Shown here in pieces: positions 1 through 64,000 of a stretch of 64,000 bases of DNA; position 1 is the first letter of the stretch, and each line of letters starts with the position of its first letter. A program made the position numbers and the translations under genes. Under the pieces are notes generated by a model. That model made no database searches and was not told where the DNA came from. It worked only from the letters and a program-made list of their open reading frames with translations. This DNA is from Candidatus Micrarchaeota archaeon (GTDB taxonomy: Archaea > Micrarchaeota > Micrarchaeia > Anstonellales > Bilamarchaeaceae). The stretch covers positions 101,979 through 165,978 of the forward strand of contig CAZPPT010000002.1 of the NCBI GenBank assembly GCA_964588555.1. The letters run 5' to 3'.

Positions 1-26
1 TTTCAGTCAAGGAATACGGCTCGCAC

Positions 27-449
27 GTGGACATGCTTGGTGCGGATATCCGCAGGATCAAAAAGGAAAACGAACGCGCACTTGCCGATCTTGAGCGTGC
101 GCAAGCCGAATACCAGTCAAAAATAAAAAAACAAGAGGCAGTAGACATCTTAAAGGCAGCACAGGAAATCGAAGACAAAAAGGGACTTCTTGAGGATATC
201 GCAATTTCGCTTGAGAGCCTTGAGCAATCATCGGAAGACATACAGCGCAAATTAGCAGTGCTTGCAAAGGAGGCCCAGCTTGTTGAACTACGGACAAGTA
301 CTGCAGGTGCGCAGATTACCTCGGGAATGGTGGAGAAAGAAAAGGAACTGATACAAACAGTCCAGCTTACGCGGCAGGAGGAGGCCGAATTCAAGCGCAA
401 GCGCGAGGAACTGCGGGATCTCATCAAAAAATTATGGGAGGAGGCATGA
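27..449 (+). CDS. coiled-coil hypothetical protein; may extend upstream of the window
   Basis: 140-aa ORF rich in K/E/L heptad-like sequence (LADLERAQAEYQSKIKKQEAVD). It sits directly upstream of, and co-oriented with, the pilus ATPase. Confidence 0.35.
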   Translation: MDMLGADIRRIKKENERALADLERAQAEYQSKIKKQEAVDILKAAQEIEDKKGLLEDIAISLESLEQSSEDIQRKLAVLAKEAQLVELRTSTAGAQITSGMVEKEKELIQTVQLTRQEEAEFKRKREELRDLIKKLWEEA

Positions 450-489
450 AGCAGTTTTAAAAAGAGGTTATGTATATAGGTAAACAACG

Positions 490-2337
490 GTGAAACCCAT
501 GGCAAAGGACCCAAAAGATAAAAACAAGAAAAAGAGTTCATCAATTAAGGAAAAAATACGCGAAAAGCTTAAGGAGACAGAAAACGAAGAGCCGACCCTT
601 GAAACCGTGCCTGAAGAGACCTCTCTTGAGGCCGCCACGCCTACTGAAGAACCAGTTATTGAGTCGCAACCGCAAGAGGAGTTTCCAGCCATGGAAGAAA
701 CTGTCGATGCCGAGCCTGCGGCTGAAAATTCACCACCAAGCGGCATGCCATCCGATAATCCGGAGGAACCGCCCGCACCGCATGTCGAAGAGGTGCCAGT
801 TGAGAAGTCGGAAGAACGGGCACGGCCTAGAATCCCAGTTCTTGCACAGTATTCATTTACTACTGAGGGGATCCCAGTACAGGTAAAGATAGTAAAGATA
901 GGCGAATTCGTGCCGCACTACGAGATCACCATGCCGTCTGTCGATGCATGGACAAGAAAGATGCTTGAAGGAAAGCTGCGTGGCGAACTGGTAAGCGAAG
1001 TAAAGCTTGACTTAAGCGAAATCCTTGACCCGAAAAGATACGACGAAGTAAAGGCAAAGTTCATGCAGGGTGCACGGCATATCATAGACCGAAACTTCAA
1101 GGAACAACTCCCTGACGAACATGCACGCCATGTGCTGTCCGTATATCTTATGCAGAACGCACTTGGGCTTGGCAAACTTGAGGGACTTCTTGCTGATGAA
1201 AACCTTGAGGAAATCGTCATCAACAACGCCCGGGAACAGGTTTGGGTGTACCACAAGAAAATCGGCTGGTGCAAGACGAACATATCACTTGAAAGCGAGG
1301 GCCAGGTGTATGATTATGCATCGATGATCGCACGAAAAATCGGCAGGCAGATCAACGTGCTTAACCCAACGCTTGATGCGCACCTCCCAAGCGGGGACCG
1401 TGTCAATGCAACGCTCTTTCCGATATCCCATTTTGGGAACACAATCACAATCAGAAAATTCTCAAAGAACCCCTGGACTATTACAAACCTCATACGGTCT
1501 TCGACGGTTTCTCCAGAAGCTGCGGCACTCATCTGGCTGTGCATGCAAAATGAGCTTTCGCTTCTTGTCGCAGGCGGTACTGGGAGCGGTAAGACTAGTT
1601 TCCTAAACGCAATGTCTGCATTCATCCCGCCAAACCACCGCATCATCAGCATTGAAGACACGCGCGAACTTACGCTCCCTAAATACCTGCACTGGGTACC
1701 GATGGTCACCCGTGAGGCTAACCCCGAAGGAAAGGGGGAGGTCACCATGCTCGACCTCCTCGTAAACGCATTACGGCAGCGTCCTGACCGGATCCTTGTC
1801 GGCGAAATCAGGCGCCAGCGGGAAGCTGAGATCCTTTTTGAAGCAATACACACCGGCCACTCCGTATATGCGACACTTCATGCGGATAATACAGAGCAGG
1901 CAATATCGCGCCTCACCAACCCGCCAATCAACATACCTCCACAGATGCTTGACGCAGTGTCAGGCGTCATCGTCACATTCAGGCACAGGAGGTTCAATAT
2001 CAGGCGGGTGCTTGAGATATCCGAAATGCTAAAACAGGGCAAGTTCAATTCCCTATACCGCTGGACGATCAAGGAATCCGGAAGCGGGTTTACTGATAAG
2101 ATAAAACAGGTTTCAAAAATGACCCGCCTTGCCGACCAGCTTTCTCTCTATGCGGGCATGGATGAACGGGAAATCGCAGATGATGTCGGTGAAAAAAGTT
2201 CAATACTTAAATGGATGGTTGACAACGATTATAGTGACGTAGACCAGGTCGGCCGCATCGTCTCGCACTATTACATGGACCCTGACTCCATTCTTGAGGC
2301 AGTCAAGAAAAACAGGCCATGGGATTTCAGTGAATAG
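490..2337 (+). CDS. type IV pilus / archaellum-type assembly ATPase (FlaI/TadA/VirB11 secretion-ATPase family) with acidic low-complexity N-terminus
   Basis: Walker A LLVAGGTGSGKTSFLNA, Asp/Glu boxes ISIEDTRELTLP and ILVGEIRRQREAE, His box HTGHSVYATLHADN. SD-like GGTGA lies upstream of the ATG. Confidence 0.85.
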   Translation: MKPMAKDPKDKNKKKSSSIKEKIREKLKETENEEPTLETVPEETSLEAATPTEEPVIESQPQEEFPAMEETVDAEPAAENSPPSGMPSDNPEEPPAPHVEEVPVEKSEERARPRIPVLAQYSFTTEGIPVQVKIVKIGEFVPHYEITMPSVDAWTRKMLEGKLRGELVSEVKLDLSEILDPKRYDEVKAKFMQGARHIIDRNFKEQLPDEHARHVLSVYLMQNALGLGKLEGLLADENLEEIVINNAREQVWVYHKKIGWCKTNISLESEGQVYDYASMIARKIGRQINVLNPTLDAHLPSGDRVNATLFPISHFGNTITIRKFSKNPWTITNLIRSSTVSPEAAALIWLCMQNELSLLVAGGTGSGKTSFLNAMSAFIPPNHRIISIEDTRELTLPKYLHWVPMVTREANPEGKGEVTMLDLLVNALRQRPDRILVGEIRRQREAEILFEAIHTGHSVYATLHADNTEQAISRLTNPPINIPPQMLDAVSGVIVTFRHRRFNIRRVLEISEMLKQGKFNSLYRWTIKESGSGFTDKIKQVSKMTRLADQLSLYAGMDEREIADDVGEKSSILKWMVDNDYSDVDQVGRIVSHYYMDPDSILEAVKKNRPWDFSE

Positions 2338-2338
2338 C

Positions 2339-3898
2339 ATGGAAGATTTTTACGCTGCACTTGACACTGCAAAGAGGATAGAAAAGAATGCGTTAGCCCG
2401 CAGTGAATTTTCCGAAAAAATCGAGATAGTAAAAACAATTGACCTTGAACCGCGGGAATTCGAGGACATGACGTATGCGGACCTCGTCAACATGTATGAG
2501 CGCGCGCAGAAGGTAATCAGCGCAACCAAGTCGTTTCAGTCCATGCCCACCGTAACCGCTGGATCAACCGTTCGCTCGGCAGAAGTCAAAAAAATAGACG
2601 TTGAAAGTAAGGTAAAACAAATAACAAATGAAAGCCTTGAAAAGGCGGAGGAATTAAGCCGCGAATTTGAGAAAAAGGCTGAAATCCCCGCACCCTCCAT
2701 AGCGCCACAGCCTGCACCTAAAAAGCCGATTGACGATTTAATGGACCTTGACCTTACGTTTGAAAAGGACACTGCCACCGCGCCGCAAAAAGAATCGGAA
2801 ATTATGTTTGAACGGGAGGCACCTGAGCTCCCAATGGAAAAGGAAGTGCTTCCTGCTGTTGAAATAGAGGAACGAAAAGAAGAAAAACGACCACGCATCA
2901 TGGAAGAGGCAGCCCCCATCGATGAAATGCCTGCGCCGTCCCACGTTAAGCCGATGCCGGGCATTCTTGCTGCAACCGAGGCAAAGCATGCAGAAGGCAA
3001 ATACAGCGAAATAGAGGGACTCCTTCGCCAGGAATTGGGGGGCGAGGGGGATGATGAAAAGATTAAGAAACGGATGCTCAGCCTTACAAAGGATCTTTTC
3101 AGGGAAAAAAGCACGACACAGCGCGAACAAATAAAGCTCCAGATAGTAGTCCTTAAAAACATGCTTGGCAAGTCTAAAAAGCCTCCGAAGGCACGTGCAC
3201 GGCAGGAACAAGATTATTCGGCAGACGTCTATACCACGCTTATGTCAACGCAGCGTATGGAGCTTTCATCTGCAAAGGATACGATACAGACGGAATTCAG
3301 TGAAAAGATAAGCGCTGCAAAGCACAGGTATTTTGATGCGATTCGGGAAGGGCAGGGGGACGACAGTGCGCTCCGTGCTGCATACGATGCGCTTGTAGGC
3401 GAGCTTAACGCCCTTGAGGAACGTGTTGGCGCAGTAACTGCCAGGACAGGCGGCCTGCTTGCGCAAAAACACAGTGCAGAGCTCAAGGGGCTTGGGGGAT
3501 CAGGGTCCCTCCCTACAAAAACCGCACGGGAAATCGAAAAGGCAATTGCCCAAATGAACGGACAATATATGGCTGATCTTGACAACCTAAAGGAAATGCT
3601 TTTCAAGCGTGTCGAATCACTTAAGGAAAGTGCGGCACAGGAAGTACAGGGTACGAAGGCACAAAAAAATACGGCTTCCCAACTAAACTCAGTCATATTT
3701 GAAATAAACGAAACCGACGAAGGCACGCTTCTTTATTACCTTCATTCTAAAAATCCCGCATATTACAAGAAATATGAGCGCCACCATGTATCGCGTGCCG
3801 AAGCAATCGCATACGCAAAAATACTCATGGCAAAGGAGCGCGGGCTCAATGACGCAAGCATACAAAAATATTTCGGGACAATAAATGAAGAAGCGTGA
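2339..3898 (+). CDS. acidic coiled-coil hypothetical protein (pilus-operon member)
   Basis: ORF 2294..3898. The internal Met at 2339 immediately follows the ATPase stop. The protein is E/K-rich with predicted long helices and no recognisable catalytic motif. Confidence 0.45.
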   Translation: MEDFYAALDTAKRIEKNALARSEFSEKIEIVKTIDLEPREFEDMTYADLVNMYERAQKVISATKSFQSMPTVTAGSTVRSAEVKKIDVESKVKQITNESLEKAEELSREFEKKAEIPAPSIAPQPAPKKPIDDLMDLDLTFEKDTATAPQKESEIMFEREAPELPMEKEVLPAVEIEERKEEKRPRIMEEAAPIDEMPAPSHVKPMPGILAATEAKHAEGKYSEIEGLLRQELGGEGDDEKIKKRMLSLTKDLFREKSTTQREQIKLQIVVLKNMLGKSKKPPKARARQEQDYSADVYTTLMSTQRMELSSAKDTIQTEFSEKISAAKHRYFDAIREGQGDDSALRAAYDALVGELNALEERVGAVTARTGGLLAQKHSAELKGLGGSGSLPTKTAREIEKAIAQMNGQYMADLDNLKEMLFKRVESLKESAAQEVQGTKAQKNTASQLNSVIFEINETDEGTLLYYLHSKNPAYYKKYERHHVSRAEAIAYAKILMAKERGLNDASIQKYFGTINEEA

Positions 3899-4773
3899 AA
3901 TATATGGATACCGACACAATAAAAAGCAGACGGAAGCGCGATGAGGCAAGGGGGCCGCTTACTGCCCTTGCGGAAGTGTTGTCGCCACGGTTTCCACTTC
4001 TTAAGAAGAAGCTCACCCTTGCAAACATCCATTATAGCCCAACCGTATTTCTCGAGCGTGTCCTTCTTTCAACCTTGTTTGTGTCCCTTGGGCTCCTTAT
4101 AGCAACTGCAATTTTTTTCCTCCAGACAAATACGTGGTTTGGATACCTGATAATACCGCTTATCGTGTATCCGATCGTTGTGTTCAAATACCTTATGCTT
4201 TACCCTGATGCACTCATCATAAAAAGAAGACGGGCAATCGATTATGAGCTCGTATTTGCAGGACGGCACATGGTCATCGCCCTTAAGTCGGGCATGCCGC
4301 TCTTTGACAGCCTTGTCGGCGTACGGAAAGGATATGGTGAAGTAAGTAAGGAATTTGACAAGATCGTTGAGATGGTGACGCTTGGAACCCCGCTTTCACA
4401 GGCAATACGGGAAGTTGCTGCAGTAAACCCGTCACAATATTTCGTGCGGATACTTATGCAGATCGCAAACTCACTTTCAAGCGGTGCGGATGTCGGCGAG
4501 TCGCTTGAAGTGGTGCTTAACCAGATATCCGAGGAGCAAAAAATTCAGCTTAAGGAATACGGGCAAAAACTGACGCCCATCGTCATGTTCTTCATGGTAT
4601 TTGGGATTATCATGCCCTCGATCGGCATCGTCCTTATTACCGTCATATTTTCCGTGCTTGGCGGCGGGAAGGTGACCTCCTCGATCCTTATCTTGATTGC
4701 GGCATTCATAACCATAACGCAGCTCCTCTTCGTCGGACTGATTGAAAGTTCAAGACCAAAATACCTTATGTGA
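3895..4773 (+). CDS. TadB/FlaJ N-half-like polytopic membrane protein (T2SS-F-like domain)
   Basis: Hydrophobic helices (LLSTLFVSLGLLIATAIFFL, IVMFFMVFGIIMPSIGIVLITVIF) flank a soluble domain. Stop/start overlap with neighbours suggests translational coupling. Start may be the ATG at 3904. Confidence 0.55.
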   Translation: MKYMDTDTIKSRRKRDEARGPLTALAEVLSPRFPLLKKKLTLANIHYSPTVFLERVLLSTLFVSLGLLIATAIFFLQTNTWFGYLIIPLIVYPIVVFKYLMLYPDALIIKRRRAIDYELVFAGRHMVIALKSGMPLFDSLVGVRKGYGEVSKEFDKIVEMVTLGTPLSQAIREVAAVNPSQYFVRILMQIANSLSSGADVGESLEVVLNQISEEQKIQLKEYGQKLTPIVMFFMVFGIIMPSIGIVLITVIFSVLGGGKVTSSILILIAAFITITQLLFVGLIESSRPKYLM

Positions 4774-5840
4774 GTCATATGGCACAAAAACTGTTGGAAG
4801 CGATTGGAAGGTTGTTTTACAACCGCGAGTATATACGAATGCTTGACTACCGGATAAATACTGCCGGCCTGCACCGTTCTGCGGAGGAGTTTGCAGGCGT
4901 GCTCATCCTTGTCACGCTCCTAGGCGGCCTTGCAGCCACGCTGTTTGTGTTAGGTTCAGGCCAATTATCAGGGTCGCTTCAGGGAGTTGCAAATTCCCTC
5001 ATACGCGGTTTTCCTTATGCGCTTCTCGCACTTATTGTGTTTATCGTAATGCTTGTCTTGTCCTATTTTGGGGTAATCGTACTCACCATGTCGGTGCTTG
5101 CAATACAAGGGGATGCGCGACGAAACTCGCTTGAGACCGCGCTTCCTGATTTTCTACTGCTTGTGTCCGCAAACATAAAGGCAGGCATGCCCCTTGACCA
5201 GGCAATGTACCATGCCGCAAAGCCCGAATACGGCCTTATGGCAATAGAAGTGCAGGACATCATCAAACGCTCATTTAGCGGGGAATCGCTTGAAAACTCC
5301 CTTGATATGCTTGCAGAACGGTTTGACTCGCGGATCTTCAAACGGACGATCCTTCTTATAAAGCAGGCATCCGCAACTGGCGGCGAGGTGGCAGCGGTAC
5401 TTGAGCGGACATCGCAGGAAGTAAGAAACACGCTTCTTATCAAAAAGGAAGTTGCCGCATCGCTTATCCTCTATGAAATTTTCATATTATTTGCAGCGAT
5501 CGCAGGGACGCCGTTCCTGTTTGCAGTGTCCGGAAAGCTTATCGAGGTGTTTGAGAAGACGCCGGTCATATCGACAATACCTCAAAGCACAAGCGGGTTT
5601 GCAGGCCAGCTGCCGGGGATCGGGTTTACCGGCGTTGTCATCAGTTCAACTGAGTTTTTCTACTTTACCATACTTACCATATTGATTACGTCGCTCTTTT
5701 CATCATTTATTGTGGGGATTATCCGCAAGGGTACCAAGAACGAAGGTATAAAATACTTCCCGTTCGTATTAGGTGCGTCCTATGTGATGTTTGCGCTTGT
5801 AAACCTAGGGCTTAATGCAGTATTTACAACGATATTATAG
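4770..5840 (+). CDS. TadC/FlaJ C-half-like polytopic membrane protein
   Basis: Second T2SS-F-like repeat with the same TM-soluble-TM architecture. It overlaps the upstream gene by 4 nt. Confidence 0.55.
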   Translation: MSHMAQKLLEAIGRLFYNREYIRMLDYRINTAGLHRSAEEFAGVLILVTLLGGLAATLFVLGSGQLSGSLQGVANSLIRGFPYALLALIVFIVMLVLSYFGVIVLTMSVLAIQGDARRNSLETALPDFLLLVSANIKAGMPLDQAMYHAAKPEYGLMAIEVQDIIKRSFSGESLENSLDMLAERFDSRIFKRTILLIKQASATGGEVAAVLERTSQEVRNTLLIKKEVAASLILYEIFILFAAIAGTPFLFAVSGKLIEVFEKTPVISTIPQSTSGFAGQLPGIGFTGVVISSTEFFYFTILTILITSLFSSFIVGIIRKGTKNEGIKYFPFVLGASYVMFALVNLGLNAVFTTIL

Positions 5841-5854
5841 TAAGAGGTGAAATA

Positions 5855-6454
5855 ATGGTTAGAAAAAAGAGCCGAAGCAAGGCAGCGGCTAAAAAAATAA
5901 AAACCACCGTGCGCGGTCAGGCAGCAATGGAATACCTGATGACATACGGGTGGGCAATATTGGTCATATTGATTGTACTTGCAGTACTTGCGTTCTACCT
6001 GCCCCAATTCTTACGGGCGCAGGACCAGTGTGCGTTTGCACAGCCTGGATTTACGTGCGGGGATGTACGGCCGTTTATACAAAACACAGGCAATACAGTA
6101 AACCTGCGAGCTTCCATATTTAATCAAAATGGCCAGGCAATACATATCCAAAGGGTACTCTGTACCGCTGATGCGCCAGGAAATGTGAATTCTGTCTGGG
6201 GCGAAGTGCCAGCAGAAGGAACAATCACGTCCGCACCATCTGTAACGACCCTAGACCCAGCAAGCGGAGCGCGCATGGAAGTAAATGTAAATTGTTACAG
6301 GGGCGGAAGCGGTACGAACCGTGGATCTGCGTTAAACCTCGCTAAAAACAATGAATTCAGAGGGTACCTATTTATCTGGTACAACTTTGGCAATGAAAAT
6401 CCAGCCCTAGTAACAAGGCAAGTTCAGGCAACCATAACAGGTACGGTAAACTAG
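5855..6454 (+). CDS. type IV pilin-like protein with class III (prepilin) signal peptide
   Basis: N-terminus MVRKKSRSKAAAKKIKTTVRG|QAAMEYLMTYGWAILVILIVL: basic stretch, G-Q cleavage motif, Glu at +5, hydrophobic helix. Strong SD GAGGTGA 8 nt upstream. Confidence 0.6.
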   Translation: MVRKKSRSKAAAKKIKTTVRGQAAMEYLMTYGWAILVILIVLAVLAFYLPQFLRAQDQCAFAQPGFTCGDVRPFIQNTGNTVNLRASIFNQNGQAIHIQRVLCTADAPGNVNSVWGEVPAEGTITSAPSVTTLDPASGARMEVNVNCYRGGSGTNRGSALNLAKNNEFRGYLFIWYNFGNENPALVTRQVQATITGTVN

Positions 6455-6500
6455 TTTTTTTCTTTTTTTATTTTTCTTCTTTTTTATTGTTTTATCTTTA
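6455..6500 (+). terminator. T-rich intrinsic terminator region after the pilin gene
   Basis: tttttttcttttttatttttcttcttttttattgtttt follows the stop directly. Oligo-T tracts are the usual archaeal termination signal. Confidence 0.4.
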
Positions 6501-6505
6501 GCGCT

Positions 6506-6537
6506 CAGTAGAACATAAAGAGGATCGAATTCTACTG
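6506..6537. repeat. 8-bp inverted repeat CAGTAGAA(N16)TTCTACTG
   Basis: Perfect inverted repeat read directly in the sequence. Function unknown. Confidence 0.3.
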
Positions 6538-6729
6538 AAGGAGCATTAGTTAAAAATGAGTCGACGTCCATATAGAAAATCTAGGGGAAGCGATTTTTGT
6601 GCAAGAATGAAAATAGTAGAAATGCAACCTGTTACAAACATTTATATATTCATTTTACCTAATGTGTTTATAAGTAAATGGAGGTGTAGGCTATGGTTAA
6701 GAAAATTGAAGCACGGAACAGAAACCTAA

Positions 6730-6939
6730 GTGGTGAGTCTTACCTTTGGCGCTGCACCATTTATACTAACTGATTCTGAAAAACGCCGCGGCATCTTGAC
6801 TGGTGAGACGCTTGGCGAAGTCTTACGGCTTTATTTCTTTGAAAGGCGTACGGTGAGGGATATCGCTGCCATATTCGGCGTGTCGCATATGACCGTATAC
6901 CGTGCGGTTACTGATAAACGGATAGCAGCAATCATGTAA
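6730..6939 (+). CDS. small helix-turn-helix protein
   Basis: C-terminal RRTVRDIAAIFGVSHMTVYRAV resembles an HTH (resolvase/sigma-region-4/transposase-type) recognition helix. The start codon is uncertain. Confidence 0.3.
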   Translation: MVSLTFGAAPFILTDSEKRRGILTGETLGEVLRLYFFERRTVRDIAAIFGVSHMTVYRAVTDKRIAAIM

Positions 6940-6942
6940 GGG

Positions 6943-7464
6943 GTGGTTATGATGAATAAAGGGGTAATACGAAAAGGAGAGGTAGCAAGAGTAACACGAC
7001 CAGCAAGGCAAATGGAGCCTATGGTTGACCATATATGCAACGACGCATCAGTTGAAACGCGGGCGGCAGTTACGGAACTTCGCGCCTTGTTTAGGCAAGC
7101 GGAAGAAAGGCAAGTAGAGAAGAAATGTATTCCACGCGTTGCATTTGACAACGATCCTGAGGAACGGCAGGTAGAGGTACCAACAGCAAGTGCATGTGGC
7201 GCTTACTCGCAAGCACTGCAAAAGATTGAGGCAATACTAAAGCCAGGTCATAAGCTTCATCGTGATGCCATAGTGGCAGTAGCTGCCCATAACCTGCTTT
7301 CCACAAGCAGCATGGTCGAAATCGAGTTTGCCGAGCGAACGGTTGATGCGGACGGGGTGCGCGTTGCACGAATGACGGCAGACCACATCGCAACCCTCCT
7401 TCTTAAAAAAGTAGAGGCGGAAGTGCCAAGAAGCAAAAATGGGGGATTTGACGTGGTGGTGTAA
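6943..7464 (+). CDS. hypothetical protein
   Basis: 173-aa ORF with no recognised motifs. Its GC is higher than that of the flanks. Confidence 0.3.
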   Translation: MVMMNKGVIRKGEVARVTRPARQMEPMVDHICNDASVETRAAVTELRALFRQAEERQVEKKCIPRVAFDNDPEERQVEVPTASACGAYSQALQKIEAILKPGHKLHRDAIVAVAAHNLLSTSSMVEIEFAERTVDADGVRVARMTADHIATLLLKKVEAEVPRSKNGGFDVVV

Positions 7465-7547
7465 TGGAAGCTTAGCTTCCATACATCTTACTTTTTTCAA
7501 TTTTTGAAAGCGCAAACATTTAAATAGTTCATTACATAAATGTTTTC

Positions 7548-7775
7548 ATGAAAAATGCAAACATAAATGTAAGGATTGAAGATTCGCTTTTTAAAGAGGT
7601 TAAGGAATACGAATTAGATATCTCAGAAGTGGTCCGTGCTGCACTTATTAGTGAAATAGAAAAGAAAAGGGTAGATAGAATAATGAGAGCACTTGTGAAG
7701 GCAAGCGAAGCAGTAAAAAAGATGAAGGTGAAACAAATTGTAGCAGACGTCAGGGAGATGCGTGAAACGCGATGA
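7548..7775 (+). CDS. antitoxin-like small protein (putative VapB, ribbon-helix-helix-like)
   Basis: 75 aa, charged and helical. It overlaps the downstream PIN gene by 4 nt (ATGA). Confidence 0.45.
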   Translation: MKNANINVRIEDSLFKEVKEYELDISEVVRAALISEIEKKRVDRIMRALVKASEAVKKMKVKQIVADVREMRETR

Positions 7776-8149
7776 AAATCTACGACGCTTCCGCGTTCTT
7801 TGAGCGGATTTTAAAAAAAGAGATAGAACCTGATGCATTTGTTATAGACCTTACGGTCTATGAAATGGGGAACATTACCCTAAAACATGAAAGGAAATTA
7901 AAAACGATAAGTAGGGAAGAGGCCATATCTATACTTACGATCCTAAGTGAATGGTCGCCAGTTATTTTTATCCGCCCGGAGGAAACTCCATTTATATATC
8001 AAACTGCTTCTAATCTTGAACTTACGTTCTACGATGCCGCATACATTTTTTTCTCGCAAAAATTTAATGCAACTTTGGAGACATGTGATAAAACGCTGTA
8101 TGAAAGGGCAAAAAAGCATTGCAGAATTGTTTTAATGAAAATGGAATAA
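7772..8149 (+). CDS. PIN-domain nuclease (VapC-type toxin)
   Basis: MKIYDASAF (N-terminal acidic D), TFYDAAYIF and ETCDKTL fit the conserved PIN acidic residues. Confidence 0.6.
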   Translation: MKIYDASAFFERILKKEIEPDAFVIDLTVYEMGNITLKHERKLKTISREEAISILTILSEWSPVIFIRPEETPFIYQTASNLELTFYDAAYIFFSQKFNATLETCDKTLYERAKKHCRIVLMKME

Positions 8150-8155
8150 CACAAA

Positions 8156-9385
8156 TCAGCTTCCATACATCTTACTTTTTTCAATAAGATTAAGAATAAT
8201 TGGCATAACATCGCTTCCTTTTAAGTGGCCTAAGCCACCCTGCATACAAGAAACTTCATCAAATTTTTTCACTGTATCGACTCGCTCATTATCTCCGTAA
8301 AGAAGGATCGGAACTTCGTGTCCACTGTGAGCTTTACGGATGCAGGGAGTCGAGTGATCGCCGGTAACGATAAGGTACGCACCACTCTTCATTAGGATTG
8401 GGAGGAGTTCTTTATCAATACGCTCTAGCATTTTTACTTTTCCCTTAAAATCGCCGTCATGGCCGCAGCTGTCGCATGCCTTAACGTGGAGGAAGACAAG
8501 ATCGTGATCATTAAGCGCCTTAACGACCGCTTCGCCTTTCGCTCTCAGATCAGTGTTCATCGTTCCCGTTGCGCCTGGAACATCAATGACGTGCATCCCA
8601 ACATAACGTGCGATTCCCTTATAGAGCGCACCGCCTGCAACACAGGCAGCGTTTAGTTCAAATCGATCACGTATTGAGTCTACCTTCTTATAGGTTCCCG
8701 CCCCGCGCAATAAAACAATATTTGCCTTAAGTTGCCTTTTCGCCTCGCGTGATTTATTGAGAGGGGCACTGTTAAGAAGCGAAAAAACTCGAGACGTATA
8801 ATCATTAATAATTTGAGCGGTCCGTAATGCATTTTTTTCCTCGTTCTCGTCAACATTTGAGAAGGGAATGCTTGCAAGAATTTCATTTCCGTGTCCATGC
8901 GGATCAGTATCAGTGATGTGCGCACTCAAACGAGGTCCACGCAATACGACAATGCCACGGTGCTCAACCGTGCTCTTGAAAAATACGTCTACATTTCCAA
9001 GTTTCATGCTTGCATATCGTTCGAGAGCCTTGCCAACCGCACTGTCAATGCGCCCTGCCCTCCTGTCAAGAATCGTTTTTCCATCATCCATTACAGTGGC
9101 AAAATTTGCGCGAAACGCAATGTCCCCTTCGCGTAAGTCAAAACCGACGCCAAGTGCCTCAAGAGGGCCTCGCCCCGGATAGTAAGTATGCGGGTCGTAT
9201 CCAAATAGTTGCAAGTGTGAAACGTCGCTTCCAGGCACTACGCCATTTGAAATGGTAGAAACCAGGCCAGTAATGCCCTCTTTTGCCAATGTATCAAAGT
9301 TTGGCTTTTTTGCAGCCTGTAACGGTGTTTTTGGTGTTGGGAGGTCACCTAAGCCATCAATGATAAAGAGGATTGCCTTTTTCAT
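8156..9385 (-). CDS. apgM: 2,3-bisphosphoglycerate-independent phosphoglycerate mutase, archaeal type
   Basis: MKKAILFIIDGLGD N-terminus, LIVTGDHSTPC and CDSCGHDGDF metal-site motifs. ORF listed as 8156..9448; the internal Met at 9385 was chosen as start. Confidence 0.8.
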   Translation of the reverse strand: MKKAILFIIDGLGDLPTPKTPLQAAKKPNFDTLAKEGITGLVSTISNGVVPGSDVSHLQLFGYDPHTYYPGRGPLEALGVGFDLREGDIAFRANFATVMDDGKTILDRRAGRIDSAVGKALERYASMKLGNVDVFFKSTVEHRGIVVLRGPRLSAHITDTDPHGHGNEILASIPFSNVDENEEKNALRTAQIINDYTSRVFSLLNSAPLNKSREAKRQLKANIVLLRGAGTYKKVDSIRDRFELNAACVAGGALYKGIARYVGMHVIDVPGATGTMNTDLRAKGEAVVKALNDHDLVFLHVKACDSCGHDGDFKGKVKMLERIDKELLPILMKSGAYLIVTGDHSTPCIRKAHSGHEVPILLYGDNERVDTVKKFDEVSCMQGGLGHLKGSDVMPIILNLIEKSKMYGS

Positions 9386-9496
9386 GAATGGAATGATTAA
9401 AATATACTTAAATAACTTTCCATAAATTTTCCTTTTGTCTTTAAGCAAGTTAGGACGTGTAACGATAACTATTTAAAGTAAGAAAGTAAGATTATA

Positions 9497-9790
9497 TTGG
9501 TGATGGTAATGTCAAATATAGTAATAACACATATGTCGTCAAAAGGCCAAGTAGTTATTCCACAGGATATTCGGAAGGAGATACACGCAGAAGAAGGTAC
9601 TGCGTTTGCCGTGTTTGGAAGCAAAGACACAATACTTCTTAAGAAGATTCATAAACCAAACAAAGAGGAACTCAAGAAGGACTGGGAACGGCTTGTTGAA
9701 GAAGGAAATAAAAGAGTAAAGGAACTTGGTATAAAGGAAACGGATGTCGCAAAAATCATTCACCGCGGACGCGGGATTAAATATGATTAA
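9497..9790 (+). CDS. AbrB/SpoVT-family (swapped-hairpin) antitoxin-like protein
   Basis: KGQVVIPQDIRKEI is typical of the AbrB/MazE-like fold. It overlaps the downstream PIN gene. Confidence 0.55.
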   Translation: MVMVMSNIVITHMSSKGQVVIPQDIRKEIHAEEGTAFAVFGSKDTILLKKIHKPNKEELKKDWERLVEEGNKRVKELGIKETDVAKIIHRGRGIKYD

Positions 9791-10106
9791 GATTTTTCTT
9801 GATACAAATGTATTGGTATCCGCTACCTTTTGGAAGGGTAGCGCCTATATCCTAAGAGATTTCAATGCAACTGAAGAAAAGGCAGACGAATACATTCAAA
9901 AATTACTTGAATTTCTGGAAGTAGTTTCACCGACTGAGTATTTCGATATTATAAAAAACGATCCTTCTGATAACAAAATACTTGCAGGGGCTGTTAAATC
10001 TAAATCTGATTTTATTGTTTCCTACGATCGTAAACATGTTTTGGCTCTAAAAAATTTTAAAGGAATATGTATCGTAACGCCGGAAGAGGTTCTTGAAAAG
10101 ATATAA
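9783..10106 (+). CDS. PIN-domain protein (VapC-like toxin)
   Basis: MIKIFLDTNVLVSA N-terminal PIN motif, and SYDRKHV near the C-terminus. ORF listed from 9744; the internal Met at 9783 is preferred. Confidence 0.55.
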   Translation: MIKIFLDTNVLVSATFWKGSAYILRDFNATEEKADEYIQKLLEFLEVVSPTEYFDIIKNDPSDNKILAGAVKSKSDFIVSYDRKHVLALKNFKGICIVTPEEVLEKI

Positions 10107-10114
10107 GTGGTTTT

Positions 10115-11392
10115 ATGACAAAAGTATACATTCAAACATACGGCTGCACACTAAACCAGGCAGATACGGACATGATGAAGGCGATACTTCTTGAACGCGG
10201 GTACAAGATAACTGAAAACGAAGAGGAAAGCGATGCAATAATCCTAAATACATGCACCGTAAAAGGAGCGACCGAAAGCAAAATCACGGAAAAAATCAAA
10301 GCGCTTACGGCGAAACGTAAAAAGGTGGTGGTTGCGGGCTGCCTTACTGCAAATGAAGAACGGATAAGGAAAATTGCACCCTATGCACCGATTGTCGGGA
10401 CATCGTCCCTTAAATCAATTGATAGTGCGGTAGAAGCTGCATTTCATGAAAAACCGCGCGTATTCAAATCATTTGAATCAAAGGATGCCCTCCCCAAACT
10501 AATCACCGCACCGATCATGCGCATCCCAATTAATGACGGGTGCACATCCGCATGCCACTTCTGCCAAACAAAGCTTGCACGGCCGTTCCTAAGGAGCTAT
10601 TCGCCAAAGACGATTGCAAAATGGATAGATGAAAGCATACGAAAGGGGGCGCGTGAAATCCAGCTCACAAGCATGGATTCCGGCGCATATGGGATTGATT
10701 TGAAAACAAATTTGATTGAGCTTCTCAAATCAATCTCGCATGATGACAGTGAAACCGTGGCGCGCGAACCGTTCCTTATCCGTTTAGGGATGATCAACCC
10801 AAACCACGCGTACCGTATGCGTACGGATCTCATTCTGGCATTAAAGCATCCCCGATTCTATAAGTTTCTTCATCTTCCCGTACAGGCAGGAAGCGAACGG
10901 GTATGTAATGAAATGAACCGGGACCACGGCATACGGGAGTTTGTAGAGGTTGCGCGCGATTTTAGGAACGAATTTCCCGAAGGCACGCTTGCAACTGACA
11001 TCATTGTAGGTTATCCAACTGAAACCGAATCTGATTTTGAAGAAACCATGGAACTCCTAAGGACAATACGGCCTGATGTAACGAACGTTTCAAAATTCAG
11101 CCCGCGGCCGGGGACGGAGGCAAAAAAACTTAAGCAATTAAACACAGAAGAGCTCAAGCGAAGGAGCATGCTGGTAAGTGCGCTTGCAAAAAAAATAAGC
11201 GGCGAAAGAAACAGAGAATGCGTCGGTAAAATATACCGCGTCCTCGTAATTGAAAAGGCAGCGGATTTCAAGGCAAGAAATGAAAACTATAAACAGGTAG
11301 TGATAAAGGATTTTGAGGGAAAACGAGGGGATGTGGTAGAAGTAAAAATATATAATGCGAAAGATACTGCACTATTTGGCAAACTGATCTAG
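10115..11392 (+). CDS. MiaB-like radical-SAM methylthiotransferase (tRNA t6A/i6A methylthiotransferase family) with C-terminal TRAM-like domain
   Basis: MTTase N-domain YIQTYGCTLNQADTD, radical-SAM CTSACHFCQT (CxxxCxxC), C-terminal beta-rich TRAM-like region. Confidence 0.8.
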   Translation: MTKVYIQTYGCTLNQADTDMMKAILLERGYKITENEEESDAIILNTCTVKGATESKITEKIKALTAKRKKVVVAGCLTANEERIRKIAPYAPIVGTSSLKSIDSAVEAAFHEKPRVFKSFESKDALPKLITAPIMRIPINDGCTSACHFCQTKLARPFLRSYSPKTIAKWIDESIRKGAREIQLTSMDSGAYGIDLKTNLIELLKSISHDDSETVAREPFLIRLGMINPNHAYRMRTDLILALKHPRFYKFLHLPVQAGSERVCNEMNRDHGIREFVEVARDFRNEFPEGTLATDIIVGYPTETESDFEETMELLRTIRPDVTNVSKFSPRPGTEAKKLKQLNTEELKRRSMLVSALAKKISGERNRECVGKIYRVLVIEKAADFKARNENYKQVVIKDFEGKRGDVVEVKIYNAKDTALFGKLI

Positions 11393-11944
11393 TTACTGGT
11401 ACACGAACACGTCCATAACTGCAAGCTGTTCGCGGTCAATTTCATCATATGCGCCGCTGACAGCAGGCTTGATAACCGTAATGACACGGCGTACGCGTGC
11501 AATGTTCCTGTTATTTCGGTTAATGGATTGGATGTTCTCCCCGACCCGCAGTACGACTGCTTCACGGCTTAGGGGATCCGTTTCCTGCAACGTCACTTCG
11601 GCAGTCATAAAATAAGGGGTTGCAAGCTTGCTTCTGACATCTTCAGGCGCAAGGCTAATTGCACATTCGATCTTATCGCGATCAAGGCGGCGGTCTTCCC
11701 AGCTTACAGCAAAGCCAAGCTGGGCCATTGCAGCGCAGTCCGCGGGATTTTGACCCGAGGGCAGGTAGCCCGGGGTAAGAAGTGCATCGCTTATACGGAT
11801 TGCCTCCTTTGTAAGGTCGCCACTCTGCACATCCAGGGAGGTACGAAGGCTCTGCCAATAGGAAAGAAGTGCAAGTAGTGCAAGGATAAAAATAACCGTT
11901 GCGATGATCGCGTCAAAACTAAAATATTGTCCCTTGTACATACG
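11393..11944 (-). CDS. pilin-like protein with class III signal peptide
   Basis: MRMYKG|QYFSFDAIIATVIFILALLALL when started at the internal Met. ORF listed to 12025. Confidence 0.45.
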   Translation of the reverse strand, partial: RMYKGQYFSFDAIIATVIFILALLALLSYWQSLRTSLDVQSGDLTKEAIRISDALLTPGYLPSGQNPADCAAMAQLGFAVSWEDRRLDRDKIECAISLAPEDVRSKLATPYFMTAEVTLQETDPLSREAVVLRVGENIQSINRNNRNIARVRRVITVIKPAVSGAYDEIDREQLAVMDVFVYQ

Positions 11945-11951
11945 CATAAGT

Positions 11952-12449
11952 TCACCTTGGTTGCTCAACATATACGGTGGTTCCGTCATTATAGAAAACA
12001 AGCCGATTTGAACAACGGACGCCACCTATGGCCTTGTCACTGGCCAGAACCCCATCGCCTTCAATGCACCCCGGGGAAGCGGGCGGAGGCTCGTCAAATT
12101 GGTAATTATATGTCGCAAGCGGATACGCGATGGTTATGGGACCGTACGTCCCTTGCCAGTTAAACAAAAGCCTCCCATTTTGGGGTTGGAACTCAACCGT
12201 ATACGGCCTTCCTTCAAGATTGACCCTAAATGTCATGTTGGCGTGGAACCCCCTGCCGCTTCGCACGGCAAGATTAGCCGCATCTGCAAAACCCGCGCCG
12301 GTCTCCTGTGCAAGAATCCCTTCCCTTCGCTGGACTTCCTGCGCCTGAATAAATGCGGTCACTGAGAATGCGACGATAAGCACAATAAGAAAGACGCTTG
12401 CATAGATGAAAAATTCCGTCGCGACTTGTCCACGTACCATAGTAATCAA
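11952..12449 (-). CDS. pilin-like protein with class III signal peptide
   Basis: MITMVRG|QVATEFFIYASVFLIVLIVAF. Confidence 0.5.
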   Translation of the reverse strand: MITMVRGQVATEFFIYASVFLIVLIVAFSVTAFIQAQEVQRREGILAQETGAGFADAANLAVRSGRGFHANMTFRVNLEGRPYTVEFQPQNGRLLFNWQGTYGPITIAYPLATYNYQFDEPPPASPGCIEGDGVLASDKAIGGVRCSNRLVFYNDGTTVYVEQPR

Positions 12450-12868
12450 CTTTTGATAATCACCGGTTGACCCGCTGATTGGCTATCTACTTCAAGCACA
12501 ATGCGGGTAAGCCCGATGCTGCCCGTAATTAAGCGGGGCTCTACCTTTGCAAAAAAAGGCGATGATGCTTCGTATACCCCGGTTGACGTCCTGAGTGTAA
12601 GCGTGACCTCATTATCAGCAATGCGAAGCGATTCGGTATTGCTTGGAAGCGCAACTGAAAGCACCCGTTGTGCATACGGGCCCTGCGTATACACCTCGTT
12701 TATGCTGTCCGCAATGGTCTTTGAGACTGCGTTTGCCTGTGCACGTGCGGCATCCTCATACCCATATTGTGAAACCGTAAGCATAAGGATTATGATTGGC
12801 ACGGTGAATGCAAGAAGTATGCCAAACGTAACAAGAAGCTCAAGCGATATCTGGCCGCGCATGGTCAT
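12446..12868 (-). CDS. pilin-like protein with class III signal peptide
   Basis: MTMRG|QISLELLVTFGILLAF, the classic QxSxE prepilin motif. ORF listed to 12898. Confidence 0.55.
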   Translation of the reverse strand: MTMRGQISLELLVTFGILLAFTVPIIILMLTVSQYGYEDAARAQANAVSKTIADSINEVYTQGPYAQRVLSVALPSNTESLRIADNEVTLTLRTSTGVYEASSPFFAKVEPRLITGSIGLTRIVLEVDSQSAGQPVIIKS

Positions 12869-14490
12869 CCGCACTCCGCCCCGACTCCCGGCACACACGC
12901 AAGTGTGTCACGTTGTGGGCCAAGAAAATCGTCTTGTGCCCCTGTCCCAAGCCTGAAATGCCCAACAAGCGATGGCTGGGAACACATCTCAAAATCCTTG
13001 CAGCCAGGCATTCCACGGACTTTAGTGCCCTGAATGCCGGTAAATAGTTCGCGCGCCGCCCTGCTTACGTCATCAGGATAGGTGGTTTGAGGCGATGAAA
13101 TGACAGCGGAATGCCCGCCTATATACGAGCCAACCATGAATGTCTCAATGCCATAATTTGAGCTTGAGCGCGTGAAACTGTTGCTAAAGAGGCGCTGGAA
13201 ATAGGAGGGAGAACGTTCGTTTCCGGTGTAATAGCTGCATGCGGCAAAATCGCGCAGGTTTTCAATGTTAAAAAGGCGCCCGTTTGCCGAAAGCTTGTTT
13301 TCAGGCGTGGCAAGCACTTCACGCGGGCTATAACGGGTTACAAAAAGCGCACAGTGTGAGGCGTTCTGGTTTCCTTCAAGGTCAGGGCACAGTGCGCCAT
13401 GGTCGCTTGTAAAGCCGGATATTACGACAAACGGCTTGTCAGTCTGCTCAAAGCCGGCACTCAGCGAGGCGACGCAGAGCGAGTTATACTGGATTGCGTT
13501 AAATGTATCTTCCTCATCAGGACTTGTAGGGCATGCCGATGCGACAAGCCGTGGTTTTTCAACAAGAATATACGCGCCAAACTCAGTGTGGTCAACTGCG
13601 TTATTAGTTCGTGCACCTATATTAAGGATGTCACCATAAGTGCCAAAGAGGATGTATTTTTCACGGTCAATCGGATCGATTGCGCCAGGATTATTCGCAA
13701 CCTCGTCCGCTGAAACCAAAAGCCCATAAAACCACCCTTGGCCTTCGGCCCCGCCAAATACCTGTGCCGGGACAAGGTCGCTGTCCTTTGAATAGGGGGA
13801 ATAAAAGAAGAACTGTTTTTCTATGTTTCCTGACTTTTGGGTTTTCCATGCCCGCGTTATTGCCGGATCAATAAGGCCGGAAATAGGAAGGTCGCCACTG
13901 ACGGCATAATCCCGCTCAATGAATGAAATGCGGTTTTTCTCCTCAAGGATAAGATGGAGGTTGAACGAATAGCTTACGTTTTCACGCGTGTTTTGGAACA
14001 CGTCAAAATTTGAGATTGAATAATTGCTTACCTGCATGCCGGTTTGGGAGATGGACGTGTTTAACCGGTCTATCCAAGCGCGAAACGTTGCAGACTGCCT
14101 CATGGAGGGAAGCTGTGCCAGCGGATTTTCAAAGTGGGTGCCTTCGGTAGTACCATGTGAAAAAAGGTCGTACATGATTGCCCGTATCTGAGTGCGCTCG
14201 GCAGGCGAATCCGCACCTCCGCCTGAACGCACAGGGTTGTCAACTGAATAACCGTTAAGCGTTTTCAATGCGTCGTAAAGCGCAATGTCGCTGAATTGCC
14301 GTATCTCTTCATCGGTTATTTGCATTGCGATAAGCTCAAGGTTTGACGTCCGAAAGCGGTCTGCATAGCGACGTTCGCTTTCCTGTAATGCGCTTGTCCA
14401 CACGGAAAGCGAGACGAGGATATACCCAAGAATAACAAATACGATGATAACAAAGAAAAAACCCTTTTTAGATGAGATGTTGCCGTGCAT
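12865..14490 (-). CDS. large N-terminally anchored hypothetical protein inside the pilin operon (possible pilus-associated adhesin/assembly protein)
   Basis: 541 aa with N-terminal TM FFFVIIVFVILGYILVSLSVW and no enzymatic motifs. Flanked by pilin-like genes on both sides. Confidence 0.4.
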   Translation of the reverse strand: MHGNISSKKGFFFVIIVFVILGYILVSLSVWTSALQESERRYADRFRTSNLELIAMQITDEEIRQFSDIALYDALKTLNGYSVDNPVRSGGGADSPAERTQIRAIMYDLFSHGTTEGTHFENPLAQLPSMRQSATFRAWIDRLNTSISQTGMQVSNYSISNFDVFQNTRENVSYSFNLHLILEEKNRISFIERDYAVSGDLPISGLIDPAITRAWKTQKSGNIEKQFFFYSPYSKDSDLVPAQVFGGAEGQGWFYGLLVSADEVANNPGAIDPIDREKYILFGTYGDILNIGARTNNAVDHTEFGAYILVEKPRLVASACPTSPDEEDTFNAIQYNSLCVASLSAGFEQTDKPFVVISGFTSDHGALCPDLEGNQNASHCALFVTRYSPREVLATPENKLSANGRLFNIENLRDFAACSYYTGNERSPSYFQRLFSNSFTRSSSNYGIETFMVGSYIGGHSAVISSPQTTYPDDVSRAARELFTGIQGTKVRGMPGCKDFEMCSQPSLVGHFRLGTGAQDDFLGPQRDTLACVPGVGAECG

Positions 14491-14498
14491 ATGATCAA

Positions 14499-15116
14499 CT
14501 ACGTAAAGACGATTAATTCGACAACCGCCGTCTCTGCCGCCGCACCCTCATCAACGATTTGCGGCAGGTCGCATAGCGGAATTCCTGCACCGCCTATTCC
14601 CTGGCACGTGTTGTGCCGATAGGGATTCTCAGGCGGTTTGACTGCCTCATTATACTGGAACACGAGTATATGTGCCGAAGCGCTCAGGCGGTCCTTGTGC
14701 GGTTTATGGGTTCGGAATGCCGGAGTCTCATCGGCAGTTGAATAAACTTTAGTCGGGATACCGCTTTGGTCAAGAATATTTACCGTGTACCCATATTGCG
14801 GCGGAATGAGCTGATCAAGGAAAAACTTAAATTCCCTATCCGGATCCTGTGCCCTGAACGTAAGATACTCAAGAAACGTTGCGTCCCCGACCGCGTCGCA
14901 ATAACTCGGGGTCCCCGGGTAAAGGGCTCGGTCGCAATAGGTCTGGGAAAGCGAGACGAGCGAATCCTTTGCAAGAAAATGCGCCTGCGTGAGCGTATTA
15001 TAATACGCTGAAGGGATGCTTGAGAAAAAAATCATGGTATATATTGCCGCAAGGGAAAGCGTGAACGCTACAAATGCATCAAGTGAGAAGATAAACCCCT
15101 TTTGTGATTTCTGCAT
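14499..15116 (-). CDS. pilin-like protein with class III-type signal peptide
   Basis: MQKSQKG|FIFSLDAFVAFTLSLAAIYTMIFF. First gene of the minus-strand pilin operon. Confidence 0.45.
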   Translation of the reverse strand: MQKSQKGFIFSLDAFVAFTLSLAAIYTMIFFSSIPSAYYNTLTQAHFLAKDSLVSLSQTYCDRALYPGTPSYCDAVGDATFLEYLTFRAQDPDREFKFFLDQLIPPQYGYTVNILDQSGIPTKVYSTADETPAFRTHKPHKDRLSASAHILVFQYNEAVKPPENPYRHNTCQGIGGAGIPLCDLPQIVDEGAAAETAVVELIVFT

Positions 15117-15252
15117 CAGAATATATTCGGTTAGAACGTTTAAAAAGGATAGCGAAAAGGGGATTATAGTTCGGCTGCCTTCATTTATAAGAAAAGGACA
15201 TCTGCAAATGGAAAAGAATATTAATTAAAACTTAAGATTGTAAAGAGTATTC

Positions 15253-16479
15253 ATGCTCATCAGAAACGGCAACGTATTTTTCAATAATGAAGTGAGGCGG
15301 ACGGACCTTTTGATTGCTGATGGCACGATCAAAAAAATAGGGAGGCTCGAAACGAGCGAACGCGAGATGGAAGATGAAATTATCGATGCCCGCGGGCAAC
15401 TTCTCCTTCCGGGCCTTATAGACGTACATGTCCACCTCCGCGAGCCGGGCGATACGTATAAGGAGGATTTTGCAACTGGCAGCCGCGCGGCACTTGCAGG
15501 CGGAATCACCACAGTTATGGATATGCCAAACAATAGGGTTCCGACAATCACGGTGACTCGCTTAAGGGAAAAGGAAGAGCTCGCCAGAAAAAAATCGCTT
15601 TGTGATATCTTTTTCCATTTTGGATCAACAAACAATAATTTCGACCAGATACGCGCCGCAAAACCGCGGTCAATCAAGATATACATGAGCGAAACCACGG
15701 GAAATATGGCCGTTGATGAAAATGCATTTGTGAAACATTGCAACGAGTTCGACTCGAAAAAACCGATCGTAGTCCACGCTGAAGGTGAAAAGTTGGTTAA
15801 ACGGCTCGCCTCGCTTACGAAACGGAAATTGCATTTGGCACACACGACGGCAAAAAATGAGGTCGAAATCGTGAAATCGCACGGGTGGAGTGCGGAAGTG
15901 GCGCCCCATCACCTGTTCCTATCAAAAAAACATGCTGAAAAGTTGGGAAAACGGGCGCTTGTAAAACCGCCATTACGTGACGAGGCTGAGCGAAAGGCGC
16001 TCTGGGGCATGCTTGACACGATTGATTGCATTGCAACTGATCATGCGCCGCATACGCTTGAGGATAAGGAAGAAGGCGCATACGGGTTTCCCGGACTGGA
16101 AACGTCACTTGCGCTTATGCTCGATGCATACAATAAAAAAAATATATCGCTTGAATGGCTTGTAACACGCATGGCCATTAATCCTGCCAAGTTATTTGAT
16201 TTAAATGACCGCGGGGGGATTTCAATTGAAAAGAAAGCAGACCTCATTTTTGTTGATCCGAGGCATGCGTGGACGATTAAGGGCGAAGAGCTGCAAACAA
16301 AATGCAAATGGACGCCATTTGATCGCTGGCAGGTAAAAGGAAAGGTAATGCGCGTAATACGGGATGGAAAGCTTGTTTTTGAAGAAGGGGAATTTGTAGG
16401 CGAGAACCTAAAAAAGTGGGGTGAACGCAATGGTGAAAAAAACATCCGGCGGGTCGGGGGAAGCGACAGAGAAGAGTAA
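15253..16479 (+). CDS. pyrC: dihydroorotase
   Basis: Metal-binding HxH (GLIDVHVHLREPG), DHAPH, and the amidohydrolase-fold pattern. Confidence 0.8.
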   Translation: MLIRNGNVFFNNEVRRTDLLIADGTIKKIGRLETSEREMEDEIIDARGQLLLPGLIDVHVHLREPGDTYKEDFATGSRAALAGGITTVMDMPNNRVPTITVTRLREKEELARKKSLCDIFFHFGSTNNNFDQIRAAKPRSIKIYMSETTGNMAVDENAFVKHCNEFDSKKPIVVHAEGEKLVKRLASLTKRKLHLAHTTAKNEVEIVKSHGWSAEVAPHHLFLSKKHAEKLGKRALVKPPLRDEAERKALWGMLDTIDCIATDHAPHTLEDKEEGAYGFPGLETSLALMLDAYNKKNISLEWLVTRMAINPAKLFDLNDRGGISIEKKADLIFVDPRHAWTIKGEELQTKCKWTPFDRWQVKGKVMRVIRDGKLVFEEGEFVGENLKKWGERNGEKNIRRVGGSDREE

Positions 16480-17041
16480 CCTCAATAAAAAAGAGTTGCC
16501 ACCGGAACAACGTGAAGAACTGCTAAGCGTATTGAAAGCCCGTTTTGATAAATATATACATCGCCATGGAAGCATTGCATGGGCTGCCGTACAGGCACGG
16601 CTTAAAGCCGATCCTAAAAAACTGTGGTCACTTAACGAAATGGAACGAACTGGCGGTGAACCGGATGTTGTAGCTCATGATACAAAAACAGGCGAATACG
16701 TCTTTTATGATTGTTCAACGGAAAGCCCAAATGGCCGAAGGTCCCTCTGTTATGACCGTGAGGCGCTCAATTCAAGAAAGGAACATAAGCCACAAAATAG
16801 CGCACTTGAAATGGCGGCTTCCATGGGCATTGAACTTTTGACAGAGGCGCAATACCGAGAGTTGCAGAAGCTTGGAACGTTCGATACAAAAACATCGAGC
16901 TGGGTGAAAACACCGCCCCCCATTAGAAAACTCGGCGGTGCCCTCTTTTGTGATCGCCGCTACAGTCATGTTTTTGTCTATCACAACGGTGCGGAATCAT
17001 ATTACGCCGCAAGGGGTTTCCGTGGTGAGCTTCGAGTCTAA
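16421..17041 (+). CDS. conserved hypothetical protein (possibly DUF4256-like)
   Basis: 206-aa ORF overlapping the pyrC 3' end by 59 nt. Cys-containing YVFYDCSTESPNG...LFCDRRYSHVFVYHNG. Start codon uncertain. Confidence 0.35.
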   Translation: MNAMVKKTSGGSGEATEKSNLNKKELPPEQREELLSVLKARFDKYIHRHGSIAWAAVQARLKADPKKLWSLNEMERTGGEPDVVAHDTKTGEYVFYDCSTESPNGRRSLCYDREALNSRKEHKPQNSALEMAASMGIELLTEAQYRELQKLGTFDTKTSSWVKTPPPIRKLGGALFCDRRYSHVFVYHNGAESYYAARGFRGELRV

Positions 17042-17067
17042 TTTTGTATAGACGGTTTTTTGACAAT

Positions 17068-18243
17068 TCAAAACACAAGTGACGCAATCCACGGAAGCGC
17101 AATGAACGTGCCAATGCTTGCGCCGATGTTCGTATACATGACAACAAGAAGTATGCGCGTTACTTTGTTTTGTTCAAAATCCCGGTAGCTGTTGAGATTA
17201 TTGAGGCCTTCAAAATCTTTCACTTGAGGAAGGGACATCTTTGCCTGCGCAAGCCCTGAAAACCACCCTGCTGCAAGGAGCGGATGAAGCGTCGTAACGG
17301 GCGCACTTGCAAATGCCGCCGCAATGGCAATGGGATGCGCACGGGCAAGAAGCGCGCCAATCGCTGCCAGCGTGCCGGTTACAAGCGTCCACAAGATAAT
17401 CGTATTGAGGCCGGCAGTAACGCCCTGCGTAAGAAATGCATAACCGATCAAGCCAAGGACAAGAAGTGGGATAACAAGTGTTATAAGGTGCAGGCCCGGC
17501 CTTTCCTTTGGAACGGTGATTATTTCCGCAATCGAATAATCCTGTGCAATATGCGACGCAATACCGTCAACGTGGCCCGCGCCGACCACTGCGACGATCT
17601 TGTTGCCTGACAGGTCACGGATCTTGCGCGCAATAAAAAGGTCGCGTTCATCAATAAGAACCTTTTTAATGGTCGGAAAATCGCGCCCGAGCTTTTGCAA
17701 AAGCGCGCTTAGCGTGTCGTGCTCCTTTAATTTCTCGACAGTCTGTTCGTTGATCTCCTGCCTGTTTGGGGAAAAGAGGCCCCCCACAAGGTCGGCAAGG
17801 AAACGAACCTTTTCCCAAAGAGTAAGGAAATGAAACGCGCGCTTAAGCGTGATACGGACATCGCGGTCAAGAAGTGCAACGGGTACCTTGTTCCTGCTCG
17901 CCGTATCAATTGCCTCAAGCATCTCGGAACCGGGTTTCTCATGAAGCCGCGCGCCGATCTGCCGCTGAAAGTTCTTAAGGATAAGCGTAAGGAGAAATAC
18001 CCAGACCTGGCCGGTTTTTATGAGTTCCGCAACATTAAGCTCCTGGAATTTTTTTTCGTTCCGAAGTGCGTCATACCTGCCTGCGTCAAGCTCCACTCCC
18101 ACGACATCCGGCTTCTGTGCCTCGATGGTCGCGGCGACAAGCTCACGGGATTTTTTTGAAACGTGTGCGGTGCCGACAAGGATGATCTCCTTTCCATTAT
18201 AACTGACCCTTTTAAGTACCATGCCATTCGCCAAGTCATTCAA
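17068..18243 (-). CDS. TraB/PrgY-family protein
   Basis: LVGTAHVSKKS motif plus a C-terminal polytopic membrane domain. Confidence 0.6.
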   Translation of the reverse strand: MNDLANGMVLKRVSYNGKEIILVGTAHVSKKSRELVAATIEAQKPDVVGVELDAGRYDALRNEKKFQELNVAELIKTGQVWVFLLTLILKNFQRQIGARLHEKPGSEMLEAIDTASRNKVPVALLDRDVRITLKRAFHFLTLWEKVRFLADLVGGLFSPNRQEINEQTVEKLKEHDTLSALLQKLGRDFPTIKKVLIDERDLFIARKIRDLSGNKIVAVVGAGHVDGIASHIAQDYSIAEIITVPKERPGLHLITLVIPLLVLGLIGYAFLTQGVTAGLNTIILWTLVTGTLAAIGALLARAHPIAIAAAFASAPVTTLHPLLAAGWFSGLAQAKMSLPQVKDFEGLNNLNSYRDFEQNKVTRILLVVMYTNIGASIGTFIALPWIASLVF

Positions 18244-18661
18244 GTTTTACATGTATGAGGAGGCCGTCGTACGTAATGTTAAATCGCCGCAGTCCCGGAG
18301 AGGGCGTGTCAAGTATGACAGATTCCTCGAGTGGGAAACGCACCGTATCGACAATATCCGTATCGCCGCTTCTTGTAGATGCCTGGACAATGACTTCGCC
18401 GCCGCCCCCAAGGTTTCGCACCTCGACCTTCTTTACACGAGGAGGAATAAATATTTCCGCAACCACGGATGAATCCGTCCCCAGGTTTCCGACCGAATTT
18501 ATGAGGTATGCAAGACGGGTTGAAACAAGTTCCGCCTGCACTTGGTAAAGTTGTTCGTAGCTCTCAGTACTCTTTAGGTAAATAGTAAATAAAAGAGGGA
18601 TAAAAATAACGAGTATTGCCGCGATAATGACCATTAATTCAGTACTGATCTGCCCTTTCAT
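18236..18661 (-). CDS. pilin-like protein with class III signal peptide
   Basis: MKG|QISTELMVIIAAILVIFIPLLF. Confidence 0.5.
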   Translation of the reverse strand: MKGQISTELMVIIAAILVIFIPLLFTIYLKSTESYEQLYQVQAELVSTRLAYLINSVGNLGTDSSVVAEIFIPPRVKKVEVRNLGGGGEVIVQASTRSGDTDIVDTVRFPLEESVILDTPSPGLRRFNITYDGLLIHVKLE

Positions 18662-19800
18662 GGTTCTTCCCGCTCTCGTTTCTTGAGTAGTTTTTTCATG
18701 CTTTTCTTCTTTGATAAAACAGTGGTAAGCTCATCCACGACGCGATCGACTGCGGTTTGAAGGTCGTATTCCTCACTTGAAACGACAATGTGCTCCTTAT
18801 CTGCGGTAAGTGAAAGGTTGAGATGGTATACGGATTTCCCGCGCTTCGCATGCACGCTTACATCAGTTAATGAGAAAGACTTGGAAAATTTGGCGAGCTT
18901 TTCGCCGATTGTGTCTTTTATGTAATCATAACTTGCAAGGTCATCTTCACCAAGCCCGCTAATCACAAGAGGACGCTCATCCCTGCTTAGGGCCATAACT
19001 TCCTTAAAAAGATCAACTGCGGTCAGCACACCTGCCGGCTTTTTCCTTAGCAGAACAAGAATATGGGCGCTGTCATTCTGTACCATCTTTTGTGCTGCCT
19101 CCTGAAGCGATGCGCCTGCATCAATGGTAACGAGGTCGGGCCGCAAGAAATCTGAAATCCGGTGGTGGTCGGGCCGCCATATTTCCTTTATGAACTGTTC
19201 TCCTGCACGTCCCTTAGGCTCAGTAAATACAAGTGCAAGGTCGAGTGTTGAAAGCACGCCGACGGGTTGATCCTTGTCCATTACGACAAGATGGCGCGCG
19301 TTATATTCCTTCATGGCGCTTTTTACCTCACCGACGCTTGCATGGATGCCAATGGTGTATACTGGCGAGTTCATAAGTTCCGCCACTGCCTTTTTTGGAA
19401 TTGCGTTAAATGTAAGAAGGTCATTAATAAGCTCAATACGGGTGCTCAAACCAAGGAGCTTGTTGTTTCGCTCTTCAAATACCGGAAGTGCCTTGAAATG
19501 GCCTGCCATAAACGCATGAACGCGGTCAAGGATAGAGCTCGTTGGATAAAGGAATGGTGCCTTTACGCACACCGTGTCGCATTTCGTCTTGCTTACATCA
19601 GCAAGTCCAAGACGGATATTACGGTCATCAATAATCCCCTGGTACGCCTTGCCCTTCATGACAACAACAGTGGTTCCGGCGCGTACCACTTCGCCAAGGG
19701 CCTTTGACACAGGTTCATCCGAATCAAATACACGGGTTGATTTTATATCCATAGCCATACCTCCTTTTGCCATCCGCAAATATATAAATACATAATACAT
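18658..19800 (-). CDS. CBS-domain protein with C-terminal ribosome-hibernation-factor (HPF/RaiA)-like domain
   Basis: Repeated CBS-like segments. The last ~100 aa (ISGLGEDDLASYDYIKDTIGEKLAKF...SLTDVSVHAKRGKSVYHLNLSL...YDLQTAVDRVVDELTTVLSKKKS) align by eye to E. coli HPF (ITGNNVEITEALREFVTAKFAKL...VYVVLKVEK...MYAAIDGLIDKLARQLTKHKDK). Confidence 0.55.
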   Translation of the reverse strand: MYYVFIYLRMAKGGMAMDIKSTRVFDSDEPVSKALGEVVRAGTTVVVMKGKAYQGIIDDRNIRLGLADVSKTKCDTVCVKAPFLYPTSSILDRVHAFMAGHFKALPVFEERNNKLLGLSTRIELINDLLTFNAIPKKAVAELMNSPVYTIGIHASVGEVKSAMKEYNARHLVVMDKDQPVGVLSTLDLALVFTEPKGRAGEQFIKEIWRPDHHRISDFLRPDLVTIDAGASLQEAAQKMVQNDSAHILVLLRKKPAGVLTAVDLFKEVMALSRDERPLVISGLGEDDLASYDYIKDTIGEKLAKFSKSFSLTDVSVHAKRGKSVYHLNLSLTADKEHIVVSSEEYDLQTAVDRVVDELTTVLSKKKSMKKLLKKREREEP

Positions 19801-19811
19801 TATAAAGAATT

Positions 19812-20543
19812 ATGGCGACCAGTAGCGATGAACTCCCAATAGCAGTTACGGAAACACTACCGCTAAAACATGAACGGTTCAACCTGGACAAGATCATCAC
19901 AAAGCCGACGTGGAAGGAAATACTCCTTGAGCTGATCGCAACAAGGCGCCTTGACCCTTGGAACGTGGACATAGTACTTATTGCGGAGGGCTTCCTAAAA
20001 AAAATACGCGAAATGGAAAAACTTGACCTCCTTGTTCCGGCAAACATTATCCTTGCGGCCTCGATACTTCTCAGGTATAAAAGCGATTACATACGGTTTG
20101 AGGAGCCGCAAGCAGAAGTTATCATGCCCCTTGACGAAGGTGAACGCGTGTTTGAAAGCGTACCCCAGCTTGAACTCTCTGCCCGCATCCCGCCAAAACG
20201 ACAGATCACCCTTGACGAGCTTATGGGGGAAATGGAACGAGTGATCAAATATGACAACGGCGAACGTACCATACGGCAGCCAAAACCGATCGACATCGTG
20301 CACATTGCCGTGAAAGATTTTGACATTGACAAAAAAATGGAAGAAGTATTTGCACAAATAGAGACAAGTATAGACGAGCAGGGCTGGACCATGTTTTCGC
20401 GAATTATCCCAAAGAACGAACGTACTGAAATAATGTATGTGCTCCTTTCGCTTCTTCACCTTACCCAAAGCCAAAAGGTGGACATACGGCAGGACGAGAT
20501 TTTTGGGGATATTTTTATCCAGGTATTAAAGGAGAAAAAGTAA
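19812..20543 (+). CDS. scpA: segregation and condensation protein A (kleisin)
   Basis: LDPWNVDIVLIAEGFL and the ScpA-like N-terminal pattern. Confidence 0.65.
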   Translation: MATSSDELPIAVTETLPLKHERFNLDKIITKPTWKEILLELIATRRLDPWNVDIVLIAEGFLKKIREMEKLDLLVPANIILAASILLRYKSDYIRFEEPQAEVIMPLDEGERVFESVPQLELSARIPPKRQITLDELMGEMERVIKYDNGERTIRQPKPIDIVHIAVKDFDIDKKMEEVFAQIETSIDEQGWTMFSRIIPKNERTEIMYVLLSLLHLTQSQKVDIRQDEIFGDIFIQVLKEKK

Positions 20544-20778
20544 AATAAAGTTGAGAAATAAGGGCAAAATAGACAAGTGCAATGAAAATATCCGTATATA
20601 GAGACTACTTACAATAAAGGAATAACGAAGCGGAGTTTCAGTATAGTCGGTTTTTAAAAAATAATGCCCATTATCAGGTGCAGGCTTTGTTTGGCTGATT
20701 GGAAAAAGATAAAAACGTAATAAAAATGAGAAAAAGGTCGATGGGCAACAATATATGAAAATGAAAATTCTCAGCTTT

Positions 20779-20790
20779 CATATCAAAAAA
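20779..20790 (-). terminator. oligo-T terminator (minus strand) preceded by hairpin, downstream of sepF
   Basis: Hairpin tgaaa...tttca, then A10 on the plus strand (T10 on the minus strand), about 25 nt past the sepF stop. Confidence 0.35.
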
Positions 20791-20813
20791 AAAACCGTTG
20801 CCAAAATAAAAAA

Positions 20814-21179
20814 TTACGCCCGTGGAGCCTTTGGTTTTGATTTGACAATCTTCACGTTTGAAGGGGTCAAGAGCACCGCATCCTGTGAAAGAAGTGCAAT
20901 GTCGCCATTCATTTTTGAAGCCTGCATTTTGAGGCTTGCAAGTATTCCCTTCAACCGATTTGGCTGCTTTGAAAGCGGAAATATATTCATGATGATGATG
21001 TTCTTGCTTGCGAGCTCCTTTACGGCTAGTTCCGCGTCGCCTTCGTTTCGTAAATCAATGCGCTTTACGTAAAAATCAGCAGGAGGATTAATGATGTCCC
21101 CTTCGCTATCGATCAATTCTTCGATATCGGGAACTTCCTGTGTTTCGTTTTTACCAAAAAGTTTATCTAACAAACCCAT
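20814..21179 (-). CDS. sepF: cell division protein SepF
   Basis: MGLLDKLFGK start, FYVKRIDLRNEGDAELAVKELASKNIIIMNI and ALLSQDAVLLTPSNVKIV match the SepF fold signature. ORF listed to 21191. Confidence 0.7.
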   Translation of the reverse strand: MGLLDKLFGKNETQEVPDIEELIDSEGDIINPPADFYVKRIDLRNEGDAELAVKELASKNIIIMNIFPLSKQPNRLKGILASLKMQASKMNGDIALLSQDAVLLTPSNVKIVKSKPKAPRA

Positions 21180-21257
21180 CGTACCACCCAATAATTATTA
21201 TACCCGCTAATGTAATAATACAATTGATTTTTAAATGCTCGCCCCTCTGAGAGAAAA

Positions 21258-22034
21258 TTGCATGAGTACTTAAAATTTTCCGTGCATAAAATAGTGATGG
21301 CAACGCACAAAATCGTAAAGCGTGACGGGCACGCATACATTGAATTGCCACCGCAATTCCTTAATGAGGAGGAAGTGGAACTATTCATGCTCCGTGACGG
21401 CTATTACTTGCTCACATACGCGCTTGCAACGCTTGGAACAACAAAACAACAAGAGATACCTGCTGAAAGGCCGGCCGGACGCGCGAAGGGCATAACGGAT
21501 GCCGAGAAGGCGGTGCTGAAAAAAATGCTTGCCGTAAAGTTTGAACTGCGTACGCCGCCAAATATCCAAAAACAGCTTACTCCTGAAGAACGCCAGACGC
21601 TTGAAAACCTTGTCCAAAAGAATATGATAAATGTCTTCAAGAGCAAGAAATATCCCGAAGGGGTATACAACGTGCGGGATTCCGTGTACGGGATGCTTAA
21701 GGAAACGCCGGGACAACCGCGGGAGACACCGGATTACTTCATAACATCAGACCAAAAGGAGGCATACTTCTTTTCACAAAATGCAAAAAAGGCGGGGCAC
21801 GACAAGGAGATAATCGCGGTGAAGGGGTTTGACGGCAGGTTTTATGCAGTTACAAAAAAATACCTTCAGCGAGTACAGCCGGTTATTAAAGATGCGCTCA
21901 CAAGCGAAACCGAGCTAAGTAAAGTTGCAAAAAAGGCAGGCCTTGAACCTGAGGCGGTACGCGCAGTATTGACCATCCTTTCAGAGCGTGGCGAAGTAAT
22001 AGAAAAGAGAAGGGACACGTTTGCGCTTGCATAA
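21258..22034 (+). CDS. hypothetical protein, divergent from sepF
   Basis: 258-aa ORF with no motifs recognised. Start codon uncertain. Confidence 0.3.
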   Translation: MHEYLKFSVHKIVMATHKIVKRDGHAYIELPPQFLNEEEVELFMLRDGYYLLTYALATLGTTKQQEIPAERPAGRAKGITDAEKAVLKKMLAVKFELRTPPNIQKQLTPEERQTLENLVQKNMINVFKSKKYPEGVYNVRDSVYGMLKETPGQPRETPDYFITSDQKEAYFFSQNAKKAGHDKEIIAVKGFDGRFYAVTKKYLQRVQPVIKDALTSETELSKVAKKAGLEPEAVRAVLTILSERGEVIEKRRDTFALA

Positions 22035-22081
22035 GTGGTAAAAGAAGTATTTTTATAAATATTTCTATTATAAAAAATAAT

Positions 22082-22888
22082 ATGAAAGAAACCATTCAAA
22101 GTCGTTTACATATTTTTAGAGGCTCAGTACGGAAAAGGATATCCGAAACATTAAAACCAACGGCAGAAGGTTTAATTCTCCCAAAGGCAGCCGTAAGCAC
22201 TGCAGTGGTTGCTAAACTAAAAACAGCATATGGGGAATTTGATATGCTAGAACAAGATAATGCTATTGTCATAAACCCAGTATGCCTTGCTGATGAAAAG
22301 CTTGAAAAATTGATACTAGATTTGTTCTTTTTGATAAACAACCCAAACCTTCCTTTAGAAAATCTATCTAATTATTTAGATACGTACGACCCAAAAAATG
22401 ATAGCCAAAGAGAACTCTTAAGGTTTGCAAATAAACTTTTGGGAGTTGCGCGGGATGATCCTGCACTTAAAGGAGGGTTGTTTATACAGGGGCGTGCGGG
22501 TGTTGGAAAAAGCCATATTGCAGTTGCAGTAACAAAAGAAGCGATAAAACTGGGATTAATAGCTCATTTTGTAAGTTCAGATAGGCCCGGGTCATCAGAA
22601 TCTAAACTAGGCCCGGGCCAAGTATGGGTTATTGATGATTTTAATAATGGATACGGAAACGGGGCACATCTCTTTAAAAGTGTGATACTAAATGCACATG
22701 AAAGGGGAGGAGTGGTATTTGTAACAAGTAATTCAACTTACGAAAAGTTACTAGATGAAATGTTTCCGGCGTATTCAGGACCTCATCCAGAAAGGCAGCG
22801 ATATGAGGACCGAACAAGAGGGATGTTTAAAGTGCTAAAAATTGAAGGGGATAGCCATAGGGAGGAACATGCATGGTGGAAAGGCTAG
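22082..22888 (+). CDS. DnaC/IstB-like AAA+ P-loop ATPase
   Basis: Walker A LFIQGRAGVGKSHIAVAV and Walker B VWVIDDF, as in DnaC/IstB helper ATPases. Confidence 0.5.
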   Translation: MKETIQSRLHIFRGSVRKRISETLKPTAEGLILPKAAVSTAVVAKLKTAYGEFDMLEQDNAIVINPVCLADEKLEKLILDLFFLINNPNLPLENLSNYLDTYDPKNDSQRELLRFANKLLGVARDDPALKGGLFIQGRAGVGKSHIAVAVTKEAIKLGLIAHFVSSDRPGSSESKLGPGQVWVIDDFNNGYGNGAHLFKSVILNAHERGGVVFVTSNSTYEKLLDEMFPAYSGPHPERQRYEDRTRGMFKVLKIEGDSHREEHAWWKG

Positions 22889-22997
22889 ACCCACTCTTTT
22901 TAAGAAGTTAGCCCATTATATAGTCTAAAACTGGTTAGTTGGATTACTAGGTGTTATTTAACGAACTAGTTTTGGAAAATAAGTTTTGGTCAAACTT

Positions 22998-23048
22998 CCC
23001 AATTGTTCGGGTTCGAACAATGGGCATCATGTCCGTGCTACGGACATG
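22998..23048. repeat. two adjacent perfect hairpins (ATTGTTCG/CGAACAAT stem and CATGTCCG/CGGACATG stem)
   Basis: Both hairpins were read directly. They lie between the ATPase stop and the tRNA 5' end. Confidence 0.5.
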
Positions 23049-23108
23049 CTTGTTCCTAAAAGTTTGAAGCAGGGATGGCAGAGTCCGGTCAAATGCGCGG
23101 GACTTAAG

Positions 23109-23163
23109 TTGCGCCTTTTCAAAAAGGCGCCCCAAAATTGGTTCGCTAAATGCGAAATAAGTT
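23109..23163 (+). other. tRNA intron 1 (55 nt, canonical position 37/38)
   Basis: It interrupts the anticodon loop after CUUAAG and contains the hairpin GCGCCTTTTCAAAAAGGCGC. Confidence 0.45.
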
Positions 23164-23195
23164 ATCCCGTGACTTAGTGTCTGCGACGGTTCAAA

Positions 23196-23334
23196 GGCTT
23201 TTTGACTTCAGCATTTCTGATGGCAAAAACCCTGGAAAAAGCCCTGAGGGTCAACTCTGATCCTTTTGGTTTTTGGGTCAAGCCTTTTTGATACTAGAAA
23301 ACTAGTTGATAGTAAAAAGGCTTGAACTGATAAT
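23196..23334 (+). other. tRNA intron 2 (~139 nt, non-canonical T-loop position 59/60)
   Basis: It separates GACGG-TTCAAA from T-CCGTC. The exact boundary is ambiguous by 1-2 nt. Confidence 0.4.
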
Positions 23335-23349
23335 CCGTCTCCCTGCATT

Positions 23350-23511
23350 TTATTTTCTCTTTACTGCATGCTTCGTAATCTCAACCGAGCACGAGTGGTG
23401 TTTTTTGCAAAAATCCTCGCAACGCTGCGCGATATCCTTTTCAGAGTATGCAAAGCCGCATGATTCACAGACGAAAACGCTGCCTTCGTTACAGACCTCT
23501 TGTTTCACCAT
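23350..23511 (-). CDS. small zinc-ribbon protein (53 aa)
   Basis: MVKQEVCNEGSVFVCESCGFAYSEKDIAQRCEDFCKKHHSCS has two Cys pairs. It starts 11 nt after the upstream gene's stop and is convergent with the tRNA. Confidence 0.35.
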   Translation of the reverse strand: MVKQEVCNEGSVFVCESCGFAYSEKDIAQRCEDFCKKHHSCSVEITKHAVKRK

Positions 23512-23521
23512 TGCAATCGCC

Positions 23522-24499
23522 TTACAAAATTTTCGCATTCTTTCCGTCAAAATAAACTGTCTCCTCATACCGTAAGCCGTAGTCGTCAAAATAAACTGCC
23601 GGCTCAATTGCAACCGTGGCTCCGTTGATCGGATCCGTCGATTTTTTTCCCAAGCGCGGAGCCTCGTGGACTTCAAGGCCGATACCGTGACCAATGGAAT
23701 GAATCATTTCAGGAAGTGAAAATTGTTTGATAAGTTGGGCGCTGTAAAGTGCAACACCTTTTCCCGTTTTTAATTTTGGCATGTTCGAAACGATTGAGCG
23801 GGTCATTTTAATTAGTTGATTATAAATTCGTTTTCGTTCAGTATTCTTTTTTGTATTTTTTAAGAAAAAACATCTTGTCAAATCAGCGCAATACTGTTTG
23901 TACCTCACGCCATAATCAATAAGCACCATTTCGCCAAGCTTTACATCCCCGCTTCGATAATGGGGGAAGCGTGCGTTTCTGTCTGTTGCGACGATCGGCT
24001 CAAATGCCGGCTCGCAGCCATGCTTTAGGGTTTCAATAAGGAGGTATTTTTTTATATCGACCTCAGTTTTCATTTTTGAAAAATCGATGGAATTGAATAT
24101 TTTTTTGGTGATCGACACGGCGCGGGCAATTTTTGAAACTTCGTCTTTTCTTTTTGTTGTCCGTGCACGCGCGAAAAAATCGCTTTCGTCACGAAGTTTA
24201 CACATTGTTTTTAAGCGCGCCGCAAGGCGTAATGTGATTGTGGTCCCATCGATTCCAACCGCCTTATTTTTTAAGAGCGGCTTGAGCGTTTCAAGTACGC
24301 TTCCTTCATACACGACAACGTCCCCATTAAATCGCTCTTTTGCCAATTTTTCATTGAGGCGCGGCACAATAAGCGTCTTTTTTCCATTTTCCAAAAGTAA
24401 AAACGCATGGTCAATGTCCATGCCTGCATAATAATAGAAGTTCGGATCAAACGCCTCGCCGCGATACAAAAGAAGTGGATGCATGAAAATTGAACGCAA
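23522..24499 (-). CDS. M24-family metallopeptidase (Xaa-Pro aminopeptidase/prolidase-like)
   Basis: HSIGHGIGLEVHEAP and the pita-bread-fold metal ligand pattern. Confidence 0.7.
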   Translation of the reverse strand: MRSIFMHPLLLYRGEAFDPNFYYYAGMDIDHAFLLLENGKKTLIVPRLNEKLAKERFNGDVVVYEGSVLETLKPLLKNKAVGIDGTTITLRLAARLKTMCKLRDESDFFARARTTKRKDEVSKIARAVSITKKIFNSIDFSKMKTEVDIKKYLLIETLKHGCEPAFEPIVATDRNARFPHYRSGDVKLGEMVLIDYGVRYKQYCADLTRCFFLKNTKKNTERKRIYNQLIKMTRSIVSNMPKLKTGKGVALYSAQLIKQFSLPEMIHSIGHGIGLEVHEAPRLGKKSTDPINGATVAIEPAVYFDDYGLRYEETVYFDGKNAKIL

Positions 24500-24513
24500 A
24501 TAAGGAATAAAAA

Positions 24514-27342
24514 CTAGGCGGATAGAACCTTTTTCAAAAATTCCCCTGTATAACTTCGCTTGTTCCCTGCAAGCTCCTCAGGGGTACCGGTTGCAATAAT
24601 TTCGCCGCCCCCACTGCCGCCTTCTGGCCCGAGATCAATGATATAATCGGATGATTTGATCACATCTAAATTGTGCTCAATAATGAAAATCGAGTTGCCC
24701 TTGTCAACCAAGCGATTCAGTACTGCAATAAGCTTTTTCACATCCTCAAAGTGAAGGCCGGTTGTGGGCTCGTCAAGAATATATACGGTATGCCCCTTGT
24801 TTGACTTTGAAAGCTCGCGAGTGATCTTGATGCGCTGCGCTTCGCCGCCTGAAAGCGTGACTGAGGATTGCCCAAGCTTGATATAGCCAAGGCCGACATC
24901 GATTAACGTGCGAAGTTTGCGTTCGATGCGCGGAATGTTCTTGAAGAACTCATATGCCTCCTCGACACTCATGTCAAGGACATCTGCGATGGTCTTGCCC
25001 TTATATGTGACAAGAAGCGTTTCGGAATTGTACCGCTTCCCCTTGCACACCTCGCACTGAATATACACGTCTGGAAGGAAATTCATTTCAATCTTGATTT
25101 GTCCGTCGCCTCTGCAGTTTTCGCAGCGTCCGCCGAAGACGTTAAATGAGAAACGCCCAAGGTCGTAGCCAAGCTCCTTTGCCTCTTTTGTTGCCGCAAA
25201 CAGTTCGCGCATATAGTCAAACACCTTTGTGTAGGTCGCGGGGTTGCTTCGGGGGGTTCGCCCAATCGGCTCCTGGTCAATGTTGATGACTGCGTCAATC
25301 GGAACATTGTATGAAATACGCGCGTGCTTACCGACGCGAAGCACTGAGGAGTATATCGTTTTCATAAGCTGTGCATAGAGGACGTCGTGGACGAGTGTCG
25401 ACTTGCCACTCCCACTTACGCCGGTAATTGCGCAAATGACGTGCGTGGGGAGTTTTATATTTATTTTTTTGAGATTATGCTCCTCGACTCCTTCTAAGAA
25501 TATTGCCCCCTTTTGGATACGGCGTATTTTTGGTATGGGGATCGTGAGATTTCTTGAAAGATACTGGCCGGTAAGGCTTTTTGGATCCGTTTCGACATCA
25601 CGGGGCGTACCTTCTGCAACAATAGTGCCACCGTGAACGCCTGCGCCAGGGCCCATGTCAACAAGCCAATCAGCTGCACGCATCGTGTCCTCGTCATGTT
25701 CAACAACTAAGAGCGTGTTTCCCAAATCACGCAAGCGATGGAGCGTGTCGATCAATTTATGGTTGTCGCGCTGGTGTAGCCCGATTGACGGTTCGTCAAG
25801 CACATAAAGCACACCCATAAGGTTTGAGCCGATCTGTGTTGCAAGCCGGATGCGCTGTGCCTCGCCGCCTGAAAGCGTCCCCGCGCTTCTGGATAAAGTA
25901 AGGTAGCCGACGCCGACGTTTACAAGGAATGCAAGACGTGAATCGATTTCCCTTAGTATGAGGCGCGCAATTTCTTTTTCCTTATCCGTAAGCGTAATCG
26001 ACTTAAAAAAAGCATGTGTATCGACGATTGCCATCTCAGTAACATCGCTGATTGATTTTTCATTGACCCACACAAAGAGCACTTCCTTCTTAAGGCGCTT
26101 TCCGTTGCATGCCGGACAATCGCTTGAACGCATAAATTTCTCCATTTCTTCCCTTCGGTACTCGGATTCGGTCTGCTTGTACAAGCGCTCTGCCTGCGGT
26201 ATGACCCCTTCCCATCCGTTTTCCATATGCATGCTTGCGCCATTGCTCCATCTGCCGTAAAGCGGCTTGGTAATCCCGTACAATAATGCGTCAAGCTGCT
26301 TTTTGCCAAATTCAGACAGTGGCGTATCAAGATCAAAGCCCGCCTCCTTGCCAACGATACGCAATTGTTGGGCACGCCACGTTAAATCAACATTTCCATA
26401 GATTGCGAGTGCGCCCTCGCGTATTGTCTTGCGTTTGTCAGGGATGATAAGATCAGGATCAAACTCCTGCTTAAACCCTAACCCATGACACGCCTCACAC
26501 GCACCAAAGGGAGAGTTAAAGGAAAACATACGCGGCTGCAGTTCCTCAAAACCGATCTCGTGATCCGGGCACGTCGCAAGCGTGGTGAAGAGCTTTTCCC
26601 CCCATATTTCCCCTTGCTCGTAAAGCACAACTACAATACCTTTTGCAAGCACGGTTGCGCTTTCAAGTGCCTGGTGGAGGCGCGAAAGCGTTTGTTTGTC
26701 CTTAGCCACCTGGATTCGGTCGACGACAATTTCAATGGTGTGCTGCTTGTAACGGTCAAGCGTTAATTTCTCGTCAGTTTCCTTTATTTCGCCATTGACG
26801 CGCATACGTGTAAATCCTTGCTTTTTAAATTGGTCGCCGATCCGCTCGTAGGTCCCTTTTTTCTTCCGGATGACAGGTGAAAGTATTTGTATCCGCTTTC
26901 CGTCAAAGCGTTCGAGAACCTGGTCGCGAAGCTGTTCTATCGTTTGCGGCTTAAGCGGCTTTTCACATGCAGGGCAGTGCGGCGTGCCGATACGGGCAAA
27001 AAGGAGACGGAGATAGTCGTATATTTCAGTAACCGTGCCGACTGTTGAACGCGGGTTCTTTGAAGTCGTTTTCTGCTCAATTGAAATTGCAGGAGAAAGT
27101 CCGTCAATTGAATCAACATCCGGCTTATCCATGACGCCTAAGAATTGCCGTGCATATGCGGAGAGCGATTCGACATACCTGCGCTGCCCTTCAGCATAAA
27201 TGGTATCAAACGCAAGCGTTGACTTGCCCGACCCTGAAAGGCCGGTAATGACAATGAACTTGTCACGCGGCAGCGTAACGGTGATGTTTTTGAGATTGTG
27301 TTCTCTTGCGCCTCGTACGATTATGTCTTTCATAAAAGTCAA
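24514..27342 (-). CDS. uvrA: excinuclease ABC subunit A
   Basis: Two ABC modules with Walker A GLSGSGKSTLAFDT and GVSGSGKSTLV, signature LSGGEAQR twice, and zinc-finger Cys clusters. Confidence 0.9.
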   Translation of the reverse strand: MTFMKDIIVRGAREHNLKNITVTLPRDKFIVITGLSGSGKSTLAFDTIYAEGQRRYVESLSAYARQFLGVMDKPDVDSIDGLSPAISIEQKTTSKNPRSTVGTVTEIYDYLRLLFARIGTPHCPACEKPLKPQTIEQLRDQVLERFDGKRIQILSPVIRKKKGTYERIGDQFKKQGFTRMRVNGEIKETDEKLTLDRYKQHTIEIVVDRIQVAKDKQTLSRLHQALESATVLAKGIVVVLYEQGEIWGEKLFTTLATCPDHEIGFEELQPRMFSFNSPFGACEACHGLGFKQEFDPDLIIPDKRKTIREGALAIYGNVDLTWRAQQLRIVGKEAGFDLDTPLSEFGKKQLDALLYGITKPLYGRWSNGASMHMENGWEGVIPQAERLYKQTESEYRREEMEKFMRSSDCPACNGKRLKKEVLFVWVNEKSISDVTEMAIVDTHAFFKSITLTDKEKEIARLILREIDSRLAFLVNVGVGYLTLSRSAGTLSGGEAQRIRLATQIGSNLMGVLYVLDEPSIGLHQRDNHKLIDTLHRLRDLGNTLLVVEHDEDTMRAADWLVDMGPGAGVHGGTIVAEGTPRDVETDPKSLTGQYLSRNLTIPIPKIRRIQKGAIFLEGVEEHNLKKINIKLPTHVICAITGVSGSGKSTLVHDVLYAQLMKTIYSSVLRVGKHARISYNVPIDAVINIDQEPIGRTPRSNPATYTKVFDYMRELFAATKEAKELGYDLGRFSFNVFGGRCENCRGDGQIKIEMNFLPDVYIQCEVCKGKRYNSETLLVTYKGKTIADVLDMSVEEAYEFFKNIPRIERKLRTLIDVGLGYIKLGQSSVTLSGGEAQRIKITRELSKSNKGHTVYILDEPTTGLHFEDVKKLIAVLNRLVDKGNSIFIIEHNLDVIKSSDYIIDLGPEGGSGGGEIIATGTPEELAGNKRSYTGEFLKKVLSA

Positions 27343-27472
27343 TCCGTTAAAAGTGAGTATTCACTTCTTTTTGGAGGCGTTATAATAAAAAACAACGCCA
27401 AACAAAGGTTTTAACCCATCTACAACAATCATCAATCACAAAGAATATAAATTTTGAAGCATTGATGGAACT

Positions 27473-29437
27473 TTATAAATACGTCCTCAGTTCCGCAGCC
27501 TCATCCCGTAACCGGATTGCCTCTTCAAATTGCAAGCTCTCTGCGGCAATCTGCATCTGCGTTTCAAGCTCAACAATCTTCTTATGCAGTTCCTCTTTAG
27601 AAAGGGTTGTTTTTCCCTTCTTGGTAATCTTACGAATCGGGCTTGCCTCAATTTCAGGGTCAAGCGCAACCTGGGATATATTTTTGCGAATTGTCCGTGG
27701 GGTAATGCCGTGCTTTTTGTTATATTCAATCTGCTTTTCACGCCTTATTTTTGTAGTTTCAACTGCCCCTTTGATCGAGCGCGTAATCGTATCTGCATAG
27801 AGGATGACCCGCCCGCGCTCATTGCGTGCCGCCCTTCCTATAGTCTGGATAAGTGAACGTTCATTCCGTAAAAATCCTTCCTTGTCCGCATCAAGTATTG
27901 CAACAAGGCTTACCTCTGGCAGATCCAATCCTTCACGCAAGAGATTGACACCAACAAGGCAGTCAAACACCCCTAAGCGCAATTGCTGGATGAGTTTATT
28001 ACGCTCAATCGTATCGATCTCAGAATGAAGGTACTTAGCCTTTACATCCTTCTCATTTAAGTAGCGTGCAATCTCCTCAGCCATCTTCTTGGTGAGTGTG
28101 GTAACAAGAACGCGTCCTTTTTGTGCAACCTCTTTACGAATTTCTTCGATTGCATTATTTACCTGGTTTGTAAGTGGCCGGATCTCGACACTTGGGTCTA
28201 GGAGGCCGGTTGGCCTGATGATTTGTTCAACAACTTGCCCCGAAATTTTCAATTCATACTCAGCAGGAGTTGCAGATACGAAGATGACATGATTGAAATA
28301 CTTTTGAACTTCTTCAAATTTAAGAGGCCGGTTGTCAAGCGCACTTGGGAGCCTAAACCCATAGTCTACCAGGGTCTGCTTTCGGGAGCGATCGCCCTTG
28401 TACATGCCGTGGAGTTGGGGGACAGTAACGTGTGATTCGTCGATAACAAGAAGAAAGTCCTTTGGAAAGTAATCAAGCAGGCAAAAGGGAGGTTGCCCTT
28501 CGCTTCGGTTTTCAAAATGCCGCGAATAGTTCTCAATGCCATTACAGTAGCCAAGTTCCTGGATCATCTCCAAATCATAGAGCGTGCGCTGCTTTAGGCG
28601 GTGTGATTCAAGTAATTGAAGTTGTGGCAAGCGTTCTTCAAGCTCTGCCTTAATGGAAGTTACTGCATTGGCAAGTTCATCATCACTGACCATATAGTGC
28701 TTTGCAGGGAAAATAAGGAGCTGGTCGCTCCTAAATTTTTCAGTATAGTTGATCGGGTCTAGGGTGCGGATGGACTCAATTTCATCACCAAAATACTCAA
28801 TGCGGATGATGTCCTCATCATAGCCAAGGATAAGGTCGATAACGTCGCCCTTTACCCGAAAACGGCCTGGCACAAGCGCTGCGTCATTTCGTTCGTATTG
28901 TAGGTCGACAAGGCGGGAAATGAGTTCGCTGCGGACAATTGATTTACCTTTTTTAACAAGGATGCTGAATTTTTCAAAATTCGCAGGCGAACCTAAGCCA
29001 TAGATGCATGAGACGCTCGCAACAATAATAACGTCCCGACGAGACAAAAGTGACGCGGTCGCGCGCAAGCGAAGCTGCTCTATTTTCTCATTAACCTTTG
29101 AATCCTTCTCGATATACGTATCGGACGCAGGCAGGTAGCTTTCAGGTTGGTAATAGTCATAATAGGAAACGAAATATTCAACCCGATTATTTGGAAATAA
29201 CTCCTTAAACTCCAGAAAAAGTTGTGCTGCAAGCGTCTTATTGTGCGCAAGCACGAGTGTTGGCATTTTAAGCTGCCTAATGACGTGTGAGACGGTAAAG
29301 GTTTTACCTGAGCCGGTAATGCCAAGAAGCGTCTGAAGGCTATGCTTTTGCGCCCCTTCCACGAGCTTCTTTATTGCATCAGGCTGCGAGCCCATCGGCA
29401 TCTTGTCAGTAACAATCTCAAAATCCATGTGCATCAA
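27473..29437 (-). CDS. uvrB: excinuclease ABC subunit B
   Basis: Helicase motif I LLGITGSGKTFT, DESH box (VIDESHVT), and the C-terminal UvrB/UvrC-interaction helix. Confidence 0.9.
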   Translation of the reverse strand: MMHMDFEIVTDKMPMGSQPDAIKKLVEGAQKHSLQTLLGITGSGKTFTVSHVIRQLKMPTLVLAHNKTLAAQLFLEFKELFPNNRVEYFVSYYDYYQPESYLPASDTYIEKDSKVNEKIEQLRLRATASLLSRRDVIIVASVSCIYGLGSPANFEKFSILVKKGKSIVRSELISRLVDLQYERNDAALVPGRFRVKGDVIDLILGYDEDIIRIEYFGDEIESIRTLDPINYTEKFRSDQLLIFPAKHYMVSDDELANAVTSIKAELEERLPQLQLLESHRLKQRTLYDLEMIQELGYCNGIENYSRHFENRSEGQPPFCLLDYFPKDFLLVIDESHVTVPQLHGMYKGDRSRKQTLVDYGFRLPSALDNRPLKFEEVQKYFNHVIFVSATPAEYELKISGQVVEQIIRPTGLLDPSVEIRPLTNQVNNAIEEIRKEVAQKGRVLVTTLTKKMAEEIARYLNEKDVKAKYLHSEIDTIERNKLIQQLRLGVFDCLVGVNLLREGLDLPEVSLVAILDADKEGFLRNERSLIQTIGRAARNERGRVILYADTITRSIKGAVETTKIRREKQIEYNKKHGITPRTIRKNISQVALDPEIEASPIRKITKKGKTTLSKEELHKKIVELETQMQIAAESLQFEEAIRLRDEAAELRTYL

Positions 29438-31029
29438 CTAAGTGGCATACGCCTTATTTCTTTCTGGCGCAATAGCCTATTATATGAAATTGCAAATCGG
29501 TGCGCCTCGTTTCTGACCTGCTCAAGAAGAAGAAGCCCGCGGGATTTTTGGTCAAGAAGGATCGGTGCTGAATCAGGCCGTACATATATGGACTCAAACT
29601 CCTTTGCAAGGCCGATACACGGGACATTCACGTTCAATTCCTCAAGACTCTGGAGCGCAAAACGTAGCTGCGGCGAACCACCATCAATGACTATTAAATC
29701 GGGGAGCGCTTTTTTCTCGTCAAGTAAGCGCCTATAGCGTCGATACACGACCTCACGAATCGATGCAAAATCATCCTGATAAGATACAGTCCTAATTTTG
29801 AAGCGTCGATACTGGGATTTATTTGCTTTTCCATTCCTGAACTGGACCATCGACCCGACGATAAACTGATCTCCAGTATTCGAAATATCAAAACACTCGA
29901 TGACGTGCGGAATGGTTGGAAGCGATAAGGCGTCTTGAAGTTCCTGCAATGCAGGGTATTCTGAGACAAGCTGCATCTGTGCATTCTTATATGCAATGGC
30001 AAGGAGCTCCTTTTTTGTTCCTTTTTGTGGGACTGTAATGGAGATAGTTGAATTTCCCTGATTTTCCTTCTTAAGTGTCGAAAGTGTCTCAAGCACAAGG
30101 GACTGGTTAGGTAGCTCGGATGCAAGAAGTAGTTCCTGCGGGATCGGGTTTGAGGCATAATAGCGGATAATAAAATCCTCAAAGAACTGCTCGCCTACTT
30201 CTTGTTTTGAATAGAGGAACGGCTGGAGTTGGGTGATGACCCCCTTCTGGATCTTGAGGACGACAAGTGCGATTTGAGTTCTCGAGCTATCGATTACAAT
30301 AACATGTTGGTCGTACGGAATTGAAGTTTCGACAACCTGTTTTTCCAAAAGCCCTTCAAGCGCCTGGTAGTTGTCGCGATATTCACGCGCCTTTTCATAA
30401 TTTTTATTTTTTGATGCGTTGTTCATCCCTTCTTTATACTGGGCGATTAGCTCGTTTACGTTCCCGTTAAGGACCCGGACCGCGTCGCGGACATTTTTAC
30501 CATACTCATCACTCGAAATGCGCGCAATGCACGGGGCAGAACACATCCCAATGTCAAAATAAAGGCAGGGCCGCTTTGGCATAGTGGTGCAGCTTCGTAT
30601 CTTATAGACGCGTTTAATGACTTCCATAAGCCTGTTTCGGTATTGGGCTGAAGTAAACGGCCCAAAACGCTTTCCCTTGTCTTTTTTGTTTCGTGAGACA
30701 AAAATACGCGGGAATTGACCATCAGAAAGCATGATCCACGATAAACGTTCGGCATCCTTAAGCTGGATATTAAATGGCGGCCGGTGATTTCTAATAAGAC
30801 GAGCTTCCAAAATCCATGCCTCGCGCTCGTTGCGAACAGCAATTGTTTCAAGATGTGCAATATTCGCCACAAGTTCAGCCGTTTTTCCCGTTTGTGTACC
30901 GTTAAAATAGGATGAAACGCGTTTCTTTAGGTCCTTTGCCTTGCCGATGTATAATATTTCGCCCTCGCTATTCTTATAGATATAGCAGCCCGGCTCGTGC
31001 GGAATAGTATAGAGAGAAAAGTCAATCAC
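29434..31029 (-). CDS. uvrC: excinuclease ABC subunit C
   Basis: GIY-YIG N-terminus (PGCYIYKNSEGEILYIGKAKDLKKR), Cys-rich UvrBC domain, and C-terminal HhH. It overlaps uvrB by 4 nt. Confidence 0.85.
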   Translation of the reverse strand: MIDFSLYTIPHEPGCYIYKNSEGEILYIGKAKDLKKRVSSYFNGTQTGKTAELVANIAHLETIAVRNEREAWILEARLIRNHRPPFNIQLKDAERLSWIMLSDGQFPRIFVSRNKKDKGKRFGPFTSAQYRNRLMEVIKRVYKIRSCTTMPKRPCLYFDIGMCSAPCIARISSDEYGKNVRDAVRVLNGNVNELIAQYKEGMNNASKNKNYEKAREYRDNYQALEGLLEKQVVETSIPYDQHVIVIDSSRTQIALVVLKIQKGVITQLQPFLYSKQEVGEQFFEDFIIRYYASNPIPQELLLASELPNQSLVLETLSTLKKENQGNSTISITVPQKGTKKELLAIAYKNAQMQLVSEYPALQELQDALSLPTIPHVIECFDISNTGDQFIVGSMVQFRNGKANKSQYRRFKIRTVSYQDDFASIREVVYRRYRRLLDEKKALPDLIVIDGGSPQLRFALQSLEELNVNVPCIGLAKEFESIYVRPDSAPILLDQKSRGLLLLEQVRNEAHRFAISYNRLLRQKEIRRMPLS

Positions 31030-31074
31030 ACTGTATGTATGAAAAGGAAAAAATAAATGGGTTTGCCAGAGCGC

Positions 31075-31872
31075 CTACCTGGGAAACCCAAGCGCCGCTT
31101 TCTTCATTTTATATGCAAACTCCATAAGGAGTCTGAGGTTCTCGATATCTGCACTATTGTAGCGGATAAGCGTTTCAAGCGCTCCGCTGTCGCCTTTCTT
31201 ATACTTACGCCAGAGACGAACTGCATCAAATCCAGTAAGGTGTGCTATATCGCCATCACGCTCAAACCCGAATTCTTTCTCAATCTTCTTAAGCCCGCCC
31301 TTGTACCCGAGTGATCGAAGAACAAACCGTAAATCAATATGAAGTAAGGGGATTTGGATTTCAGGAACTTGTGCGCGCAAAAATGGGATATCAAACATCG
31401 TCCCGTTAAATGTTATGACTGCTTTATATGGCGCGAGCGCATGCGGGAGTTCGTCGATATTTTTTCCTTGTACGAACGTTTTGGTCGTTTTTCCATCATA
31501 TAAGCCAACAACAGTTACCTCGCTATGGTGCGGCACAAGACCGGTTGTCTCAATATCTAAAAATACAGTTTTCTCTGCAAAGTGGGGCCATGAGCGCCAT
31601 GTCTCTTTTGATGGAATAACTGATGAAAAATAGGTGCTGTTTAATTCATGGAGCGCCACTTTTGATGAGAAAATTTCGGGGATAAATCGGCTAAATTTCG
31701 CATGGTTCTGACATGTGTCAAGAAACTGATCCCATGTTCTGATCCCTTCTTCCCATAATTTTAATTCAGTTTTTTGTCCTACTGACGGAAGATGAATGAA
31801 TGTGTTTTCGAGCATGTGACTGTTTATCAGACAAATGATAAAAAGCTTTATGCGCTCTGAAGCGATTTCCAT
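31075..31872 (-). CDS. RNase H-like (DEDD-type) 3'-5' exonuclease domain protein, YprB/COG3359-like
   Basis: FLDIETTGL (Exo I) and HSEVTVVGLYDG, as seen in exonuclease family members. Confidence 0.5.
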   Translation of the reverse strand: MEIASERIKLFIICLINSHMLENTFIHLPSVGQKTELKLWEEGIRTWDQFLDTCQNHAKFSRFIPEIFSSKVALHELNSTYFSSVIPSKETWRSWPHFAEKTVFLDIETTGLVPHHSEVTVVGLYDGKTTKTFVQGKNIDELPHALAPYKAVITFNGTMFDIPFLRAQVPEIQIPLLHIDLRFVLRSLGYKGGLKKIEKEFGFERDGDIAHLTGFDAVRLWRKYKKGDSGALETLIRYNSADIENLRLLMEFAYKMKKAALGFPR

Positions 31873-33083
31873 TCAACTAATCCAAAAAAGAAAAGAGGCC
31901 GTCGAACGCGATCAACGATTCCTGGATGAGTCAAGATTATTTTTTTTCGTGCCTTAAAATTCTTAAACTGTGAAATACCTTTTTTGGTACCCCCGATTTC
32001 AATAATCGTATCGGCAAAAAGATAATCTGGTGTCTTGCCTCCACGTGTAGATTTTAAATAAAAATACTCCTGACCTGAAAAGCGGAGTGTTTCAACAAAA
32101 AAATCCTCACGAAGTGCGCCAATACAGTCGTCTTTACTTTTGTAAAGTAATCTAAATGGAAGGGAAAGAAGTATTTTAGGTTCCTTAAGTACATTTGTTC
32201 CGGTAGGGAATACCTGTGTAAGCACAAACGACTGTTCAAGCAGTTTTACATATTTTTCTGCCTTATATTTTGTAATACCCAAATTGCGGCTTAGTGATGT
32301 ATAATTTAGATCTTCTGCAGGTGATTTACCAATAAATGAAACGATATTTCTGATGTCGCGGATTTCTTCTGGTACAATAAGACCTGCTTTTGGCAGATCA
32401 TTTGCAATGATACGTTCAAGCATAGTACTAAATAAGGACATATAATCACTTTTTCCAAGAGTGAATGGATAACTCCTTCCGACTAGGTACGATTCGAATA
32501 GTGTCTCGTACGTAAGCACTTTTCCATAATATTCCCGTGATTTTTTCTCCTCAAACAGGTGAGCAAAAGAAAATTCTGGAATAATTTCGCCTTTTTCGAA
32601 TGTAATAAATTCTCTAAAGGTAAATGGCGGACACAATACAATTCGTACGCGTCGCGAAAGGTCAACTGCCGCCTGTGATAGTGAAAGTGCAACTGAGCCA
32701 CTAAAGATAACCATAATTGCAAGTACATCAAATATTTTTTTTAGATCTTCCTGAAAACGAGGATAAAACTGTATTTCATCTAAAATAAGATATCGGACCC
32801 CGCGACTTTCTAATTCCCTTGCAAGTTCGTAGAGTGACGGAACGGAACTGTTGTCAAGTGAAACGTAGAACGCGTTTTCCGTTTCAGCCAAGAGCTGCTT
32901 TAAAAGAATTGTTTTTCCGACACCTCGCGGTCCAACAAGACCGATAAAAATACGCTCGTTAAGGTGAGAACGAAGATACGAATAGATTGATCGCTTTTTT
33001 GTATAGCGCTTTCCTTCTTCGCGCGCCTTTTCGTTGAGTTCGATTAATTCCTGCTGCATAGAAATATAATAAATAGAAAACAT
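31848..33083 (-). CDS. AAA-superfamily ATPase of the archaeal ATPase/DUF4143 type
   Basis: Walker A LVGPRGVGKTILLKQ and Walker B YLILDEIQ. Confidence 0.6.
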   Translation of the reverse strand: MFSIYYISMQQELIELNEKAREEGKRYTKKRSIYSYLRSHLNERIFIGLVGPRGVGKTILLKQLLAETENAFYVSLDNSSVPSLYELARELESRGVRYLILDEIQFYPRFQEDLKKIFDVLAIMVIFSGSVALSLSQAAVDLSRRVRIVLCPPFTFREFITFEKGEIIPEFSFAHLFEEKKSREYYGKVLTYETLFESYLVGRSYPFTLGKSDYMSLFSTMLERIIANDLPKAGLIVPEEIRDIRNIVSFIGKSPAEDLNYTSLSRNLGITKYKAEKYVKLLEQSFVLTQVFPTGTNVLKEPKILLSLPFRLLYKSKDDCIGALREDFFVETLRFSGQEYFYLKSTRGGKTPDYLFADTIIEIGGTKKGISQFKNFKARKKIILTHPGIVDRVRRPLFFFGLVEWKSLQSA

Positions 33084-33089
33084 TAAAAT

Positions 33090-33150
33090 ACTATCATTTT
33101 AGTAAATTCATTGACCAGAATGATAGTCATTTTAGTCAATTGATTTGACA
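33090..33150. promoter_or_regulatory. repeat-rich putative operator upstream of the DUF4143 ATPase gene
   Basis: Perfect palindrome GTCAATTGATTTGAC. A direct repeat TCATTTTAGT occurs twice. TGAC/GTCA half-sites are spaced around them. Confidence 0.3.
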
Positions 33151-33345
33151 AAATGTAATTAGCTAAAAGGCTCGTCGAACTTCGCAATAATTCTTTTTCT
33201 CAATTTGTATGTATTTGCAAATTCCGCATATGCAAGCCAGCCCCCAAGACTTTGTAAGATTTATAAAAGCATCTTTTGCCATTATTATAAACTAATTCGG
33301 CCCAGTACCCGAAGCTTACTGCCCAATGCAGATAGCTCACGGCTG

Positions 33346-33732
33346 TTACACCATCCCAATCTTCGCACGCGATTTCATAGTAATTGTGCGAAGGTCAGCC
33401 TGTTTAGAGCGTAAACGCAATACCTTGTCATTCGTGCAAACAATAGCACGGTGCTCTTTAGCATAATTCAAAATCCACTTGTCTACGTGCCCCTCTGATT
33501 CTACATACGTAATCCATTTTTCATGTGCGTCAAGTATCTTAAGCGCAAGCCGCGCCCCAAGTGCATGCCTGCCCTTGTGATTTGCAATTTTTTCAAGCTC
33601 TGTCCGCACACCGGTTGGGACGATAACATCATATGCCCCTTCTACGAGTTGATGAAGCTCTGAAAAAATATCAATATGGAACTGATATGGGATAAGGAGG
33701 AAATTCGTATCGAGGATTACCTTTTTTTTCAT
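33346..33732 (-). CDS. PIN-domain nuclease (Fcf1/VapC-like)
   Basis: MKKKVILDTNFLLIPYQF N-terminal PIN motif, and IVCTNDKVL near the C-terminus. Confidence 0.5.
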   Translation of the reverse strand: MKKKVILDTNFLLIPYQFHIDIFSELHQLVEGAYDVIVPTGVRTELEKIANHKGRHALGARLALKILDAHEKWITYVESEGHVDKWILNYAKEHRAIVCTNDKVLRLRSKQADLRTITMKSRAKIGMV

Positions 33733-33810
33733 GGTAATACTTCAAGACGAAAAAATATAAATAGGCCGATTCAGCCAAGGGGCGTTTTCTTGTGACGGAC
33801 TTACGTGCAG

Positions 33811-34203
33811 TTACTGTACCTGAAGCGCTTCCTTTGCCTTTTCATAATCCCCTGGTGCCGGCTTTACCGCAACTTCGGTAAATTCATTTGAACGCGTCAC
33901 GATATAGACGCTTTGAAGGTTGACATTGCGTGCCGCAAGCTTTCGGGTTATTTTGCCAAGCTCGCCGGGACGGTTATGGAGCCTAAGGACGATGATGTCC
34001 GACTCGGTGACACGTATTGAAGGGAGCCTGGAAAGTGTCTTCTTTGCGGTGGCGCTGTCGTTTGTGACAAGGCGGAAAATTGCCGAATCCTCGTGTTCCT
34101 GCGTTGAGATTGCCTCGATATTGACGCCTATCTTGCCCAATGCCTCTGCGATGTCGGCAAGCGTGCCTACTTGGTTCTTTGATATGATTGTCAGCTCTTT
34201 CAT
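33811..34203 (-). CDS. ACT-domain pair protein
   Basis: Two beta-alpha-beta-beta-alpha-beta units (IISKNQVGTLADIAEALG and LRLHNRPGELGKITRKLA). Confidence 0.5.
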   Translation of the reverse strand: MKELTIISKNQVGTLADIAEALGKIGVNIEAISTQEHEDSAIFRLVTNDSATAKKTLSRLPSIRVTESDIIVLRLHNRPGELGKITRKLAARNVNLQSVYIVTRSNEFTEVAVKPAPGDYEKAKEALQVQ

Positions 34204-34275
34204 AAGACCACCAAACCCAATAATATAAGGAATTACTTATTAAAAACAGTTTGTCTCATATTAAAGTGAATTACT

Positions 34276-34578
34276 ATGGTAAACCACGAACAGGTAATGG
34301 AAGCGCTTTCCACGGTTGAAGACCCAGAAATAGGAATAAACATAGTTGACCTCGGACTCGTGTACGACGTATTCATCAATGAACTTCACAAGAAGGTAGT
34401 CGTACGGATGACACTTACTACTCCTGCGTGCCCGCTCTTGGGACAAATTGTTGCAGAGATAGAGGACAAGGTAAAGGCACTTGGTGCAAAGGAAGTGACC
34501 GTAGACCTCGTGTGGGACCCGCCGTGGAACCCTGAAAAGATGAGCGAGCGCGCGAAGATGATGCTTGGGATTGTATGA
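34276..34578 (+). CDS. MIP18/DUF59-family Fe-S cluster assembly protein
   Basis: VEDPEIGINIVDLGLVYDV, TLTTPACPL and VWDPPWNPEKMS, the hallmark DUF59 pattern. Confidence 0.7.
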   Translation: MVNHEQVMEALSTVEDPEIGINIVDLGLVYDVFINELHKKVVVRMTLTTPACPLLGQIVAEIEDKVKALGAKEVTVDLVWDPPWNPEKMSERAKMMLGIV

Positions 34579-34626
34579 AAAAAGCGAGCAATTGCAAAAC
34601 GGCATGGCATTAAGTGATCGGTCACT

Positions 34627-35934
34627 ATGAAACTCACATTTTTTGGCGGTGCGGGAGAAGTGGGACGGAGTTCTTTTCTTCTAGAAGACAAAGAGAAAAA
34701 CCTCCTTCTTGACTGCGGCATAAAGCTTGGTGAAAAAACCGAATACCCGCTTATCGGGGACAGCGAGCTAAAACGCATAGACAACATTTTTATTTCACAC
34801 GCACACCTTGACCATTCGGGCTACTTGCCGCACGTATTTGCACGCGACAGAAAAGCGAATATATTTTTAACAAAACCAACGCGCGACCTGCTTGGTGTTC
34901 TCTTAAGCGACTACCATCGCCTGCAAAAGGAAAAGGATGAACCAAACAAGTTCAGCCAAAAGGACGTGAACTCAATAATGGAAACTGCTTCAATTGTTGA
35001 ATTTGGCACCCCTGCTGCGATACCGTTTGAAAGCACGCTTCATAATGCCGGCCATGTGCTTGGAAGCGCAATGCTTCGGATCAATGAAAAAAACGGCATC
35101 CTTTATACGGGGGACATATGCGTTCGTAATACGCGCATTCTTGATGGGTGCGAACGAAATATCGCGGCAGAAACGCTTATTATTGAGAGCACGTACGGAA
35201 ACAAGGAAGATACGATTCCAAGCTACAAAGAAGCTGGTGCGAAACTTGTTGCAAGCATAAACAAGACGCTTGACGCAGGCGGGCATGTGATTATCCCAAG
35301 TTTTGCAATTGGACGGGCGCAGGAACTCCTCCTCATGCTAGATGATTATATGCGAAGTGGCGCACTCCGAAAAGCAAGTATATTTGTTGAAGGCATGATA
35401 ACAAAGGCACTCCGTATTTATCGCCATAACGCATATTATGCAAATGAGGACATCAAAAAAAGAATCCTCATGAGCGAGGACGACCCGTTCAAAAGCAAGT
35501 TCTTTCATGTATCTCGAAGCAAGGAACGGCTTGACGTACTCCGCGAGCCATCGATAATCGTTACAACATCGGGTATGCTTACTGGCGGGCCGGTTCACTT
35601 TTATTTAGACAAGCTTGGGAACGACCCAAAAAACAAGCTCATATTTGTAGGATACCAGGCAGAAGGGACGCCGGGGCGAAAAATCATTGAGGGCGAACGC
35701 GAAATCATGCTTGGCCCCAAGGGAAAGGAACATGCGCTTAAGATCGGCCTCCAGGTTGAATCGGTCAGGATGTCCGGGCATGCTGATTACAATGAGCTTC
35801 TCCAATTTATAAAAAGCGTACGGAACCTAAAGCGCGTCATTCTTGTCCATGGCGAAAAGCAGGACCTCCGAACGGCATTGGAAAGAAAATACGAAGTCAT
35901 AGCCCCAAAACTTGGGGAGACGATCTCGTTTTAG
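34627..35934 (+). CDS. beta-CASP metallo-beta-lactamase-fold ribonuclease (aCPSF/RNase J-like, short form)
   Basis: MBL motif II HAHLDHSG, downstream beta-CASP Asp/His motifs, about 435 aa. Confidence 0.65.
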   Translation: MKLTFFGGAGEVGRSSFLLEDKEKNLLLDCGIKLGEKTEYPLIGDSELKRIDNIFISHAHLDHSGYLPHVFARDRKANIFLTKPTRDLLGVLLSDYHRLQKEKDEPNKFSQKDVNSIMETASIVEFGTPAAIPFESTLHNAGHVLGSAMLRINEKNGILYTGDICVRNTRILDGCERNIAAETLIIESTYGNKEDTIPSYKEAGAKLVASINKTLDAGGHVIIPSFAIGRAQELLLMLDDYMRSGALRKASIFVEGMITKALRIYRHNAYYANEDIKKRILMSEDDPFKSKFFHVSRSKERLDVLREPSIIVTTSGMLTGGPVHFYLDKLGNDPKNKLIFVGYQAEGTPGRKIIEGEREIMLGPKGKEHALKIGLQVESVRMSGHADYNELLQFIKSVRNLKRVILVHGEKQDLRTALERKYEVIAPKLGETISF

Positions 35935-38900
35935 ATAAAGTCCTGGCATATCTGGTCCGAAACAGTTACCTGAACACTGCAATCTGCTTGTGGGTCTGAA
36001 TCGATATTTGCACTAACCGTCCCTTGTCCCGAAGTTGTGCTGGCATCGATGACAATAAATTCATCCCCGCTTGACACAAAAGATCCCACGCTCGGATCAA
36101 CAGTAAAGACAGGATTATTGCACACTTCATTTAGCTCATTAGGACACCTTAAACCAAGGCGTATAGAGCCGCCTGTTCGGACCTCAGCTACAGATGGAAT
36201 AAATGTACAATCATCTGAATCCTGGCCTGGCGGTGGCGGGGGTGGCCGGCCATTGCCAAGCGTAATTTGTGCATTGCAGATAAGCCCCTGGCTCGTAGTT
36301 GCCGTAAGCGTGCCGCTTCCGGTGGATGCCTGTGCAACAACGGATGTAGAAGTATCAGTTGAACTTGCAATGACTGCGGGAATGCCCTGGCTTAATTTCC
36401 ATTGGGTCATGCCAAAGCAAGGTTGTGGGACGCCACCGGTTCCAAAGCACTCAAGGGCAAAGGAAGCAGTCTGGCCTTGGCCAATGGTGGCTGTCGCAGG
36501 GTTGATCGCACATGAAGGTGCAGCAGGCGGTGCCTGAACGGTGATCGCCGAAGTGCACGAAAATGAATTTGCACGTGCCGTAAGCGTGCCGCTTGAGCCA
36601 GGTGCCGAAGTTGGTTGCAGTTGTGCACCAAGTGAGTTACGCTGGAAAAAGTTCGCGGTGATCCCTGAGACGGACCAAGTAAGCTGTGCCGGACATGGAA
36701 CAACGAGGTTGGCAGCATCGCGGCAGGTAAGGCCAAAGAACTGAACTGAGTTCTGAGGCACTGCAGCCTGGCTTGGGTTGATTACGCATGAAGTTGCCTG
36801 CGCAGGAAGCGGCTGAAGCGTGATTTGTGCGCTACACGTAAGGCCTTGACGGCTTGTGATTGCGTCAAGCGTGCCAGTGCCTGCCGGACCTTGTGCAAGC
36901 ACTGTTGCAGAGGTGGCGCTCTGTATTGTAATACTTGCCGGAAGACCGGTACTTAACCTCCATTGGGTATTTGGAGGGCATTGTTGGGGCGCACCTGCCG
37001 GATCAAAACATTGTAAGCTAAATACCTGACTTTGGGTTTCAGAAATAATGGCAGGGGAAGGGTTAACCGTACAAAACGGGATCCCCCGTGCGCCTACTGC
37101 AACAGATGCAGTACAAGAAAAACCATTTCCGCTTGCTACCACGTCCCCAACCGAACCGGGAGGTGAACTGATCTGCACCTGCGCACCCGTATCGCTTCGT
37201 TGTAAAAATGAACCGCTCAATCCGGCTGAGAGGGCCCAATTAACCTGTGAACAAGGGACCGTTGCACCGCTTTGGGAAGTGCAGCTTACTCCAAAAGTTT
37301 GTATGCCATTCTGTGTAACTGTTGCACTTGAGGGAGAAAGTGTGCATGCGACGGCCTGTTGCGAAACCATAGTTACAGCTGCACTACATTGGATGTTTCC
37401 CTCGCCCACGCGTGCATTGACGCTTCCCGTACCTGAAGGGGACGTAAGCTGGACACGTGCATGAGTATTGTCTCGGCTGACGAAATTGCCCATAACCCCG
37501 TTTATAGACCATGTTACGCCCAGACAGGGAATGCTTGCATTTGTGGCATCCGAACATTGGATGTCAAAACGGGTCGGCGGGTCAGTAACCCGCGCATTTA
37601 CTGCTGAAGGGATGAGCTGGCACGAAGTAACCGTTGGCTGGCCTGGGCCGGGGATAAAAAGGCCTGCACTACATGCTGCATTATCTACAGTAGCCGACAG
37701 TGTGCCGCTTCCGCTTGTTGAGGTAACGGTCACAAATGCAAGGTTTGCCTGGTCATTGGGTGTTACACTACCCCGAAGGCCAGTAAGTTGCCACTGTTCA
37801 TTATTGCATTGTGTGGGCGTGCCCACCTGATCCCGGCATCGAATGTCGAACTGTTGTGCCTGGTTTGGCTGCACATTTTGCGGGTTTGGCGTTATGGAAC
37901 AAAATGCCGCCGGCTGGACTGGTGCAGGACGCGCAGTGATGGTTGAGTGGCACGAGTAACGGCCATCAACGGTTGCATTTAGTATTGTCGTCCCTGACGA
38001 GGCAAGCATCTGAAGGGTTGCCTGCTGGTTGTCCTGTGAGGCAATTGTGCTTTGTGCCCCTGTTGCGCTCCACTGGACATTCTGGCAACTTGGAAGCGGG
38101 TTGTTGTTCCCGTCAACACAAGTTATGGGGAAGCTTCTGATTTCGTTCTGACGCATGGCAGTGCTTGCAGGGGTGATAAAACAGCTTTCCTGCTGCGGAG
38201 TTACATCGCCGCGAACATTATATGTAACGATAAAGTTCCGGACGTCTGGCTGAAATGACGAGCACGTGGGACCTTGTGCCCTATATGAGAACGTAATATC
38301 TGCAAGACTTGTTTGCCCACTTGGAACGCCGCCGGTTGCCGGATTGGTGAGGATAACGCATAAATCTTCGAAACCAAATCGTATGATATTCTGGTTAAAC
38401 CCGTTAAGAAAAGGACAAGGCGTAACCTGGAGCGGGGCATTTACGCTGACGCCGGTTGCCTGTACCGTAACGTCACCGGTATTTCGCACATTGATGACAA
38501 TGCGCTGGGACTGTCCAGGTGCAAGCTGGATCGTTGATCCTGCTTGAGGGGTTACTGAGTTTACTGAAAGGGCTGGCTGTATGTCCTGCACATGGATAGT
38601 GGTTTGAAGCGTCGGCAATGCAAGGGAATATTCAGGGGCATTTGCATCGCCAGTTGCCGCAGTCCTGCCGTATATACGCTCGTGATTATAATTAGCACAC
38701 TGGGGGTAACGAATAATGCCAAGACAACCCTCTACATCGAATTGTGAGTCGATCGTATAGGTGCCTTCCTGGGTAAGTAAGATACCGCCATGGGAGAACA
38801 CAGTCCCACTTGTTGTTTGCCGCTGCCGGTTTGCAACAGTGGTCGTTCCACGGCGAACGGTAATGCTGTCTTCACCAGTACAGATAAAATTAACGTCCCC

Positions 38901-39482
38901 GCGCCTATTTGACTGGCTACCCCAAACAACTGAGTCATACTCTACTGGTTGAGGTGCAAGCGAGCCCTCCTGCCCGTAACAGGACTCTGAAGCAGTGCAG
39001 AGGTCTTCATCAATAAACGTATTGTATGCATTGGTACTCCATAACACAGGCTGATTCTGGTTTATGGACGAATATGTCGGGATATACGTACATGCCTGAT
39101 TAAGCGTGTAACCCGGAGGCTCTGGAATGCGGTTGCCTGCAAAACCGTTTCTTACAGCCCAATAGGATAGGATATTATCCTGAACCGTTATAACCCCCGG
39201 ACAAATAACTGCCCCATCCGACAGGCTGCTGCCGCTCGTACCGCCGGAAATCACATTGGATGAAGTAGAAACGGTGCTTGAATAGATGTGGTCAAAATTA
39301 GTCTCAACGTTACTATATGACGCAGAGGGAACGGTATTAATACGATATAAGCGCACGTTGTCTGCAGGCGTTGTAGCGGTTATGGAAAATCCGCTTGCTA
39401 AAAGTACGAAAAATACAATGCCCACCAATACTACGTTAAAATGTCTTGCCACTAAAATCCACCTGGAGGATACCTCCAACAA
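35931..39482 (-). CDS. giant secreted/cell-surface protein with ~8 tandem ~95-aa Ig-like domains, each carrying 4 conserved Cys
   Basis: N-terminal anchor VVLVGIVFFVLLASGF. Repeating unit C.I.P....V.....Q.F...C.D..G....C....W.L..G..GS......A.L.......SG.GTL.A......C.A.I.L. Composition is T/S/Q/N/G-rich with a PPPPPP linker near the C-terminus. Confidence 0.55.
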   Translation of the reverse strand: MLEVSSRWILVARHFNVVLVGIVFFVLLASGFSITATTPADNVRLYRINTVPSASYSNVETNFDHIYSSTVSTSSNVISGGTSGSSLSDGAVICPGVITVQDNILSYWAVRNGFAGNRIPEPPGYTLNQACTYIPTYSSINQNQPVLWSTNAYNTFIDEDLCTASESCYGQEGSLAPQPVEYDSVVWGSQSNRRGDVNFICTGEDSITVRRGTTTVANRQRQTTSGTVFSHGGILLTQEGTYTIDSQFDVEGCLGIIRYPQCANYNHERIYGRTAATGDANAPEYSLALPTLQTTIHVQDIQPALSVNSVTPQAGSTIQLAPGQSQRIVINVRNTGDVTVQATGVSVNAPLQVTPCPFLNGFNQNIIRFGFEDLCVILTNPATGGVPSGQTSLADITFSYRAQGPTCSSFQPDVRNFIVTYNVRGDVTPQQESCFITPASTAMRQNEIRSFPITCVDGNNNPLPSCQNVQWSATGAQSTIASQDNQQATLQMLASSGTTILNATVDGRYSCHSTITARPAPVQPAAFCSITPNPQNVQPNQAQQFDIRCRDQVGTPTQCNNEQWQLTGLRGSVTPNDQANLAFVTVTSTSGSGTLSATVDNAACSAGLFIPGPGQPTVTSCQLIPSAVNARVTDPPTRFDIQCSDATNASIPCLGVTWSINGVMGNFVSRDNTHARVQLTSPSGTGSVNARVGEGNIQCSAAVTMVSQQAVACTLSPSSATVTQNGIQTFGVSCTSQSGATVPCSQVNWALSAGLSGSFLQRSDTGAQVQISSPPGSVGDVVASGNGFSCTASVAVGARGIPFCTVNPSPAIISETQSQVFSLQCFDPAGAPQQCPPNTQWRLSTGLPASITIQSATSATVLAQGPAGTGTLDAITSRQGLTCSAQITLQPLPAQATSCVINPSQAAVPQNSVQFFGLTCRDAANLVVPCPAQLTWSVSGITANFFQRNSLGAQLQPTSAPGSSGTLTARANSFSCTSAITVQAPPAAPSCAINPATATIGQGQTASFALECFGTGGVPQPCFGMTQWKLSQGIPAVIASSTDTSTSVVAQASTGSGTLTATTSQGLICNAQITLGNGRPPPPPPGQDSDDCTFIPSVAEVRTGGSIRLGLRCPNELNEVCNNPVFTVDPSVGSFVSSGDEFIVIDASTTSGQGTVSANIDSDPQADCSVQVTVSDQICQDFI

Positions 39483-41100
39483 ACAGTTTATTTAACTCAG
39501 GTAAAGCGCCAAGCGTTGCAGCGCTTTGTTTTGTAATATCAAATCCCAGTGTGAGTCCCCCGTTATATGTATAAACAAGACCGCCGCCGATAAGCTCGTC
39601 GCCTATAATAAATCGCCCGCCAAACGTATGGGCTGATCCTTGGAGTTTTGCACCCACTGAAAGGGTTTTGTCAGCAACGGGGAGTGCCCGCCCGCCGCTT
39701 AGGACAAGTGACCAGTCAATGACGGGCATTACCGCAAAATCACCAAGCCTAAAAAGGGAAGCCGCAAGTGCGCCCTTGTGGCGCCACATGTCAGGAGCAT
39801 TTCCTCTAAAGTAGTTTTCTGATTCTATGGAAAGCGCGGAATAAACCGGAAAGCGGCCAAATGGAACCACCTTGCCGCTTACATCCGTAAATGAAACCTT
39901 AAGTCCAAGGCCAAATGGCGGATAATCAGGTAAGCCGATATTTCCAATAAGGGTTGTGTCAAATGAAAGTTCCGTGCCTTTTGAGCCAAAGAGTTCAATT
40001 GCGGCACGGATGCCGCCGCGCAGGACAATGTCCGAATTGGTATTGCCAGTTGGCTCGATCGAAATGGAGCGTCTTTTTTCATCATACATGCCGCCCCACT
40101 CCTCATTTACCAATATGTCAAGTGCCGCAATACCTGAAAGGTACAGTGAGCCATTCTTAAATGGCCGAAGACGGGGACTTTCACCGCCAAGCGCGATGGC
40201 AAATATGGGAGTTTCAAACCGGATCTCACGAACAAGGTCCGGCAGGTTTTCAATTAAGGCGCTTTTTTCTGTTGCCTCTGAGATCCTGCCGTCACGGTAC
40301 AACTGAAGTATTTCATCGCCTGACACTTGGTCATTTCCTAAAAAGTCATTGGGATCCCCTGGGATTCGTTTGAAAAGGTCTGCAATCTTTTTGCCCTGTT
40401 CCTTTGCCTCCTTGCTGCCTGGCGAATAAATTGCCTCAACCCGTATGCCTTCGGCAAGTGATGTCGAAAATGAGGGGTGATCCGCTGCAGGAATGCGCGT
40501 CCTCCAGTCTGGCGTCAGCTGGACCTCCGGAACACCGACGTTAATGGTCCTTCTGATAGATAAGCCTTCAGGAAAGAAGGTAAGTGACGGGCGTGGGACT
40601 TCGTCTTCAAGACGCACCGGGACCGAGACTGTGCGTACTGATCTTGCGCCTGCGTCGCGCACTTGTGTTGCGCTTCCGGTAAGGATGCCTGCAACAACAA
40701 GCTGGGCACGCTGGGTCGAAGTAAGAGGTAACCCAAGAAGCCCCCGTTGTGAATCAAAAAAGAGGTTATTGAAGAGGCGCATTTGTTCTGGAGACATTGC
40801 ATCGCGCTCCTGTTTCCAGGTAGTCCATATTGCAACCATTCGGTCAAGGTCTGGCATGCTGACAGATTTTGCCTCTTTTGAACGGACAATGATTTCTGCA
40901 GCGCTGCGCATGTCCTGGAGGAATTGCGGTTCGTCAAAAGATTTTGTTTTCACGGCAGCCATGGGTTCACCAGCCGGCACCTCCTGTGCCTTTGAGATAA
41001 GCGGGGTTGTGATGGAAAGAATGCATGCAAGGGTGCTTGCTGTAATACGGGGAACCTTGCGACGAGTAGTGCGATGAAATTTCAGAACCATATCCATCAT
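39436..41100 (-). CDS. secreted beta-rich protein with C-terminal Phe (porin/OMP-like features)
   Basis: Signal-like N-terminus ITASTLACILSITTPLISKAQE. The C-terminal half has alternating hydrophobic dyads (LVYTYNGGLTLGFDI, FVGGILQVDFSGKTF) and a terminal F. Confidence 0.45.
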   Translation of the reverse strand: MMDMVLKFHRTTRRKVPRITASTLACILSITTPLISKAQEVPAGEPMAAVKTKSFDEPQFLQDMRSAAEIIVRSKEAKSVSMPDLDRMVAIWTTWKQERDAMSPEQMRLFNNLFFDSQRGLLGLPLTSTQRAQLVVAGILTGSATQVRDAGARSVRTVSVPVRLEDEVPRPSLTFFPEGLSIRRTINVGVPEVQLTPDWRTRIPAADHPSFSTSLAEGIRVEAIYSPGSKEAKEQGKKIADLFKRIPGDPNDFLGNDQVSGDEILQLYRDGRISEATEKSALIENLPDLVREIRFETPIFAIALGGESPRLRPFKNGSLYLSGIAALDILVNEEWGGMYDEKRRSISIEPTGNTNSDIVLRGGIRAAIELFGSKGTELSFDTTLIGNIGLPDYPPFGLGLKVSFTDVSGKVVPFGRFPVYSALSIESENYFRGNAPDMWRHKGALAASLFRLGDFAVMPVIDWSLVLSGGRALPVADKTLSVGAKLQGSAHTFGGRFIIGDELIGGGLVYTYNGGLTLGFDITKQSAATLGALPELNKLFVGGILQVDFSGKTF

Positions 41101-41143
41101 TTATCATATTTATACCCTTTAAATATTTAATCATATGTTACGG

Positions 41144-44100
41144 TCATTTGTTGGAAACGCGTGCAGGTGCGTTATATGAAACAATAACTGCACCATAGGT
41201 TTCACCAATGCGCGCACGGACTGACGGTGCTGCTGCAACGGATAGTGTAACTTCCTTCTCGCGAGGGTCGTCAGGCACTACTGTTGCGCCCTTGACGGTA
41301 CCAAATACATATTGTTCGTATTCAGGCCGTGTAATCGTAAGGCTTAGTGTTGCACCGCTGCTGCTTAAAAGTGGCGTGTATTCAAACGTACCGATTGCGG
41401 TCGGGCGTAATTTACGTGCTTCACCTTCCTCTGCGTCTACGAGGCGGTTGCGGTCAAGATAGATAAGTATTGAGCCAGTATCATCAAGGCGTGCAACTGA
41501 CCGTATGTTTTCATTTCCAGGTCCCGCATACGTTTGAGGTAAAAGAAGATAATGCCGCGCATCTTCCCCCTCACCGGTTTTCTTGAATAAGGCATATGTT
41601 ATCGTGGTTGAAGGGTCTGCAAGCACGCTTGTAAGCGGTGCTGCCTTTGTGGCAGTTACGACAAACTCGGCCTCAATCCTGCTGCCCGGGCTTGCGGAGA
41701 CGGACTTGGCAGTAACGGGAAATGTAAGTTCTGCTTCCAGGTATTCCACATCCTGGGTTGCAAGCGCACGGAGAAGGTCTTTTGCACCGGAGGAGATTTC
41801 CTCAGGCGCCGCAGTATGTGTAGCAGTACGTACCGGCGGAGTCGCAGCAGGTGGCGCAAACTTTGCCCGGTTCTTTGGATTAAGTGCATAAAGGGCGATA
41901 TTTTCTGCCGATCGATAGTTGCCTTCATTATATTTTTCACGCGCGCCGGAAAGTGAACTTTTAAACCTGCTGGTATCTCCTTTTTGTTCATCAATAAGGG
42001 CTTCAAGCCGTATGATTGCATTATACGCATGCGCGCGGGCACTTAGTTCACGAAGGGAATCGACTGTACCCTTTGGTATTCTAGCCCCGGAATTTGCGAT
42101 TTGGGATAATAATCTTGCACGTGTGCCCTCCAGTTCACCATATTCCTTTCTACGAGGGTGAGTTGTACCAACTTTAGTAATGGTTTTCTGAAGGGCTACA
42201 AGCGCATTTGCCGCAGCAACGCTTGAGGTGGCTACTTCCGTAGAAAGCTCGCCAGTTATTGCTTCGTCGACAGGCAATTCCAATTCTTTAATGCGTCCAA
42301 GCACAGCCTCGCGGTGCTTCGCAGTAAAGTCACCACCACGCGAACGTTCCGAATCCTGAAGATACCTGTCCTTTATTAAAAGCTCTTCCAAACGGGCAAA
42401 TGCAGCTTGATAACTCGATTCAGTTTTATCCGAAGTAACCGGAACCTTTGCAAGCGGCCTGCCCTTATCGTCAACGAGATAATTAAGGTCGATAAGTGCA
42501 TTGATAACATTTTTTGCAGCCTCAACATTATTTTGTGCAAGGGTGCGCTTGCCGCCTGGGTCCGTAGAAATGGAGATTGAATCTTCAGTATTCTCAATTT
42601 CTGCAATAAGGGTTTTGATCTGATCCTGTATTTCCTGATTAGGCACCATAGTACTTGTCACGGCAGGACGTGCGACCTGTGTTGCCGTTTGTATTTCATT
42701 ATTAACGCGTGCAAGCTGTGCAGCGTACGTTTGTTTTTCTTTTGAAGACAACGGTTCAAATGCAGTAAGCCGTTCAAGAAGTTCACGCGAAGTATTGAGA
42801 AGCGCACGTGCCTCGTCAGGCTTTTTCCTGGCCAGTTTCTTCCCTTTTTCATACAGGTCTTTTGCGATTTTAAATACCGAAGCGTGATCACCAACTGAAA
42901 GGAACGCAGTGGCAGCTTCGCCGTACTTGCCTTGATCTGCAAGGGCTTTTGCCTGCAGTACCGTGTCTTCCTGTTGTTGTTTCTCCTGCGCAAGCGCTAC
43001 CTCATTTTGAAGAAGCGGAAGGATTACGTCCTTATCTCGTATGACGTTTTCATATCGCTGGGCCGCAGTTAGCCACCTGTACTGTGCAAGATTGCGACGA
43101 GCTTGCACCAACTCGTCTTCATAAGAATCAAGCACTTTTTTTAATGACTGTCTTCGTTTGGTGCCTCTTGCTTCTACCAATATCTCATTAAGCCGTTTAT
43201 TTCCGATAAGTTTTGCGGCTTTTTGCATTTCCGCATATACGGGCATCGTTCTTGCATGTGCATCAAGTGCCTGAAATGCCTCATCGACTTCTTTTTTAAA
43301 CTGAGTTATGATTTTCGCAGGGCTTTGTGCATTAAGTTTTTCAAATCGCCCCTCAAAATAATCAATCGCTGATTCAACCACTTTCGGATCGTATCCTTCC
43401 TTACCCTTAAGTTGGCGTATTTTTTCGATCTGAAGCCTGGCGGTTTGAAGCAACTCGGCATTTCCGCGCGAAGGCATCGGTATAATTATTTCTTCAGCCA
43501 CTACTTGCGGTGTGCCGGTTGAAGTCCGCGTACCCAATGGCCCGAGAGCCGGCTTTGGTATCTGCGCAAGACGCTCTGCTTCCTGTGCGAGGCGAACTGC
43601 ATCTGAAAAATCCGTACCCCGTGCACGAAGCGTTTTTTCATATGCTTTCCTCGCCGCATCGAGCTTCTTTTGGGCAGCTCTTTTCTTCCCTTTATCCTTC
43701 AATGCCTGTATGGAAGATTCCGCTTGCGCAAATAATTGATTAAAACTCTTTGCTGCGTCTTCTGAAACGCGGAGAAGATCAGCATCAGTTTGTTTTTCAA
43801 TGAGTGAATCAAGCCGCCGTTTATTCCGTGAATCACCAAGTACCGCGTAAATATCCCGTGCAACCCGCATATTTTTGTTTTTTTCTGCATCAGATGCAAG
43901 AGAGCGCGCAATATGGTCTGCCCCAAGACTATGAAATATCTTCGCACTTTCAGTAATCCTACCAGCTGTAAGGTGTCCATTTGCTTTTGATAGCTCGCCT
44001 GCCACGTCATTTACGCATGCAAGCGTAGCAGTGTCAAAAAACCCCGCATTTCCCCGTTCATAAGAAGAAGCAACGGTCACATCTTCTAAGTATTTTTGCA

Positions 44101-44458
44101 TTGAGGAAATAGCCGCGCGCGTCGCCTTGTCAAGCACGCCATCTGTGCTAATGGGTCTGCCTTTGATAAACCCATTGGTAACAAAGGAATTGTATAATTG
44201 CTGAACAAGTTTTACGTTTTCACTCGGGGAATTATCCCATGTACCAATAACAACGGGGTGCGTACTAGAAACAACCTGCGCGTTATTTAACTGCTTGATA
44301 CTGTCAATAATTGACTGGGGATCCACACTTGCCTGCGCCGGAACAAGGAGCGCCAACCGCTGAGCCTGACTGATCATCATCGTATTTGGCATTGCATTTA
44401 CCCCGCCATACGGCCAGAATGCGATAACCGCCCCTGCAATTCGTGCGAGCAGTGGCAT
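41144..44458 (-). CDS. large secreted protein: peptidoglycan-binding-like domain, then ~900 aa coiled-coil/helical-repeat region
   Basis: N-terminal hydrophobic segment. LVQQLYNSFVTNGF...STDGVLDKATRAAISSMQKYL...GFFDTATL resembles a PG_binding_1 motif. The rest is K/E/A/L-rich helical sequence. Confidence 0.45.
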   Translation of the reverse strand: MPLLARIAGAVIAFWPYGGVNAMPNTMMISQAQRLALLVPAQASVDPQSIIDSIKQLNNAQVVSSTHPVVIGTWDNSPSENVKLVQQLYNSFVTNGFIKGRPISTDGVLDKATRAAISSMQKYLEDVTVASSYERGNAGFFDTATLACVNDVAGELSKANGHLTAGRITESAKIFHSLGADHIARSLASDAEKNKNMRVARDIYAVLGDSRNKRRLDSLIEKQTDADLLRVSEDAAKSFNQLFAQAESSIQALKDKGKKRAAQKKLDAARKAYEKTLRARGTDFSDAVRLAQEAERLAQIPKPALGPLGTRTSTGTPQVVAEEIIIPMPSRGNAELLQTARLQIEKIRQLKGKEGYDPKVVESAIDYFEGRFEKLNAQSPAKIITQFKKEVDEAFQALDAHARTMPVYAEMQKAAKLIGNKRLNEILVEARGTKRRQSLKKVLDSYEDELVQARRNLAQYRWLTAAQRYENVIRDKDVILPLLQNEVALAQEKQQQEDTVLQAKALADQGKYGEAATAFLSVGDHASVFKIAKDLYEKGKKLARKKPDEARALLNTSRELLERLTAFEPLSSKEKQTYAAQLARVNNEIQTATQVARPAVTSTMVPNQEIQDQIKTLIAEIENTEDSISISTDPGGKRTLAQNNVEAAKNVINALIDLNYLVDDKGRPLAKVPVTSDKTESSYQAAFARLEELLIKDRYLQDSERSRGGDFTAKHREAVLGRIKELELPVDEAITGELSTEVATSSVAAANALVALQKTITKVGTTHPRRKEYGELEGTRARLLSQIANSGARIPKGTVDSLRELSARAHAYNAIIRLEALIDEQKGDTSRFKSSLSGAREKYNEGNYRSAENIALYALNPKNRAKFAPPAATPPVRTATHTAAPEEISSGAKDLLRALATQDVEYLEAELTFPVTAKSVSASPGSRIEAEFVVTATKAAPLTSVLADPSTTITYALFKKTGEGEDARHYLLLPQTYAGPGNENIRSVARLDDTGSILIYLDRNRLVDAEEGEARKLRPTAIGTFEYTPLLSSSGATLSLTITRPEYEQYVFGTVKGATVVPDDPREKEVTLSVAAAPSVRARIGETYGAVIVSYNAPARVSNK

Positions 44459-44627
44459 CTGGCCACGGAAAAATTTACCGGTCTATGGGCATGCCTTGTC
44501 TTTTTTTCTGTGGTCACTGTTGCCATATTTACACCATAGAATAGTATATCACGAATAGTATTTAAATGAAACAGCCCCGACGTGGCATACATGTACTAAG
44601 AACACCGTATTCATTTATTAACCTAAC

Positions 44628-44939
44628 TTGGGAAAAACGTACATGTACATGAAAATACATGAGAACCACGCAGGCAAGGTTGTAGCAGTCTGCGAGAAAA
44701 CCCTTATTGGCACAAAAATCCAAGAAGGGGACATGGTTCTTGACCTCAAGGCATACAAGGAATTCTATTGTGGCGACCTCGTGGATGAAACGCACGTAAG
44801 AAAGGCGCTCCAGTCATTCACCTCTGCCAACCTCGTAGGGAAAAATGCAGTTGCAATCGCCATTTCATTAAACCTTATAAAAGAAAGCGAAGTCCTCCGC
44901 ATAGACGGGATCCCACACGTACAGATCTATCGCATATGA
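44628..44939 (+). CDS. DUF424-like small archaeal protein
   Basis: MYMKIHENHAGKVVAVCEKTLIGTK. True start probably the Met at 44643. Confidence 0.45.
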   Translation: MGKTYMYMKIHENHAGKVVAVCEKTLIGTKIQEGDMVLDLKAYKEFYCGDLVDETHVRKALQSFTSANLVGKNAVAIAISLNLIKESEVLRIDGIPHVQIYRI

Positions 44940-44948
44940 GGTGGAACT

Positions 44949-45356
44949 ATGAAAACAATAACAATCGTTGCAGAAGACCGTGTTGGGCTCCTTGCAGACA
45001 TATCGTATCTTCTTGGTAAGGCAAAAATCAACATCGAATCAATCAGCGTTGATGTGGTTGCAGGCAAGGCGATCATCAGCATGATCATTAAGGATTATGA
45101 AAAGGCAAAGGAAATGCTTGCAAATGCAGGTTTTACCGTCAGTGAGATGAACTCGCTTATCATTAAGCTAGTCGACCAGCCGGGTGAACTCAATAAGATT
45201 ACAAGCATGCTTGCAAAGGAAGGCGTCAAGATAGAGAATGTCCACATCGTCTCAAAGGAAAACGGGTATACGGTGCTCTCGGTTGCGGTTGATAAGATAA
45301 AAAAAGCGGCAAAACTCCTTGACCAGTATCTTTTGAACAAGGAAACATACCAATAA
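44949..45356 (+). CDS. ACT-domain pair protein
   Basis: ITIVAEDRVGLLADISYLLG and LIIKLVDQPGELNKITSMLA. Confidence 0.5.
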   Translation: MKTITIVAEDRVGLLADISYLLGKAKINIESISVDVVAGKAIISMIIKDYEKAKEMLANAGFTVSEMNSLIIKLVDQPGELNKITSMLAKEGVKIENVHIVSKENGYTVLSVAVDKIKKAAKLLDQYLLNKETYQ

Positions 45357-46358
45357 CTAGATGTCAACTTCAATTTCTTTTTCCTTCTTGCGCACTTTTA
45401 GATGCGGAAATTTATTTTCAATATTCCCGATCGGGAGCCCGCGGACTGACCCAAGGAGCGATTCGATCTTTTCGTATTGTTCATAGATATAATCGCCCGT
45501 TTGTTTATGGAGAAGCTCCTCACCTTTTAGCAATAAGAGTCTTTTTTCCTGCTCCTCAAGCCTCTTTTTTAGCTTTTCAAGCTTTTCGTTTCTTACTTCC
45601 TTATTATGGAAATAGTATTCGTCAAGTGCTTCATTTAGTGTTGGAAATTCTTTTGCGTTCGGGTCAGTTTTCACAAGCGAAACGGCGTTCACCACATCCT
45701 GCGCATAGCTCGCGTAGGGACGTGCATTTTTTAAGATAGTTTCATATCCCGCCTCAAGTGCAACAATCTCCTTTTCCGTAAGCTCGCGTACTCCTTTTTT
45801 TTCATCAATAGTTAGTCGGCGCAATAGCTCAAGCACATATTCCTTCCCGAGGGGCAGCTGAAGGAGGGCAACAACCACATATTTAGCTGGCGCGCTTGCA
45901 AGCGCATCACGTACGCTTGTCTTGACATTTGATTTTGGAAATGAATATGGCTTATTGCGTGCAATAACGCGGTCGCTCCATTCCTCCTGCTTAAGCGCAG
46001 CAGTCGTTTTTCCATTTTCAACAAGGATGACGTTTCCCTTTGCAAACATTTCGCAGACCAGCTGCATTTCACCAAAATCAAAGACCACGATGCGGTCGTT
46101 GTTATGGAGATACAGGGCGCGGAGGCGTGCATTTCTTATATATTGGCGAAGTGTTGTTACAAACGATGACGGTTCTTCATCTTTTTCAATATATTTTGTC
46201 GTGTGAGCCCGTATGCCTGGCTCAATTATGATGTCCTTGCCGCCAATTTTTAGGCGGACAAGGTTTCCAATTGAATAGATATTCTCAAGATGAGTGCCGA
46301 TAAGCGATTGTAATTCCTGTACAACTACGGAATATTCAAGGTTTGACATGGGCCGCAT
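45357..46358 (-). CDS. NFACT-N (Rqc2/FbpA N-terminal)-like protein
   Basis: YSVVVQELQSLIGTHLENIYSIGNLVRLKIGGKDIIIEPGIRAHTTKY resembles the NFACT-N start. It is shorter than full-length homologues. Confidence 0.35.
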   Translation of the reverse strand: MRPMSNLEYSVVVQELQSLIGTHLENIYSIGNLVRLKIGGKDIIIEPGIRAHTTKYIEKDEEPSSFVTTLRQYIRNARLRALYLHNNDRIVVFDFGEMQLVCEMFAKGNVILVENGKTTAALKQEEWSDRVIARNKPYSFPKSNVKTSVRDALASAPAKYVVVALLQLPLGKEYVLELLRRLTIDEKKGVRELTEKEIVALEAGYETILKNARPYASYAQDVVNAVSLVKTDPNAKEFPTLNEALDEYYFHNKEVRNEKLEKLKKRLEEQEKRLLLLKGEELLHKQTGDYIYEQYEKIESLLGSVRGLPIGNIENKFPHLKVRKKEKEIEVDI

Positions 46359-46750
46359 ATAAGTACATAGGACAAAAAGAAATAAGAGATTACCTGCCAG
46401 CGTCTAAAATAATAGACAAACGTATATTTTTTTGAGCACGTATCCGAATAACGAGGAAGTAACGTATTCCAGAATTTCTGGACTTTCTTCTGTCATTAGG
46501 GGCTTCTCTTATGATAAACCCGGGAGACGTCGTCCTCTGCGCGTCACCAGCTCCGTCGGTCTTTACGGCCTTCTCCAAAGGTCAAAATTTCCTGCTTGGT
46601 TTCCTATAAGAACTGCCTAGAAGCGCCTTGCCGCACTTATTGATACAAAAACAGGCTCCGAGTACTTTGTCAAGAACAAAGTATGAAAATAGACTTCAAG
46701 GCCGATAACTGCCATCATATATAAATATCTTTTTTGGCATTAGGAAACCC

Positions 46751-47707
46751 ATGGACGTCTACGCGACACTGGAATCAAGCCTCGGCAAGGACCGTATAGA
46801 GGAGGAGATAGGCAAAAAGCTTGCTGATTTCCATGGCCTCCTCACGCGTGATGTTGCACTCAAGCTTATTGCGAAGGAACACGGCATTATAAAGGAGGAA
46901 TCGGTGCAGATCAGTGAGATACGGCCGGGCATGAAACGCGTCACGCTCAAGGGGACGATCAGGCAAATCCATAAGATAGTTGAGTACAGCTTTGGAAAAA
47001 AATGCAGGAGCATGACAATTGCAGACCGGACAGGAACGACTACGCTGACTGTATGGAACGACGATGTGGAGCTTTTTTCAAGGCTTAAGGTCGGGGACGA
47101 AATAGAGGTAAAAAACGCATATGAACGCCTCGGCAGCCTCAATCTTGGGTACAACGGATCGGTAGGGGTGGTAAAGGCTGCGCCCTATAACGAATGCAAC
47201 CAACTGCCTGAAAACCAGCCGGTGAATGTCCGTGCATTCATCAGCCACATCCAAGGCACGCGAGAATACGAAAAAAATGGGATAAAAAAACAATATTACA
47301 TATTCACTGTTTCGGATGGGCGGGCTGAAGTGCGTTGCGTCGTATGGGACGGGCTTGAGCGGACGGGGAGGCTCGCCGTTGGGGACGAAGTCATAGTCCA
47401 GAACGCGATGGCTCGGAAAGGCGAGCTCCATATTAACACACATACACGCCTCCTTGCGCGAAAGCTTGCAAACCTCATAAGCGGCACGGTAACTAACATG
47501 CACGTACAGGCGAATAAGCTCCTCATCACAATTGGGGGGCGGGAGCTTGCATTCAATAGGGAACATGCACTTAAATTTTTTGGGGTCAAGATTGGTGACG
47601 ACATAACGCTTGAGACACTTGTCCAGCTTAAAAAGGAAAGCCTCCTTAATACTACAACGCATGTGCGTTGCAAGGAGGAAAACGGGGAATGGAAAATTAT
47701 TGATTGA
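46751..47707 (+). CDS. OB-fold (RPA-like) single-stranded nucleic-acid-binding protein with two OB repeats
   Basis: KRVTLKGTIRQI...TIADRTGTTTLTVWND...VGDEIEV and AEVRCVVWDG...VGDEVIVQNA fit the RPA DBD pattern. Confidence 0.4.
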   Translation: MDVYATLESSLGKDRIEEEIGKKLADFHGLLTRDVALKLIAKEHGIIKEESVQISEIRPGMKRVTLKGTIRQIHKIVEYSFGKKCRSMTIADRTGTTTLTVWNDDVELFSRLKVGDEIEVKNAYERLGSLNLGYNGSVGVVKAAPYNECNQLPENQPVNVRAFISHIQGTREYEKNGIKKQYYIFTVSDGRAEVRCVVWDGLERTGRLAVGDEVIVQNAMARKGELHINTHTRLLARKLANLISGTVTNMHVQANKLLITIGGRELAFNREHALKFFGVKIGDDITLETLVQLKKESLLNTTTHVRCKEENGEWKIID

Positions 47708-47717
47708 TGGTGGTTGC

Positions 47718-49862
47718 ATGGCTGAAAACGTCTCGCTTAAGGTTGCTGAAGCATATCAAAATGATATTGGAAGGGGCATTGCACGCCTTGACTCAAAGGC
47801 AAAGGACAAGCTCGGTGTCTCAACCGGGGACATCATTGTACTTAAGGGAAAGAAATCCGCGCTCGCAATAGTCTGGCAGGCACAGCCGGACGACGAAGGG
47901 CTTGAAATCATCCGTATGGACGGGATACTACGGCAAAACGCAGGCGTCGGCCTTGGGGACAAAGTGCATGTGGAGGCAGTTGAGGTAAAGGAGGCAAAAA
48001 AGATAATGCTTGCGCCAAAAGAGCCGATGCGGTATTCCATGGGATTTGACCAGTACGTAAAACGAAGGCTTGTCGGAAAACCGGTGCTTAAGGGAAACCT
48101 GCTTCCGGTCGGGATTTTTGGCACGTCAATTCCGCTTGTCGTTGCGCAGGTATTCCCACAGGGGCCAGTCATCATCACTGAAGAGACCGAACTAAGGATC
48201 AAAAAGGAGCCTGTCAAGGACTTAACGTCAGTGCCAAACGTCACCTACGATGACGTCGGGGGGTTACGCGACGCAATGCAGAAAATGCGCGAGATGATCG
48301 AGCTTCCGCTTCGCCATCCCGAATTGTTTGAGCGCCTTGGCATAGAACCGCCAAAAGGGGTGCTCCTCTACGGTCCGCCAGGCACTGGGAAAACGCTTCT
48401 TGCAAAGGCGGTTGCAAATGAAAGTGATGCAAACTTCTTTTACATCGGGGGGCCCGAGGTAATCAGCAAGTACGTGGGTGAAAGCGAGGAGCGATTAAGG
48501 AAGCTCTTTAGGGAGGCGGAGGAAAATGCGCCAAGCATAATCTTTGTTGATGAAATTGATTCGATCGCGCCAAAGCGTGAAGAGGTATTTGGCGAGGTTG
48601 AAAAACGGCTCGTATCTCAGCTCCTTACGCTTATGGACGGCCTTAAGGCACGCGGCCAGGTCATCGTAATTGGTGCGACAAACCGGCCGGATTCGCTTGA
48701 CCCTGCGCTTCGAAGGCCTGGCAGGTTTGACCGCGAAATTGAGATAGGGGTACCTGACCGCATCGGAAGAAAGGAGATACTCTTTATCCATACGCGGAAC
48801 ATGCCGCTTGCAAAAGACGTAAACATTGAGGAGCTTGCAAACATATCGCACGGATATACCGGTGCGGACCTCTCATTCCTTGTAAAGGAGGCGGCGCTTA
48901 AGTCGCTTCGGCGGATCCTTCCGGAGATCAACCTTGAGGAGGAGTTTATCCCGCAGGAAGTGCTTGAGAAAATAACGGTTACACGGGATGATTTCTTTGA
49001 TGCGCTTCGTGAGGTGCAGCCAAGTGCGCTTCGTGAGGTGTTTGTTGAGCGTCCAACGACGACATGGAATGACATTGGCGGCCTTGAGCGGGTCAAGGCG
49101 GAGATACAGGAAGCGGCGGAGCTTCCGCTTAAAAAGCCGGAGATATTTGAACGCATGGGAATCCGACCGGTCAAGGGAATACTGCTTTATGGTCCGCCAG
49201 GCACTGGGAAAACGCTTCTTGCAAAGGCGGTTGCGCATGAAACCGAGGCAAACTTTATTGCGATCAGCGGCGCGCAGGTGCTGAGCAAATGGGTGGGGGA
49301 TTCTGAAAAAATGGTCCGCGAGCTCTTCAAGAAAGCGCGCATGTCGGCACCGTGCATCCTCTTTATCGATGAAATAGACGCAGTTGCGCCCGTACGGGGG
49401 GCTGAAGAAGGCCACCGCGTCACGGAGCGGATCGTTGATACTATGCTTACTGAAATGGACGGGCTGAAAACGCTCAAGAATGTCGTGATAATCGCGGCGT
49501 CGAACCGGCCAGACATCATAGACCCCGCACTTCTTCGTGCAGGGCGATTTGACCGGGTTATTGAAGTCCCGCTTCCTGAGGAAACGACGCGGGTGCGCAT
49601 CCTCAAGATACATAGCAAAAAGATGCCGCTTGCAGGCGATGTTGACCTTAAGGAAGTTGCGCGGATGGCCGAGAACTACACGGGTGCGGACCTTGAAAAC
49701 CTCTGCAGGGAGGCAGGCATGGGCGCGATCCGCGAGGAGAAGAAAGAAGTAAGCATTGCGCACTTTATGGAAGCGATTAAAACGATACTGCCGACGCTAC
49801 GAAAACGGGATATCGAAAGCGTCGAGAAATTCAAGACGACCGTTGCAACGATGTACAGGTAA
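47718..49862 (+). CDS. cdc48: Cdc48/VAT-type AAA+ ATPase with N-domain and two AAA modules
   Basis: N-domain LKVAEAYQNDIGRGIARLD, Walker A LLYGPPGTGKTLLAKAVA twice, Walker B IIFVDEIDS and ILFIDEIDA, SRH arginines. ORF listed from 47610; start chosen at MAENVSLK. Confidence 0.85.
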   Translation: MAENVSLKVAEAYQNDIGRGIARLDSKAKDKLGVSTGDIIVLKGKKSALAIVWQAQPDDEGLEIIRMDGILRQNAGVGLGDKVHVEAVEVKEAKKIMLAPKEPMRYSMGFDQYVKRRLVGKPVLKGNLLPVGIFGTSIPLVVAQVFPQGPVIITEETELRIKKEPVKDLTSVPNVTYDDVGGLRDAMQKMREMIELPLRHPELFERLGIEPPKGVLLYGPPGTGKTLLAKAVANESDANFFYIGGPEVISKYVGESEERLRKLFREAEENAPSIIFVDEIDSIAPKREEVFGEVEKRLVSQLLTLMDGLKARGQVIVIGATNRPDSLDPALRRPGRFDREIEIGVPDRIGRKEILFIHTRNMPLAKDVNIEELANISHGYTGADLSFLVKEAALKSLRRILPEINLEEEFIPQEVLEKITVTRDDFFDALREVQPSALREVFVERPTTTWNDIGGLERVKAEIQEAAELPLKKPEIFERMGIRPVKGILLYGPPGTGKTLLAKAVAHETEANFIAISGAQVLSKWVGDSEKMVRELFKKARMSAPCILFIDEIDAVAPVRGAEEGHRVTERIVDTMLTEMDGLKTLKNVVIIAASNRPDIIDPALLRAGRFDRVIEVPLPEETTRVRILKIHSKKMPLAGDVDLKEVARMAENYTGADLENLCREAGMGAIREEKKEVSIAHFMEAIKTILPTLRKRDIESVEKFKTTVATMYR

Positions 49863-49866
49863 TGCC

Positions 49867-50247
49867 ATGAAGCTGGGCCTTTTTGTAAAGCTGTTCCTCG
49901 TATCGAGCGCCCTTGCGCTTCTTGCATTTGCACTTACCCCAAGCACGGACATTTTATTTCTCCTTAAGGCCCTTGCGCTTGGTATGGCAATAAGCATTAT
50001 CGGCGCGCTTGCGTATCCGGAAATCCGGGGCGTAAAGAGGGGAGACGCTGTTTCCGTAGTCATATCAAATTCGATCCCCTCGTTTATCGGGCGCGTTGGC
50101 AGGGCGCTCTCGAATGCACGGAAAAACAGCGAACTACGGGTACGGTTTGACAATGGGGAGGAAGCAGTGGGCATAGTGGAAAGTTATGCCGGACTTATCT
50201 CGCTGCCAAAGATTCGAATCATTTACGAAGAAAAGATGATCGAGTGA
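49867..50247 (+). CDS. small membrane protein
   Basis: Two hydrophobic helices (LGLFVKLFLVSSALALLAFAL, LKALALGMAISIIGALAY). ORF listed from 49756. Confidence 0.35.
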   Translation: MKLGLFVKLFLVSSALALLAFALTPSTDILFLLKALALGMAISIIGALAYPEIRGVKRGDAVSVVISNSIPSFIGRVGRALSNARKNSELRVRFDNGEEAVGIVESYAGLISLPKIRIIYEEKMIE

Positions 50248-50287
50248 GTTGCCAAAGGCATATAAACCACAAAAGGGTAATGCAGGT

Positions 50288-50977
50288 ATGCAAATATATG
50301 TTGAAGAAGACGAGGCAAAGCAGATTCTCATATCCGTGCTTGCGCTTTCAGTCGCATTTACGATCCTTTACAGCGGGGGCATCAGCGAGGCGCTTCGCTA
50401 CCCGACCGCATTTCTTGTGTTTGTCGCACTTTCACTTGTAACCGTTGGAAGCGGATTTATCCTCCATGAGATGGCGCATAAGCTCCTTGCGATCAGGTAC
50501 GGCGCATACGCCCGGTTTAACATGTGGATGCAGGGGCTTGTCCTTATGTTCATTACGTCGCTCTTTGGCTTTCTGTTTGCGGCACCGGGCGCAGTATACA
50601 TCTATTCGCAGCGGATTACGCAACGGCAGAACGGCATGATATCGCTTGTCGGGCCGCTCGTAAATGTTGCACTTGCACTTGTGTTCCTGGTGCTCCAGGC
50701 CATACGGCCGGTCACGTTCAATTTTCCTTTTTTTAATGAACCGTTTCCGGTCTGGCAGTTCGGGGTTCAGATAAACACGATACTTGCGCTTTTCAACATG
50801 ATACCCGCATTTCCGCTTGATGGAAGCAAGGTATTTGCGTGGAGCAAGGTAGCGTGGGGCGCGTTTATCGCAATTACCCTTCTCTTTGGCCTTATCGTGT
50901 TTGGGGTCGGCCTTGTCCTTTCCTGGCTTATGCTCCTTCTTATTATGCTTGCGCTTTCAAGGCTCATATTCCGGTGA
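50288..50977 (+). CDS. site-2-protease-family (M50) intramembrane metalloprotease
   Basis: HExxH inside a TM helix (FILHEMAHKL) and the second S2P motif FPLDGSKV. Confidence 0.6.
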   Translation: MQIYVEEDEAKQILISVLALSVAFTILYSGGISEALRYPTAFLVFVALSLVTVGSGFILHEMAHKLLAIRYGAYARFNMWMQGLVLMFITSLFGFLFAAPGAVYIYSQRITQRQNGMISLVGPLVNVALALVFLVLQAIRPVTFNFPFFNEPFPVWQFGVQINTILALFNMIPAFPLDGSKVFAWSKVAWGAFIAITLLFGLIVFGVGLVLSWLMLLLIMLALSRLIFR

Positions 50978-51000
50978 TTAGAAGGTAAAAAAAGCACGGC

Positions 51001-51558
51001 CTAGAAATAGCGGACTCTTGATTTTACGACGTCCATCCGTTTCATGACTGCGTCATATGAACCATAATTTGCGTACCCCTGTAGGAACGCGTCCCGAAAC
51101 GATTTTTCTGAAAGCGAATTAAGCATCGTTAATACGTCCACCGCCTTGTCCTCAACATCGTCGCTAAAAAACCCAAGGCCAAAATCAATGACATGCAAAG
51201 AGCGAGAAAAAATGAGGTTTGCAAATGTAAAATCCCCATGGATAATGTCCGCTTCATGAAGTTTAGCAAGAAGCATCCCTGCTCCTTTTGCGTTCTCAGT
51301 ATGTACTTCTGGCCGAGTCCCATCTATAAAGGTAAGATAAAGGGATGATGGGCCAACATATAATACAGTCGGGCACAAAACGCCTCCCTTTTTTGCCTTA
51401 TGTAAGAGACGCGCCTCGATCCTCGTGCGGGTTTTTCTTAAACGGATATCAAGCTCCTTAGCGCGATACGATTTTGGAATACGGTCCTTGACGGCGATTT
51501 TTTTACCGATGAATTCTGAAAATGAAACAACTGCTTCTGCGCCTTTCATAAATGTCAA
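51001..51558 (-). CDS. bud32: Bud32-type atypical protein kinase (KEOPS subunit)
   Basis: IIHGDFTFANLIF, VIDFGLGFFS and EDKAVDV match the Bud32/RIO-like catalytic loop and DFG region. Confidence 0.7.
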   Translation of the reverse strand: MTFMKGAEAVVSFSEFIGKKIAVKDRIPKSYRAKELDIRLRKTRTRIEARLLHKAKKGGVLCPTVLYVGPSSLYLTFIDGTRPEVHTENAKGAGMLLAKLHEADIIHGDFTFANLIFSRSLHVIDFGLGFFSDDVEDKAVDVLTMLNSLSEKSFRDAFLQGYANYGSYDAVMKRMDVVKSRVRYF

Positions 51559-51570
51559 CTATTGTAGGGT

Positions 51571-51960
51571 TCATTTCAAAAATAATACCTTTTTTTCACC
51601 TTTAAAGTGATTTTCATCACCTGTAATGATAGTTAAATCATGTAAACGAGCTTGCGCCATTATAATAACGTCCACGATGCCAATATCCTTGAATACTTTT
51701 CTCTTTTCGACGTATAGGTAGGCCGCATATTTACTTACCTCGTTATCAACTGGAATAGATTTTGAAAAAGAGTTTATTGTTACATACGCTTCATCTGGAA
51801 CTTTACCGTTTTTCAATAGTTTTATCATTACTTCAGCAATTGACAGAGTAGAGGTAAAAATTTCATTTGAGTTATTTTCTATCAATTGTTTTACCTTTTC
51901 TCCTTTACTACTTCCATCAAAATATTCGATCCACGCATACCTGTCAAGAATATATTTAGT
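51571..51960 (-). CDS. PIN-domain toxin (VapC-like)
   Basis: MTKYILDRYAWIEYF, and VDVIIMAQARLHDLTIITGDENHF near the C-terminus. ORF listed to 52017. Confidence 0.5.
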   Translation of the reverse strand, partial: TKYILDRYAWIEYFDGSSKGEKVKQLIENNSNEIFTSTLSIAEVMIKLLKNGKVPDEAYVTINSFSKSIPVDNEVSKYAAYLYVEKRKVFKDIGIVDVIIMAQARLHDLTIITGDENHFKGEKKVLFLK

Positions 51961-52153
51961 CATGAATATGCAACTCGTCTTCTTTTGTGAATGAACCAAT
52001 GCCCCGATATAACCCAAAACCGCTCTTCTTGACTTTTTTAACCGCTATTTCAACTGGCTCATTTGGATGAATATTGAGAAGTTCTACGAGCTGTTTTGGG
52101 ATAGTAACCATAAGAGAACCTCCAACACTTACGGTCTTAGATATGAATTCCAT
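51956..52153 (-). CDS. AbrB/SpoVT-type antitoxin-like protein
   Basis: GGSLMVTIPKQLVELLNI swapped-hairpin motif. It overlaps the PIN gene start. Confidence 0.5.
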   Translation of the reverse strand: MEFISKTVSVGGSLMVTIPKQLVELLNIHPNEPVEIAVKKVKKSGFGLYRGIGSFTKEDELHIHD

Positions 52154-52347
52154 TTAATCACCTGTTTAATTTAATTAAACAAAGTATTTAATAAACTAGT
52201 GGTAATCAGACCATATGTTGAAAAAGTATTTCATTATGAAAGCACCGATGAAGGAAAATACAAAAAAGGAAAATCCGACAACAATGGCATAATACAAATT
52301 ATGCCTGCGACAGCAACCTAAATCATAAAAATACGCTCGTCAAACTG

Positions 52348-52509
52348 CTCTCAAACGCAGTTAATCCGTTTCTTATTCCCCGATGTGCAAAATAAATCGT
52401 AATTTAATTTCTCATTTATTGCAGCGGATAAAACAAGAAAAAAGATGCCGAGCAGAATAAGCGCAAGCGCTTGTAGCTCAGCCACCTTGAAAAATTTTTT
52501 ATCTTCCAT
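52348..52509 (-). CDS. candidate 53-aa single-TM micro-protein (below the ORF-track length cutoff)
   Basis: MEDKKFFKVAELQALALILLGIFFLVLSAAINEKLNYDLFCTSGNKKRINCV, with SD-like AAGGTGA 8 nt upstream. Confidence 0.25.
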
Positions 52510-52583
52510 AAACAAATTCACCTTTTAATCTTTCTTCTACTTTGCCTACCAATAACGCAGTAAAGGAAAAACAATAAATGACG

Positions 52584-53894
52584 TCAATCCAAAAGCCATT
52601 TCCAGATCGGTTTTATAGTTATTTTTTTACCATTCACGGTGAGTTCTTCTGTTTGGTCTTTTGTTAGTATCAGCCCGCCTTGTAATTTAAAAAAGTTGAG
52701 TGCCCCAAGCAACCCGTTTATTTCACGATCATGGGTTTTTTCATCCAGTTTGTAGCATACTTGTATCGCCTGGCTGATTTTTCCTTTTTTATTTATAACA
52801 AAATCGCATTCCAGATTGTTGTCTGATTTATAATAAAATATACTTTTGTTTTCCACATTCCCCTCTCTTCTGAATAGTTCTATAAAAACAATATTTTCGC
52901 ATATCCTGCCGAAATCCTCTGCTTCATTCGTAAGAAAATGAATATACCCTGTATCGAATAGGTATATTTTTGATTTTGAAAACTCGCTTTTCTTAAATGA
53001 TTTGGAATACTCTCGCACATAGCAAAGCATAAATACGTCTTCTAATGCGGCAAGAATGTGGTATATGTCCTCTAAGCTATATGGTAATTTATTTGATTTG
53101 AGATAGCGTTCATATGCAGAAATGGAAAAAGTATTGCCAAAAAGATTAAGAAGGTATTTCATTGTTACTTCAACTAACCGTATATTTTTCAAGGCAAGCC
53201 GCTCAACAAGATCTTTATAGAGTACTGAATCAAAATAATTGTTTATTATTTTATTCTTAAGTGCCAGTTCAGTGCTTAAGACCACTTCGGGAAACCCGCC
53301 ATATTTTGCGTATTCATCAAACTGTTTTTTTATTTCAAATGCAGTATCCCCATATTCAAAATTCTTTTCTGGTGTGATCCCTCTTGTTTTTAGATATTCG
53401 AAAAAAGAAAATGGTAAAAGCAGATAAGAGAGCGACTTGCCCCGGAGAGCCGTTGCTATCTCTTTACTTAATAACTTTGAATTTGACCCTGTAATCGTTA
53501 CCGGATAATGCTCGTTTAGCAGACCAACAATAAACGGTTCCCAGTTTTTTACATTCTGAAGTTCATCAAAAAAGAAAACCAGTTTTTCTTTTGAAAAAAA
53601 CTCCTTTGAGTAGTCTAAAATTTTACTTAGATCACGTGCTGTTATTTCACTTAAGAGATTGTCATCAAAATTTATGAATACCCAGTCTTTGTCTTTTTGT
53701 TTTTTTATCATATTATACGTATAGTATGTTTTGCCTGCCTTTCGTGGACCGATAAGGATAGTTGCTTTATCGAGCTTTGTTTCGTATATTTGTAGATCTC
53801 TTTCATAAATACGTTCTGGCAGTAATTGCCGGTACTTAAGTATTATCCGTTTGATATCATCGTCGATCATATATACATTAGAAAGTAGCAACAT
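52584..53894 (-). CDS. AAA-superfamily ATPase, archaeal ATPase/DUF4143 type (paralogue of 31848..33083)
   Basis: Walker A LIGPRKAGKTYYT and Walker B FFFDELQN. Confidence 0.6.
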   Translation of the reverse strand: MLLLSNVYMIDDDIKRIILKYRQLLPERIYERDLQIYETKLDKATILIGPRKAGKTYYTYNMIKKQKDKDWVFINFDDNLLSEITARDLSKILDYSKEFFSKEKLVFFFDELQNVKNWEPFIVGLLNEHYPVTITGSNSKLLSKEIATALRGKSLSYLLLPFSFFEYLKTRGITPEKNFEYGDTAFEIKKQFDEYAKYGGFPEVVLSTELALKNKIINNYFDSVLYKDLVERLALKNIRLVEVTMKYLLNLFGNTFSISAYERYLKSNKLPYSLEDIYHILAALEDVFMLCYVREYSKSFKKSEFSKSKIYLFDTGYIHFLTNEAEDFGRICENIVFIELFRREGNVENKSIFYYKSDNNLECDFVINKKGKISQAIQVCYKLDEKTHDREINGLLGALNFFKLQGGLILTKDQTEELTVNGKKITIKPIWKWLLD

Positions 53895-53967
53895 ATAAAG
53901 CTTACGCTTTTCCGTAAGAAATTAACTATTTTTCTTACGCTTTTCCGTAAGTTTTATCCAACGGCAA

Positions 53968-55011
53968 TTACATCTTGATTTTCCGCCTAAACTTAATATA
54001 AGTTGCATAGGAGATGTACTGTTTTCGCGCAACGTGGTCCTTGACAAGCGGCGCCTTATTCCTTTTTTCCTCAATACGGTCAGTAACCGTAAGTGCAAAC
54101 GAATCGCTTCCCGCACCGCTTCCATAGGAAGTTACCAGTATCCGGTTTCCCGTTTTCGCTTCGTCAAGCACTGCCGCAAGGCCAAGGATGCTTGCACCAG
54201 AATAAGTATTCCCAATAATAGGGGTAAGCAGCCCCGCCTTCATCTTCTCAGGCGCAATGCCCATCTGCTTACCAAGCTGGATTGGGAATTTTGCATTTGG
54301 CTGGTGGAACACGATATAGTCGAAATCATTTGCCTTCATACCGACTTTCTCAAGAAGCCCCTCAGTTGCCTTGCCAACGTGCTTAAAGTATGCCGGTTCA
54401 CCAGTGAACCTACCGCCATGGAGCGGGTAATCACTTCCTTGCCTTCGCCAGAAGTCAGGAGTGTCGGTCGTGTACGAGTATGTCGCATCGATAGTTGCAA
54501 GTGACTCCTTTTCCGGGCCGACAATATATGCTGCTGCACCGCTTCCTGCACTGTACTCAAGTGCGTCACCAGGCCTTCCCTGCGCAGTGTCTGCACCGAT
54601 CGCTAAGCCATACGCAATGTGGCCTGCGGACACCATGCCGCTTACCATCTGAATACCGGCAGTACCTGCCTTGCATGCAAACTCTAGGTCCGCGGCAGTT
54701 GTCGCAGGCGTTGCACCGATCGCCTCCGCAACAATGGTTGCAGTCGGCTTGACTGCATACGGGTGTGACTCGCTTCCAACATACACCGCACCGATACGGG
54801 AGGGATTTATCCCTGCACGCAAAAGTGCACCTCGTGACGCTTCTGTGGCAAGCGTTGCCGCATCCTCATCAACTCCGCCCACTGCCTTTTCAAGAATCCC
54901 AAGTCCTTTTTCGATGCGTGCCGTCTCTTCGCCCCATACGGAGGCGATTTCAGCAGTCTTGATCCGATAAGATGGGATATAAACGCCATAACCTACAATG
55001 CCTGTTTTCAT
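53968..55011 (-). CDS. hydroxymethylglutaryl-CoA synthase, archaeal type
   Basis: [18 protein letters not shown]-terminus, active-site Cys context [12 protein letters not shown], thiolase-fold His/Asn region. ORF listed to 55131. Confidence 0.7.
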
Positions 55012-55159
55012 AATAACACCTAAGATGAGTAATAAAGACATATGCACGCAAAGGAATAAAAGGATGTTTATATGGCGATGGCGGCTACGGCAGATGTCGA
55101 TACGAAAAGAAGTGGAAATCCACCGATCCATTTTTATTTATTGTGAGCGCACTCATTCC

Positions 55160-55651
55160 ATGGCATACACGCTTGGAGACGCCCAAAAACAGCTCCGGGC
55201 AGGAAAACTGCGCGACGCAGGCAGGGCGCTCGATTACCTTATAAGTCAGGATAGGTCAAACAGCAAGCTATGGTACCTGCGCGGCCTTGTGTCACTTCGT
55301 ACAAAGAATTATGACTATGCGCATGAATGCTTCGTACACGCCCTTGAACTTGAGAAGAAGGCGGCATACTACAAGATACGCGGCATGGCACATATGGAAA
55401 AATACGAATTTGAGGATGCGCTTGAACAGTTTGAGGCTGCTCGGGCGCTTGAGGAAAACGATACTGAAAATTATTTTTACATTGCATTATGCCACCTGTT
55501 CCGTAACAACCCTGCTGCAAAGACATACCTGGAAAAGGCATATCGGCACAACAGTACAAAAACAAAAAAAATGATACGGGATTTTTTTGAAACGTTCTTT
55601 CATAGCAGCGGTGATGCGCACCGGTTTCTTGGTAAGTTAAACCGCCTTTGA
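55160..55651 (+). CDS. TPR-repeat protein
   Basis: Three 34-aa units with the W/Y-LG-Y-A-F-P-like pattern (WYLRGLVSL...YDYAHECFVHALEL, YKIRGMAHM...FEDALEQFEAARAL). Confidence 0.45.
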   Translation: MAYTLGDAQKQLRAGKLRDAGRALDYLISQDRSNSKLWYLRGLVSLRTKNYDYAHECFVHALELEKKAAYYKIRGMAHMEKYEFEDALEQFEAARALEENDTENYFYIALCHLFRNNPAAKTYLEKAYRHNSTKTKKMIRDFFETFFHSSGDAHRFLGKLNRL

Positions 55652-56557
55652 ATCCCTAAGGCGTTTCTTGATCTTTGCAAGCCATACTCTCTCATTTATT
55701 TCCGCTATGCTAATTTTTTGAAGGATTGATGAGAAAAGGACGTTCATGGAAGACGTATCACGCCACGTCCGCTTTTGTTTTTTAAGGGTAAGCAGGTACG
55801 AGTAACTTGCAAGAAGCATATGGCGAAGGCGGCGCAGAAGTCTGCGCTCCTCGTGTTCGGTACGGGCGGCTTCCTTAAGAAGGACCTCCTGGTTATAGAT
55901 GCCTTTTGTGCTCTTTTTGAGTTCCTGCCTTTTTTCAAGCGCCTCTGCCCGAAGCTCCTTTATCCGTTCAAGAAACTTGTTGATGACCGGTTCGATAAAC
56001 GGCTCATGAAGGATAATAAGCCAGCCCTCCTTACGCAGTTCGCGGTTTTTCCGTTTTATCACCATGAGGACTTCGTCTTTATCCATCCGGTCCTCAAGAA
56101 GGCCCAAAAGCACCGGCCAGGTGGCCTCAAGGGACCTGCGGTCTATCGAGCCGGACCACTGCCGCAGAAAGTCGCGCGCCTCATAGAGCTGCCTGCGAAG
56201 GGATTTAATGCGCAGGAGTTCCTTCTGGCAGGTGGGGGAATCCATTTTCTTAAAATCAAGAAGCCAGGTGACGCGCTTAAGAATTTCCGAGAGGTGCGGG
56301 TCGTCAAGAAGCGATGTGACATATAATGGAAAATGCTTTTGCAAAAGCCCGAGTTCCTGGAGATTTTCGTAAAGGTACTCAAGGACCTCAAAGCGCTTTT
56401 TCTTTATGTCCTTTTTTGCCTGTGCAAGGCGCTCGCGGGTTTCCGCATCGCGCATAACCTGGTATTCCTTGCCAAGCAATGCCTGCTTTTCCTCAAGCAC
56501 CGCAAGTTCTCCTGCCGCATCCTCAAGATAGTCGATAAGCATGGCAATTACTTGCAT
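55637..56557 (-). CDS. coiled-coil hypothetical protein
   Basis: 306 aa, E/K/L/R-rich. It overlaps the upstream Cys-rich gene by 10 nt. Confidence 0.35.
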   Translation of the reverse strand: MQVIAMLIDYLEDAAGELAVLEEKQALLGKEYQVMRDAETRERLAQAKKDIKKKRFEVLEYLYENLQELGLLQKHFPLYVTSLLDDPHLSEILKRVTWLLDFKKMDSPTCQKELLRIKSLRRQLYEARDFLRQWSGSIDRRSLEATWPVLLGLLEDRMDKDEVLMVIKRKNRELRKEGWLIILHEPFIEPVINKFLERIKELRAEALEKRQELKKSTKGIYNQEVLLKEAARTEHEERRLLRRLRHMLLASYSYLLTLKKQKRTWRDTSSMNVLFSSILQKISIAEINERVWLAKIKKRLRDSKAV

Positions 56558-57432
56558 GTATGCGATTTCTCATCGCACACTTCTCCCTGCACGCAGTCCT
56601 CATCAACGGAACAAAATCCAAGCTTTGCATCGCACACGTGCGTTATGCGGTCGCAGGTTTCCCACGTATTACAGTCGTTGTTGCTTGAACAGAACCCGCG
56701 ACGTGCTACGCATGCATGGGACTTGTCATCGCAGTACTCCCACTCTGAGCACTCATTGTCATGGTCGCAGAAACCCTGCACTGCAACGCAGCGCCTGTTT
56801 TCAAGGTCGCAGGTCTGCCATTTGCCGCAATCGCCGTCATTGTCGCAAAAGCCCTTCCGTGGTTCGCAGATATTGGTCTTAAGGTCGCACTCCTGCCATG
56901 CACCGCAGTTTGCATTCTCATTACACCTGCCTTCAAGCACCTGGCATTTTCCCTGCTCAATGTTGCATCGTTCATGGCCTTGGCAATCGAGGTTCGTTTT
57001 ACAAAGGCCGGGCTTCGGAGTACATTTATGGAATGTGGGGTTACAATATTCCTGCGCCTCGTCGCACTGGTTGTTGTTTGAGCAAAAGCCGGGTGCGGGG
57101 TTGCACGTATTGTTTGCACCGCACACCTGCCACGTATCGCAGTCGGCAGTTACGCGGCACCGGTCCTGCTTAAATTCACAAAGGTGCGTGGTTTGGTCAC
57201 ACCGTAAAAGAGTATCGTTGCATGCCGCATCAGCAGTGCAAAACCCTTCGCGTGTCTCGCATACCTTTTTTTCCAGGTTGCACCGCTGCCAATCCTTGCA
57301 GTTCTTGTCCGTCGTACAGCCGGCTGAAGTGCCGCTACACCCAAACGCAACGAGCAAAAAAACAAATCCAATAAAAAGTACCAGTCTTGAATTCATAGGA
57401 TCACTTAACCTAGTTACAATTGTTGTAGTCAT
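56548..57432 (-). CDS. Cys-rich tandem-repeat secreted lipoprotein-like protein (~10 repeats of ~27 aa)
   Basis: Signal and lipobox-like LVLFIGFVFLLVAFGCSG. Repeats of the form GFC-x3-[DN]C-x2-W[QE]xCD-x5-C. It overlaps the HAD gene by 4 nt. Confidence 0.5.
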   Translation of the reverse strand: MTTTIVTRLSDPMNSRLVLFIGFVFLLVAFGCSGTSAGCTTDKNCKDWQRCNLEKKVCETREGFCTADAACNDTLLRCDQTTHLCEFKQDRCRVTADCDTWQVCGANNTCNPAPGFCSNNNQCDEAQEYCNPTFHKCTPKPGLCKTNLDCQGHERCNIEQGKCQVLEGRCNENANCGAWQECDLKTNICEPRKGFCDNDGDCGKWQTCDLENRRCVAVQGFCDHDNECSEWEYCDDKSHACVARRGFCSSNNDCNTWETCDRITHVCDAKLGFCSVDEDCVQGEVCDEKSHTCK

Positions 57433-58148
57433 AGCTTTTTAAGGATTTCCAAAAGCGAGGAAAAATCCCCAAGTGATGCAGTAGCACGAGTCTTCTTTAC
57501 TCTTTCTTGTTTTTCTCGGCGCACAAGGATGGCGTGCATCCCTACGTGGCGGGCTGGCGCAATGTCAAATTCCTCCTTGTCGCCGACCATGACGCACGAC
57601 TCAGGGGGGACACGAAGGCGCAGAAGCACCTTTTCAAAGAACTGCGTGCTTTTCTCAATGCCGACTTCATCAGATACGAATACGTCCTCAAAATAAAGGG
57701 CAACACCAAGGCGGATGAGCTTGTCCCATTGCTTTATCGCATTTCCGTTTGTCGCCACATACAGCTTGTACCCGTTTTCGCGCAACTGAAGAAGCGTGCG
57801 CGGGACGTCGGGATAGGGAAGTATGCTTGCCTTTGCGTTATGGTATGCTGCAACTGCCGCTGCAATAAAACGCGCCGGACTTTGTATCTTAAGCTCCTTA
57901 AGCAATGCATCAAAATGATGGGGGTCGTTTGAACCGCGCCGTTTGATGATGGCAAGAAGCTTTTCATAGAGCGCATCGCTATTCCTAAACGGCAGGCCAA
58001 GCTCAATCATGGAACGGATCGCATTTTTGCGTGCAAGAAGGGCAAACTCGCTTGTGGGAAAGAGGGTATTGTCGATATCAAAAAACAGGTGACCGACGGG
58101 CATACTAGAAACTAGAACGGCTGCATTTTTATTTATGCCCTTTGTCAA
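57429..58148 (-). CDS. HAD-superfamily hydrolase
   Basis: Motif I FFDIDNTLF, motif II VATNG, motif IV VGDKEEFDI. Confidence 0.65.
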   Translation of the reverse strand: MTKGINKNAAVLVSSMPVGHLFFDIDNTLFPTSEFALLARKNAIRSMIELGLPFRNSDALYEKLLAIIKRRGSNDPHHFDALLKELKIQSPARFIAAAVAAYHNAKASILPYPDVPRTLLQLRENGYKLYVATNGNAIKQWDKLIRLGVALYFEDVFVSDEVGIEKSTQFFEKVLLRLRVPPESCVMVGDKEEFDIAPARHVGMHAILVRREKQERVKKTRATASLGDFSSLLEILKKL

Positions 58149-59421
58149 GATTGCGCGGCTGCGGGAGATTTTCCATGTACGTAAGGTAAGAACGCCCCAC
58201 TAAGCCGCCAAATAAAAATGCGGGGACTACAAATGCAATGGTAGCGCCAACCATCCCAAAAGAAGCGGTAATGAATGCTCCTGCGCAGCTTAAACCGGTA
58301 AGAACAGACGTAGTAATAGAAGCCGTATTCCAAAGTGAGATGCCATTTTCTTTTCCAATGCGTCTCTGTATCACGCCTGCACTCAGGCGAAATTGCCGCA
58401 CAAGGGAGGTATAATGTTGATGCCGTTCCGAATAAGTAAAAATGTGGTCAAGTGCGCCCGTATCGCCGATAATTTCAAGGCAGCGCAAAAACGGGGAAAC
58501 CGTTTCCTTTGTTGTTGCGTCCGCAAGCCCTTTAAGGAGTTCTTCCTGTACGTAACTGCGGCCCTGCGGCTGATCACGGATAAGCCGAACAATATCAAAA
58601 ATAGCCCGGTTAACAACAGGGGGCTCAACTGAAGAAAGAAGCCTTAGGTTATGCGTAACTTGTTCATAAAATGTATGATCGATACGAGCCGGGCCGCCTC
58701 TCTGCTGCCGAGGCCTGACGACTGAAGTCGGTTCTCGTGGCGCTCTTGAAGAAGGCGTTTCTTCGGGGGGAAAAGCATGTTCTGGCGGAAGTGGTTCCCT
58801 AAATCCAAGCGCACGGGGCGCTTTAGGTGCCTGGTCTGTTGCCTCTTCTGCAGGATCAGCTGGAGGTTGCGCCCGTACTTCTGACCGAGCAAAAGATGAC
58901 AAAGGTAACATAGGGGCTGGTGCATCTGCATCAGAACTGGGAAGTTCAACCTCCACGGATATGATCCCATCGCTAATCGTGGCACCGTCGCTTGCCCTAA
59001 CATTCGATGGAAGCCGTGATGCTGAAGCTTGAGGAGTTACATCACCCGTACGCGGATCAGTGTCACGCTCATCACGGGTAGCCAAAACGGTAGGGCGTGC
59101 TAAACTTGGTGCCCGGGGCTCAGTCGGCTCAGGGACTTCGACCGTTGTAGGGATACCATCCGGCACATCCGGGTCATCGTCAGGATGCACGTCGTGCGTG
59201 GCAGCAAGATCATCATAAGGAATCATTCCGGGCGGAAGTGGACCACGGGGTGCGGTAATGTCTGACCGCTCACGGGGCTTCGGTTGAACTTCAGGCTCAG
59301 GTTTTGAACTGTCCGCACTATGTTTCATACCCGTGGAAGCAGGCCGTGAAACTGCCGGAACAGGAGTTGTTCCTTTCGTACCTGGCGCTCCGCTCCCCCC
59401 ATCTTTTAATTTTTGGTTCAT
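58129..59421 (-). CDS. proline-rich hypothetical protein with C-terminal transmembrane helices
   Basis: About 280 aa of P/T/S/A/E-rich low complexity, then a globular region and the TM pair LSCAGAFITASFGMVGATIAFVVPAFLFGGLVG. Confidence 0.4.
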   Translation of the reverse strand: MNQKLKDGGSGAPGTKGTTPVPAVSRPASTGMKHSADSSKPEPEVQPKPRERSDITAPRGPLPPGMIPYDDLAATHDVHPDDDPDVPDGIPTTVEVPEPTEPRAPSLARPTVLATRDERDTDPRTGDVTPQASASRLPSNVRASDGATISDGIISVEVELPSSDADAPAPMLPLSSFARSEVRAQPPADPAEEATDQAPKAPRALGFREPLPPEHAFPPEETPSSRAPREPTSVVRPRQQRGGPARIDHTFYEQVTHNLRLLSSVEPPVVNRAIFDIVRLIRDQPQGRSYVQEELLKGLADATTKETVSPFLRCLEIIGDTGALDHIFTYSERHQHYTSLVRQFRLSAGVIQRRIGKENGISLWNTASITTSVLTGLSCAGAFITASFGMVGATIAFVVPAFLFGGLVGRSYLTYMENLPQPRNLDKGHK

Positions 59422-59434
59422 GTCAATCAGCAAA

Positions 59435-61312
59435 TTATTGTAGTGAATAAAATATATTTTGAAGGAAATTTGTCGTGCCCGTTGCAGGTATCGTATAGGT
59501 GATGCGCGCACCGACGCCAGGCGGTTCCTCAAAGGAAATGGCAGTCAATGCACTTTTTATTTCATCCGCTAACGGACCAGGTATTGATTTTCCGTTCATT
59601 GACGTGAGTGCGACAGATGCAGGCACCACATTACCGTTAATCTTATTGCTTGGGTCAAGGGAGACCTCAACCATAACCCCGTCGCAGTAATTGACCATTG
59701 ATTGAAAACGTTCGCTGATAGGCGCTAACGTATCCGAAATAATAGGTGTAACCTTTCGTGCATATGAATCCTTCTCTGCATCAAATTGTGCTATGCCCGG
59801 GTTAAGGTCAATACCGCGTGGCTGCGTTGGGCGAATAGGAACACCGCGTCGTGCAAATTGCCGAAGCGCAGGGCGTCGGGTTGTTCCGTCAGAACATTCG
59901 CCCATGTCGTACGCTTCTTCAAGCAGTTCGGCCATAGTAAAAGCAGTTCTTGAAAGGGCAGTATTCGTATTAAGCCGGACGTACCTTTCAGTGATATCGG
60001 TAAATCGATCGTATGTATCCTCAAAACTTTGAGTGCCACGCGCCCGAATATAATCGCATGCTGTCCGAAGTGCAGGCGACATGCGTACAACGACCCCTGC
60101 AACTGCCGTATCTTCAGGCACATCACGGGGGGCTTTAACGTCTCTATAAAGCGTTCCAAGCCCGTTATCCTCAATAAACGTAGATACGGCCGAATCAAGT
60201 TTTTCTGCTGCGAGGGGAATTGCCTTTTCCAAAAGCACGATAAGTGGTGCAAATTCAGGGGGTACAAGGCCGGTTTCCCGAAACTTATATAGCGTAAGCG
60301 CTGAATTAAGCTCCCCATTTGCAAGTCTCTGTGCGTATGATTCTATAAGCCTGGCTTTTTCATTTTTGTCAGTAAGTGCTGCATCTGCACCCGCAAGAGA
60401 AACATGTTCTTGTGTTTGGTCAGCGATTTTAAGAAGCAGCGAATATGCCTTTCCGATATGCCCTGCATTGTAATAGCTGTACGCGGCAGTTTCCAAATCG
60501 CCTTTGGACTCAGCGTCTTGTGCCTTTGTGTATTGGGCAGAACGGGATTCTTCAGTAGTTCCAAAGCGTGGGTCAAAAAGGTTGCCAAGGACTTCTTTAA
60601 CAACCGGTGCATCGGATACCGCAGTATAAACGCTTTTATGCACAAGGGCAATTTCATCCGAGCGCGCAATGCAGAAAAGTTCAACTGCAACATCAGCAAT
60701 TTCATGAGAAATTTTTCCTACGTTTTCAGCCAAATCGCCTCTCCGTATGAGCTTTCGTAATGATGCGACTTTATTAACTAATGCAAGATGTGCATCCTTG
60801 ACATCGTCGCCAAGATCGGGTGGTTCACCAGGACCCACAAACTTTGCTGACCGTTCCAATGCAGCGACGGTATTAAGCAAAGCTGTCCGCACGTCGCCTT
60901 TAGTTTCAGAAGTTATTCCATCAATCTTCTGTTCGACCTCTTCCTTAATGAGCGTATATACTGGGGCATATGCTACACCATTGCCCTCACGGATAAGGAT
61001 ATTTGCCATCAATTTTGCACGTGCATGTGCTTTTGGATCTTCGCGGTTATCCATATACGTAGTAAGCGCATCAGCTATTTTTCCCTCGCGCTCAAGTGCT
61101 GCTCCGTGTGTGAGGTAATCCTTGGAACTAGATATGACTATCGGGGCTTCTTCAATTACGGGTTTAGGAACAGTTGAAGTGGCAACAGGTGGTGCATGGC
61201 CAGGGGTCTGCTCTTCTTGTTGTTTATAGCGAATAAGCACTGTTGTCGCAACGGCAATCGTAGCAATCCCAACCGCTCCTGCAACTAGTCTTTTTCTCAT
61301 GAATGACCCCAT
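59435..61312 (-). CDS. N-terminally anchored hypothetical protein (625 aa)
   Basis: Signal-anchor LVAGAVGIATIAVATTVLI. The rest is mostly helical with no enzymatic motifs. Confidence 0.4.
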   Translation of the reverse strand: MGSFMRKRLVAGAVGIATIAVATTVLIRYKQQEEQTPGHAPPVATSTVPKPVIEEAPIVISSSKDYLTHGAALEREGKIADALTTYMDNREDPKAHARAKLMANILIREGNGVAYAPVYTLIKEEVEQKIDGITSETKGDVRTALLNTVAALERSAKFVGPGEPPDLGDDVKDAHLALVNKVASLRKLIRRGDLAENVGKISHEIADVAVELFCIARSDEIALVHKSVYTAVSDAPVVKEVLGNLFDPRFGTTEESRSAQYTKAQDAESKGDLETAAYSYYNAGHIGKAYSLLLKIADQTQEHVSLAGADAALTDKNEKARLIESYAQRLANGELNSALTLYKFRETGLVPPEFAPLIVLLEKAIPLAAEKLDSAVSTFIEDNGLGTLYRDVKAPRDVPEDTAVAGVVVRMSPALRTACDYIRARGTQSFEDTYDRFTDITERYVRLNTNTALSRTAFTMAELLEEAYDMGECSDGTTRRPALRQFARRGVPIRPTQPRGIDLNPGIAQFDAEKDSYARKVTPIISDTLAPISERFQSMVNYCDGVMVEVSLDPSNKINGNVVPASVALTSMNGKSIPGPLADEIKSALTAISFEEPPGVGARITYTIPATGTTNFLQNIFYSLQ

Positions 61313-61372
61313 ATATATTTAGATGCGATATGTTTATAAACTCATATTTTATCACATTCATCAACTAAATAA

Positions 61373-62620
61373 CTAATTCGAAGAGGACGTGACAAATGAG
61401 AATACATGCGGCTTCTTTTGTGGAAGCTCAATAGTGAATGGCAGTAGTGACTGATATAACGCATCCTCAATTTCCCTAAGCTTTCCGTTTAATCGCAAAT
61501 CAGGCGGGTTAAGTGCAAGGTTCACGGACTCAACACGTCCTGATTCACTTACGTTCACAGTGAACTTCATACTGGATGCGGCTGGAAACTGGTCAGCATA
61601 TCTGCGAAGCACGCGTAGGACAGCGTCTTGTGCAATGCGATTCTTAAACTCATCCTTTGTTACCGTGCGTGCTTCTGGCACCATGAGCCTGCGTACAGAT
61701 GATGGAGTTGATTTAGGGCGCGAGCCCGTACCAGACGTAGGGGCCACGGCTTGCACCGCTTGAACTTTAGGTGTCCCTGGATCTTCGGAAGGGAGGGCGG
61801 GCGGATTTTGACGTCTTTCGGTTTGTGCAAATACAACGCCGGCATCAGCGGGAGCACGAGAAGTAGGATCTGAAGCAAGATATGCATCCTCACTTCTTGT
61901 GCCTGCATCAACTGCAATGGTTCGTTGATAGGTTGGATCAAGCGCTACGAGTTTTTCCTCCCAGGATCCAAGGTCATTTTTGACAACTTCACGATATGCA
62001 GGCTGTTCTTGTGCAACAGACTTATAAAAAGCGACAACTTGGTGAAGCAAAGTTGCATTGTTCCCCTCCACCGCCTTATTTGCGGCACGTGTCGCATAGT
62101 CCAATGCGTTGCTAATGTTTTTACCTTCAAGGTAAAGGGTTGCCATGGTAAGATAATCCTGATTATCTTCCGCTATTCTTAAGTCGGCATCACGTACCCT
62201 CTTTTTTACCTGTTCGAGTATCGGTGGCGAAAAATTATGTCTTTTGGCTATATCGATAAGCGTACGCATTTGAGGGATAGCGTTTTCTTCCAAAACGGCA
62301 GGAACAAGTATCTCAACAAGCTTTGTTGCTCGACCTGAATTACCAGCATTAAGCGCATTCGTTAGGTCACTAAGCGCACTTGGTATATGCAGACGTGCAG
62401 CGGGTTCTGCCGGTGCGACGGCTGCCTTAGTAGTTGCGGCACCATGTCCGGCATCTGTTTTTTTTGGTACGTGTACAGGCACCTCAACAGCAGGAGGCAC
62501 CTTGGAAAACCGGCTTTCAGAAGTATAGAAATTAACCATGGTAAATGCAGTAACTGTTGATGCAAGCGCAAGTGAAACAAATTGTATGGTTCTACCAGGA
62601 CTATTTAAAACCTGTTTCAT
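61373..62620 (-). CDS. N-terminally anchored protein with proline-rich linker and TonB-C-like C-terminal domain
   Basis: TM VSLALASTVTAFTMV, Pro-rich PPALPSEDPGTPKVQAVQAV. C-terminal FTVNVSESGRVESVNLAL...LREIEDALYQSLLPFTIE resembles the TonB C-terminal fold. Confidence 0.35.
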   Translation of the reverse strand: MKQVLNSPGRTIQFVSLALASTVTAFTMVNFYTSESRFSKVPPAVEVPVHVPKKTDAGHGAATTKAAVAPAEPAARLHIPSALSDLTNALNAGNSGRATKLVEILVPAVLEENAIPQMRTLIDIAKRHNFSPPILEQVKKRVRDADLRIAEDNQDYLTMATLYLEGKNISNALDYATRAANKAVEGNNATLLHQVVAFYKSVAQEQPAYREVVKNDLGSWEEKLVALDPTYQRTIAVDAGTRSEDAYLASDPTSRAPADAGVVFAQTERRQNPPALPSEDPGTPKVQAVQAVAPTSGTGSRPKSTPSSVRRLMVPEARTVTKDEFKNRIAQDAVLRVLRRYADQFPAASSMKFTVNVSESGRVESVNLALNPPDLRLNGKLREIEDALYQSLLPFTIELPQKKPHVFSFVTSSSN

Positions 62621-63987
62621 ATTCTTCCACCCCTGGATTTGAAATATTTAATGTAATATGCACGCCTGTTTTTAACTGAACCAATGACGGTGCCTGTAAG
62701 TGATACGACCCCACTTACAACTCCAATACTAATGCCTGCTGCTGAACCATAAGTCATTCCCGCATATGCGCCGCTAAGTGCGGACATGCCCATGGCAACT
62801 GCAGGGGATAAAACGGATATCAGCCCGTCATCAGTAGTACGGTACAATTTATTGTGCTCCTTTGCATAGCGCCTGCCAAGGCGTACCCGTGCAGATTGAA
62901 GCAAGGTACGTAATTGGGTACGAAGAGGCGTATCGACGGAGACTGTTGCAAGCCCGTCGATAACTCGGCCATCTCCCGCAAGTGCAAGCGCCTCAATATA
63001 TGGGAAAACATCCCTGCCGTTATGCAAAAGCATGTCCTCAAGCCGTTTGATAAGCGTATCGATATGTTCATCAGGGAACGATTCGATGTCGGCACGGAGG
63101 CGAGTCATGGCAACAGTCCTGCTTCTGCCGGTTTTTTTGCTTGCTTCAATAATCCTGTTTTCAAGGGAAACGACTTCTGGATCATCTGCATGTGCCACTG
63201 CACTTACGGGGGAGGTATGTCGCACAGGTGCTGCGGGAACTGCTCTTGAAGGGGAGTCCACTGGTGCCCGCAGTGGTTGCACTGGCTTTCCATTTCTACC
63301 AGCACCATTTCTTTTAAGGCGCCGCACGTTTTCAAGTTCCCTTGCTATTACTTCTTGGACTTCTTGCTCAAGATCACGTTCTCTTGCGTTACGTTGTAGG
63401 GCCTCAAATGTTGATACAAGGTTTCCCGCCAGGACTCTTTCTTTGAGGCGTTCAACTGCACGTATTGCGGCAGCAGGTGTACGACTGTTTCTATCAAGGA
63501 TGGCGGCTTGAAGCGCGTCTGTATCGCCTAAAGTATTTAACTGCTCAATTTGGGTAATGTCCATCACCCGAGTTGTTCGAGCTGCACCATATACTTTGAC
63601 TCGGGGGTCGGGAAAACTAACTATCTCTTGCGGACCTGTTGGCGGTACGGGGGGAGGCCTCGCGCGTAGCGGTGGCAATGTTGCTTCGCTAGTCCCGCGT
63701 GCAAGCGGATGCGTCGCATCTGAATCGGCACGCGGCATGGGGGCAGTGCGTTCGGTTGGTTCTTCGATACGTCGGGCGATGGTTCTCATCCTATCTTGTA
63801 GTTCGGTTGGATAACCAGATGACGTATCCCGCGCAAATCCATTACGAAGTGCAGCACGAATGTCGTCATCAGTTGAATATGCGGCGATTGTGTCAAGAGC
63901 CTCAAGCACGCGAGCGGCATGAGGCGAAATTACCGGGCCGGCAGAGTCATGCACATAGCCGTCAAGAAGTGAAAAAAGCGTGTGCAC
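62617..63987 (-). CDS. hypothetical protein with C-terminal transmembrane/glycine-zipper segment
   Basis: C-terminus AVAMGMSALSGAYAGMTYGSAAGISIGVVSGVVSLTGTVIGSV. It overlaps the downstream gene by 4 nt. The N-terminus lies 13 nt from the window edge. Confidence 0.4.
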   Translation of the reverse strand: MHTLFSLLDGYVHDSAGPVISPHAARVLEALDTIAAYSTDDDIRAALRNGFARDTSSGYPTELQDRMRTIARRIEEPTERTAPMPRADSDATHPLARGTSEATLPPLRARPPPVPPTGPQEIVSFPDPRVKVYGAARTTRVMDITQIEQLNTLGDTDALQAAILDRNSRTPAAAIRAVERLKERVLAGNLVSTFEALQRNARERDLEQEVQEVIARELENVRRLKRNGAGRNGKPVQPLRAPVDSPSRAVPAAPVRHTSPVSAVAHADDPEVVSLENRIIEASKKTGRSRTVAMTRLRADIESFPDEHIDTLIKRLEDMLLHNGRDVFPYIEALALAGDGRVIDGLATVSVDTPLRTQLRTLLQSARVRLGRRYAKEHNKLYRTTDDGLISVLSPAVAMGMSALSGAYAGMTYGSAAGISIGVVSGVVSLTGTVIGSVKNRRAYYIKYFKSRGGRI

Positions 63988-64000
63988 GTCCTGTACCGTA

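What the first reader, a model, noticed from the sequence alone, without database searches (positions are those of the whole stretch)
27..6500. Epd/Tad-like type IV pilus operon with a split FlaJ/TadC and two unexplained coiled-coil proteins
Six co-directional, overlapping genes: coiled-coil protein, FlaI/TadA ATPase with an unusual acidic ~150-aa N-terminal extension, 520-aa acidic coiled-coil protein, two half-size T2SS-F membrane proteins, and a pilin with KG|Q....E signal. The split platform protein overlaps by 4 nt, like translational coupling. That matches methanococcal EpdJ/EpdK or bacterial TadB/TadC rather than the single-chain archaeal FlaJ. The two coiled-coil proteins have no obvious counterpart in described archaeal pilus systems.
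Basis: partly seen in the sequence, partly recalled or inferred. Interest (0 to 1): 0.5.

Follow-up and report, generated by a model that had tools for sequence, protein, structure and literature searches.

The report
Micrarchaeota type IV pilus operon
This is a type IV pilus gene cluster of a tiny symbiotic archaeon (Micrarchaeota), kept in the same order across the phylum; its membrane platform is really encoded as two genes, and it carries two lineage-specific cytoplasmic proteins whose role nobody has described.

Summary
The window comes from a Micrarchaeota (DPANN) genome.

The operon reads: FlaI/GspE2-like ATPase (499-2337), a 519-aa unknown protein "ORF3" (2339-3898), an N-half platform protein (3904-4773), a C-half platform protein (4779-5840), a pilin with an RG|QAAMEY class III signal (5855-6454), then a poly-T tract.

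The platform split is not a frameshift. All 75 related loci that hold both halves have a stop codon between them, followed by an SD-like motif and an ATG.

- The first "140-aa coiled-coil protein" is the C-terminal 148 codons of a 562-aa gene cut by the window edge. That gene encodes a winged helix followed by long helices.
- The "4-nt overlaps" come from reading a GTG inside an SD-like GTGA as the start. The ATG starts lie 4-5 nt further on.
- ORF3 is not a plain coiled coil. It has a conserved N-module, a disordered linker, a three-helix bundle and a conserved C-domain.

ORF3-position genes range from 71 to 1334 aa across the phylum. The family has only 133 clusters among 1.84 billion representatives and no Pfam, NCBIfam or PDB relative.

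Two-TadC archaeal pilus loci are already known, so the core is ordinary. The accessory proteins are the new part.

The parts
1..449 (+). C-terminal 148 codons of the 562-aa 'ORF1' protein (P0109), which is an N-terminal winged helix followed by about 490 aa of long helices. The gene starts about 1.24 kb upstream of the window.
450..498 (+). Intergenic spacer with AT-rich TATA-like elements (TTTTAAAAA at 454-462, TATATA at 473-478) and the SD-like GGTGA at 489-493. It may hold an internal promoter for the ATPase gene.
   Evidence: Read directly from the sequence. Promoter function is inferred and was not tested.
499..2337 (+). Secretion/pilus-assembly ATPase of the FlaI/GspE2/TadA superfamily, 612 aa. 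It has an N-terminal low-complexity acidic, Pro-rich leader of about 110 aa.
   Evidence: Pfam T2SSE 3e-40. NCBIfam FlaI 286 bits and TadA 203 bits, both below cutoff. Nearest PDB chains are A. fulgidus GspE2 2OAP (232 bits), FlaI (210) and CpaF (185). Walker A GGTGSGKT, the Asp box, Walker B and the His box are visible in the translation.
2339..3898 (+). 'ORF3': a 519-aa cytoplasmic protein of a Micrarchaeota-restricted family. It has a conserved N-module (about 1-65), a conserved helix (81-112), a disordered acidic/Pro linker (113-210), a conserved KKKMLELTKxLFKEK motif, a three-helix bundle (293-437) and a conserved C-domain (455-515).
3904..4773 (+). Platform protein, N-half (TadB/EpdJ-like). 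289 aa with one T2SSF domain, at least 3 TM segments and pI 9.6.
   Evidence: Pfam T2SSF 1e-17. Matches FlaJ profile positions 5-249 of 555. TM segments. GTGA-N5-ATG at the start.
4779..5840 (+). Platform protein, C-half (TadC/EpdK-like). 353 aa with one T2SSF domain and about 5 TM segments.
   Evidence: Pfam T2SSF 9e-14. Matches UpsF profile positions 275-466 of 484. 25% identical to the N-half, E 1e-5. Junction conserved in 75 of 75 loci.
5855..6454 (+). Pilin precursor, 199 aa. Class III signal peptide MVRKK...VRG|QAAMEYLMTYGWAILVILIVLAVLAF, with a strong SD (GAGGTGA) 4 nt upstream.
   Evidence: The N-terminus [KR]G|QA[AV]MEYL[MI]TYG is conserved in 55 related loci. A pilin homologue follows the C-half within 400 nt in 55 of 69 loci. 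One N-terminal hydrophobic segment. SD read.
6455..6500 (+). T-rich tract (TTTTTTTCTTTTTTTATTTTTCTTCTTTTTTATTGTTTTATCTTT), a likely archaeal poly-T transcription terminator that ends the operon.
   Evidence: Read directly from the sequence. Function is inferred.
11393..15116 (-). Five consecutive prepilin-like genes (205, 541, 140, 162 and 192 aa) with KG|F, KKG|F, RG|Q..E, RG|Q..E and KG|Q N-termini. They are candidate minor pilins or pilus-associated proteins for the same machine.
   Evidence: Translations. Weak DUF7287 and Class_IIIsignal hits only. The cluster is not syntenic with the operon in other loci, so the association is tentative.

Best explanation
The region is the phylum-wide conserved type IV pilus (T4P) assembly operon of a Micrarchaeota (DPANN) archaeon.

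Shown:
- A hexameric-type FlaI/GspE2-like ATPase gene is followed by two separately translated single-T2SSF-domain membrane proteins. These correspond to the N and C halves of a FlaJ/PilC platform, and I infer that they pair as a heterodimer as proposed for TadB/TadC and EpdJ/EpdK.
- A pilin gene follows, with a class III signal peptide cleaved after RG. It is processed by a prepilin peptidase that is encoded elsewhere.
- Each cistron has its own GTGA-type Shine-Dalgarno-like motif 4-5 nt before an ATG, and stop codons lie inside or next to these motifs. The five genes are therefore probably translated in a coupled manner from one transcript that ends at a poly-T tract.

Inferred:
- ORF3 sits between the ATPase and platform genes in nearly all relatives. 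It is most likely a dedicated cytoplasmic subunit or adaptor of this machine.
- Its conserved N-terminal module (the only part left in the 71-aa Micrarchaeum versions) would dock on the ATPase or on the cytoplasmic face of the platform.
- Its variable linker or bundle and its conserved C-domain would reach a second partner. This is functionally comparable to FlaX/FlaH/ArlCDE of the archaellum or PilM/N/O of bacterial T4P, without homology to them.
- ORF1 (winged helix plus long helices) and the divergently transcribed 4x winged-helix protein upstream are most likely a regulatory or scaffolding pair attached to the operon. They are less tightly linked than ORF3.
- The pili probably serve attachment to host cells or surfaces.
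For: Taxon and synteny:
- The ATPase is 55-80% identical to 80 loci, almost all titled Micrarchaeota or its subgroups.
- The order ORF1-ATPase-ORF3-N half-C half-pilin recurs across them.

Core parts:
- T2SSE and T2SSF domains.
- The two platform proteins match N and C halves of single-chain platforms and are paralogous.
- ATPase relatives in the PDB are GspE2, FlaI and CpaF.
- The pilin N-terminus is conserved in 55 loci.

Split platform:
- 75 of 75 loci have a stop between the halves (TAG 35, TGA 31, TAA 9). The halves share a frame in 36 loci and differ in 39.
- A conserved GGTG-N5-8-ATG follows the stop.

Operon signals:
- GTGA-N4/5-ATG occurs five times on the + strand of 1-6500, each time at a gene start.
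- A poly-T tract follows the pilin stop.

ORF3:
- 99 full-length homologues with conserved N, middle and C modules.
- A confident helical-bundle model.
- The N-module HMM hits 64-65 ORFs among 9915, all lying between the ATPase and platform genes.
- Positional equivalents of 71 to 1334 aa share the N-module by eye.
- No TM segment.

ORF1:
- 145 homologues with a nearly invariant wHTH.
- Directly upstream of the ATPase in 51 of 68 loci, and in 50 of those the divergent 4x wHTH gene sits next to it.

Literature:
- Two tadC-like genes in archaeal clade 1 and clade 2 T4P loci (PMC4858521).
- EpdJ and EpdK are both essential, and Epd pilins are cleaved at KG|Q (PMC4371748).
- A DPANN T4P island drawn with TadB and TadC (PMC6393860).
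Against: - No prepilin peptidase was found among the ORFs of at least 150 aa in the window that were scanned.
- The pilin does not reach any Pfam pilin or Class_IIIsignal model.
- The ATPase is below the NCBIfam cutoffs for both FlaI and TadA.
- There are no expression or interaction data. The role of ORF3 rests only on gene position and conservation.
- ORF1 is absent from the 10-kb upstream flank in 11 of 68 loci and displaced in 6, so it is not an obligatory cis-encoded part.
- An AT-rich TATA-like spacer separates ORF1 from the ATPase gene.
- The N-module HMM did not reach the Fermentimicrarchaeum and Micrarchaeum versions at E <= 1e-3. Their similarity is by eye only.
Confidence: 0.75

Rival explanations
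1. ORF1 and the divergent 4x winged-helix protein are ordinary DNA-binding transcription regulators of the pilus operon, and ORF3 is a regulator as well. None of them is a physical part of the machine.
For: The ORF1 N-domain is a winged helix of the Z-alpha/ArsR/MarR type. The upstream protein gives TrmB and TFIIE-alpha-like hits. A divergent arrangement next to an operon is typical of local regulators. Makarova et al. list many transcription regulators linked to archaeal T4P loci (PMC4858521). ORF1 is missing from 11 of 68 loci.
Against: About 490 aa of long helices behind a single winged helix is unusual for a simple repressor. ORF3 has no DNA-binding domain, sits 1 nt after the ATPase stop and 5 nt before the platform start, and its N-module occurs only at that position. 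That pattern fits a stoichiometric partner better.
Confidence: 0.3
2. The machine is used mainly for DNA uptake or another transport task, not for adhesive pili. The winged-helix proteins would handle incoming nucleic acid.
For: A transposon screen for genes essential for transformation in M. maripaludis names EpdJ, EpdK and EpdL (PMC10133366, seen in the search listing only and not read; that Epd pili take part in transformation is from my own knowledge). Five winged-helix domains are encoded next to the operon in 50 of 68 loci. From general knowledge, DPANN archaea lack many biosynthetic pathways.
Against: No ComEC/ComEA-type channel or DNA-processing gene was seen in the operon or its flanks. 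The idea rests on analogy only.
Confidence: 0.12
3. ORF1 and ORF3 have nothing to do with pili. They would be, for example, cytoskeletal or chromosome-organisation proteins that happen to be neighbours.
For: Automatic annotations call ORF1 homologues 'chromosome segregation ATPase', 'SbcC' or 'Smc'. Weak EzrA/ATG17-type coiled-coil hits appear. ORF1 can be separated from the operon.
Against: Those names reflect coiled-coil composition only. No ATPase head domain is present. ORF3 is wedged inside the operon in about 65 loci across large sequence divergence (31-49% identity) and is never found elsewhere. ORF1 stays within 10 kb of the ATPase gene even when inverted.
Confidence: 0.08
4. The two platform ORFs are one gene broken by a sequencing or assembly frameshift, or one gene read through a recoded stop codon.
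For: In 36 of 75 loci the two halves are in the same frame, separated by a single stop.
Against: All 75 loci, from independent assemblies, have the stop. All three stop codons occur, 39 loci have the halves in different frames, and an SD-like GGTG plus ATG follows the stop. An independent Logan assembly has identical sequence.
Confidence: 0.01

Closest known systems
Epd pilus system of Methanococcus maripaludis (EpdL ATPase, EpdJ and EpdK platform paralogues, EppA peptidase, Epd pilins)
   Same: One ATPase is co-encoded with two PilC/TadC-like membrane proteins. In Epd both are needed for piliation (PMC4371748). The pilins are cleaved after [KR]G with Q at +1 (KG|Q in Epd, RG|Q here).
   Different: No EppA is present in the window. 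Here the pilin gene lies in the same operon. ORF3 lies between the ATPase and platform genes, and the ORF1/4x wHTH pair lies upstream. No counterpart of these was found in what I read of the Epd literature (passages of PMC4371748 and PMC4858521). Direct sequence comparison with EpdJ/K/L could not be run.
Bacterial Tad/Flp pilus (TadA/CpaF, TadB, TadC)
   Same: The platform is made of two single-T2SSF-domain proteins. The ATPase aligns with CpaF at 185 bits and with the TadA model at 203 bits.
   Different: The ATPase is below the TadA model cutoff of 373 bits. No TadZ, secretin RcpA, TadD/G or short Flp pilin was seen in the operon or its flanks. The organism is archaeal, and the nearest solved relatives are the archaeal GspE2 and FlaI.
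Archaellum motor core FlaI/FlaJ with cytoplasmic accessories FlaX or FlaC/D/E and FlaH
   Same: The best NCBIfam hit of the ATPase is FlaI. The N-half matches the FlaJ N-half. Non-enzymatic helical cytoplasmic proteins are encoded beside the ATPase, as FlaX is.
   Different: FlaJ is a single chain. No FlaH, FlaF/G or archaellins are present. The FlaI score of 286 is below the cutoff of 550. ORF1 and ORF3 show no sequence or fold relation to any solved structure beyond generic helices.
Euryarchaeal clade 2 and halobacterial subclade 4C T4P loci (Makarova, Koonin and Albers 2016)
   Same: Many clade 2 loci have two tadC-like genes. Subclade 4C has a unique intracellular coiled-coil protein (arCOG07564) that was predicted to be regulatory (PMC4858521).
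   Different: Homology of ORF1 or ORF3 to arCOG07564 could not be tested because no arCOG library is available. The terms 'Micrarchae' and 'ARMAN' do not occur in the main text of that census.
DPANN T4P 'dark matter' island (Makarova, Wolf and Koonin 2019, Fig. 2A)
   Same: A DPANN locus drawn with a FlaI-type ATPase, TadB and TadC, and unannotated signal-peptide proteins interpreted as pilins (PMC6393860).
   Different: In the passages I read, that paper treats the unknown genes as pilins. It does not describe a conserved cytoplasmic protein between the ATPase and platform genes, or a wHTH plus long-helix partner.

Membership tests
Archaeal type IV pilus (T4P) assembly system | VirB11/FlaI-family secretion ATPase with Walker A/B, Asp and His boxes | tested here: met
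   Pfam T2SSE 3e-40. GspE2, FlaI and CpaF are the top PDB hits. The motifs are visible in the translation.
Archaeal type IV pilus (T4P) assembly system | FlaJ/TadC/PilC-type polytopic platform protein with T2SSF domain(s) | tested here: met
   Two proteins each carry one T2SSF domain, and they cover the N and C halves of FlaJ/UpsF.
Archaeal type IV pilus (T4P) assembly system | Pilin with a class III signal peptide: a short basic leader, cleavage after [KR][GA], then a hydrophobic helix | tested here: met
   MVRKK...VRG|QAAMEYLMTYGWAILVILIVLAVLAF. The motif is conserved in 55 loci. It was judged from the sequence pattern. The Pfam Class_IIIsignal model was not reached.
Archaeal type IV pilus (T4P) assembly system | Prepilin peptidase (PibD/FlaK/EppA) in the genome | tested here: inconclusive
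   None was found among the ORFs of at least 150 aa in the window that were scanned against Pfam. The rest of the genome was not available.
Epd-type pilus (Methanococcus) | Two co-encoded PilC/TadC paralogues together with one ATPase | tested here: met
   The feature is defined in PMC4371748 and PMC4858521.
Epd-type pilus (Methanococcus) | Pilins of the DUF361/Class_IIIsignal type processed by EppA (Q at +1) | tested here: inconclusive
   Q at +1 is present. PF04021 gave no hit for the operon pilin. No EppA is in the window.
Epd-type pilus (Methanococcus) | ATPase and platform proteins orthologous to EpdL/EpdJ/EpdK (clade 1 of Makarova 2016) | not testable with these tools
   No Epd sequences or arCOG profiles could be retrieved, so no phylogeny was made.
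Bacterial Tad/Flp pilus | TadA equivalog ATPase | tested here: not met
   TIGR03819 scored 203 bits against a cutoff of 373.
Bacterial Tad/Flp pilus | TadZ, RcpA secretin and Flp-type short pilin | tested here: not met
   No such domains appear in the operon or its flanks. The pilin precursor is 199 aa.
Archaellum | FlaI equivalog, single-chain FlaJ, FlaH, FlaF/G and archaellins | tested here: not met
   The FlaI model scored 286 bits against a cutoff of 550. The platform is split. No FlaH, FlaF/G or archaellin hits were found.
SMC/SbcC-type 'chromosome segregation ATPase' (automatic names of ORF1 homologues) | ABC-type ATPase head domains flanking the coiled coil | tested here: not met
   No SMC_N or AAA hit was found. 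The N-terminus is a winged helix and the C-terminus is a helix.

The most novel reading that the evidence does not exclude
ORF3 defines a previously undescribed, Micrarchaeota-wide cytoplasmic component of the type IV pilus machine. A small N-terminal docking module and a C-terminal domain would be joined by a spacer that evolution has stretched from nothing (71-aa proteins) to more than 1000 residues of disordered sequence. Together with the winged-helix-plus-long-helix protein ORF1, it would form a lineage-specific cytoplasmic scaffold that positions or gates the ATPase. That would be an analogue of FlaX/ArlCDE or PilMNO invented independently in DPANN archaea.
Probability: 0.3. Interest if true: 0.6.

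Novelty: new variant of a known kind. Interest (0 to 1): 0.4.

Why it matters
Micrarchaeota are tiny, host-dependent archaea. From general knowledge, their surface filaments are prime candidates for host attachment.

This work shows that one pilus operon with a fixed gene order is kept across the phylum, and that its platform is truly two proteins. That gives a firm basis for annotating these genomes, where the two accessory genes are mostly unnamed or called 'hypothetical', and some ORF1 homologues are mislabelled 'chromosome segregation ATPase'.

The two accessory families are concrete candidates for the missing cytoplasmic parts of non-archaellum archaeal pilus machines, which are still poorly known. 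The extreme length variation of ORF3 around fixed end modules is an unusual design that could be tested directly.

Tried and rejected
- Word-indexed homology search with the 148-aa ORF1 fragment found nothing. The full-length L002 homologue was needed as query.
- Fetching the window's own 166-kb contig failed. Only Logan contigs of 13.9 and 23.8 kb were returned.
- Pfam, NCBIfam and PDB sequence searches gave no meaningful hit for ORF1, ORF3 or the pilin.
- The afdb50 fold library was not available.
- Stop-codon readthrough or recoding at the platform junction was considered because 36 loci have both halves in one frame. It was rejected because all three stops occur, 39 loci differ in frame, and an SD plus ATG follows the stop.
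- No prepilin peptidase was found in the window.
- The five-gene prepilin cluster at 11.4-15.1 kb is not linked to the operon in other genomes.
- The sigma-70 promoter scanner was not used because it does not apply to archaea.
- Rfam found nothing in the window.

Full report
**What is there**

The + strand of 1-6500 carries six consecutive ORFs. G+C content is 45-51% over 1-6500 and falls to 38-43% in places downstream.

Pfam and NCBIfam assign the following:
- The second ORF is a T2SSE secretion ATPase (3e-40). Its best NCBIfam model is archaellum FlaI at 286 bits, below the 550 cutoff. The TadA model scores 203 bits, below 373.
- The fourth and fifth ORFs each carry one T2SSF domain. They match the N-half of FlaJ (profile positions 5-249 of 555) and the C-half of UpsF (275-466 of 484).
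- The first, third and sixth ORFs match no family.

The ATPase is 55-80% identical to 80 loci in the species-level genome collection, almost all titled Micrarchaeota or its subgroups. The window is therefore from a DPANN archaeon of that phylum.

**Corrections to the observation**

*First ORF.* It has no stop upstream in the window. Protein P0109 (562 aa), found with a full-length homologue as query, ends with exactly the window's translation. A Logan contig from the same sample holds the whole gene. So the window contains only its last 148 codons.

*Start codons.* Every one of the five following genes has GTGA followed by 4-5 nt and then ATG, at 490, 2330, 3895, 4770 and 5847. These are the only five matches on the + strand of 1-6500. 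About one would be expected from the window-wide rate.

Relatives show the same layout at the platform junction...RPKYL[IM]-stop-GGTG-N5-8-ATG. Homology of the C-half to relatives begins at residue 4-6 of the GTG version in most loci.

The likely genes are therefore 499-2337, 2339-3898, 3904-4773, 4779-5840 and 5855-6454. The gaps between them are 1, 5, 5 and 14 nt. A 46-nt T-rich tract follows.

*ATPase leader.* The low-complexity acidic, Pro-rich leader is about 110 aa here. It varies from none to about 125 aa in relatives, and only a basic tip (MPKD..IKEKIKEKL) recurs.

**Is the split platform real?**

Yes. In all 75 related loci that contain both halves, a stop separates them (TAG 35, TGA 31, TAA 9). 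The halves share a frame in 36 loci and differ in 39, and each C-half has its own SD-like motif and ATG. An independent assembly of the same organism gives identical sequence.

The halves are distant paralogues, 25% identical with E 1e-5. Each has a cytoplasmic T2SSF domain flanked by TM segments. This is the TadB/TadC or EpdJ/EpdK arrangement.

The arrangement is already known in archaea:
- Makarova et al. report two tadC-like genes in clade 1 (Methanococci) and in many clade 2 euryarchaeal loci (PMC4858521).
- EpdJ and EpdK are both essential for piliation (PMC4371748).
- A DPANN island with TadB and TadC has been drawn (PMC6393860).

**The pilin**

The 199-aa product starts MVRKKSRSKAAAKKIKTTVRG|QAAMEYLMTYGWAILVILIVLAVLAF. 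The mature N-terminus [KR]G|QA[AV]MEYL[MI]TYG is almost invariant in 55 related loci. A homologue follows the C-half within 400 nt in 55 of 69 loci.

Q at +1 matches the KG|Q sites of Epd pilins. No Pfam pilin model is reached and there is no PDB relative.

**ORF3 (2339-3898)**

It has 99 homologues at 31-50% identity, most covering the full length. Those that carry an organism name are Micrarchaeota 'hypothetical' proteins.

The alignment shows these modules:
- a conserved N-module (about 1-65);
- a conserved helix;
- a hypervariable acidic/Pro linker;
- a nearly invariant KKKMLELTKxLFKEK...LKNML motif;
- a helical region;
- a highly conserved C-domain (EINETDEGTLLYYLHSKDPEYYKKYERK...).

A profile of the family finds only 133 clusters among 1.84 billion representatives. 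The family is therefore narrow, and the profile is not dragged along by coiled-coil composition.

An HMM of the N-module alone, iterated on all 9915 ORFs of the 81 loci, hits 64-65 ORFs. All of them lie between the ATPase and platform genes.

In more distant Micrarchaeota the gene at that position varies greatly in size:
- 71 aa in Micrarchaeum-like loci;
- about 210 aa in Fermentimicrarchaeum;
- 474 aa in L053;
- 1029-1334 aa, with huge P/Q/E/A-rich disordered cores, in others.

By eye these share the N-module, and the giant forms share a related C-terminal WLYEIY..GG motif. The HMM did not reach the shortest forms, so that last step is inference.

**ORF1 and its neighbour**

The ORF1 family has 145 hits of about 560-600 aa. 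It has a nearly invariant 70-aa N-terminus and a conserved C-terminal helix.

Upstream and divergent lies a 457-aa protein with about four winged-helix repeats, giving TrmB and TFIIE-alpha-like hits.

Of 68 loci with enough upstream DNA:
- 51 have ORF1 directly upstream of the ATPase gene, 50 of them with the divergent partner;
- 6 have the pair elsewhere within 10 kb;
- 11 have none.

A 49-nt AT-rich spacer with TATA-like elements separates ORF1 from the ATPase gene in the window. ORF1 is thus linked to the operon, but less strictly than ORF3.

**Mechanism**

Shown: a T4P core (ATPase, two-part platform, pilin) that is tightly packed, has per-cistron SD motifs, and is conserved across a phylum.

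Inferred: the ATPase powers insertion of processed pilin into a filament through a heterodimeric platform. ORF3 would be a cytoplasmic subunit whose N-module docks on the ATPase or platform. ORF1 with the 4x wHTH protein would regulate or scaffold the system. The pili would mediate attachment.

Rivals are pure regulators, a DNA-uptake role, bystander genes, and a frameshift artefact. They are weighed in the rival section, and the frameshift artefact is excluded.

**Comparison and novelty**

The core is a new member of the known two-TadC archaeal T4P type. I could not test orthology to Epd because no reference sequences or arCOG profiles were available.

ORF3 and ORF1 have no relative in Pfam, NCBIfam or the PDB, and I found no description of them in the papers searched. 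I rate the whole as a new variant of a known kind, of moderate interest.

Noticed in passing
window 11393-15116 (- strand): Five consecutive genes whose products start with class III signal-like motifs (MQKSQKG|FIFSLDAF, KKG|FFFVIIVF, MRG|QISLELL, VRG|QVATEFF, YKG|QYFSFDAI). They are a probable minor-pilin or pilus-associated cluster 5 kb from the operon. One has a sub-threshold DUF7287 hit.
   Followed up: partly
window 6730-7464 (+ strand): Directly after the operon terminator lies a 69-aa HTH protein (Sigma70_r4/HTH_23-like, 5e-06), followed 3 nt later by a 173-aa protein with no family. Their function is unknown, and they were not seen next to the operon in other loci.
   Followed up: no
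window 7548-8149 and 9503-10106 (+ strand): Two likely toxin-antitoxin pairs: a CcdA-like 75-aa protein with a weak PIN 125-aa protein, and a MazE-like 95-aa protein with a PIN_3 120-aa protein. They flank a phosphoglycerate mutase gene (8156-9448, - strand).
   Followed up: partly
window 35931-44458 (- strand): Three large consecutive ORFs (1183, 554 and 1104 aa) with no Pfam hit at E <= 0.001. Large unannotated proteins of this kind are typical of DPANN genomes. They may be surface proteins.
   Followed up: no
window 24514-31029 (- strand): A complete bacterial-type UvrA-UvrB-UvrC nucleotide excision repair cluster in this small archaeal genome.
   Followed up: no
window 58129-62620 (- strand): Three more consecutive ORFs (467, 625 and 415 aa) without any Pfam family.
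   Followed up: no
L083 1245-4946 (upstream of the window in the same organism): The MCM helicase gene carries an intein (Intein_splicing plus LAGLIDADG_3 domains) according to the precomputed Pfam hits.
   Followed up: no
L057 11500-14586, L064 7468-11469, L067 11522-14983: The ORF3-position genes in these Micrarchaeota encode 1029-1334-aa proteins made almost entirely of P/Q/E/A/K-rich low-complexity sequence between short conserved ends. Some contain long internal repeats (for example, the block 'GEALLQGQERQPARVLPRKLQEPAAGDEELPEQEEQGQQPEQEGRE' occurs more than once in L067).
   Followed up: partly
L004, L007, L012, L032, L046 and others (upstream flanks): In 11 of 68 related loci no ORF1 homologue or 4x winged-helix gene is detectable within 10 kb upstream of the ATPase gene, although ORF3 and the rest of the operon are present. 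What replaces them was not examined.
   Followed up: no

What the first reader, a model, noticed from the sequence alone, without database searches (positions are those of the whole stretch)
11393..15116. Second pilin operon: four pilin-like genes plus a 541-aa anchored protein
Five overlapping minus-strand genes. Four begin with class-III signals (KGF.., RGQISLEL, RGQVATEF, KGQYFSFD). One encodes a 541-aa N-terminally anchored protein with no recognisable domain, which could be a tip adhesin or a minor-pilin-like assembly factor. This locus has no ATPase or platform genes, so it probably depends on the locus at 490-5840. Such multi-pilin sets with a large partner are poorly characterised in archaea.
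Basis: partly seen in the sequence, partly recalled or inferred. Interest (0 to 1): 0.55.

Follow-up and report, generated by a model that had tools for sequence, protein, structure and literature searches.

The report
Five-gene minor-pilin operon of Micrarchaeota
This is a tightly packed operon of five pilin-like surface proteins, kept in the same order across the tiny symbiotic archaea called Micrarchaeota, that most likely builds the starting or tip piece of a hair-like pilus; it is a new lineage-specific example of a known kind of system.

Summary
Five minus-strand genes fill 11393-15116, separated by +8, -4, +5 and +7 nt. All five, including the 541-aa protein, start with a short basic leader, then G or A, then a hydrophobic helix.

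The window comes from a Micrarchaeota (DPANN) genome. The same five genes, in the same order, occur in about 50 other Micrarchaeota species genomes and in divergent lineages. No assembly ATPase lies within their flanks.

The N-terminal charge pattern is fixed:
- g3 and g4 have Q+1 and E+5, the Epd/DUF361-type signature.
- g1 and g5 have D+6.
- The large g2 has no acidic residue in +1..+10 in 0 of 118 representatives, as in the bacterial apical minor pilins GspK/PilK/CpaL.

The AlphaFold model of g2 (pLDDT 89) has a long N-terminal helix, a three-strand sheet and a large C-terminal domain with no solved relative.

Best reading: a minor-pilin initiation/tip set that works in trans with the Epd-like machinery at 490-6454, which encodes an ATPase, two TadC-like proteins and a Q+1/E+5 pilin. 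Processing, complex formation and the partner ATPase are inferred, not shown.

Novelty: a new member of a known kind. Interest is moderate.

The parts
14499..15116 (-). g1, 205 aa pilin-like protein. Signal MQKSQKG|FIFSLDAFVAF, with D at +6. Conserved Cys pair (C171, C182).
   Evidence: ORF. Motif [KR][AG]|F[IV]FSLD[AS]FVAF found in 50 orthologues, often with only a 3-aa leader (MRA|). Alignment A3 has D13 invariant. hhalign relates it to g5 over the N-terminal 50 residues (prob 93%, E 4e-7). No Pfam or NCBIfam hit.
12865..14490 (-). g2, 541 aa large pilin-like protein. Signal KKG|FFFVIIVF with no acidic residue near the N-terminus. N-terminal helix plus three-strand sheet module (about 1-205), then a large Cys-rich C-terminal domain. 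Proposed apical (cap) subunit.
12446..12868 (-). g3, 140 aa pilin-like protein. Signal MTMRG|QISLELLV, with Q+1 and E+5.
   Evidence: ORF. Its start overlaps the g2 stop by 4 nt. Motif [KR][GA]|Q.S.E in 51 orthologues. A4 has Q6 and E10 invariant. hhalign relates it to g4 over about 100 columns (prob 86%, E 6e-6). Pfam Class_IIIsignal matches only at E 0.44, below threshold.
11952..12440 (-). g4, 162 aa pilin-like protein. Signal MVRG|QVATEFFIY, with Q+1 and E+5.
   Evidence: ORF. Motif [KR][GA]|Q[VA]A.EF..Y in 50 orthologues. A5 has Q5, E9 and Y13 invariant. 4 of 33 family members hit Pfam Class_IIIsignal (PF04021) and 2 hit DUF7266, at E<0.05.
11393..11944 (-). g5, 183 aa pilin-like protein. 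Signal MRMYKG|QYFSFDAII, with Q+1 and D+6. Its stop codon abuts the stop of the convergent MiaB-like gene at 11392.
15117..15252 (-). Intergenic region upstream of g1, shared with the divergent dihydroorotase-like gene. TTTTTAAA lies 22 nt upstream of the g1 ATG. Possible TATA box of a leaderless or short-leader operon transcript.
   Evidence: Sequence read directly. Promoter function is inferred, not tested.
490..6454 (+). Candidate partner machinery (Epd-like / clade-1-type type IV pilus locus). Contains a FlaI/TadA-family ATPase (490-2337), an unknown 534-aa protein (2294-3898), two single-T2SSF-domain TadC-like proteins (3895-4773, 4770-5840) and a 199-aa pilin (5855-6454, TVRG|QAAMEYL, Q+1/E+5).
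   Evidence: Pfam T2SSE 3e-40 and T2SSF 1e-17 and 9e-14. NCBIfam FlaI 286 bits (below the 550 cut-off) and TadA family 203 bits. It is the only T2SSE ATPase in the window. Functional linkage to the cassette is inferred.
18236..18661 (-). Stand-alone 141-aa pilin (MKG|QISTELMV, Q+1/E+5), a paralogue of g3.
   Evidence: Class-III-like scan. hhalign against the g3 family: prob 98.8%, E 8e-17, 27% identity. g3 HMM hit at 7.5e-21.

Best explanation
The five genes form one operon of type IV pilin-like proteins made with class III (prepilin-type) signal peptides. An unlinked prepilin peptidase would cut after the conserved G/A. This would leave five subunits whose hydrophobic N-terminal helices can enter a pilus.

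They are most likely the minor-pilin set that nucleates and caps a pilus. In this model g2 sits at the apex. It is the large subunit and the only one without an acidic residue near its N-terminus, and its C-terminal domain would be exposed for contact. The two E+5 subunits (g3, g4) and the two D+6 subunits (g1, g5) stack beneath it. The major pilin then polymerises under this complex, driven by an ATPase/TadC platform encoded elsewhere. Here the most likely platform is the Epd-like locus at 490-6454, whose own pilin has the same G-1/Q+1/E+5 signature.

Shown: gene structure, phylum-wide synteny, conserved signal motifs and charge pattern, helix-plus-sheet models, and absence of a linked ATPase.

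Inferred: cleavage, incorporation in a pilus, the order of subunits, the tip/initiation role and the identity of the partner machinery.
For: - Tight operon with junctions of +8, -4, +5 and +7 nt.
- Same five families in the same order in about 50 of 57 Micrarchaeota species genomes and in divergent lineages.
- [KR][GA] directly precedes a hydrophobic helix of about 20 aa in all five families, and leaders are often only 3 aa.
- Invariant residues: E+5 and Q+1 in g3 and g4, Q+1 and D+6 in g5, D+6 in g1.
- G-1/Q+1/E+5 is the published signature of Epd/DUF361 pilins. In M. maripaludis the minor-pilin operon and the ATPase plus two-TadC locus are also separate (PMC3875500).
- g2 has no D/E at +1..+10 in 0 of 118 representatives. 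PilK/GspK homologues invariably lack Glu+5 and are apical. CpaL is a roughly 600-aa pilin-like tip subunit of Tad pili (PMC13533445).
- Conserved Cys pairs in g1, g2, g4 and g5 fit an extracellular location.
- An ATPase, two TadC-like proteins and a Q+1/E+5 pilin lie 4.9 kb away.
- Clade-1 systems are described as having at least 5 minor pilins (PMC4858521).
Against: - No curated family threshold is met. Pfam Class_IIIsignal scores E 0.44 for g3 and matches only 4 of 33 g4 members.
- D at +6 rather than E at +5 in g1 and g5 has no established precedent that I could cite.
- No prepilin peptidase is present in the 64-kb window.
- The cassette is never next to an ATPase in other genomes, so its partner cannot be read from synteny.
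- Strong motif conservation in the g2 C-domain (GQGWFYG, LRDFxxCGYY, APSYLQRL, RGMPGCK) suggests a specific activity beyond being a cap, which the model does not explain.
- No expression or protein data exist.
Confidence: 0.6

Rival explanations
1. The cassette does encode minor pilins, but it serves a different machinery from the one at 490-6454. That would be a clade-2 ('euryarchaeal') ATPase/TadC pair encoded elsewhere in the genome, or both machineries interchangeably.
For: - The Micrarchaeote Mia14 has two pilus systems. The run of seven class-III-signal genes sits next to the clade-2 ATPase/TadC, not the clade-1 one (PMC5498576).
- g5 and g4 family members weakly match DUF7287, DUF7288 and DUF7266. 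I recall these Pfam families as haloarchaeal, but I did not verify that here, and no paper in the library mentions them.
- The cassette is unlinked to any ATPase in 57 other genomes.
- ATPase/TadC modules can share pilin sets (PMC4858521).
Against: - The Q+1/E+5 signature of g3 and g4 is that of Epd/clade-1 pilins. It is reported absent from Haloferax and Sulfolobus pilins (PMC3875500).
- The pilin inside the 490-6454 locus has the same signature.
- No second ATPase exists in this 64-kb window.
- The DUF72xx matches are below threshold.
Confidence: 0.2
2. The five proteins form their own short heteromeric filament or pseudopilus. This would be a T2SS-like piston or a dedicated host-contact fibre. 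One of the small subunits, perhaps with the g3 paralogue at 18236-18661, would act as the main building block instead of priming the major pilus.
For: - The operon is self-contained and conserved as a unit across the phylum.
- A stand-alone g3 paralogue exists.
- The set of four small subunits plus one large acid-less subunit mirrors GspH-I-J-K of type II secretion pseudopili (PMC13533445).
- Micrarchaeota are host-dependent, and pili are proposed as their interface (PMC5498576).
Against: - No gene in the operon is duplicated or otherwise marked as a high-copy subunit.
- A separate pilin with the same signature sits beside the ATPase.
- Archaea have no outer membrane, so a secretion piston has no obvious task.
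- No evidence distinguishes this reading from the tip-complex reading.
Confidence: 0.12
3. The proteins are not processed pilins. They would be bitopic membrane proteins with uncleaved N-terminal anchors that form a surface complex unrelated to type IV filaments, and the K/R-G motif would only be the usual positive-inside flank of a signal anchor.
For: - No curated pilin or class III model passes threshold.
- The g5 fold search returns sensor-like domains, not pilins.
- No peptidase is present in the window.
Against: - A generic anchor would not keep an invariant G/A at one position, Q at the next, and E exactly four residues later across 50 genomes in several paralogous families.
- Many leaders are only M-[KR]-[GA].
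- Micrarchaeota do encode an A24 prepilin peptidase, unlinked to the pilus genes (PMC5498576).
Confidence: 0.06

Closest known systems
Epd (clade 1 / 'System 1') type IV pili of Methanococcus maripaludis and relatives: minor pilins EpdA/B/C plus the neighbouring class-III-signal genes
   Same: - Class III signals ending in G, with Q+1 and E+5.
- Several minor pilins in one operon together with a large protein.
- That operon lies apart from the locus holding the ATPase and two TadC-like platform genes.
- Additional stand-alone pilins are scattered in the genome (PMC3875500; PMC4858521; preprint 10.64898/2026.04.22.720090).
   Different: - No detectable sequence homology to any curated family. 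Homology to EpdA-C could not be tested because no arCOG profiles or Epd sequences were available.
- No EppA-type peptidase is in or near the operon.
- Two of the five subunits carry D+6 instead of E+5.
- The large subunit itself carries a class III signal and lacks the DUF2341/PilY-like domain described for clade-1 adhesins.
Bacterial tip-initiation complexes: GspH-I-J-K (T2SS), FimU-PilV-W-X (T4aP), CpaJ-K-L (Tad)
   Same: - A small conserved set of minor pilins encoded together.
- The largest subunit lacks the acidic residue near its N-terminus, while the smaller ones keep it.
- The large subunit is a pilin-like N-module followed by a big extra domain, as in CpaL (about 600 aa) and GspK (PMC13533445).
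   Different: - No sequence membership: no T2SSI/J/K, N_methyl or TadE Pfam hits at E<=1.
- There are five subunits, forming two paralogous pairs (g1~g5, g3~g4).
- The host is an archaeon with a single membrane.
Clade-2 pilus locus of the Micrarchaeote 'Ca. Mancarchaeum acidiphilum' Mia14 (MIA14_0252-0260)
   Same: Same phylum. It is a run of class-III-signal 'pilin/flagellin' genes plus a 'component with class III signal peptide' (PMC5498576, Supplementary Table 2).
   Different: There the pilin genes are adjacent to an ATPase and TadC, whereas here and in 57 other genomes they are not. Whether the proteins are homologous was not testable, because no Mia14 sequences were available.
Pfam DUF7287 / DUF7288 / DUF7266 (uncharacterised archaeal families)
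   Same: 13 of 33 g5-family members match DUF7287 across nearly the full profile. 3 match DUF7288. 2 of 33 g4-family members match DUF7266.
   Different: All matches are below the gathering score (window g5: 23 bits against 27). The families have no known function, and no paper in the library mentions them.

Membership tests
Archaeal class III signal peptide (prepilin-type) proteins | Short basic leader ending in K/R at -2 and G/A at -1, directly followed by a hydrophobic helix of about 20 residues | tested here: met
   All five window proteins and 49-53 orthologues per family show it. Leaders are often only 3 aa.
Archaeal class III signal peptide (prepilin-type) proteins | Match to the curated Pfam model PF04021 (Class_IIIsignal, formerly DUF361) above its gathering score | tested here: not met
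   g3 scores E 0.44, 11 bits against 23.7. 4 of 33 g4 relatives match at E<0.05. g1, g2 and g5 give none.
Archaeal class III signal peptide (prepilin-type) proteins | Cleavage by a prepilin peptidase (PibD/FlaK/EppA, peptidase A24) encoded in the same genome | not testable with these tools
   No A24-like ORF was found in the 64-kb window: motif scan, and a multi-TM ORF list with Pfam run on some of those ORFs. The rest of the genome is not available. Another Micrarchaeote has one unlinked A24 peptidase (PMC5498576).
Epd-type (clade 1) pilins | G at -1, Q at +1 and E at +5 (PMC3875500) | tested here: met
   Met for g3, g4, the 199-aa pilin and the 141-aa pilin. Only partly met for g5 (Q+1, D+6). 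Not met for g1 (F+1, D+6) or g2 (F+1, no acid).
Epd-type (clade 1) pilins | Sequence homology to EpdA/EpdB/EpdC families (arCOG05055, 05053, 06584) | not testable with these tools
   No arCOG profiles or M. maripaludis sequences were available. NCBIfam and Pfam gave no hit.
Epd-type (clade 1) pilus system | Secretion ATPase plus two separate TadC-like platform genes in the genome | tested here: met
   490-2337 is T2SSE (3e-40). 3895-4773 and 4770-5840 each carry one T2SSF domain. Clade assignment of the ATPase by phylogeny was not done. Some clade-2 loci also have two tadC genes.
Type IV pilin fold | Long N-terminal alpha-helix packed against an antiparallel beta-sheet, with significant similarity to solved pilins | tested here: inconclusive
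Bacterial GspK/PilK/PilX/CpaL apical minor pilins | Absence of the acidic residue at +5 while partner minor pilins keep it | tested here: met
   0 of 118 g2 representatives have D/E at +1..+10. E+5 is invariant in g3 and g4.
Bacterial GspK/PilK/PilX/CpaL apical minor pilins | Sequence or fold membership (Pfam T2SSK, or a GspK-like fold with the C-terminal strand completing the pilin sheet) | tested here: not met
   No Pfam hit at E<=1. No GspK, PilX or CpaL chain appears among significant fold matches. The C-terminal strand contact could not be inspected. This resemblance is functional analogy only.
Pfam DUF7287 | Score at or above the gathering threshold (27 bits) | tested here: not met
   Window g5 scores 23 bits, E 1.3e-4. 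13 of 33 relatives match at E<0.01, best 6.3e-5. It is a remote relative at best.

The most novel reading that the evidence does not exclude
The cassette is the archaeal counterpart of the bacterial tip-initiation complex. A fixed five-subunit assembly is capped by the acid-less g2. It licenses polymerisation of Epd-type pili and displays the conserved, structurally novel g2 C-terminal domain as the contact organ through which Micrarchaeota attach to their host cells. This would imply that priming by an apical E5-less pilin predates the split between archaeal and bacterial type IV filaments.
Probability: 0.3. Interest if true: 0.7.

Novelty: new member of a known kind. Interest (0 to 1): 0.45.

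Why it matters
How archaeal type IV pili start to assemble, and what sits at their tip, is essentially unknown. Published models place archaeal minor pilins at the base by analogy only (PMC4858521). This operon offers a clean, phylum-wide set of five candidate subunits. Its charge pattern (one acid-less large subunit, two E+5, two D+6) makes a specific, testable prediction about subunit order.

Micrarchaeota are tiny host-dependent archaea whose pili are suspected to mediate host contact. The conserved 541-aa protein is therefore a concrete candidate for that interface. The five families are currently unannotated 'hypothetical proteins' with no Pfam entry.

Tried and rejected
- Pfam and NCBIfam scans of all five proteins gave nothing above threshold. 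Member-by-member Pfam scans of four family alignments gave only sub-threshold DUF7287/7288/7266 and Class_IIIsignal hits.
- PDB sequence searches with the g2, g3 and g4 profiles gave only chance-level hits.
- Foldseek of the g2 model against the PDB found nothing at E<=1e-3. The afdb50 library was unavailable.
- A profile search with g5 to reach other phyla listed only Micrarchaeota in the 120 rows shown.
- tblastn of g5 against plasmids, aimed at annotated haloarchaeal relatives, found no match.
- The archaellum was considered and rejected. There are no archaellins or FlaH/FlaG/FlaF, and the FlaI model scores 286 against a cut-off of 550.
- A bindosome-type substrate-binding protein was considered for g2 and rejected, because there is no SBP domain or fold match.
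- N-glycosylation sequon density was computed and was not informative.
- A literature search for DUF7287-7289 found no papers.


Full report
**1. Observation**

The ORF listing shows five minus-strand ORFs that together span exactly 11393-15116:
- g1: 14499-15116, 205 aa.
- g2: 12865-14490, 541 aa.
- g3: 12446-12868, 140 aa.
- g4: 11952-12440, 162 aa.
- g5: 11393-11944, 183 aa.

An independent gene caller on a public copy of the contig called the same five genes (205, 541, 140, 162 and 192 aa). With the start codons nearest the signal motifs, the junctions are +8, -4, +5 and +7 nt. The genes are therefore packed like an operon, although only g2/g3 truly overlap. A TTTTTAAA element lies 22 nt upstream of the g1 ATG. 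It could be the TATA box of a leaderless transcript, but this is an inference. The g5 stop codon directly abuts the stop of the convergent MiaB-like gene at 11392.

**2. Source and distribution**

The 541-aa protein has 35 homologues in the 5.8-billion-protein collection, and every named one is from Micrarchaeota. A profile search of 1.84 billion cluster representatives finds 517 clusters at E<=1e-3 and 176 at E<=1e-30. The ten remote ones I looked up are again Micrarchaeota wherever a name exists.

A scan of one genome per GTDB species returned 57 loci, nearly all titled Micrarchaeota or its sublineages; a few records carry only a generic "archaeon" title or the name "Candidatus ainarchaeum". 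In these loci phmmer finds g1-g5 in the same order in about 50. The exceptions are mostly cut contigs, plus four divergent loci (L059-L062) where phmmer did not detect g3-g5. Very divergent lineages, with g2 at 20-34% identity, keep the same five genes in the same order (L059; L063 and L064). The window itself is ordinary chromosome. It carries ScpA, Cdc48, a beta-CASP nuclease and HMG-CoA synthase, and ORFs I labelled UvrA/B from their N-terminal sequence without a family scan.

**3. The N-termini**

Across about 50 orthologues per family the motifs are:
- g1: [KR][AG]|F[IV]FSLD[AS]FVAF.
- g2: [KR]G|F[FL]F[TV].
- g3: [KR][GA]|Q.S.E.
- g4: [KR][GA]|Q[VA]A.EF..Y.
- g5: [KR]G|QYFSFDA.

Each motif is followed by a hydrophobic helix of about 20 residues. 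Many leaders are only three residues long, such as MRA| or MKG|. The alignments make several residues invariant: E+5 and Q+1 in g3 and g4, Q+1 and D+6 in g5, and D+6 in g1.

The 541-aa protein is not just "anchored". It has the same kind of signal, but no acidic residue. Of 142 representatives, 118 are full-length with the motif, and 0 of those 118 have D or E at +1..+10.

Profile-profile comparison groups the small proteins into two paralogous pairs: g1~g5 (93%, E 4e-7) and g3~g4 (86%, E 6e-6). g2 stands alone.

**4. Structure**

The AlphaFold2 model of g2 used 34 sequences and scored pLDDT 89 and pTM 0.81. It has a 50-residue N-terminal helix (8-57), three further helices, a three-strand antiparallel sheet (152-202) and a large mixed alpha/beta C-terminal domain.
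- Foldseek and sequence searches of the PDB give nothing.

The architecture therefore fits a pilin "lollipop", but the fold test is formally inconclusive.

The g2 family has very strongly conserved C-domain motifs (GQGWFYG, LRDFxxCGYY, APSYLQRL, RGMPGCK) and conserved cysteines. Its N-module (profile 1-300) and C-module (385-500) are universal, while the middle is missing in 15-20% of members.

**5. Database families**

Nothing passes threshold in Pfam or NCBIfam.
- g5 is a remote relative of the uncharacterised DUF7287. The window protein scores 23 bits against a cut-off of 27. 13 of 33 relatives match at E<0.01, and 3 match DUF7288.
- A few g4 relatives touch Class_IIIsignal (PF04021) and DUF7266.

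**6. Surroundings**

At 490-6454 on the plus strand lies a type IV pilus machinery:
- a FlaI/TadA-family ATPase (T2SSE 3e-40; FlaI model 286 bits, below its 550 cut-off);
- an unknown 534-aa protein;
- two TadC-like proteins with one T2SSF domain each;
- a 199-aa pilin with TVRG|QAAMEYL.

It is the only such ATPase in the window. A further stand-alone pilin at 18236-18661 (MKG|QISTELMV) is a clear paralogue of g3 (98.8%, E 8e-17). No prepilin peptidase is present in the window. In none of the 57 other genomes is an ATPase or TadC found in the flanks held (up to 8 kb per side); about 25 of those loci have full flanks on both sides.

**7. Comparison with what is known**

*Epd pili.* Nair et al. 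(PMC3875500) describe Epd pilins of M. maripaludis as having leaders ending in G, Q at +1 and E at +5. That signature is absent from Sulfolobus and Haloferax pilins. They also note that the minor-pilin operon, the ATPase plus two-TadC locus and the stand-alone pilins sit at separate places in the genome. This is the layout seen here.

*Clade 1 systems.* Makarova et al. (PMC4858521) describe clade-1 systems as an ATPase, two TadC and at least five minor pilins. A 2026 preprint reports this "System 1" in DPANN.

*Mia14.* Golyshina et al. (PMC5498576) report that the Micrarchaeote Mia14 has two pilus systems and a single unlinked A24 peptidase:
- a clade-1 locus with an ATPase and two TadC;
- a clade-2 locus with an ATPase, a TadC and seven class-III-signal genes.

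The kind of system is therefore known, also in this phylum. I found no description of this particular five-gene cassette, its phylum-wide fixed order or its charge pattern.

*Bacterial tip complexes.* PilK/GspK homologues invariably lack Glu+5 and are the apical subunit of the tip-initiation complex. CpaL of Tad pili is a roughly 600-aa pilin-like protein with a large extra domain (PMC13533445). g2 mirrors this in function-relevant features but not in sequence or demonstrable fold. I therefore treat it as an analogy, not membership.

**8. Most likely mechanism**

An unlinked prepilin peptidase removes the short leaders. The five mature subunits then assemble by their N-terminal helices into a minor-pilin complex. 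g2 sits at the apex because it has no acidic residue, and so no subunit above it to pair with. The E+5 pair (g3, g4) and the D+6 pair (g1, g5) sit beneath it. The major pilin then polymerises under this complex, driven in trans by an ATPase/TadC platform.

The matching G-1/Q+1/E+5 signature of the pilin in the 490-6454 locus and the Epd-like layout favour that locus as the partner. The Mia14 precedent and the complete lack of ATPase linkage elsewhere keep a clade-2 partner open.

Shown: gene structure, synteny, motifs and model architecture. Inferred: cleavage, assembly, subunit order, tip role and partner.

**9. Verdict**

This is a lineage-specific, so far unannotated member of the known class of archaeal minor-pilin operons. 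It has an unusually clear and testable parallel to bacterial tip-initiation complexes, and a large subunit whose C-terminal domain has no solved relative. Interest is moderate at 0.45.

Noticed in passing
window 18236-18661 (-): Stand-alone 141-aa pilin gene (MKG|QISTELMV, Q+1/E+5). It is a paralogue of g3 (hhalign 98.8%, 27% identity). It lies between a TraB-family gene and a 380-aa ORF upstream that looks CBS-domain-like from its sequence (not scanned).
   Followed up: partly
window 2294-3898 (+): 534-aa acidic protein, probably coiled-coil, with no Pfam or NCBIfam hit. It sits between the pilus ATPase and the two TadC-like genes and overlaps the end of the ATPase gene. It may be an uncharacterised cytoplasmic component of the machinery. 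Mia14 also has an unlisted gene (0171) at this position.
   Followed up: no
window 35931-44458 (-): Three consecutive large ORFs (1183 aa with 43 Cys and about 5 hydrophobic segments; 554 aa; 1104 aa). None has a Pfam match. They may be surface or secreted proteins.
   Followed up: no
window 58129-63987 (-): Four consecutive ORFs (467, 625, 415, 456 aa), each with 1-2 hydrophobic segments and no Pfam match.
   Followed up: no
window 11390-11395: The stop codon of the plus-strand MiaB-like radical-SAM gene (ends 11392) and the stop codon of g5 (starts 11393) abut with no spacer, so there is no room for terminators between the convergent genes. A MiaB-like gene is also the convergent neighbour of the cassette in the distant locus L005.
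   Followed up: no
window 52001-54000: GC content drops to 0.34, against about 0.47 elsewhere. The drop coincides with an AAA_14/DUF4143 ATPase gene (52584-53894). A second AAA_14/DUF4143 gene lies at 31848-33083 in another lower-GC stretch. These may be mobile or recently acquired.
   Followed up: no
window 9497-10106 (+) and 7772-8149 (+): An AbrB/MazE-like plus PIN-domain pair lies at 9497-10106 (families listed for the same genes in L001). The 125-aa ORF at 7772-8149 looks PIN-like from its sequence but has no family hit on record. Both lie between the pilus machinery and the pilin cassette and may be toxin-antitoxin modules.
   Followed up: no
L005 1116-6830 and L063 2003-6694: In two divergent Micrarchaeota the cassette lies next to a giant secreted protein (1904 aa and 1563 aa; the latter has a faint CBM_X2 hit). 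These may be adhesins associated with the pilin set.
   Followed up: no
L002 8889-9221 and L003 8819-9160: A small (110-113 aa) Cys-rich protein with an N-terminal hydrophobic segment lies immediately upstream of g1 in several genomes. It is absent from the window.
   Followed up: no

What the first reader, a model, noticed from the sequence alone, without database searches (positions are those of the whole stretch)
18658..19800. CBS-domain protein fused to an HPF/RaiA-like ribosome-hibernation domain
The C-terminal ~100 aa align convincingly by eye to bacterial hibernation promoting factor (KLAKF / VSVHAKRGK / YDLQTAVDRVVDELTTVLSKKKS versus KFAKL / VYVVLKVEK / MYAAIDGLIDKLARQLTKHKDK). Upstream are adenosyl-ligand-sensing CBS pairs. 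An energy-sensing CBS module coupled to a ribosome-silencing domain in an archaeal context would be an unusual regulatory architecture.
Basis: partly seen in the sequence, partly recalled or inferred. Interest (0 to 1): 0.5.

Follow-up and report, generated by a model that had tools for sequence, protein, structure and literature searches.

The report
Archaeal CBS–HPF ribosome hibernation factor (HibA/AHA)
This gene really does encode four nucleotide-sensing CBS domains fused to a bacterial-type ribosome-hibernation (HPF/RaiA) domain, but the architecture was published in 2025-26 as the widespread archaeal hibernation factor HibA/AHA, so this is an ordinary orthologue from a Micrarchaeota (DPANN) genome.

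Summary
The minus-strand ORF 18658-19800 (most likely start ATG 19752, 364 aa) has four CBS stretches. Its C-terminal domain passes Pfam's threshold for Ribosomal_S30AE (31-34 bits against 23.7).

A profile of that domain hits E. coli HPF at E = 6e-10. AlphaFold models it with high confidence as β-α-β-β-β-α, and the 31 best Foldseek PDB matches are all HPF/RaiA/pY proteins.

The whole protein aligns end to end with Pyrococcus abyssi HibA, which has been solved on the ribosome (PDB 9SR9; profile E = 2e-40). This includes the extended CBS3 loop that enters the peptidyl-transferase centre in HibA and AHA.

HibA (Madru et al., Nat Commun 2026) and AHA (Souza et al., bioRxiv 2026) describe this fusion in about half of archaeal genomes. 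IMG already labels homologues in this clade [quoted passage not shown].

Orthologues occur in 52 Micrarchaeota species genomes within a conserved SepF–ScpA–HibA–pilin-like–amidohydrolase block.

The one difference I found is that the HPF domain is compact and more bacterial-like. It lacks the β2-β3 hairpin insertion of P. abyssi HibA.

Interest is low.

The parts
18658..19752 (-). Coding sequence of the HibA/AHA-type protein: 364 aa from the most likely start ATG 19752, with the stop codon at 18658-18660. The maximal ORF extends to 19800, and the alternative start at 19773 gives the 371-aa public gene call.
   Evidence: ORF list. Homologue alignment starts at 'M[DE]IK'. Upstream sequence. P0001 is 100% identical at 371 aa.
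19760..19764 (-). GGAGG Shine-Dalgarno-like motif, 7 nt upstream of ATG 19752.
   Evidence: Read directly from the sequence. Its function is inferred.
18991..19752 (-). N-terminal CBS tetrad (four CBS domains forming two Bateman modules), about aa 1-254 of the 364-aa protein.
   Evidence: Pfam CBS E 4e-25 with 4 stretches. The AlphaFold model (pLDDT 88) shows four β-α-β-β-α units. Foldseek matches Sri, Dri, AMPKγ, MJ1225 and SSO3205 CBS tetrads at E 1e-17 to 1e-11. G/D residues in the CBS3 and CBS4 'G-h-h-S/T-x-x-D' motifs are invariant.
19165..19215 (-). Extended flexible loop after the last helix of CBS3 (KGRAGEQFIKEIWRPDH), equivalent to the 'PTC loop' of HibA and 'loop 3' of AHA.
   Evidence: It aligns to P. 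abyssi HibA residues 190-207. pLDDT is below 50 in the model at residues 185-199 of the 371-aa numbering. The role of the loop in the homologues is from PMC13324472 and PMC12934967.
18661..18987 (-). C-terminal HPF/RaiA-like domain (β-α-β-β-β-α) with a long last helix and a Lys/Arg-rich tail.
   Evidence: Pfam PF02482 at 34.4 bits, above the 23.7 cut-off. Profile against PDB: E. coli HPF at 6e-10. hhalign to E. coli HPF gives 95.5% probability. AlphaFold pLDDT 91.6. The top 31 Foldseek hits are all HPF/RaiA/pY, TM 0.6-0.78.
18236..18661 (-). Downstream 141-aa ORF with a class III (archaeal pilin-type) signal-peptide-like N-terminus. Its start overlaps the hibA stop (ATGA). It is a conserved neighbour, but a functional link is not established.
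   Evidence: ORF list. Weak Pfam Class_IIIsignal hit. It lies directly downstream on the same strand in 50 of 52 related loci.

Best explanation
The gene encodes the Micrarchaeota orthologue of the archaeal ribosome hibernation factor HibA (also called AHA).

**Inferred mechanism, by homology.** When energy is low or growth stops, the C-terminal HPF/RaiA domain binds the small ribosomal subunit in the mRNA/tRNA channel at the A and P sites, as bacterial HPF does. The N-terminal CBS tetrad sits on the large subunit. Its long CBS3 loop can reach into the peptidyl-transferase centre.

Because one polypeptide bridges both subunits, it would hold 70S ribosomes together in an inactive, nuclease-protected state. 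The CBS3/CBS4 pocket would bind adenine nucleotides, AMP more tightly than ATP, which would link the factor to energy status.

**Shown here:** the two-module architecture, both folds, end-to-end homology to ribosome-bound HibA, the presence of the CBS3 loop, the conserved nucleotide-site motifs, and conservation across the phylum.

**Shown only for homologues in the literature:** ribosome binding sites, AMP/ATP binding, translation inhibition, and the deletion phenotypes.

**Inferred for this protein:** all biochemical activity.
For: Domain and fold evidence:
- Pfam CBS x4 and S30AE are above threshold. 21 of 29 clade members hit S30AE individually.
- The C-terminal profile hits only HPF/RaiA-type proteins at the top of the PDB list.
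- AlphaFold models are confident. Foldseek gives HPF/RaiA for the C-terminal domain and ribosome-binding CBS tetrads (Sri, Dri) plus AMPKγ for the N-terminal module.

Homology to characterised HibA:
- Collinear full-length alignment to P. abyssi HibA chain 9sr9_H: phmmer E 1.2e-15, profile E 2.2e-40 over positions 8-354 of 364, BLASTP 22% identity with E 1e-15.
- A second solved CBS+HPF protein (9l96_a) matches in both modules.
- The CBS3 loop aligns to the HibA PTC loop.
- G and D of the CBS3 and CBS4 ribose-binding motifs are invariant. This matches nucleotide binding at the CBS3/4 interface in HibA and AHA.

Family placement:
- Outside the clade, the nearest relatives of both the full-length profile and the C-terminal profile are other 360-400 aa CBS+HPF fusion proteins.
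- A rough neighbour-joining tree of CBS modules puts the clade among fusion proteins (82/100). CBS-only tetrads separate from them (77/100).

Context and literature:
- Distant fusion relatives lie next to ribosomal protein genes and the SBDS-exosome cluster.
- Functional data for the family: PMC13324472 and PMC12934967.
Against: - Identity to the characterised HibA is only 22%.
- The C-terminal domain on its own barely matches the P. abyssi HibA C-terminal domain (hhalign probability 4%). It lacks the 5-6 residue β2-β3 hairpin insertion present in P. abyssi HibA, 9l96_a and several other archaeal members.
- The CBS3 loop is conserved in length and position but not in sequence.
- The local gene neighbourhood (ScpA, SepF, pilin-like ORF, amidohydrolase) has no link to translation.
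- No experiment exists for any DPANN member.
- Even for P. abyssi HibA, AMP or ATP did not measurably change ribosome binding, so the energy-sensing step is unproven for the whole family.
Confidence: 0.85

Rival explanations
1. It is an independent, convergent fusion. A Micrarchaeota CBS tetrad became joined to a separately acquired, bacterial-type HPF domain. The protein would then work like HibA/AHA without descending from the same fusion event.
For: The C-terminal domain is much closer in sequence to E. coli HPF (hhalign 95.5%, E 1.4e-8) than to the P. abyssi HibA C-terminal domain (4%). It also lacks the β2-β3 insertion of P. abyssi HibA.
Against: - It shares the archaeal 'I-S-G-L-x-x-E/D' β1-α1 segment, which has a 3-residue insertion relative to bacterial HPFs.
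- With the C-terminal profile, archaeal CBS+HPF fusions outside the clade score better (E 1e-9 to 3e-7) than bacterial-type ~100-aa HPFs (1e-6 to 5e-5).
- The CBS module groups with those of other fusion proteins.
- The alignment to HibA is collinear through the domain junction.
- Several other archaeal fusion proteins also lack the hairpin insertion.
Confidence: 0.07
2. It is a CBS-tetrad transcriptional or metabolic regulator, like HhpR (the CM-3 family) or generic 'CBS domain-containing' signal proteins. On this reading the C-terminal α/β domain serves another purpose, such as binding a different RNA or protein.
For: IMG calls some homologues 'predicted transcriptional regulator'. NCBIfam gives a weak HhpR hit of 30 bits. 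The HPF fold resembles dsRBD-like folds, which appear as weak Foldseek hits at E > 0.07.
Against: - The HhpR score is far below its cut-off (30 against 520 bits).
- HhpR-type proteins are stand-alone tetrads without an HPF domain.
- The C-terminal domain's sequence and fold matches are specific to ribosome-binding HPF/RaiA proteins.
- The best full-length PDB match is ribosome-bound HibA.
Confidence: 0.04
3. It is a degenerate or repurposed HPF domain that keeps the fold but no longer silences ribosomes. For example, it could be a scaffold in a reduced-genome symbiont.
For: There is no direct functional data. The PTC-loop sequence is not conserved with HibA. DPANN genomes are reduced and often rewire functions (general knowledge).
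Against: - The gene is retained at 31-55% identity in 52 species genomes of a phylum with small genomes.
- Basic residues are invariant or nearly so in the HPF domain (K33, K48, K51, K95 of the domain alignment).
- A Lys/Arg-rich tail is conserved.

This pattern is what purifying selection on an RNA-binding surface would produce.
Confidence: 0.04

Closest known systems
HibA (Pyrococcus abyssi PAB0961 / Thermococcus barophilus; Madru et al., Nat Commun 2026, PMC13324472; PDB 9SR9-9SRF, 9T7H), the same family as AHA (Haloferax volcanii HVO_2384; Souza et al., bioRxiv 2026, PMC12934967)
   Same: Both have four tandem CBS domains followed by a C-terminal β-α-β-β-β-α HPF/RaiA domain in a protein of about 360-400 aa. 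Both have an extended loop at the CBS3/CBS4 boundary, canonical nucleotide-site motifs in CBS3 and CBS4, and a long last helix with a basic tail. The alignment is collinear over the full length.
   Different: - Identity is only 22%.
- The HPF domain is more compact and lacks the 5-6 residue β2-β3 hairpin insertion. It is recognisably bacterial-like in sequence, which is why Pfam detects it.
- The loop sequence differs.
- The host is a DPANN (Micrarchaeota) organism, and no DPANN member has been tested experimentally.
Bacterial short HPF / RaiA (YfiA, pY), Pfam PF02482, e.g. E. coli HPF (PDB 6H4N, 2RQL, 4V8H)
   Same: The fold and sequence family of the C-terminal ~100 aa match: Pfam above threshold, profile E 6e-10, TM 0.6-0.78. 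The presumed binding site in the 30S decoding channel would also be the same.
   Different: The bacterial proteins are stand-alone (~95-115 aa) or carry a C-terminal dimerisation domain (long HPF). None has an N-terminal CBS tetrad. This protein scores below the NCBIfam equivalog cut-off (21-26 against 40.9 bits) and has the archaeal 3-residue insertion after β1.
Stand-alone CBS-tetrad hibernation factors SriA-D (Methanosarcina acetivorans, PMC13454478; PDB 9ZNF/9ZNG/9ZNI) and ARC-A/ARC-P (Methanolobus, 10.64898/2026.01.19.700304); also Dri (Pyrobaculum, PDB 9E7F)
   Same: All have a homologous CBS-tetrad module that binds ribosomes, and these are strong sequence and structure matches to the N-terminal module.
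   Different: Those factors have no HPF/RaiA domain. Dri is two fused tetrads, and Sri/ARC act as separate proteins. The literature reports their distribution as largely exclusive with HibA/AHA.
AMPK γ subunit (eukaryotic energy sensor)
   Same: It has the same CBS-tetrad fold, with adenylate sites at the CBS3/CBS4 junction (Foldseek E ~1e-15; literature).
   Different: It is part of a kinase heterotrimer, with no ribosome-binding domain and no extended CBS3 loop.

Membership tests
HibA / AHA (archaeal CBS-tetrad + HPF hibernation factor) | N-terminal module of four tandem CBS domains (about 260 aa) | tested here: met
   Pfam CBS with 4 stretches, E 4e-25. The AlphaFold model shows four CBS units. 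Foldseek matches CBS tetrads.
HibA / AHA (archaeal CBS-tetrad + HPF hibernation factor) | C-terminal HPF/RaiA-like domain with β-α-β-β-β-α topology | tested here: met
   PF02482 at 31-34 bits, above the gathering cut-off of 23.7. The C-terminal model has pLDDT 91.6 and exactly this topology. The top 31 Foldseek hits are HPF/RaiA/pY.
HibA / AHA (archaeal CBS-tetrad + HPF hibernation factor) | Full-length sequence homology to an experimentally characterised member | tested here: met
   9sr9_H (P. abyssi HibA): phmmer E 1.2e-15; clade profile E 2.2e-40 as a single stretch covering 8-354 of 364 positions; BLASTP E 1e-15 at 22% identity.
HibA / AHA (archaeal CBS-tetrad + HPF hibernation factor) | Extended loop in or after CBS3 that inserts into the peptidyl-transferase centre | tested here: inconclusive
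   A loop of nearly the same length is present at the aligned position and is predicted to be flexible. Its sequence is not conserved with HibA, and insertion into the PTC cannot be tested here.
HibA / AHA (archaeal CBS-tetrad + HPF hibernation factor) | Adenine-nucleotide binding at the CBS3/CBS4 interface | not testable with these tools
   The motifs GVLSTLD (CBS3) and GVLTAVD (CBS4) are present, and their G and D residues are invariant across 48 clade members. Binding itself needs ITC or a structure. Kd values exist only for P. abyssi HibA.
HibA / AHA (archaeal CBS-tetrad + HPF hibernation factor) | Two archaeal-specific insertions in the HPF domain relative to bacterial HPF/RaiA | tested here: inconclusive
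   The 3-residue insertion after β1 ('ISGLxxED') is present. The 5-6 residue β2-β3 hairpin insertion seen in P. abyssi HibA and 9l96_a is absent, as it is in some other archaeal fusion proteins. The paper's figure defining the two insertions could not be viewed. [quoted passage not shown]
HibA / AHA (archaeal CBS-tetrad + HPF hibernation factor) | Binds 70S ribosomes, inhibits translation and preserves ribosomes in stationary phase | not testable with these tools
   Shown only for P. abyssi / T. barophilus HibA and H. volcanii AHA.
Bacterial short HPF / YfiA (NCBIfam TIGR00741, PRK10470 equivalogs) | Score above the equivalog cut-off; stand-alone protein of about 95-115 aa | tested here: not met
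   TIGR00741 scores 21.4-26.1 bits against a cut-off of 40.9, and PRK10470 scores 17.8-21.1 against 125. The domain is fused to a 254-aa CBS module.
Bacterial long HPF (lHPF) | C-terminal dimerisation domain after the HPF core | tested here: not met
   No Pfam family other than CBS, S30AE and a sub-threshold TCAD7 hit was found at E <= 10. The protein ends 17 residues after the last helix's KKK motif.
HhpR / CM-3 CBS-tetrad transcription factor | NCBIfam NF053603 above cut-off; stand-alone tetrad | tested here: not met
   30.3 bits against a cut-off of 520. An HPF domain is present.
Sri / ARC / Dri CBS-only hibernation factors | CBS tetrad(s) without an HPF domain | tested here: not met
   An HPF domain is present. 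The CBS module groups with fusion-type modules rather than CBS-only tetrads in a rough NJ tree (77-82/100).

The most novel reading that the evidence does not exclude
The Micrarchaeota clade may be a distinct compact subtype of HibA. Its near-bacterial HPF domain and adenylate-binding CBS tetrad could let these host-dependent DPANN cells park their ribosomes when host-supplied nucleotides or energy run out, for example when detached from the host. The conserved downstream pilin-like gene could be co-regulated with that switch. Nothing here excludes this reading, and nothing specifically supports it beyond conservation and synteny.
Probability: 0.1. Interest if true: 0.5.

Novelty: already known. 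Interest (0 to 1): 0.2.

Why it matters
The result confirms that a reader working from raw sequence alone correctly spotted a real and biologically important architecture: an energy-sensing module fused to a ribosome-silencing module. That architecture has since been solved on ribosomes and shown genetically to preserve 70S ribosomes in two archaeal model organisms, so this locus opens no new question.

Its residual value is small. It documents that the factor is conserved across Micrarchaeota, a reduced-genome symbiotic lineage, in a compact bacterial-like form. That form may be useful for rooting the HPF-domain phylogeny, where the choice between inheritance from LUCA and early horizontal transfer is still disputed between the two papers. 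It could also provide a small, well-behaved construct for biochemistry.

Tried and rejected
- **Foldseek with the full-length model.** It returned only CBS tetrads. No HibA chain appeared among the 50 listed hits; I did not establish whether those entries are in that library, which stops at 2026-04-08. I therefore modelled and searched the C-terminal domain separately.
- **Source of PDB 9L96.** This is a second solved CBS+HPF chain. The literature search gave only irrelevant hits, so its organism is not stated here.
- **Naming the source organism through the exact protein cluster.** No name or accession was returned. The phylum assignment rests on the homologues' record titles.
- **Window genome in the species-representative collection.** It is not present (best match 44% identity).
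- **Explicit statement that Micrarchaeota carry HibA.** The text says only 'all major lineages' and lists 130 occurrences of the name Micrarchaeota in its genome tables. The per-lineage heat map is a figure and could not be read.
- **Rfam and tRNA scans of the window.** Both found nothing.
- **Second CBS or HPF gene in the window.** None was found.
- **Transcription-factor reading (HhpR).** Rejected on score and architecture.
- **Operon-based functional link to the downstream pilin-like ORF.** I considered this but do not claim it. The whole five-gene block is syntenic across the phylum, so adjacency is not specific evidence.
- **NJ tree of CBS modules.** It is rough: BLOSUM62 distances, a small and biased sample of CBS-only tetrads, and no model selection. 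I use it only as supporting evidence.
Full report
**What is in the sequence.** An ORF occupies 18658..19800 on the minus strand and encodes 380 aa. Its first 16 codons are probably not translated. Homologues begin at the position of Met17 with 'M[DE]IK', and a GGAGG motif at 19764-19760 sits 7 nt upstream of that ATG at 19752. The public gene call for the identical protein (P0001, 371 aa) uses Met10. I take 18658..19752 (364 aa) as the gene.

**Checking the observation.** Pfam finds four CBS stretches (E 4e-25). It also finds Ribosomal_S30AE at residues 292-367, scoring 31.1 bits against a gathering cut-off of 23.7. The C-terminal 106 residues alone score 34.5 bits. NCBIfam's bacterial HPF/YfiA equivalog models match in the same place but below their cut-offs.

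A profile of the C-terminal ~110 residues from 29 members of the clade (A2) hits E. coli HPF at E 6e-10 to 2.5e-9. The top fifteen entries of that PDB list are all HPF, RaiA, protein Y or their homologues. Scanned individually, 21 of the 29 clade members hit PF02482.

AlphaFold2 models the whole protein with mean pLDDT 88 as four CBS units followed by β-α-β-β-β-α. It models the C-terminal domain alone with pLDDT 91.6 and the same topology. The 31 best Foldseek hits for the C-terminal model in the PDB are all HPF/RaiA/pY proteins (TM 0.6-0.78, rmsd 2.3-4.4 Å). The full model matches CBS tetrads, including the ribosome-bound Sri and Dri factors and AMPKγ.

**What it is.** A literature search shows that this architecture was described in 2025-26.

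- Madru et al. (PMC13324472; preprint 10.1101/2025.10.11.676729) found HibA on hibernating Pyrococcus abyssi ribosomes. It has four CBS domains (residues 1-269) linked to an HPF/RaiA-like β-α-β-β-β-α domain (270-392). They detected it in 47% of 4026 archaeal genomes 'in all major lineages'.
- Souza et al. (PMC12934967) independently described the Haloferax volcanii orthologue as AHA and found 3,160 homologues across 17 archaeal phyla.

The window protein aligns to the deposited P. abyssi HibA chain (9sr9_H) collinearly from end to end:

| Method | Result |
|---|---|
| phmmer | E 1.2e-15 |
| Clade profile | E 2.2e-40, one stretch covering 8-354 of 364 profile positions |
| BLASTP | 22% identity, E 1e-15 |

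A second solved CBS+HPF chain (9l96_a) matches in both modules.

The long loop that enters the peptidyl-transferase centre in HibA ('PTC loop', residues 190-207) and in AHA ('loop 3') has a counterpart here. It lies at the aligned position, is nearly the same length, and is predicted to be disordered.

The ribose-binding motifs of CBS3 (GVLSTLD) and CBS4 (GVLTAVD) carry the only invariant G/D pairs in the CBS module across 48 clade members. Nucleotides bind at the CBS3/CBS4 junction in HibA (one AMP or ATP, Kd 12 µM for AMP) and in AHA (two AMP).

**Relatives and context.** All named homologues come from Micrarchaeota MAGs. A scan of species-representative genomes found the gene in 52 genomes. 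Their record titles name Micrarchaeota or Micrarchaeota lineages (Micrarchaeia, Bilamarchaeaceae, Anstonellales, 'Ca. ainarchaeum'), apart from one titled only 'archaeon', at 31-44% identity. The rest of the window is consistent with an archaeal genome: an archaeal-type pilus ATPase with two membrane platform proteins, CDC48, a β-CASP nuclease, NFACT, HMG-CoA synthase, and a UvrABC set.

The neighbourhood SepF> <ScpA | HibA> pilin-like ORF> <amidohydrolase is conserved. The pilin-like ORF lies directly downstream in 50 of 52 loci, ScpA lies divergently upstream in 50 of 52, the amidohydrolase is present in 38 and SepF in 31. Because the whole block is syntenic, I do not read a functional link into it.

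IMG already annotates several proteins of this clade as 'CBS domain-containing protein/ribosome-associated translation inhibitor RaiA', so routine pipelines see the fusion. Outside the clade, the best matches to both the full-length profile and the C-terminal profile are other 360-400 aa proteins. Pfam confirms these as CBS, or CBS plus S30AE. One of them lies immediately after a proteasome-SBDS-exosome-L37ae cluster and another lies next to S17e. That fits a translation-related role and the reported HibA-aSBDS partnership.

**How this member differs.** The C-terminal domain is much more like bacterial HPF than like the P. abyssi HibA C-terminal domain (hhalign 95.5% probability against 4%). 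An alignment of C-terminal domains shows that the Micrarchaeota proteins lack a 5-6 residue insertion in the β2-β3 hairpin. That insertion is present in P. abyssi HibA, 9l96_a and several other archaeal members. The Micrarchaeota proteins do share the archaeal 'ISGLxxED' segment, which has three extra residues after β1 compared with bacterial HPFs.

This raised the possibility of an independent fusion, but three results argue against it:

- Archaeal fusion proteins outside the clade score better against the C-terminal profile than the two ~100-aa hits whose sequences have the bacterial HPF form.
- A rough neighbour-joining tree of CBS modules groups the Micrarchaeota clade with other fusion proteins (82/100). 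It separates CBS-only tetrads from fusion proteins (77/100).
- The alignment to HibA runs straight through the domain junction.

I rate an independent origin at about 7%. [quoted passage not shown] If those loops include the hairpin insertion, which I could not confirm from the text held, a member without it would plausibly still work.

**Most likely mechanism.** By homology, the C-terminal HPF domain lodges in the 30S mRNA/tRNA channel at the A and P sites. The CBS disc occupies tRNA positions on the 50S, with its CBS3 loop able to reach the PTC. The single polypeptide clamps the subunits into an inactive, protected 70S. Adenylate binding at CBS3/4 ties this to energy state.

- The architecture, folds, loop and motifs are shown here.
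- Ribosome binding, translation inhibition, AMP preference and the stationary-phase phenotypes are shown only for the P. abyssi / T. barophilus and H. volcanii proteins.
- A regulatory effect of nucleotides on ribosome binding is unproven even for those proteins.

**Rivals.** A transcription-factor role of the HhpR type is rejected on score (30 against 520 bits) and on architecture. A repurposed, non-ribosomal HPF fold is unlikely. The gene is retained across a reduced-genome phylum, and basic positions in the HPF domain are invariant or nearly so, along with a Lys/Arg-rich tail.

**Verdict.** The finding is real and correctly interpreted, but it is an orthologue of a family that is now published, structurally solved and recognised by annotation pipelines. 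I rate novelty as already known and interest as low (0.2). The only new detail is the compact, bacterial-like HPF domain of the Micrarchaeota clade and the conserved syntenic block around it.

Noticed in passing
window 18236-18661 (-); loci L002-L052: A 141-aa ORF with a class III (archaeal pilin-type) signal-peptide-like N-terminus lies directly downstream of the hibA-like gene, on the same strand, in 50 of 52 Micrarchaeota genomes. In the window its ATG overlaps the hibA stop codon (ATGA), and its own stop overlaps the start of the next gene. The wider block SepF / ScpA / HibA / pilin-like / amidohydrolase is syntenic across the phylum.
   Followed up: partly
window 16421-18243: A TraB/PrgY/GumN-family gene (17068-18243, -) and a DUF4256 gene (16421-17041, +) sit between the pilin-like ORF and the amidohydrolase. 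Neither was found at that position in any of the 52 related loci, which suggests a lineage-specific insertion into the conserved block.
   Followed up: partly
window 35931-44458 (-): Three consecutive large ORFs (1183, 554 and 1104 aa) have no Pfam match at E <= 0.001.
   Followed up: no
window 58129-63987 (-): Four consecutive ORFs (467, 625, 415 and 456 aa) on one strand have no Pfam match. The last one runs close to the window end.
   Followed up: no
window 24514-31029 (-): A complete bacterial-type UvrA-UvrB-UvrC nucleotide-excision-repair gene set lies in one row. It is followed by an RNase_H_2-superfamily gene at 31075-31872.
   Followed up: no
window 490-5840 (+) and small ORFs to ~8150: An archaeal type IV pilus/archaellum-like assembly locus: a T2SSE ATPase and two T2SSF membrane proteins, preceded by one unassigned 534-aa ORF and followed by several small ORFs without Pfam hits. 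It is possibly related to the pilin-like ORF next to hibA.
   Followed up: no
window 52001-54000; 52584-53894 (-) and 31848-33083 (-): The lowest-GC stretch of the window (0.34 against about 0.47) coincides with an AAA_14 + DUF4143 ATPase gene. A second gene with the same architecture lies at 31848-33083, within the window's second-lowest-GC region (0.40-0.43). This may be mobile or recently acquired DNA.
   Followed up: no
window 45357-46358 (-): A 333-aa ORF matches only the N-terminal and middle part of NFACT, a homologue of the ribosome quality-control factor (profile positions 8-315 of 456). This is another ribosome-associated function in the window.
   Followed up: no
L055/L056 4001-5152 and L054 4001-5140: Distant CBS+HPF fusion relatives from outside the Micrarchaeota clade lie in translation-related neighbourhoods. 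One follows a proteasome-α / SBDS / Rrp4 / Rrp41 / Rrp42 / L37ae cluster, and another is adjacent to ribosomal protein S17e. SBDS is the factor reported to co-occupy hibernating ribosomes with HibA.
   Followed up: partly
proteins P0007, P0008, P0065; P0288: Precomputed Pfam labels give PF02604 (PhdYeFM antitoxin) on three clade members, presumably a weak hit on the C-terminal α/β domain. A Sulfuracidifex protein of 265 aa (P0288) appears to be a half-size version, with two CBS domains plus an HPF domain.
   Followed up: no
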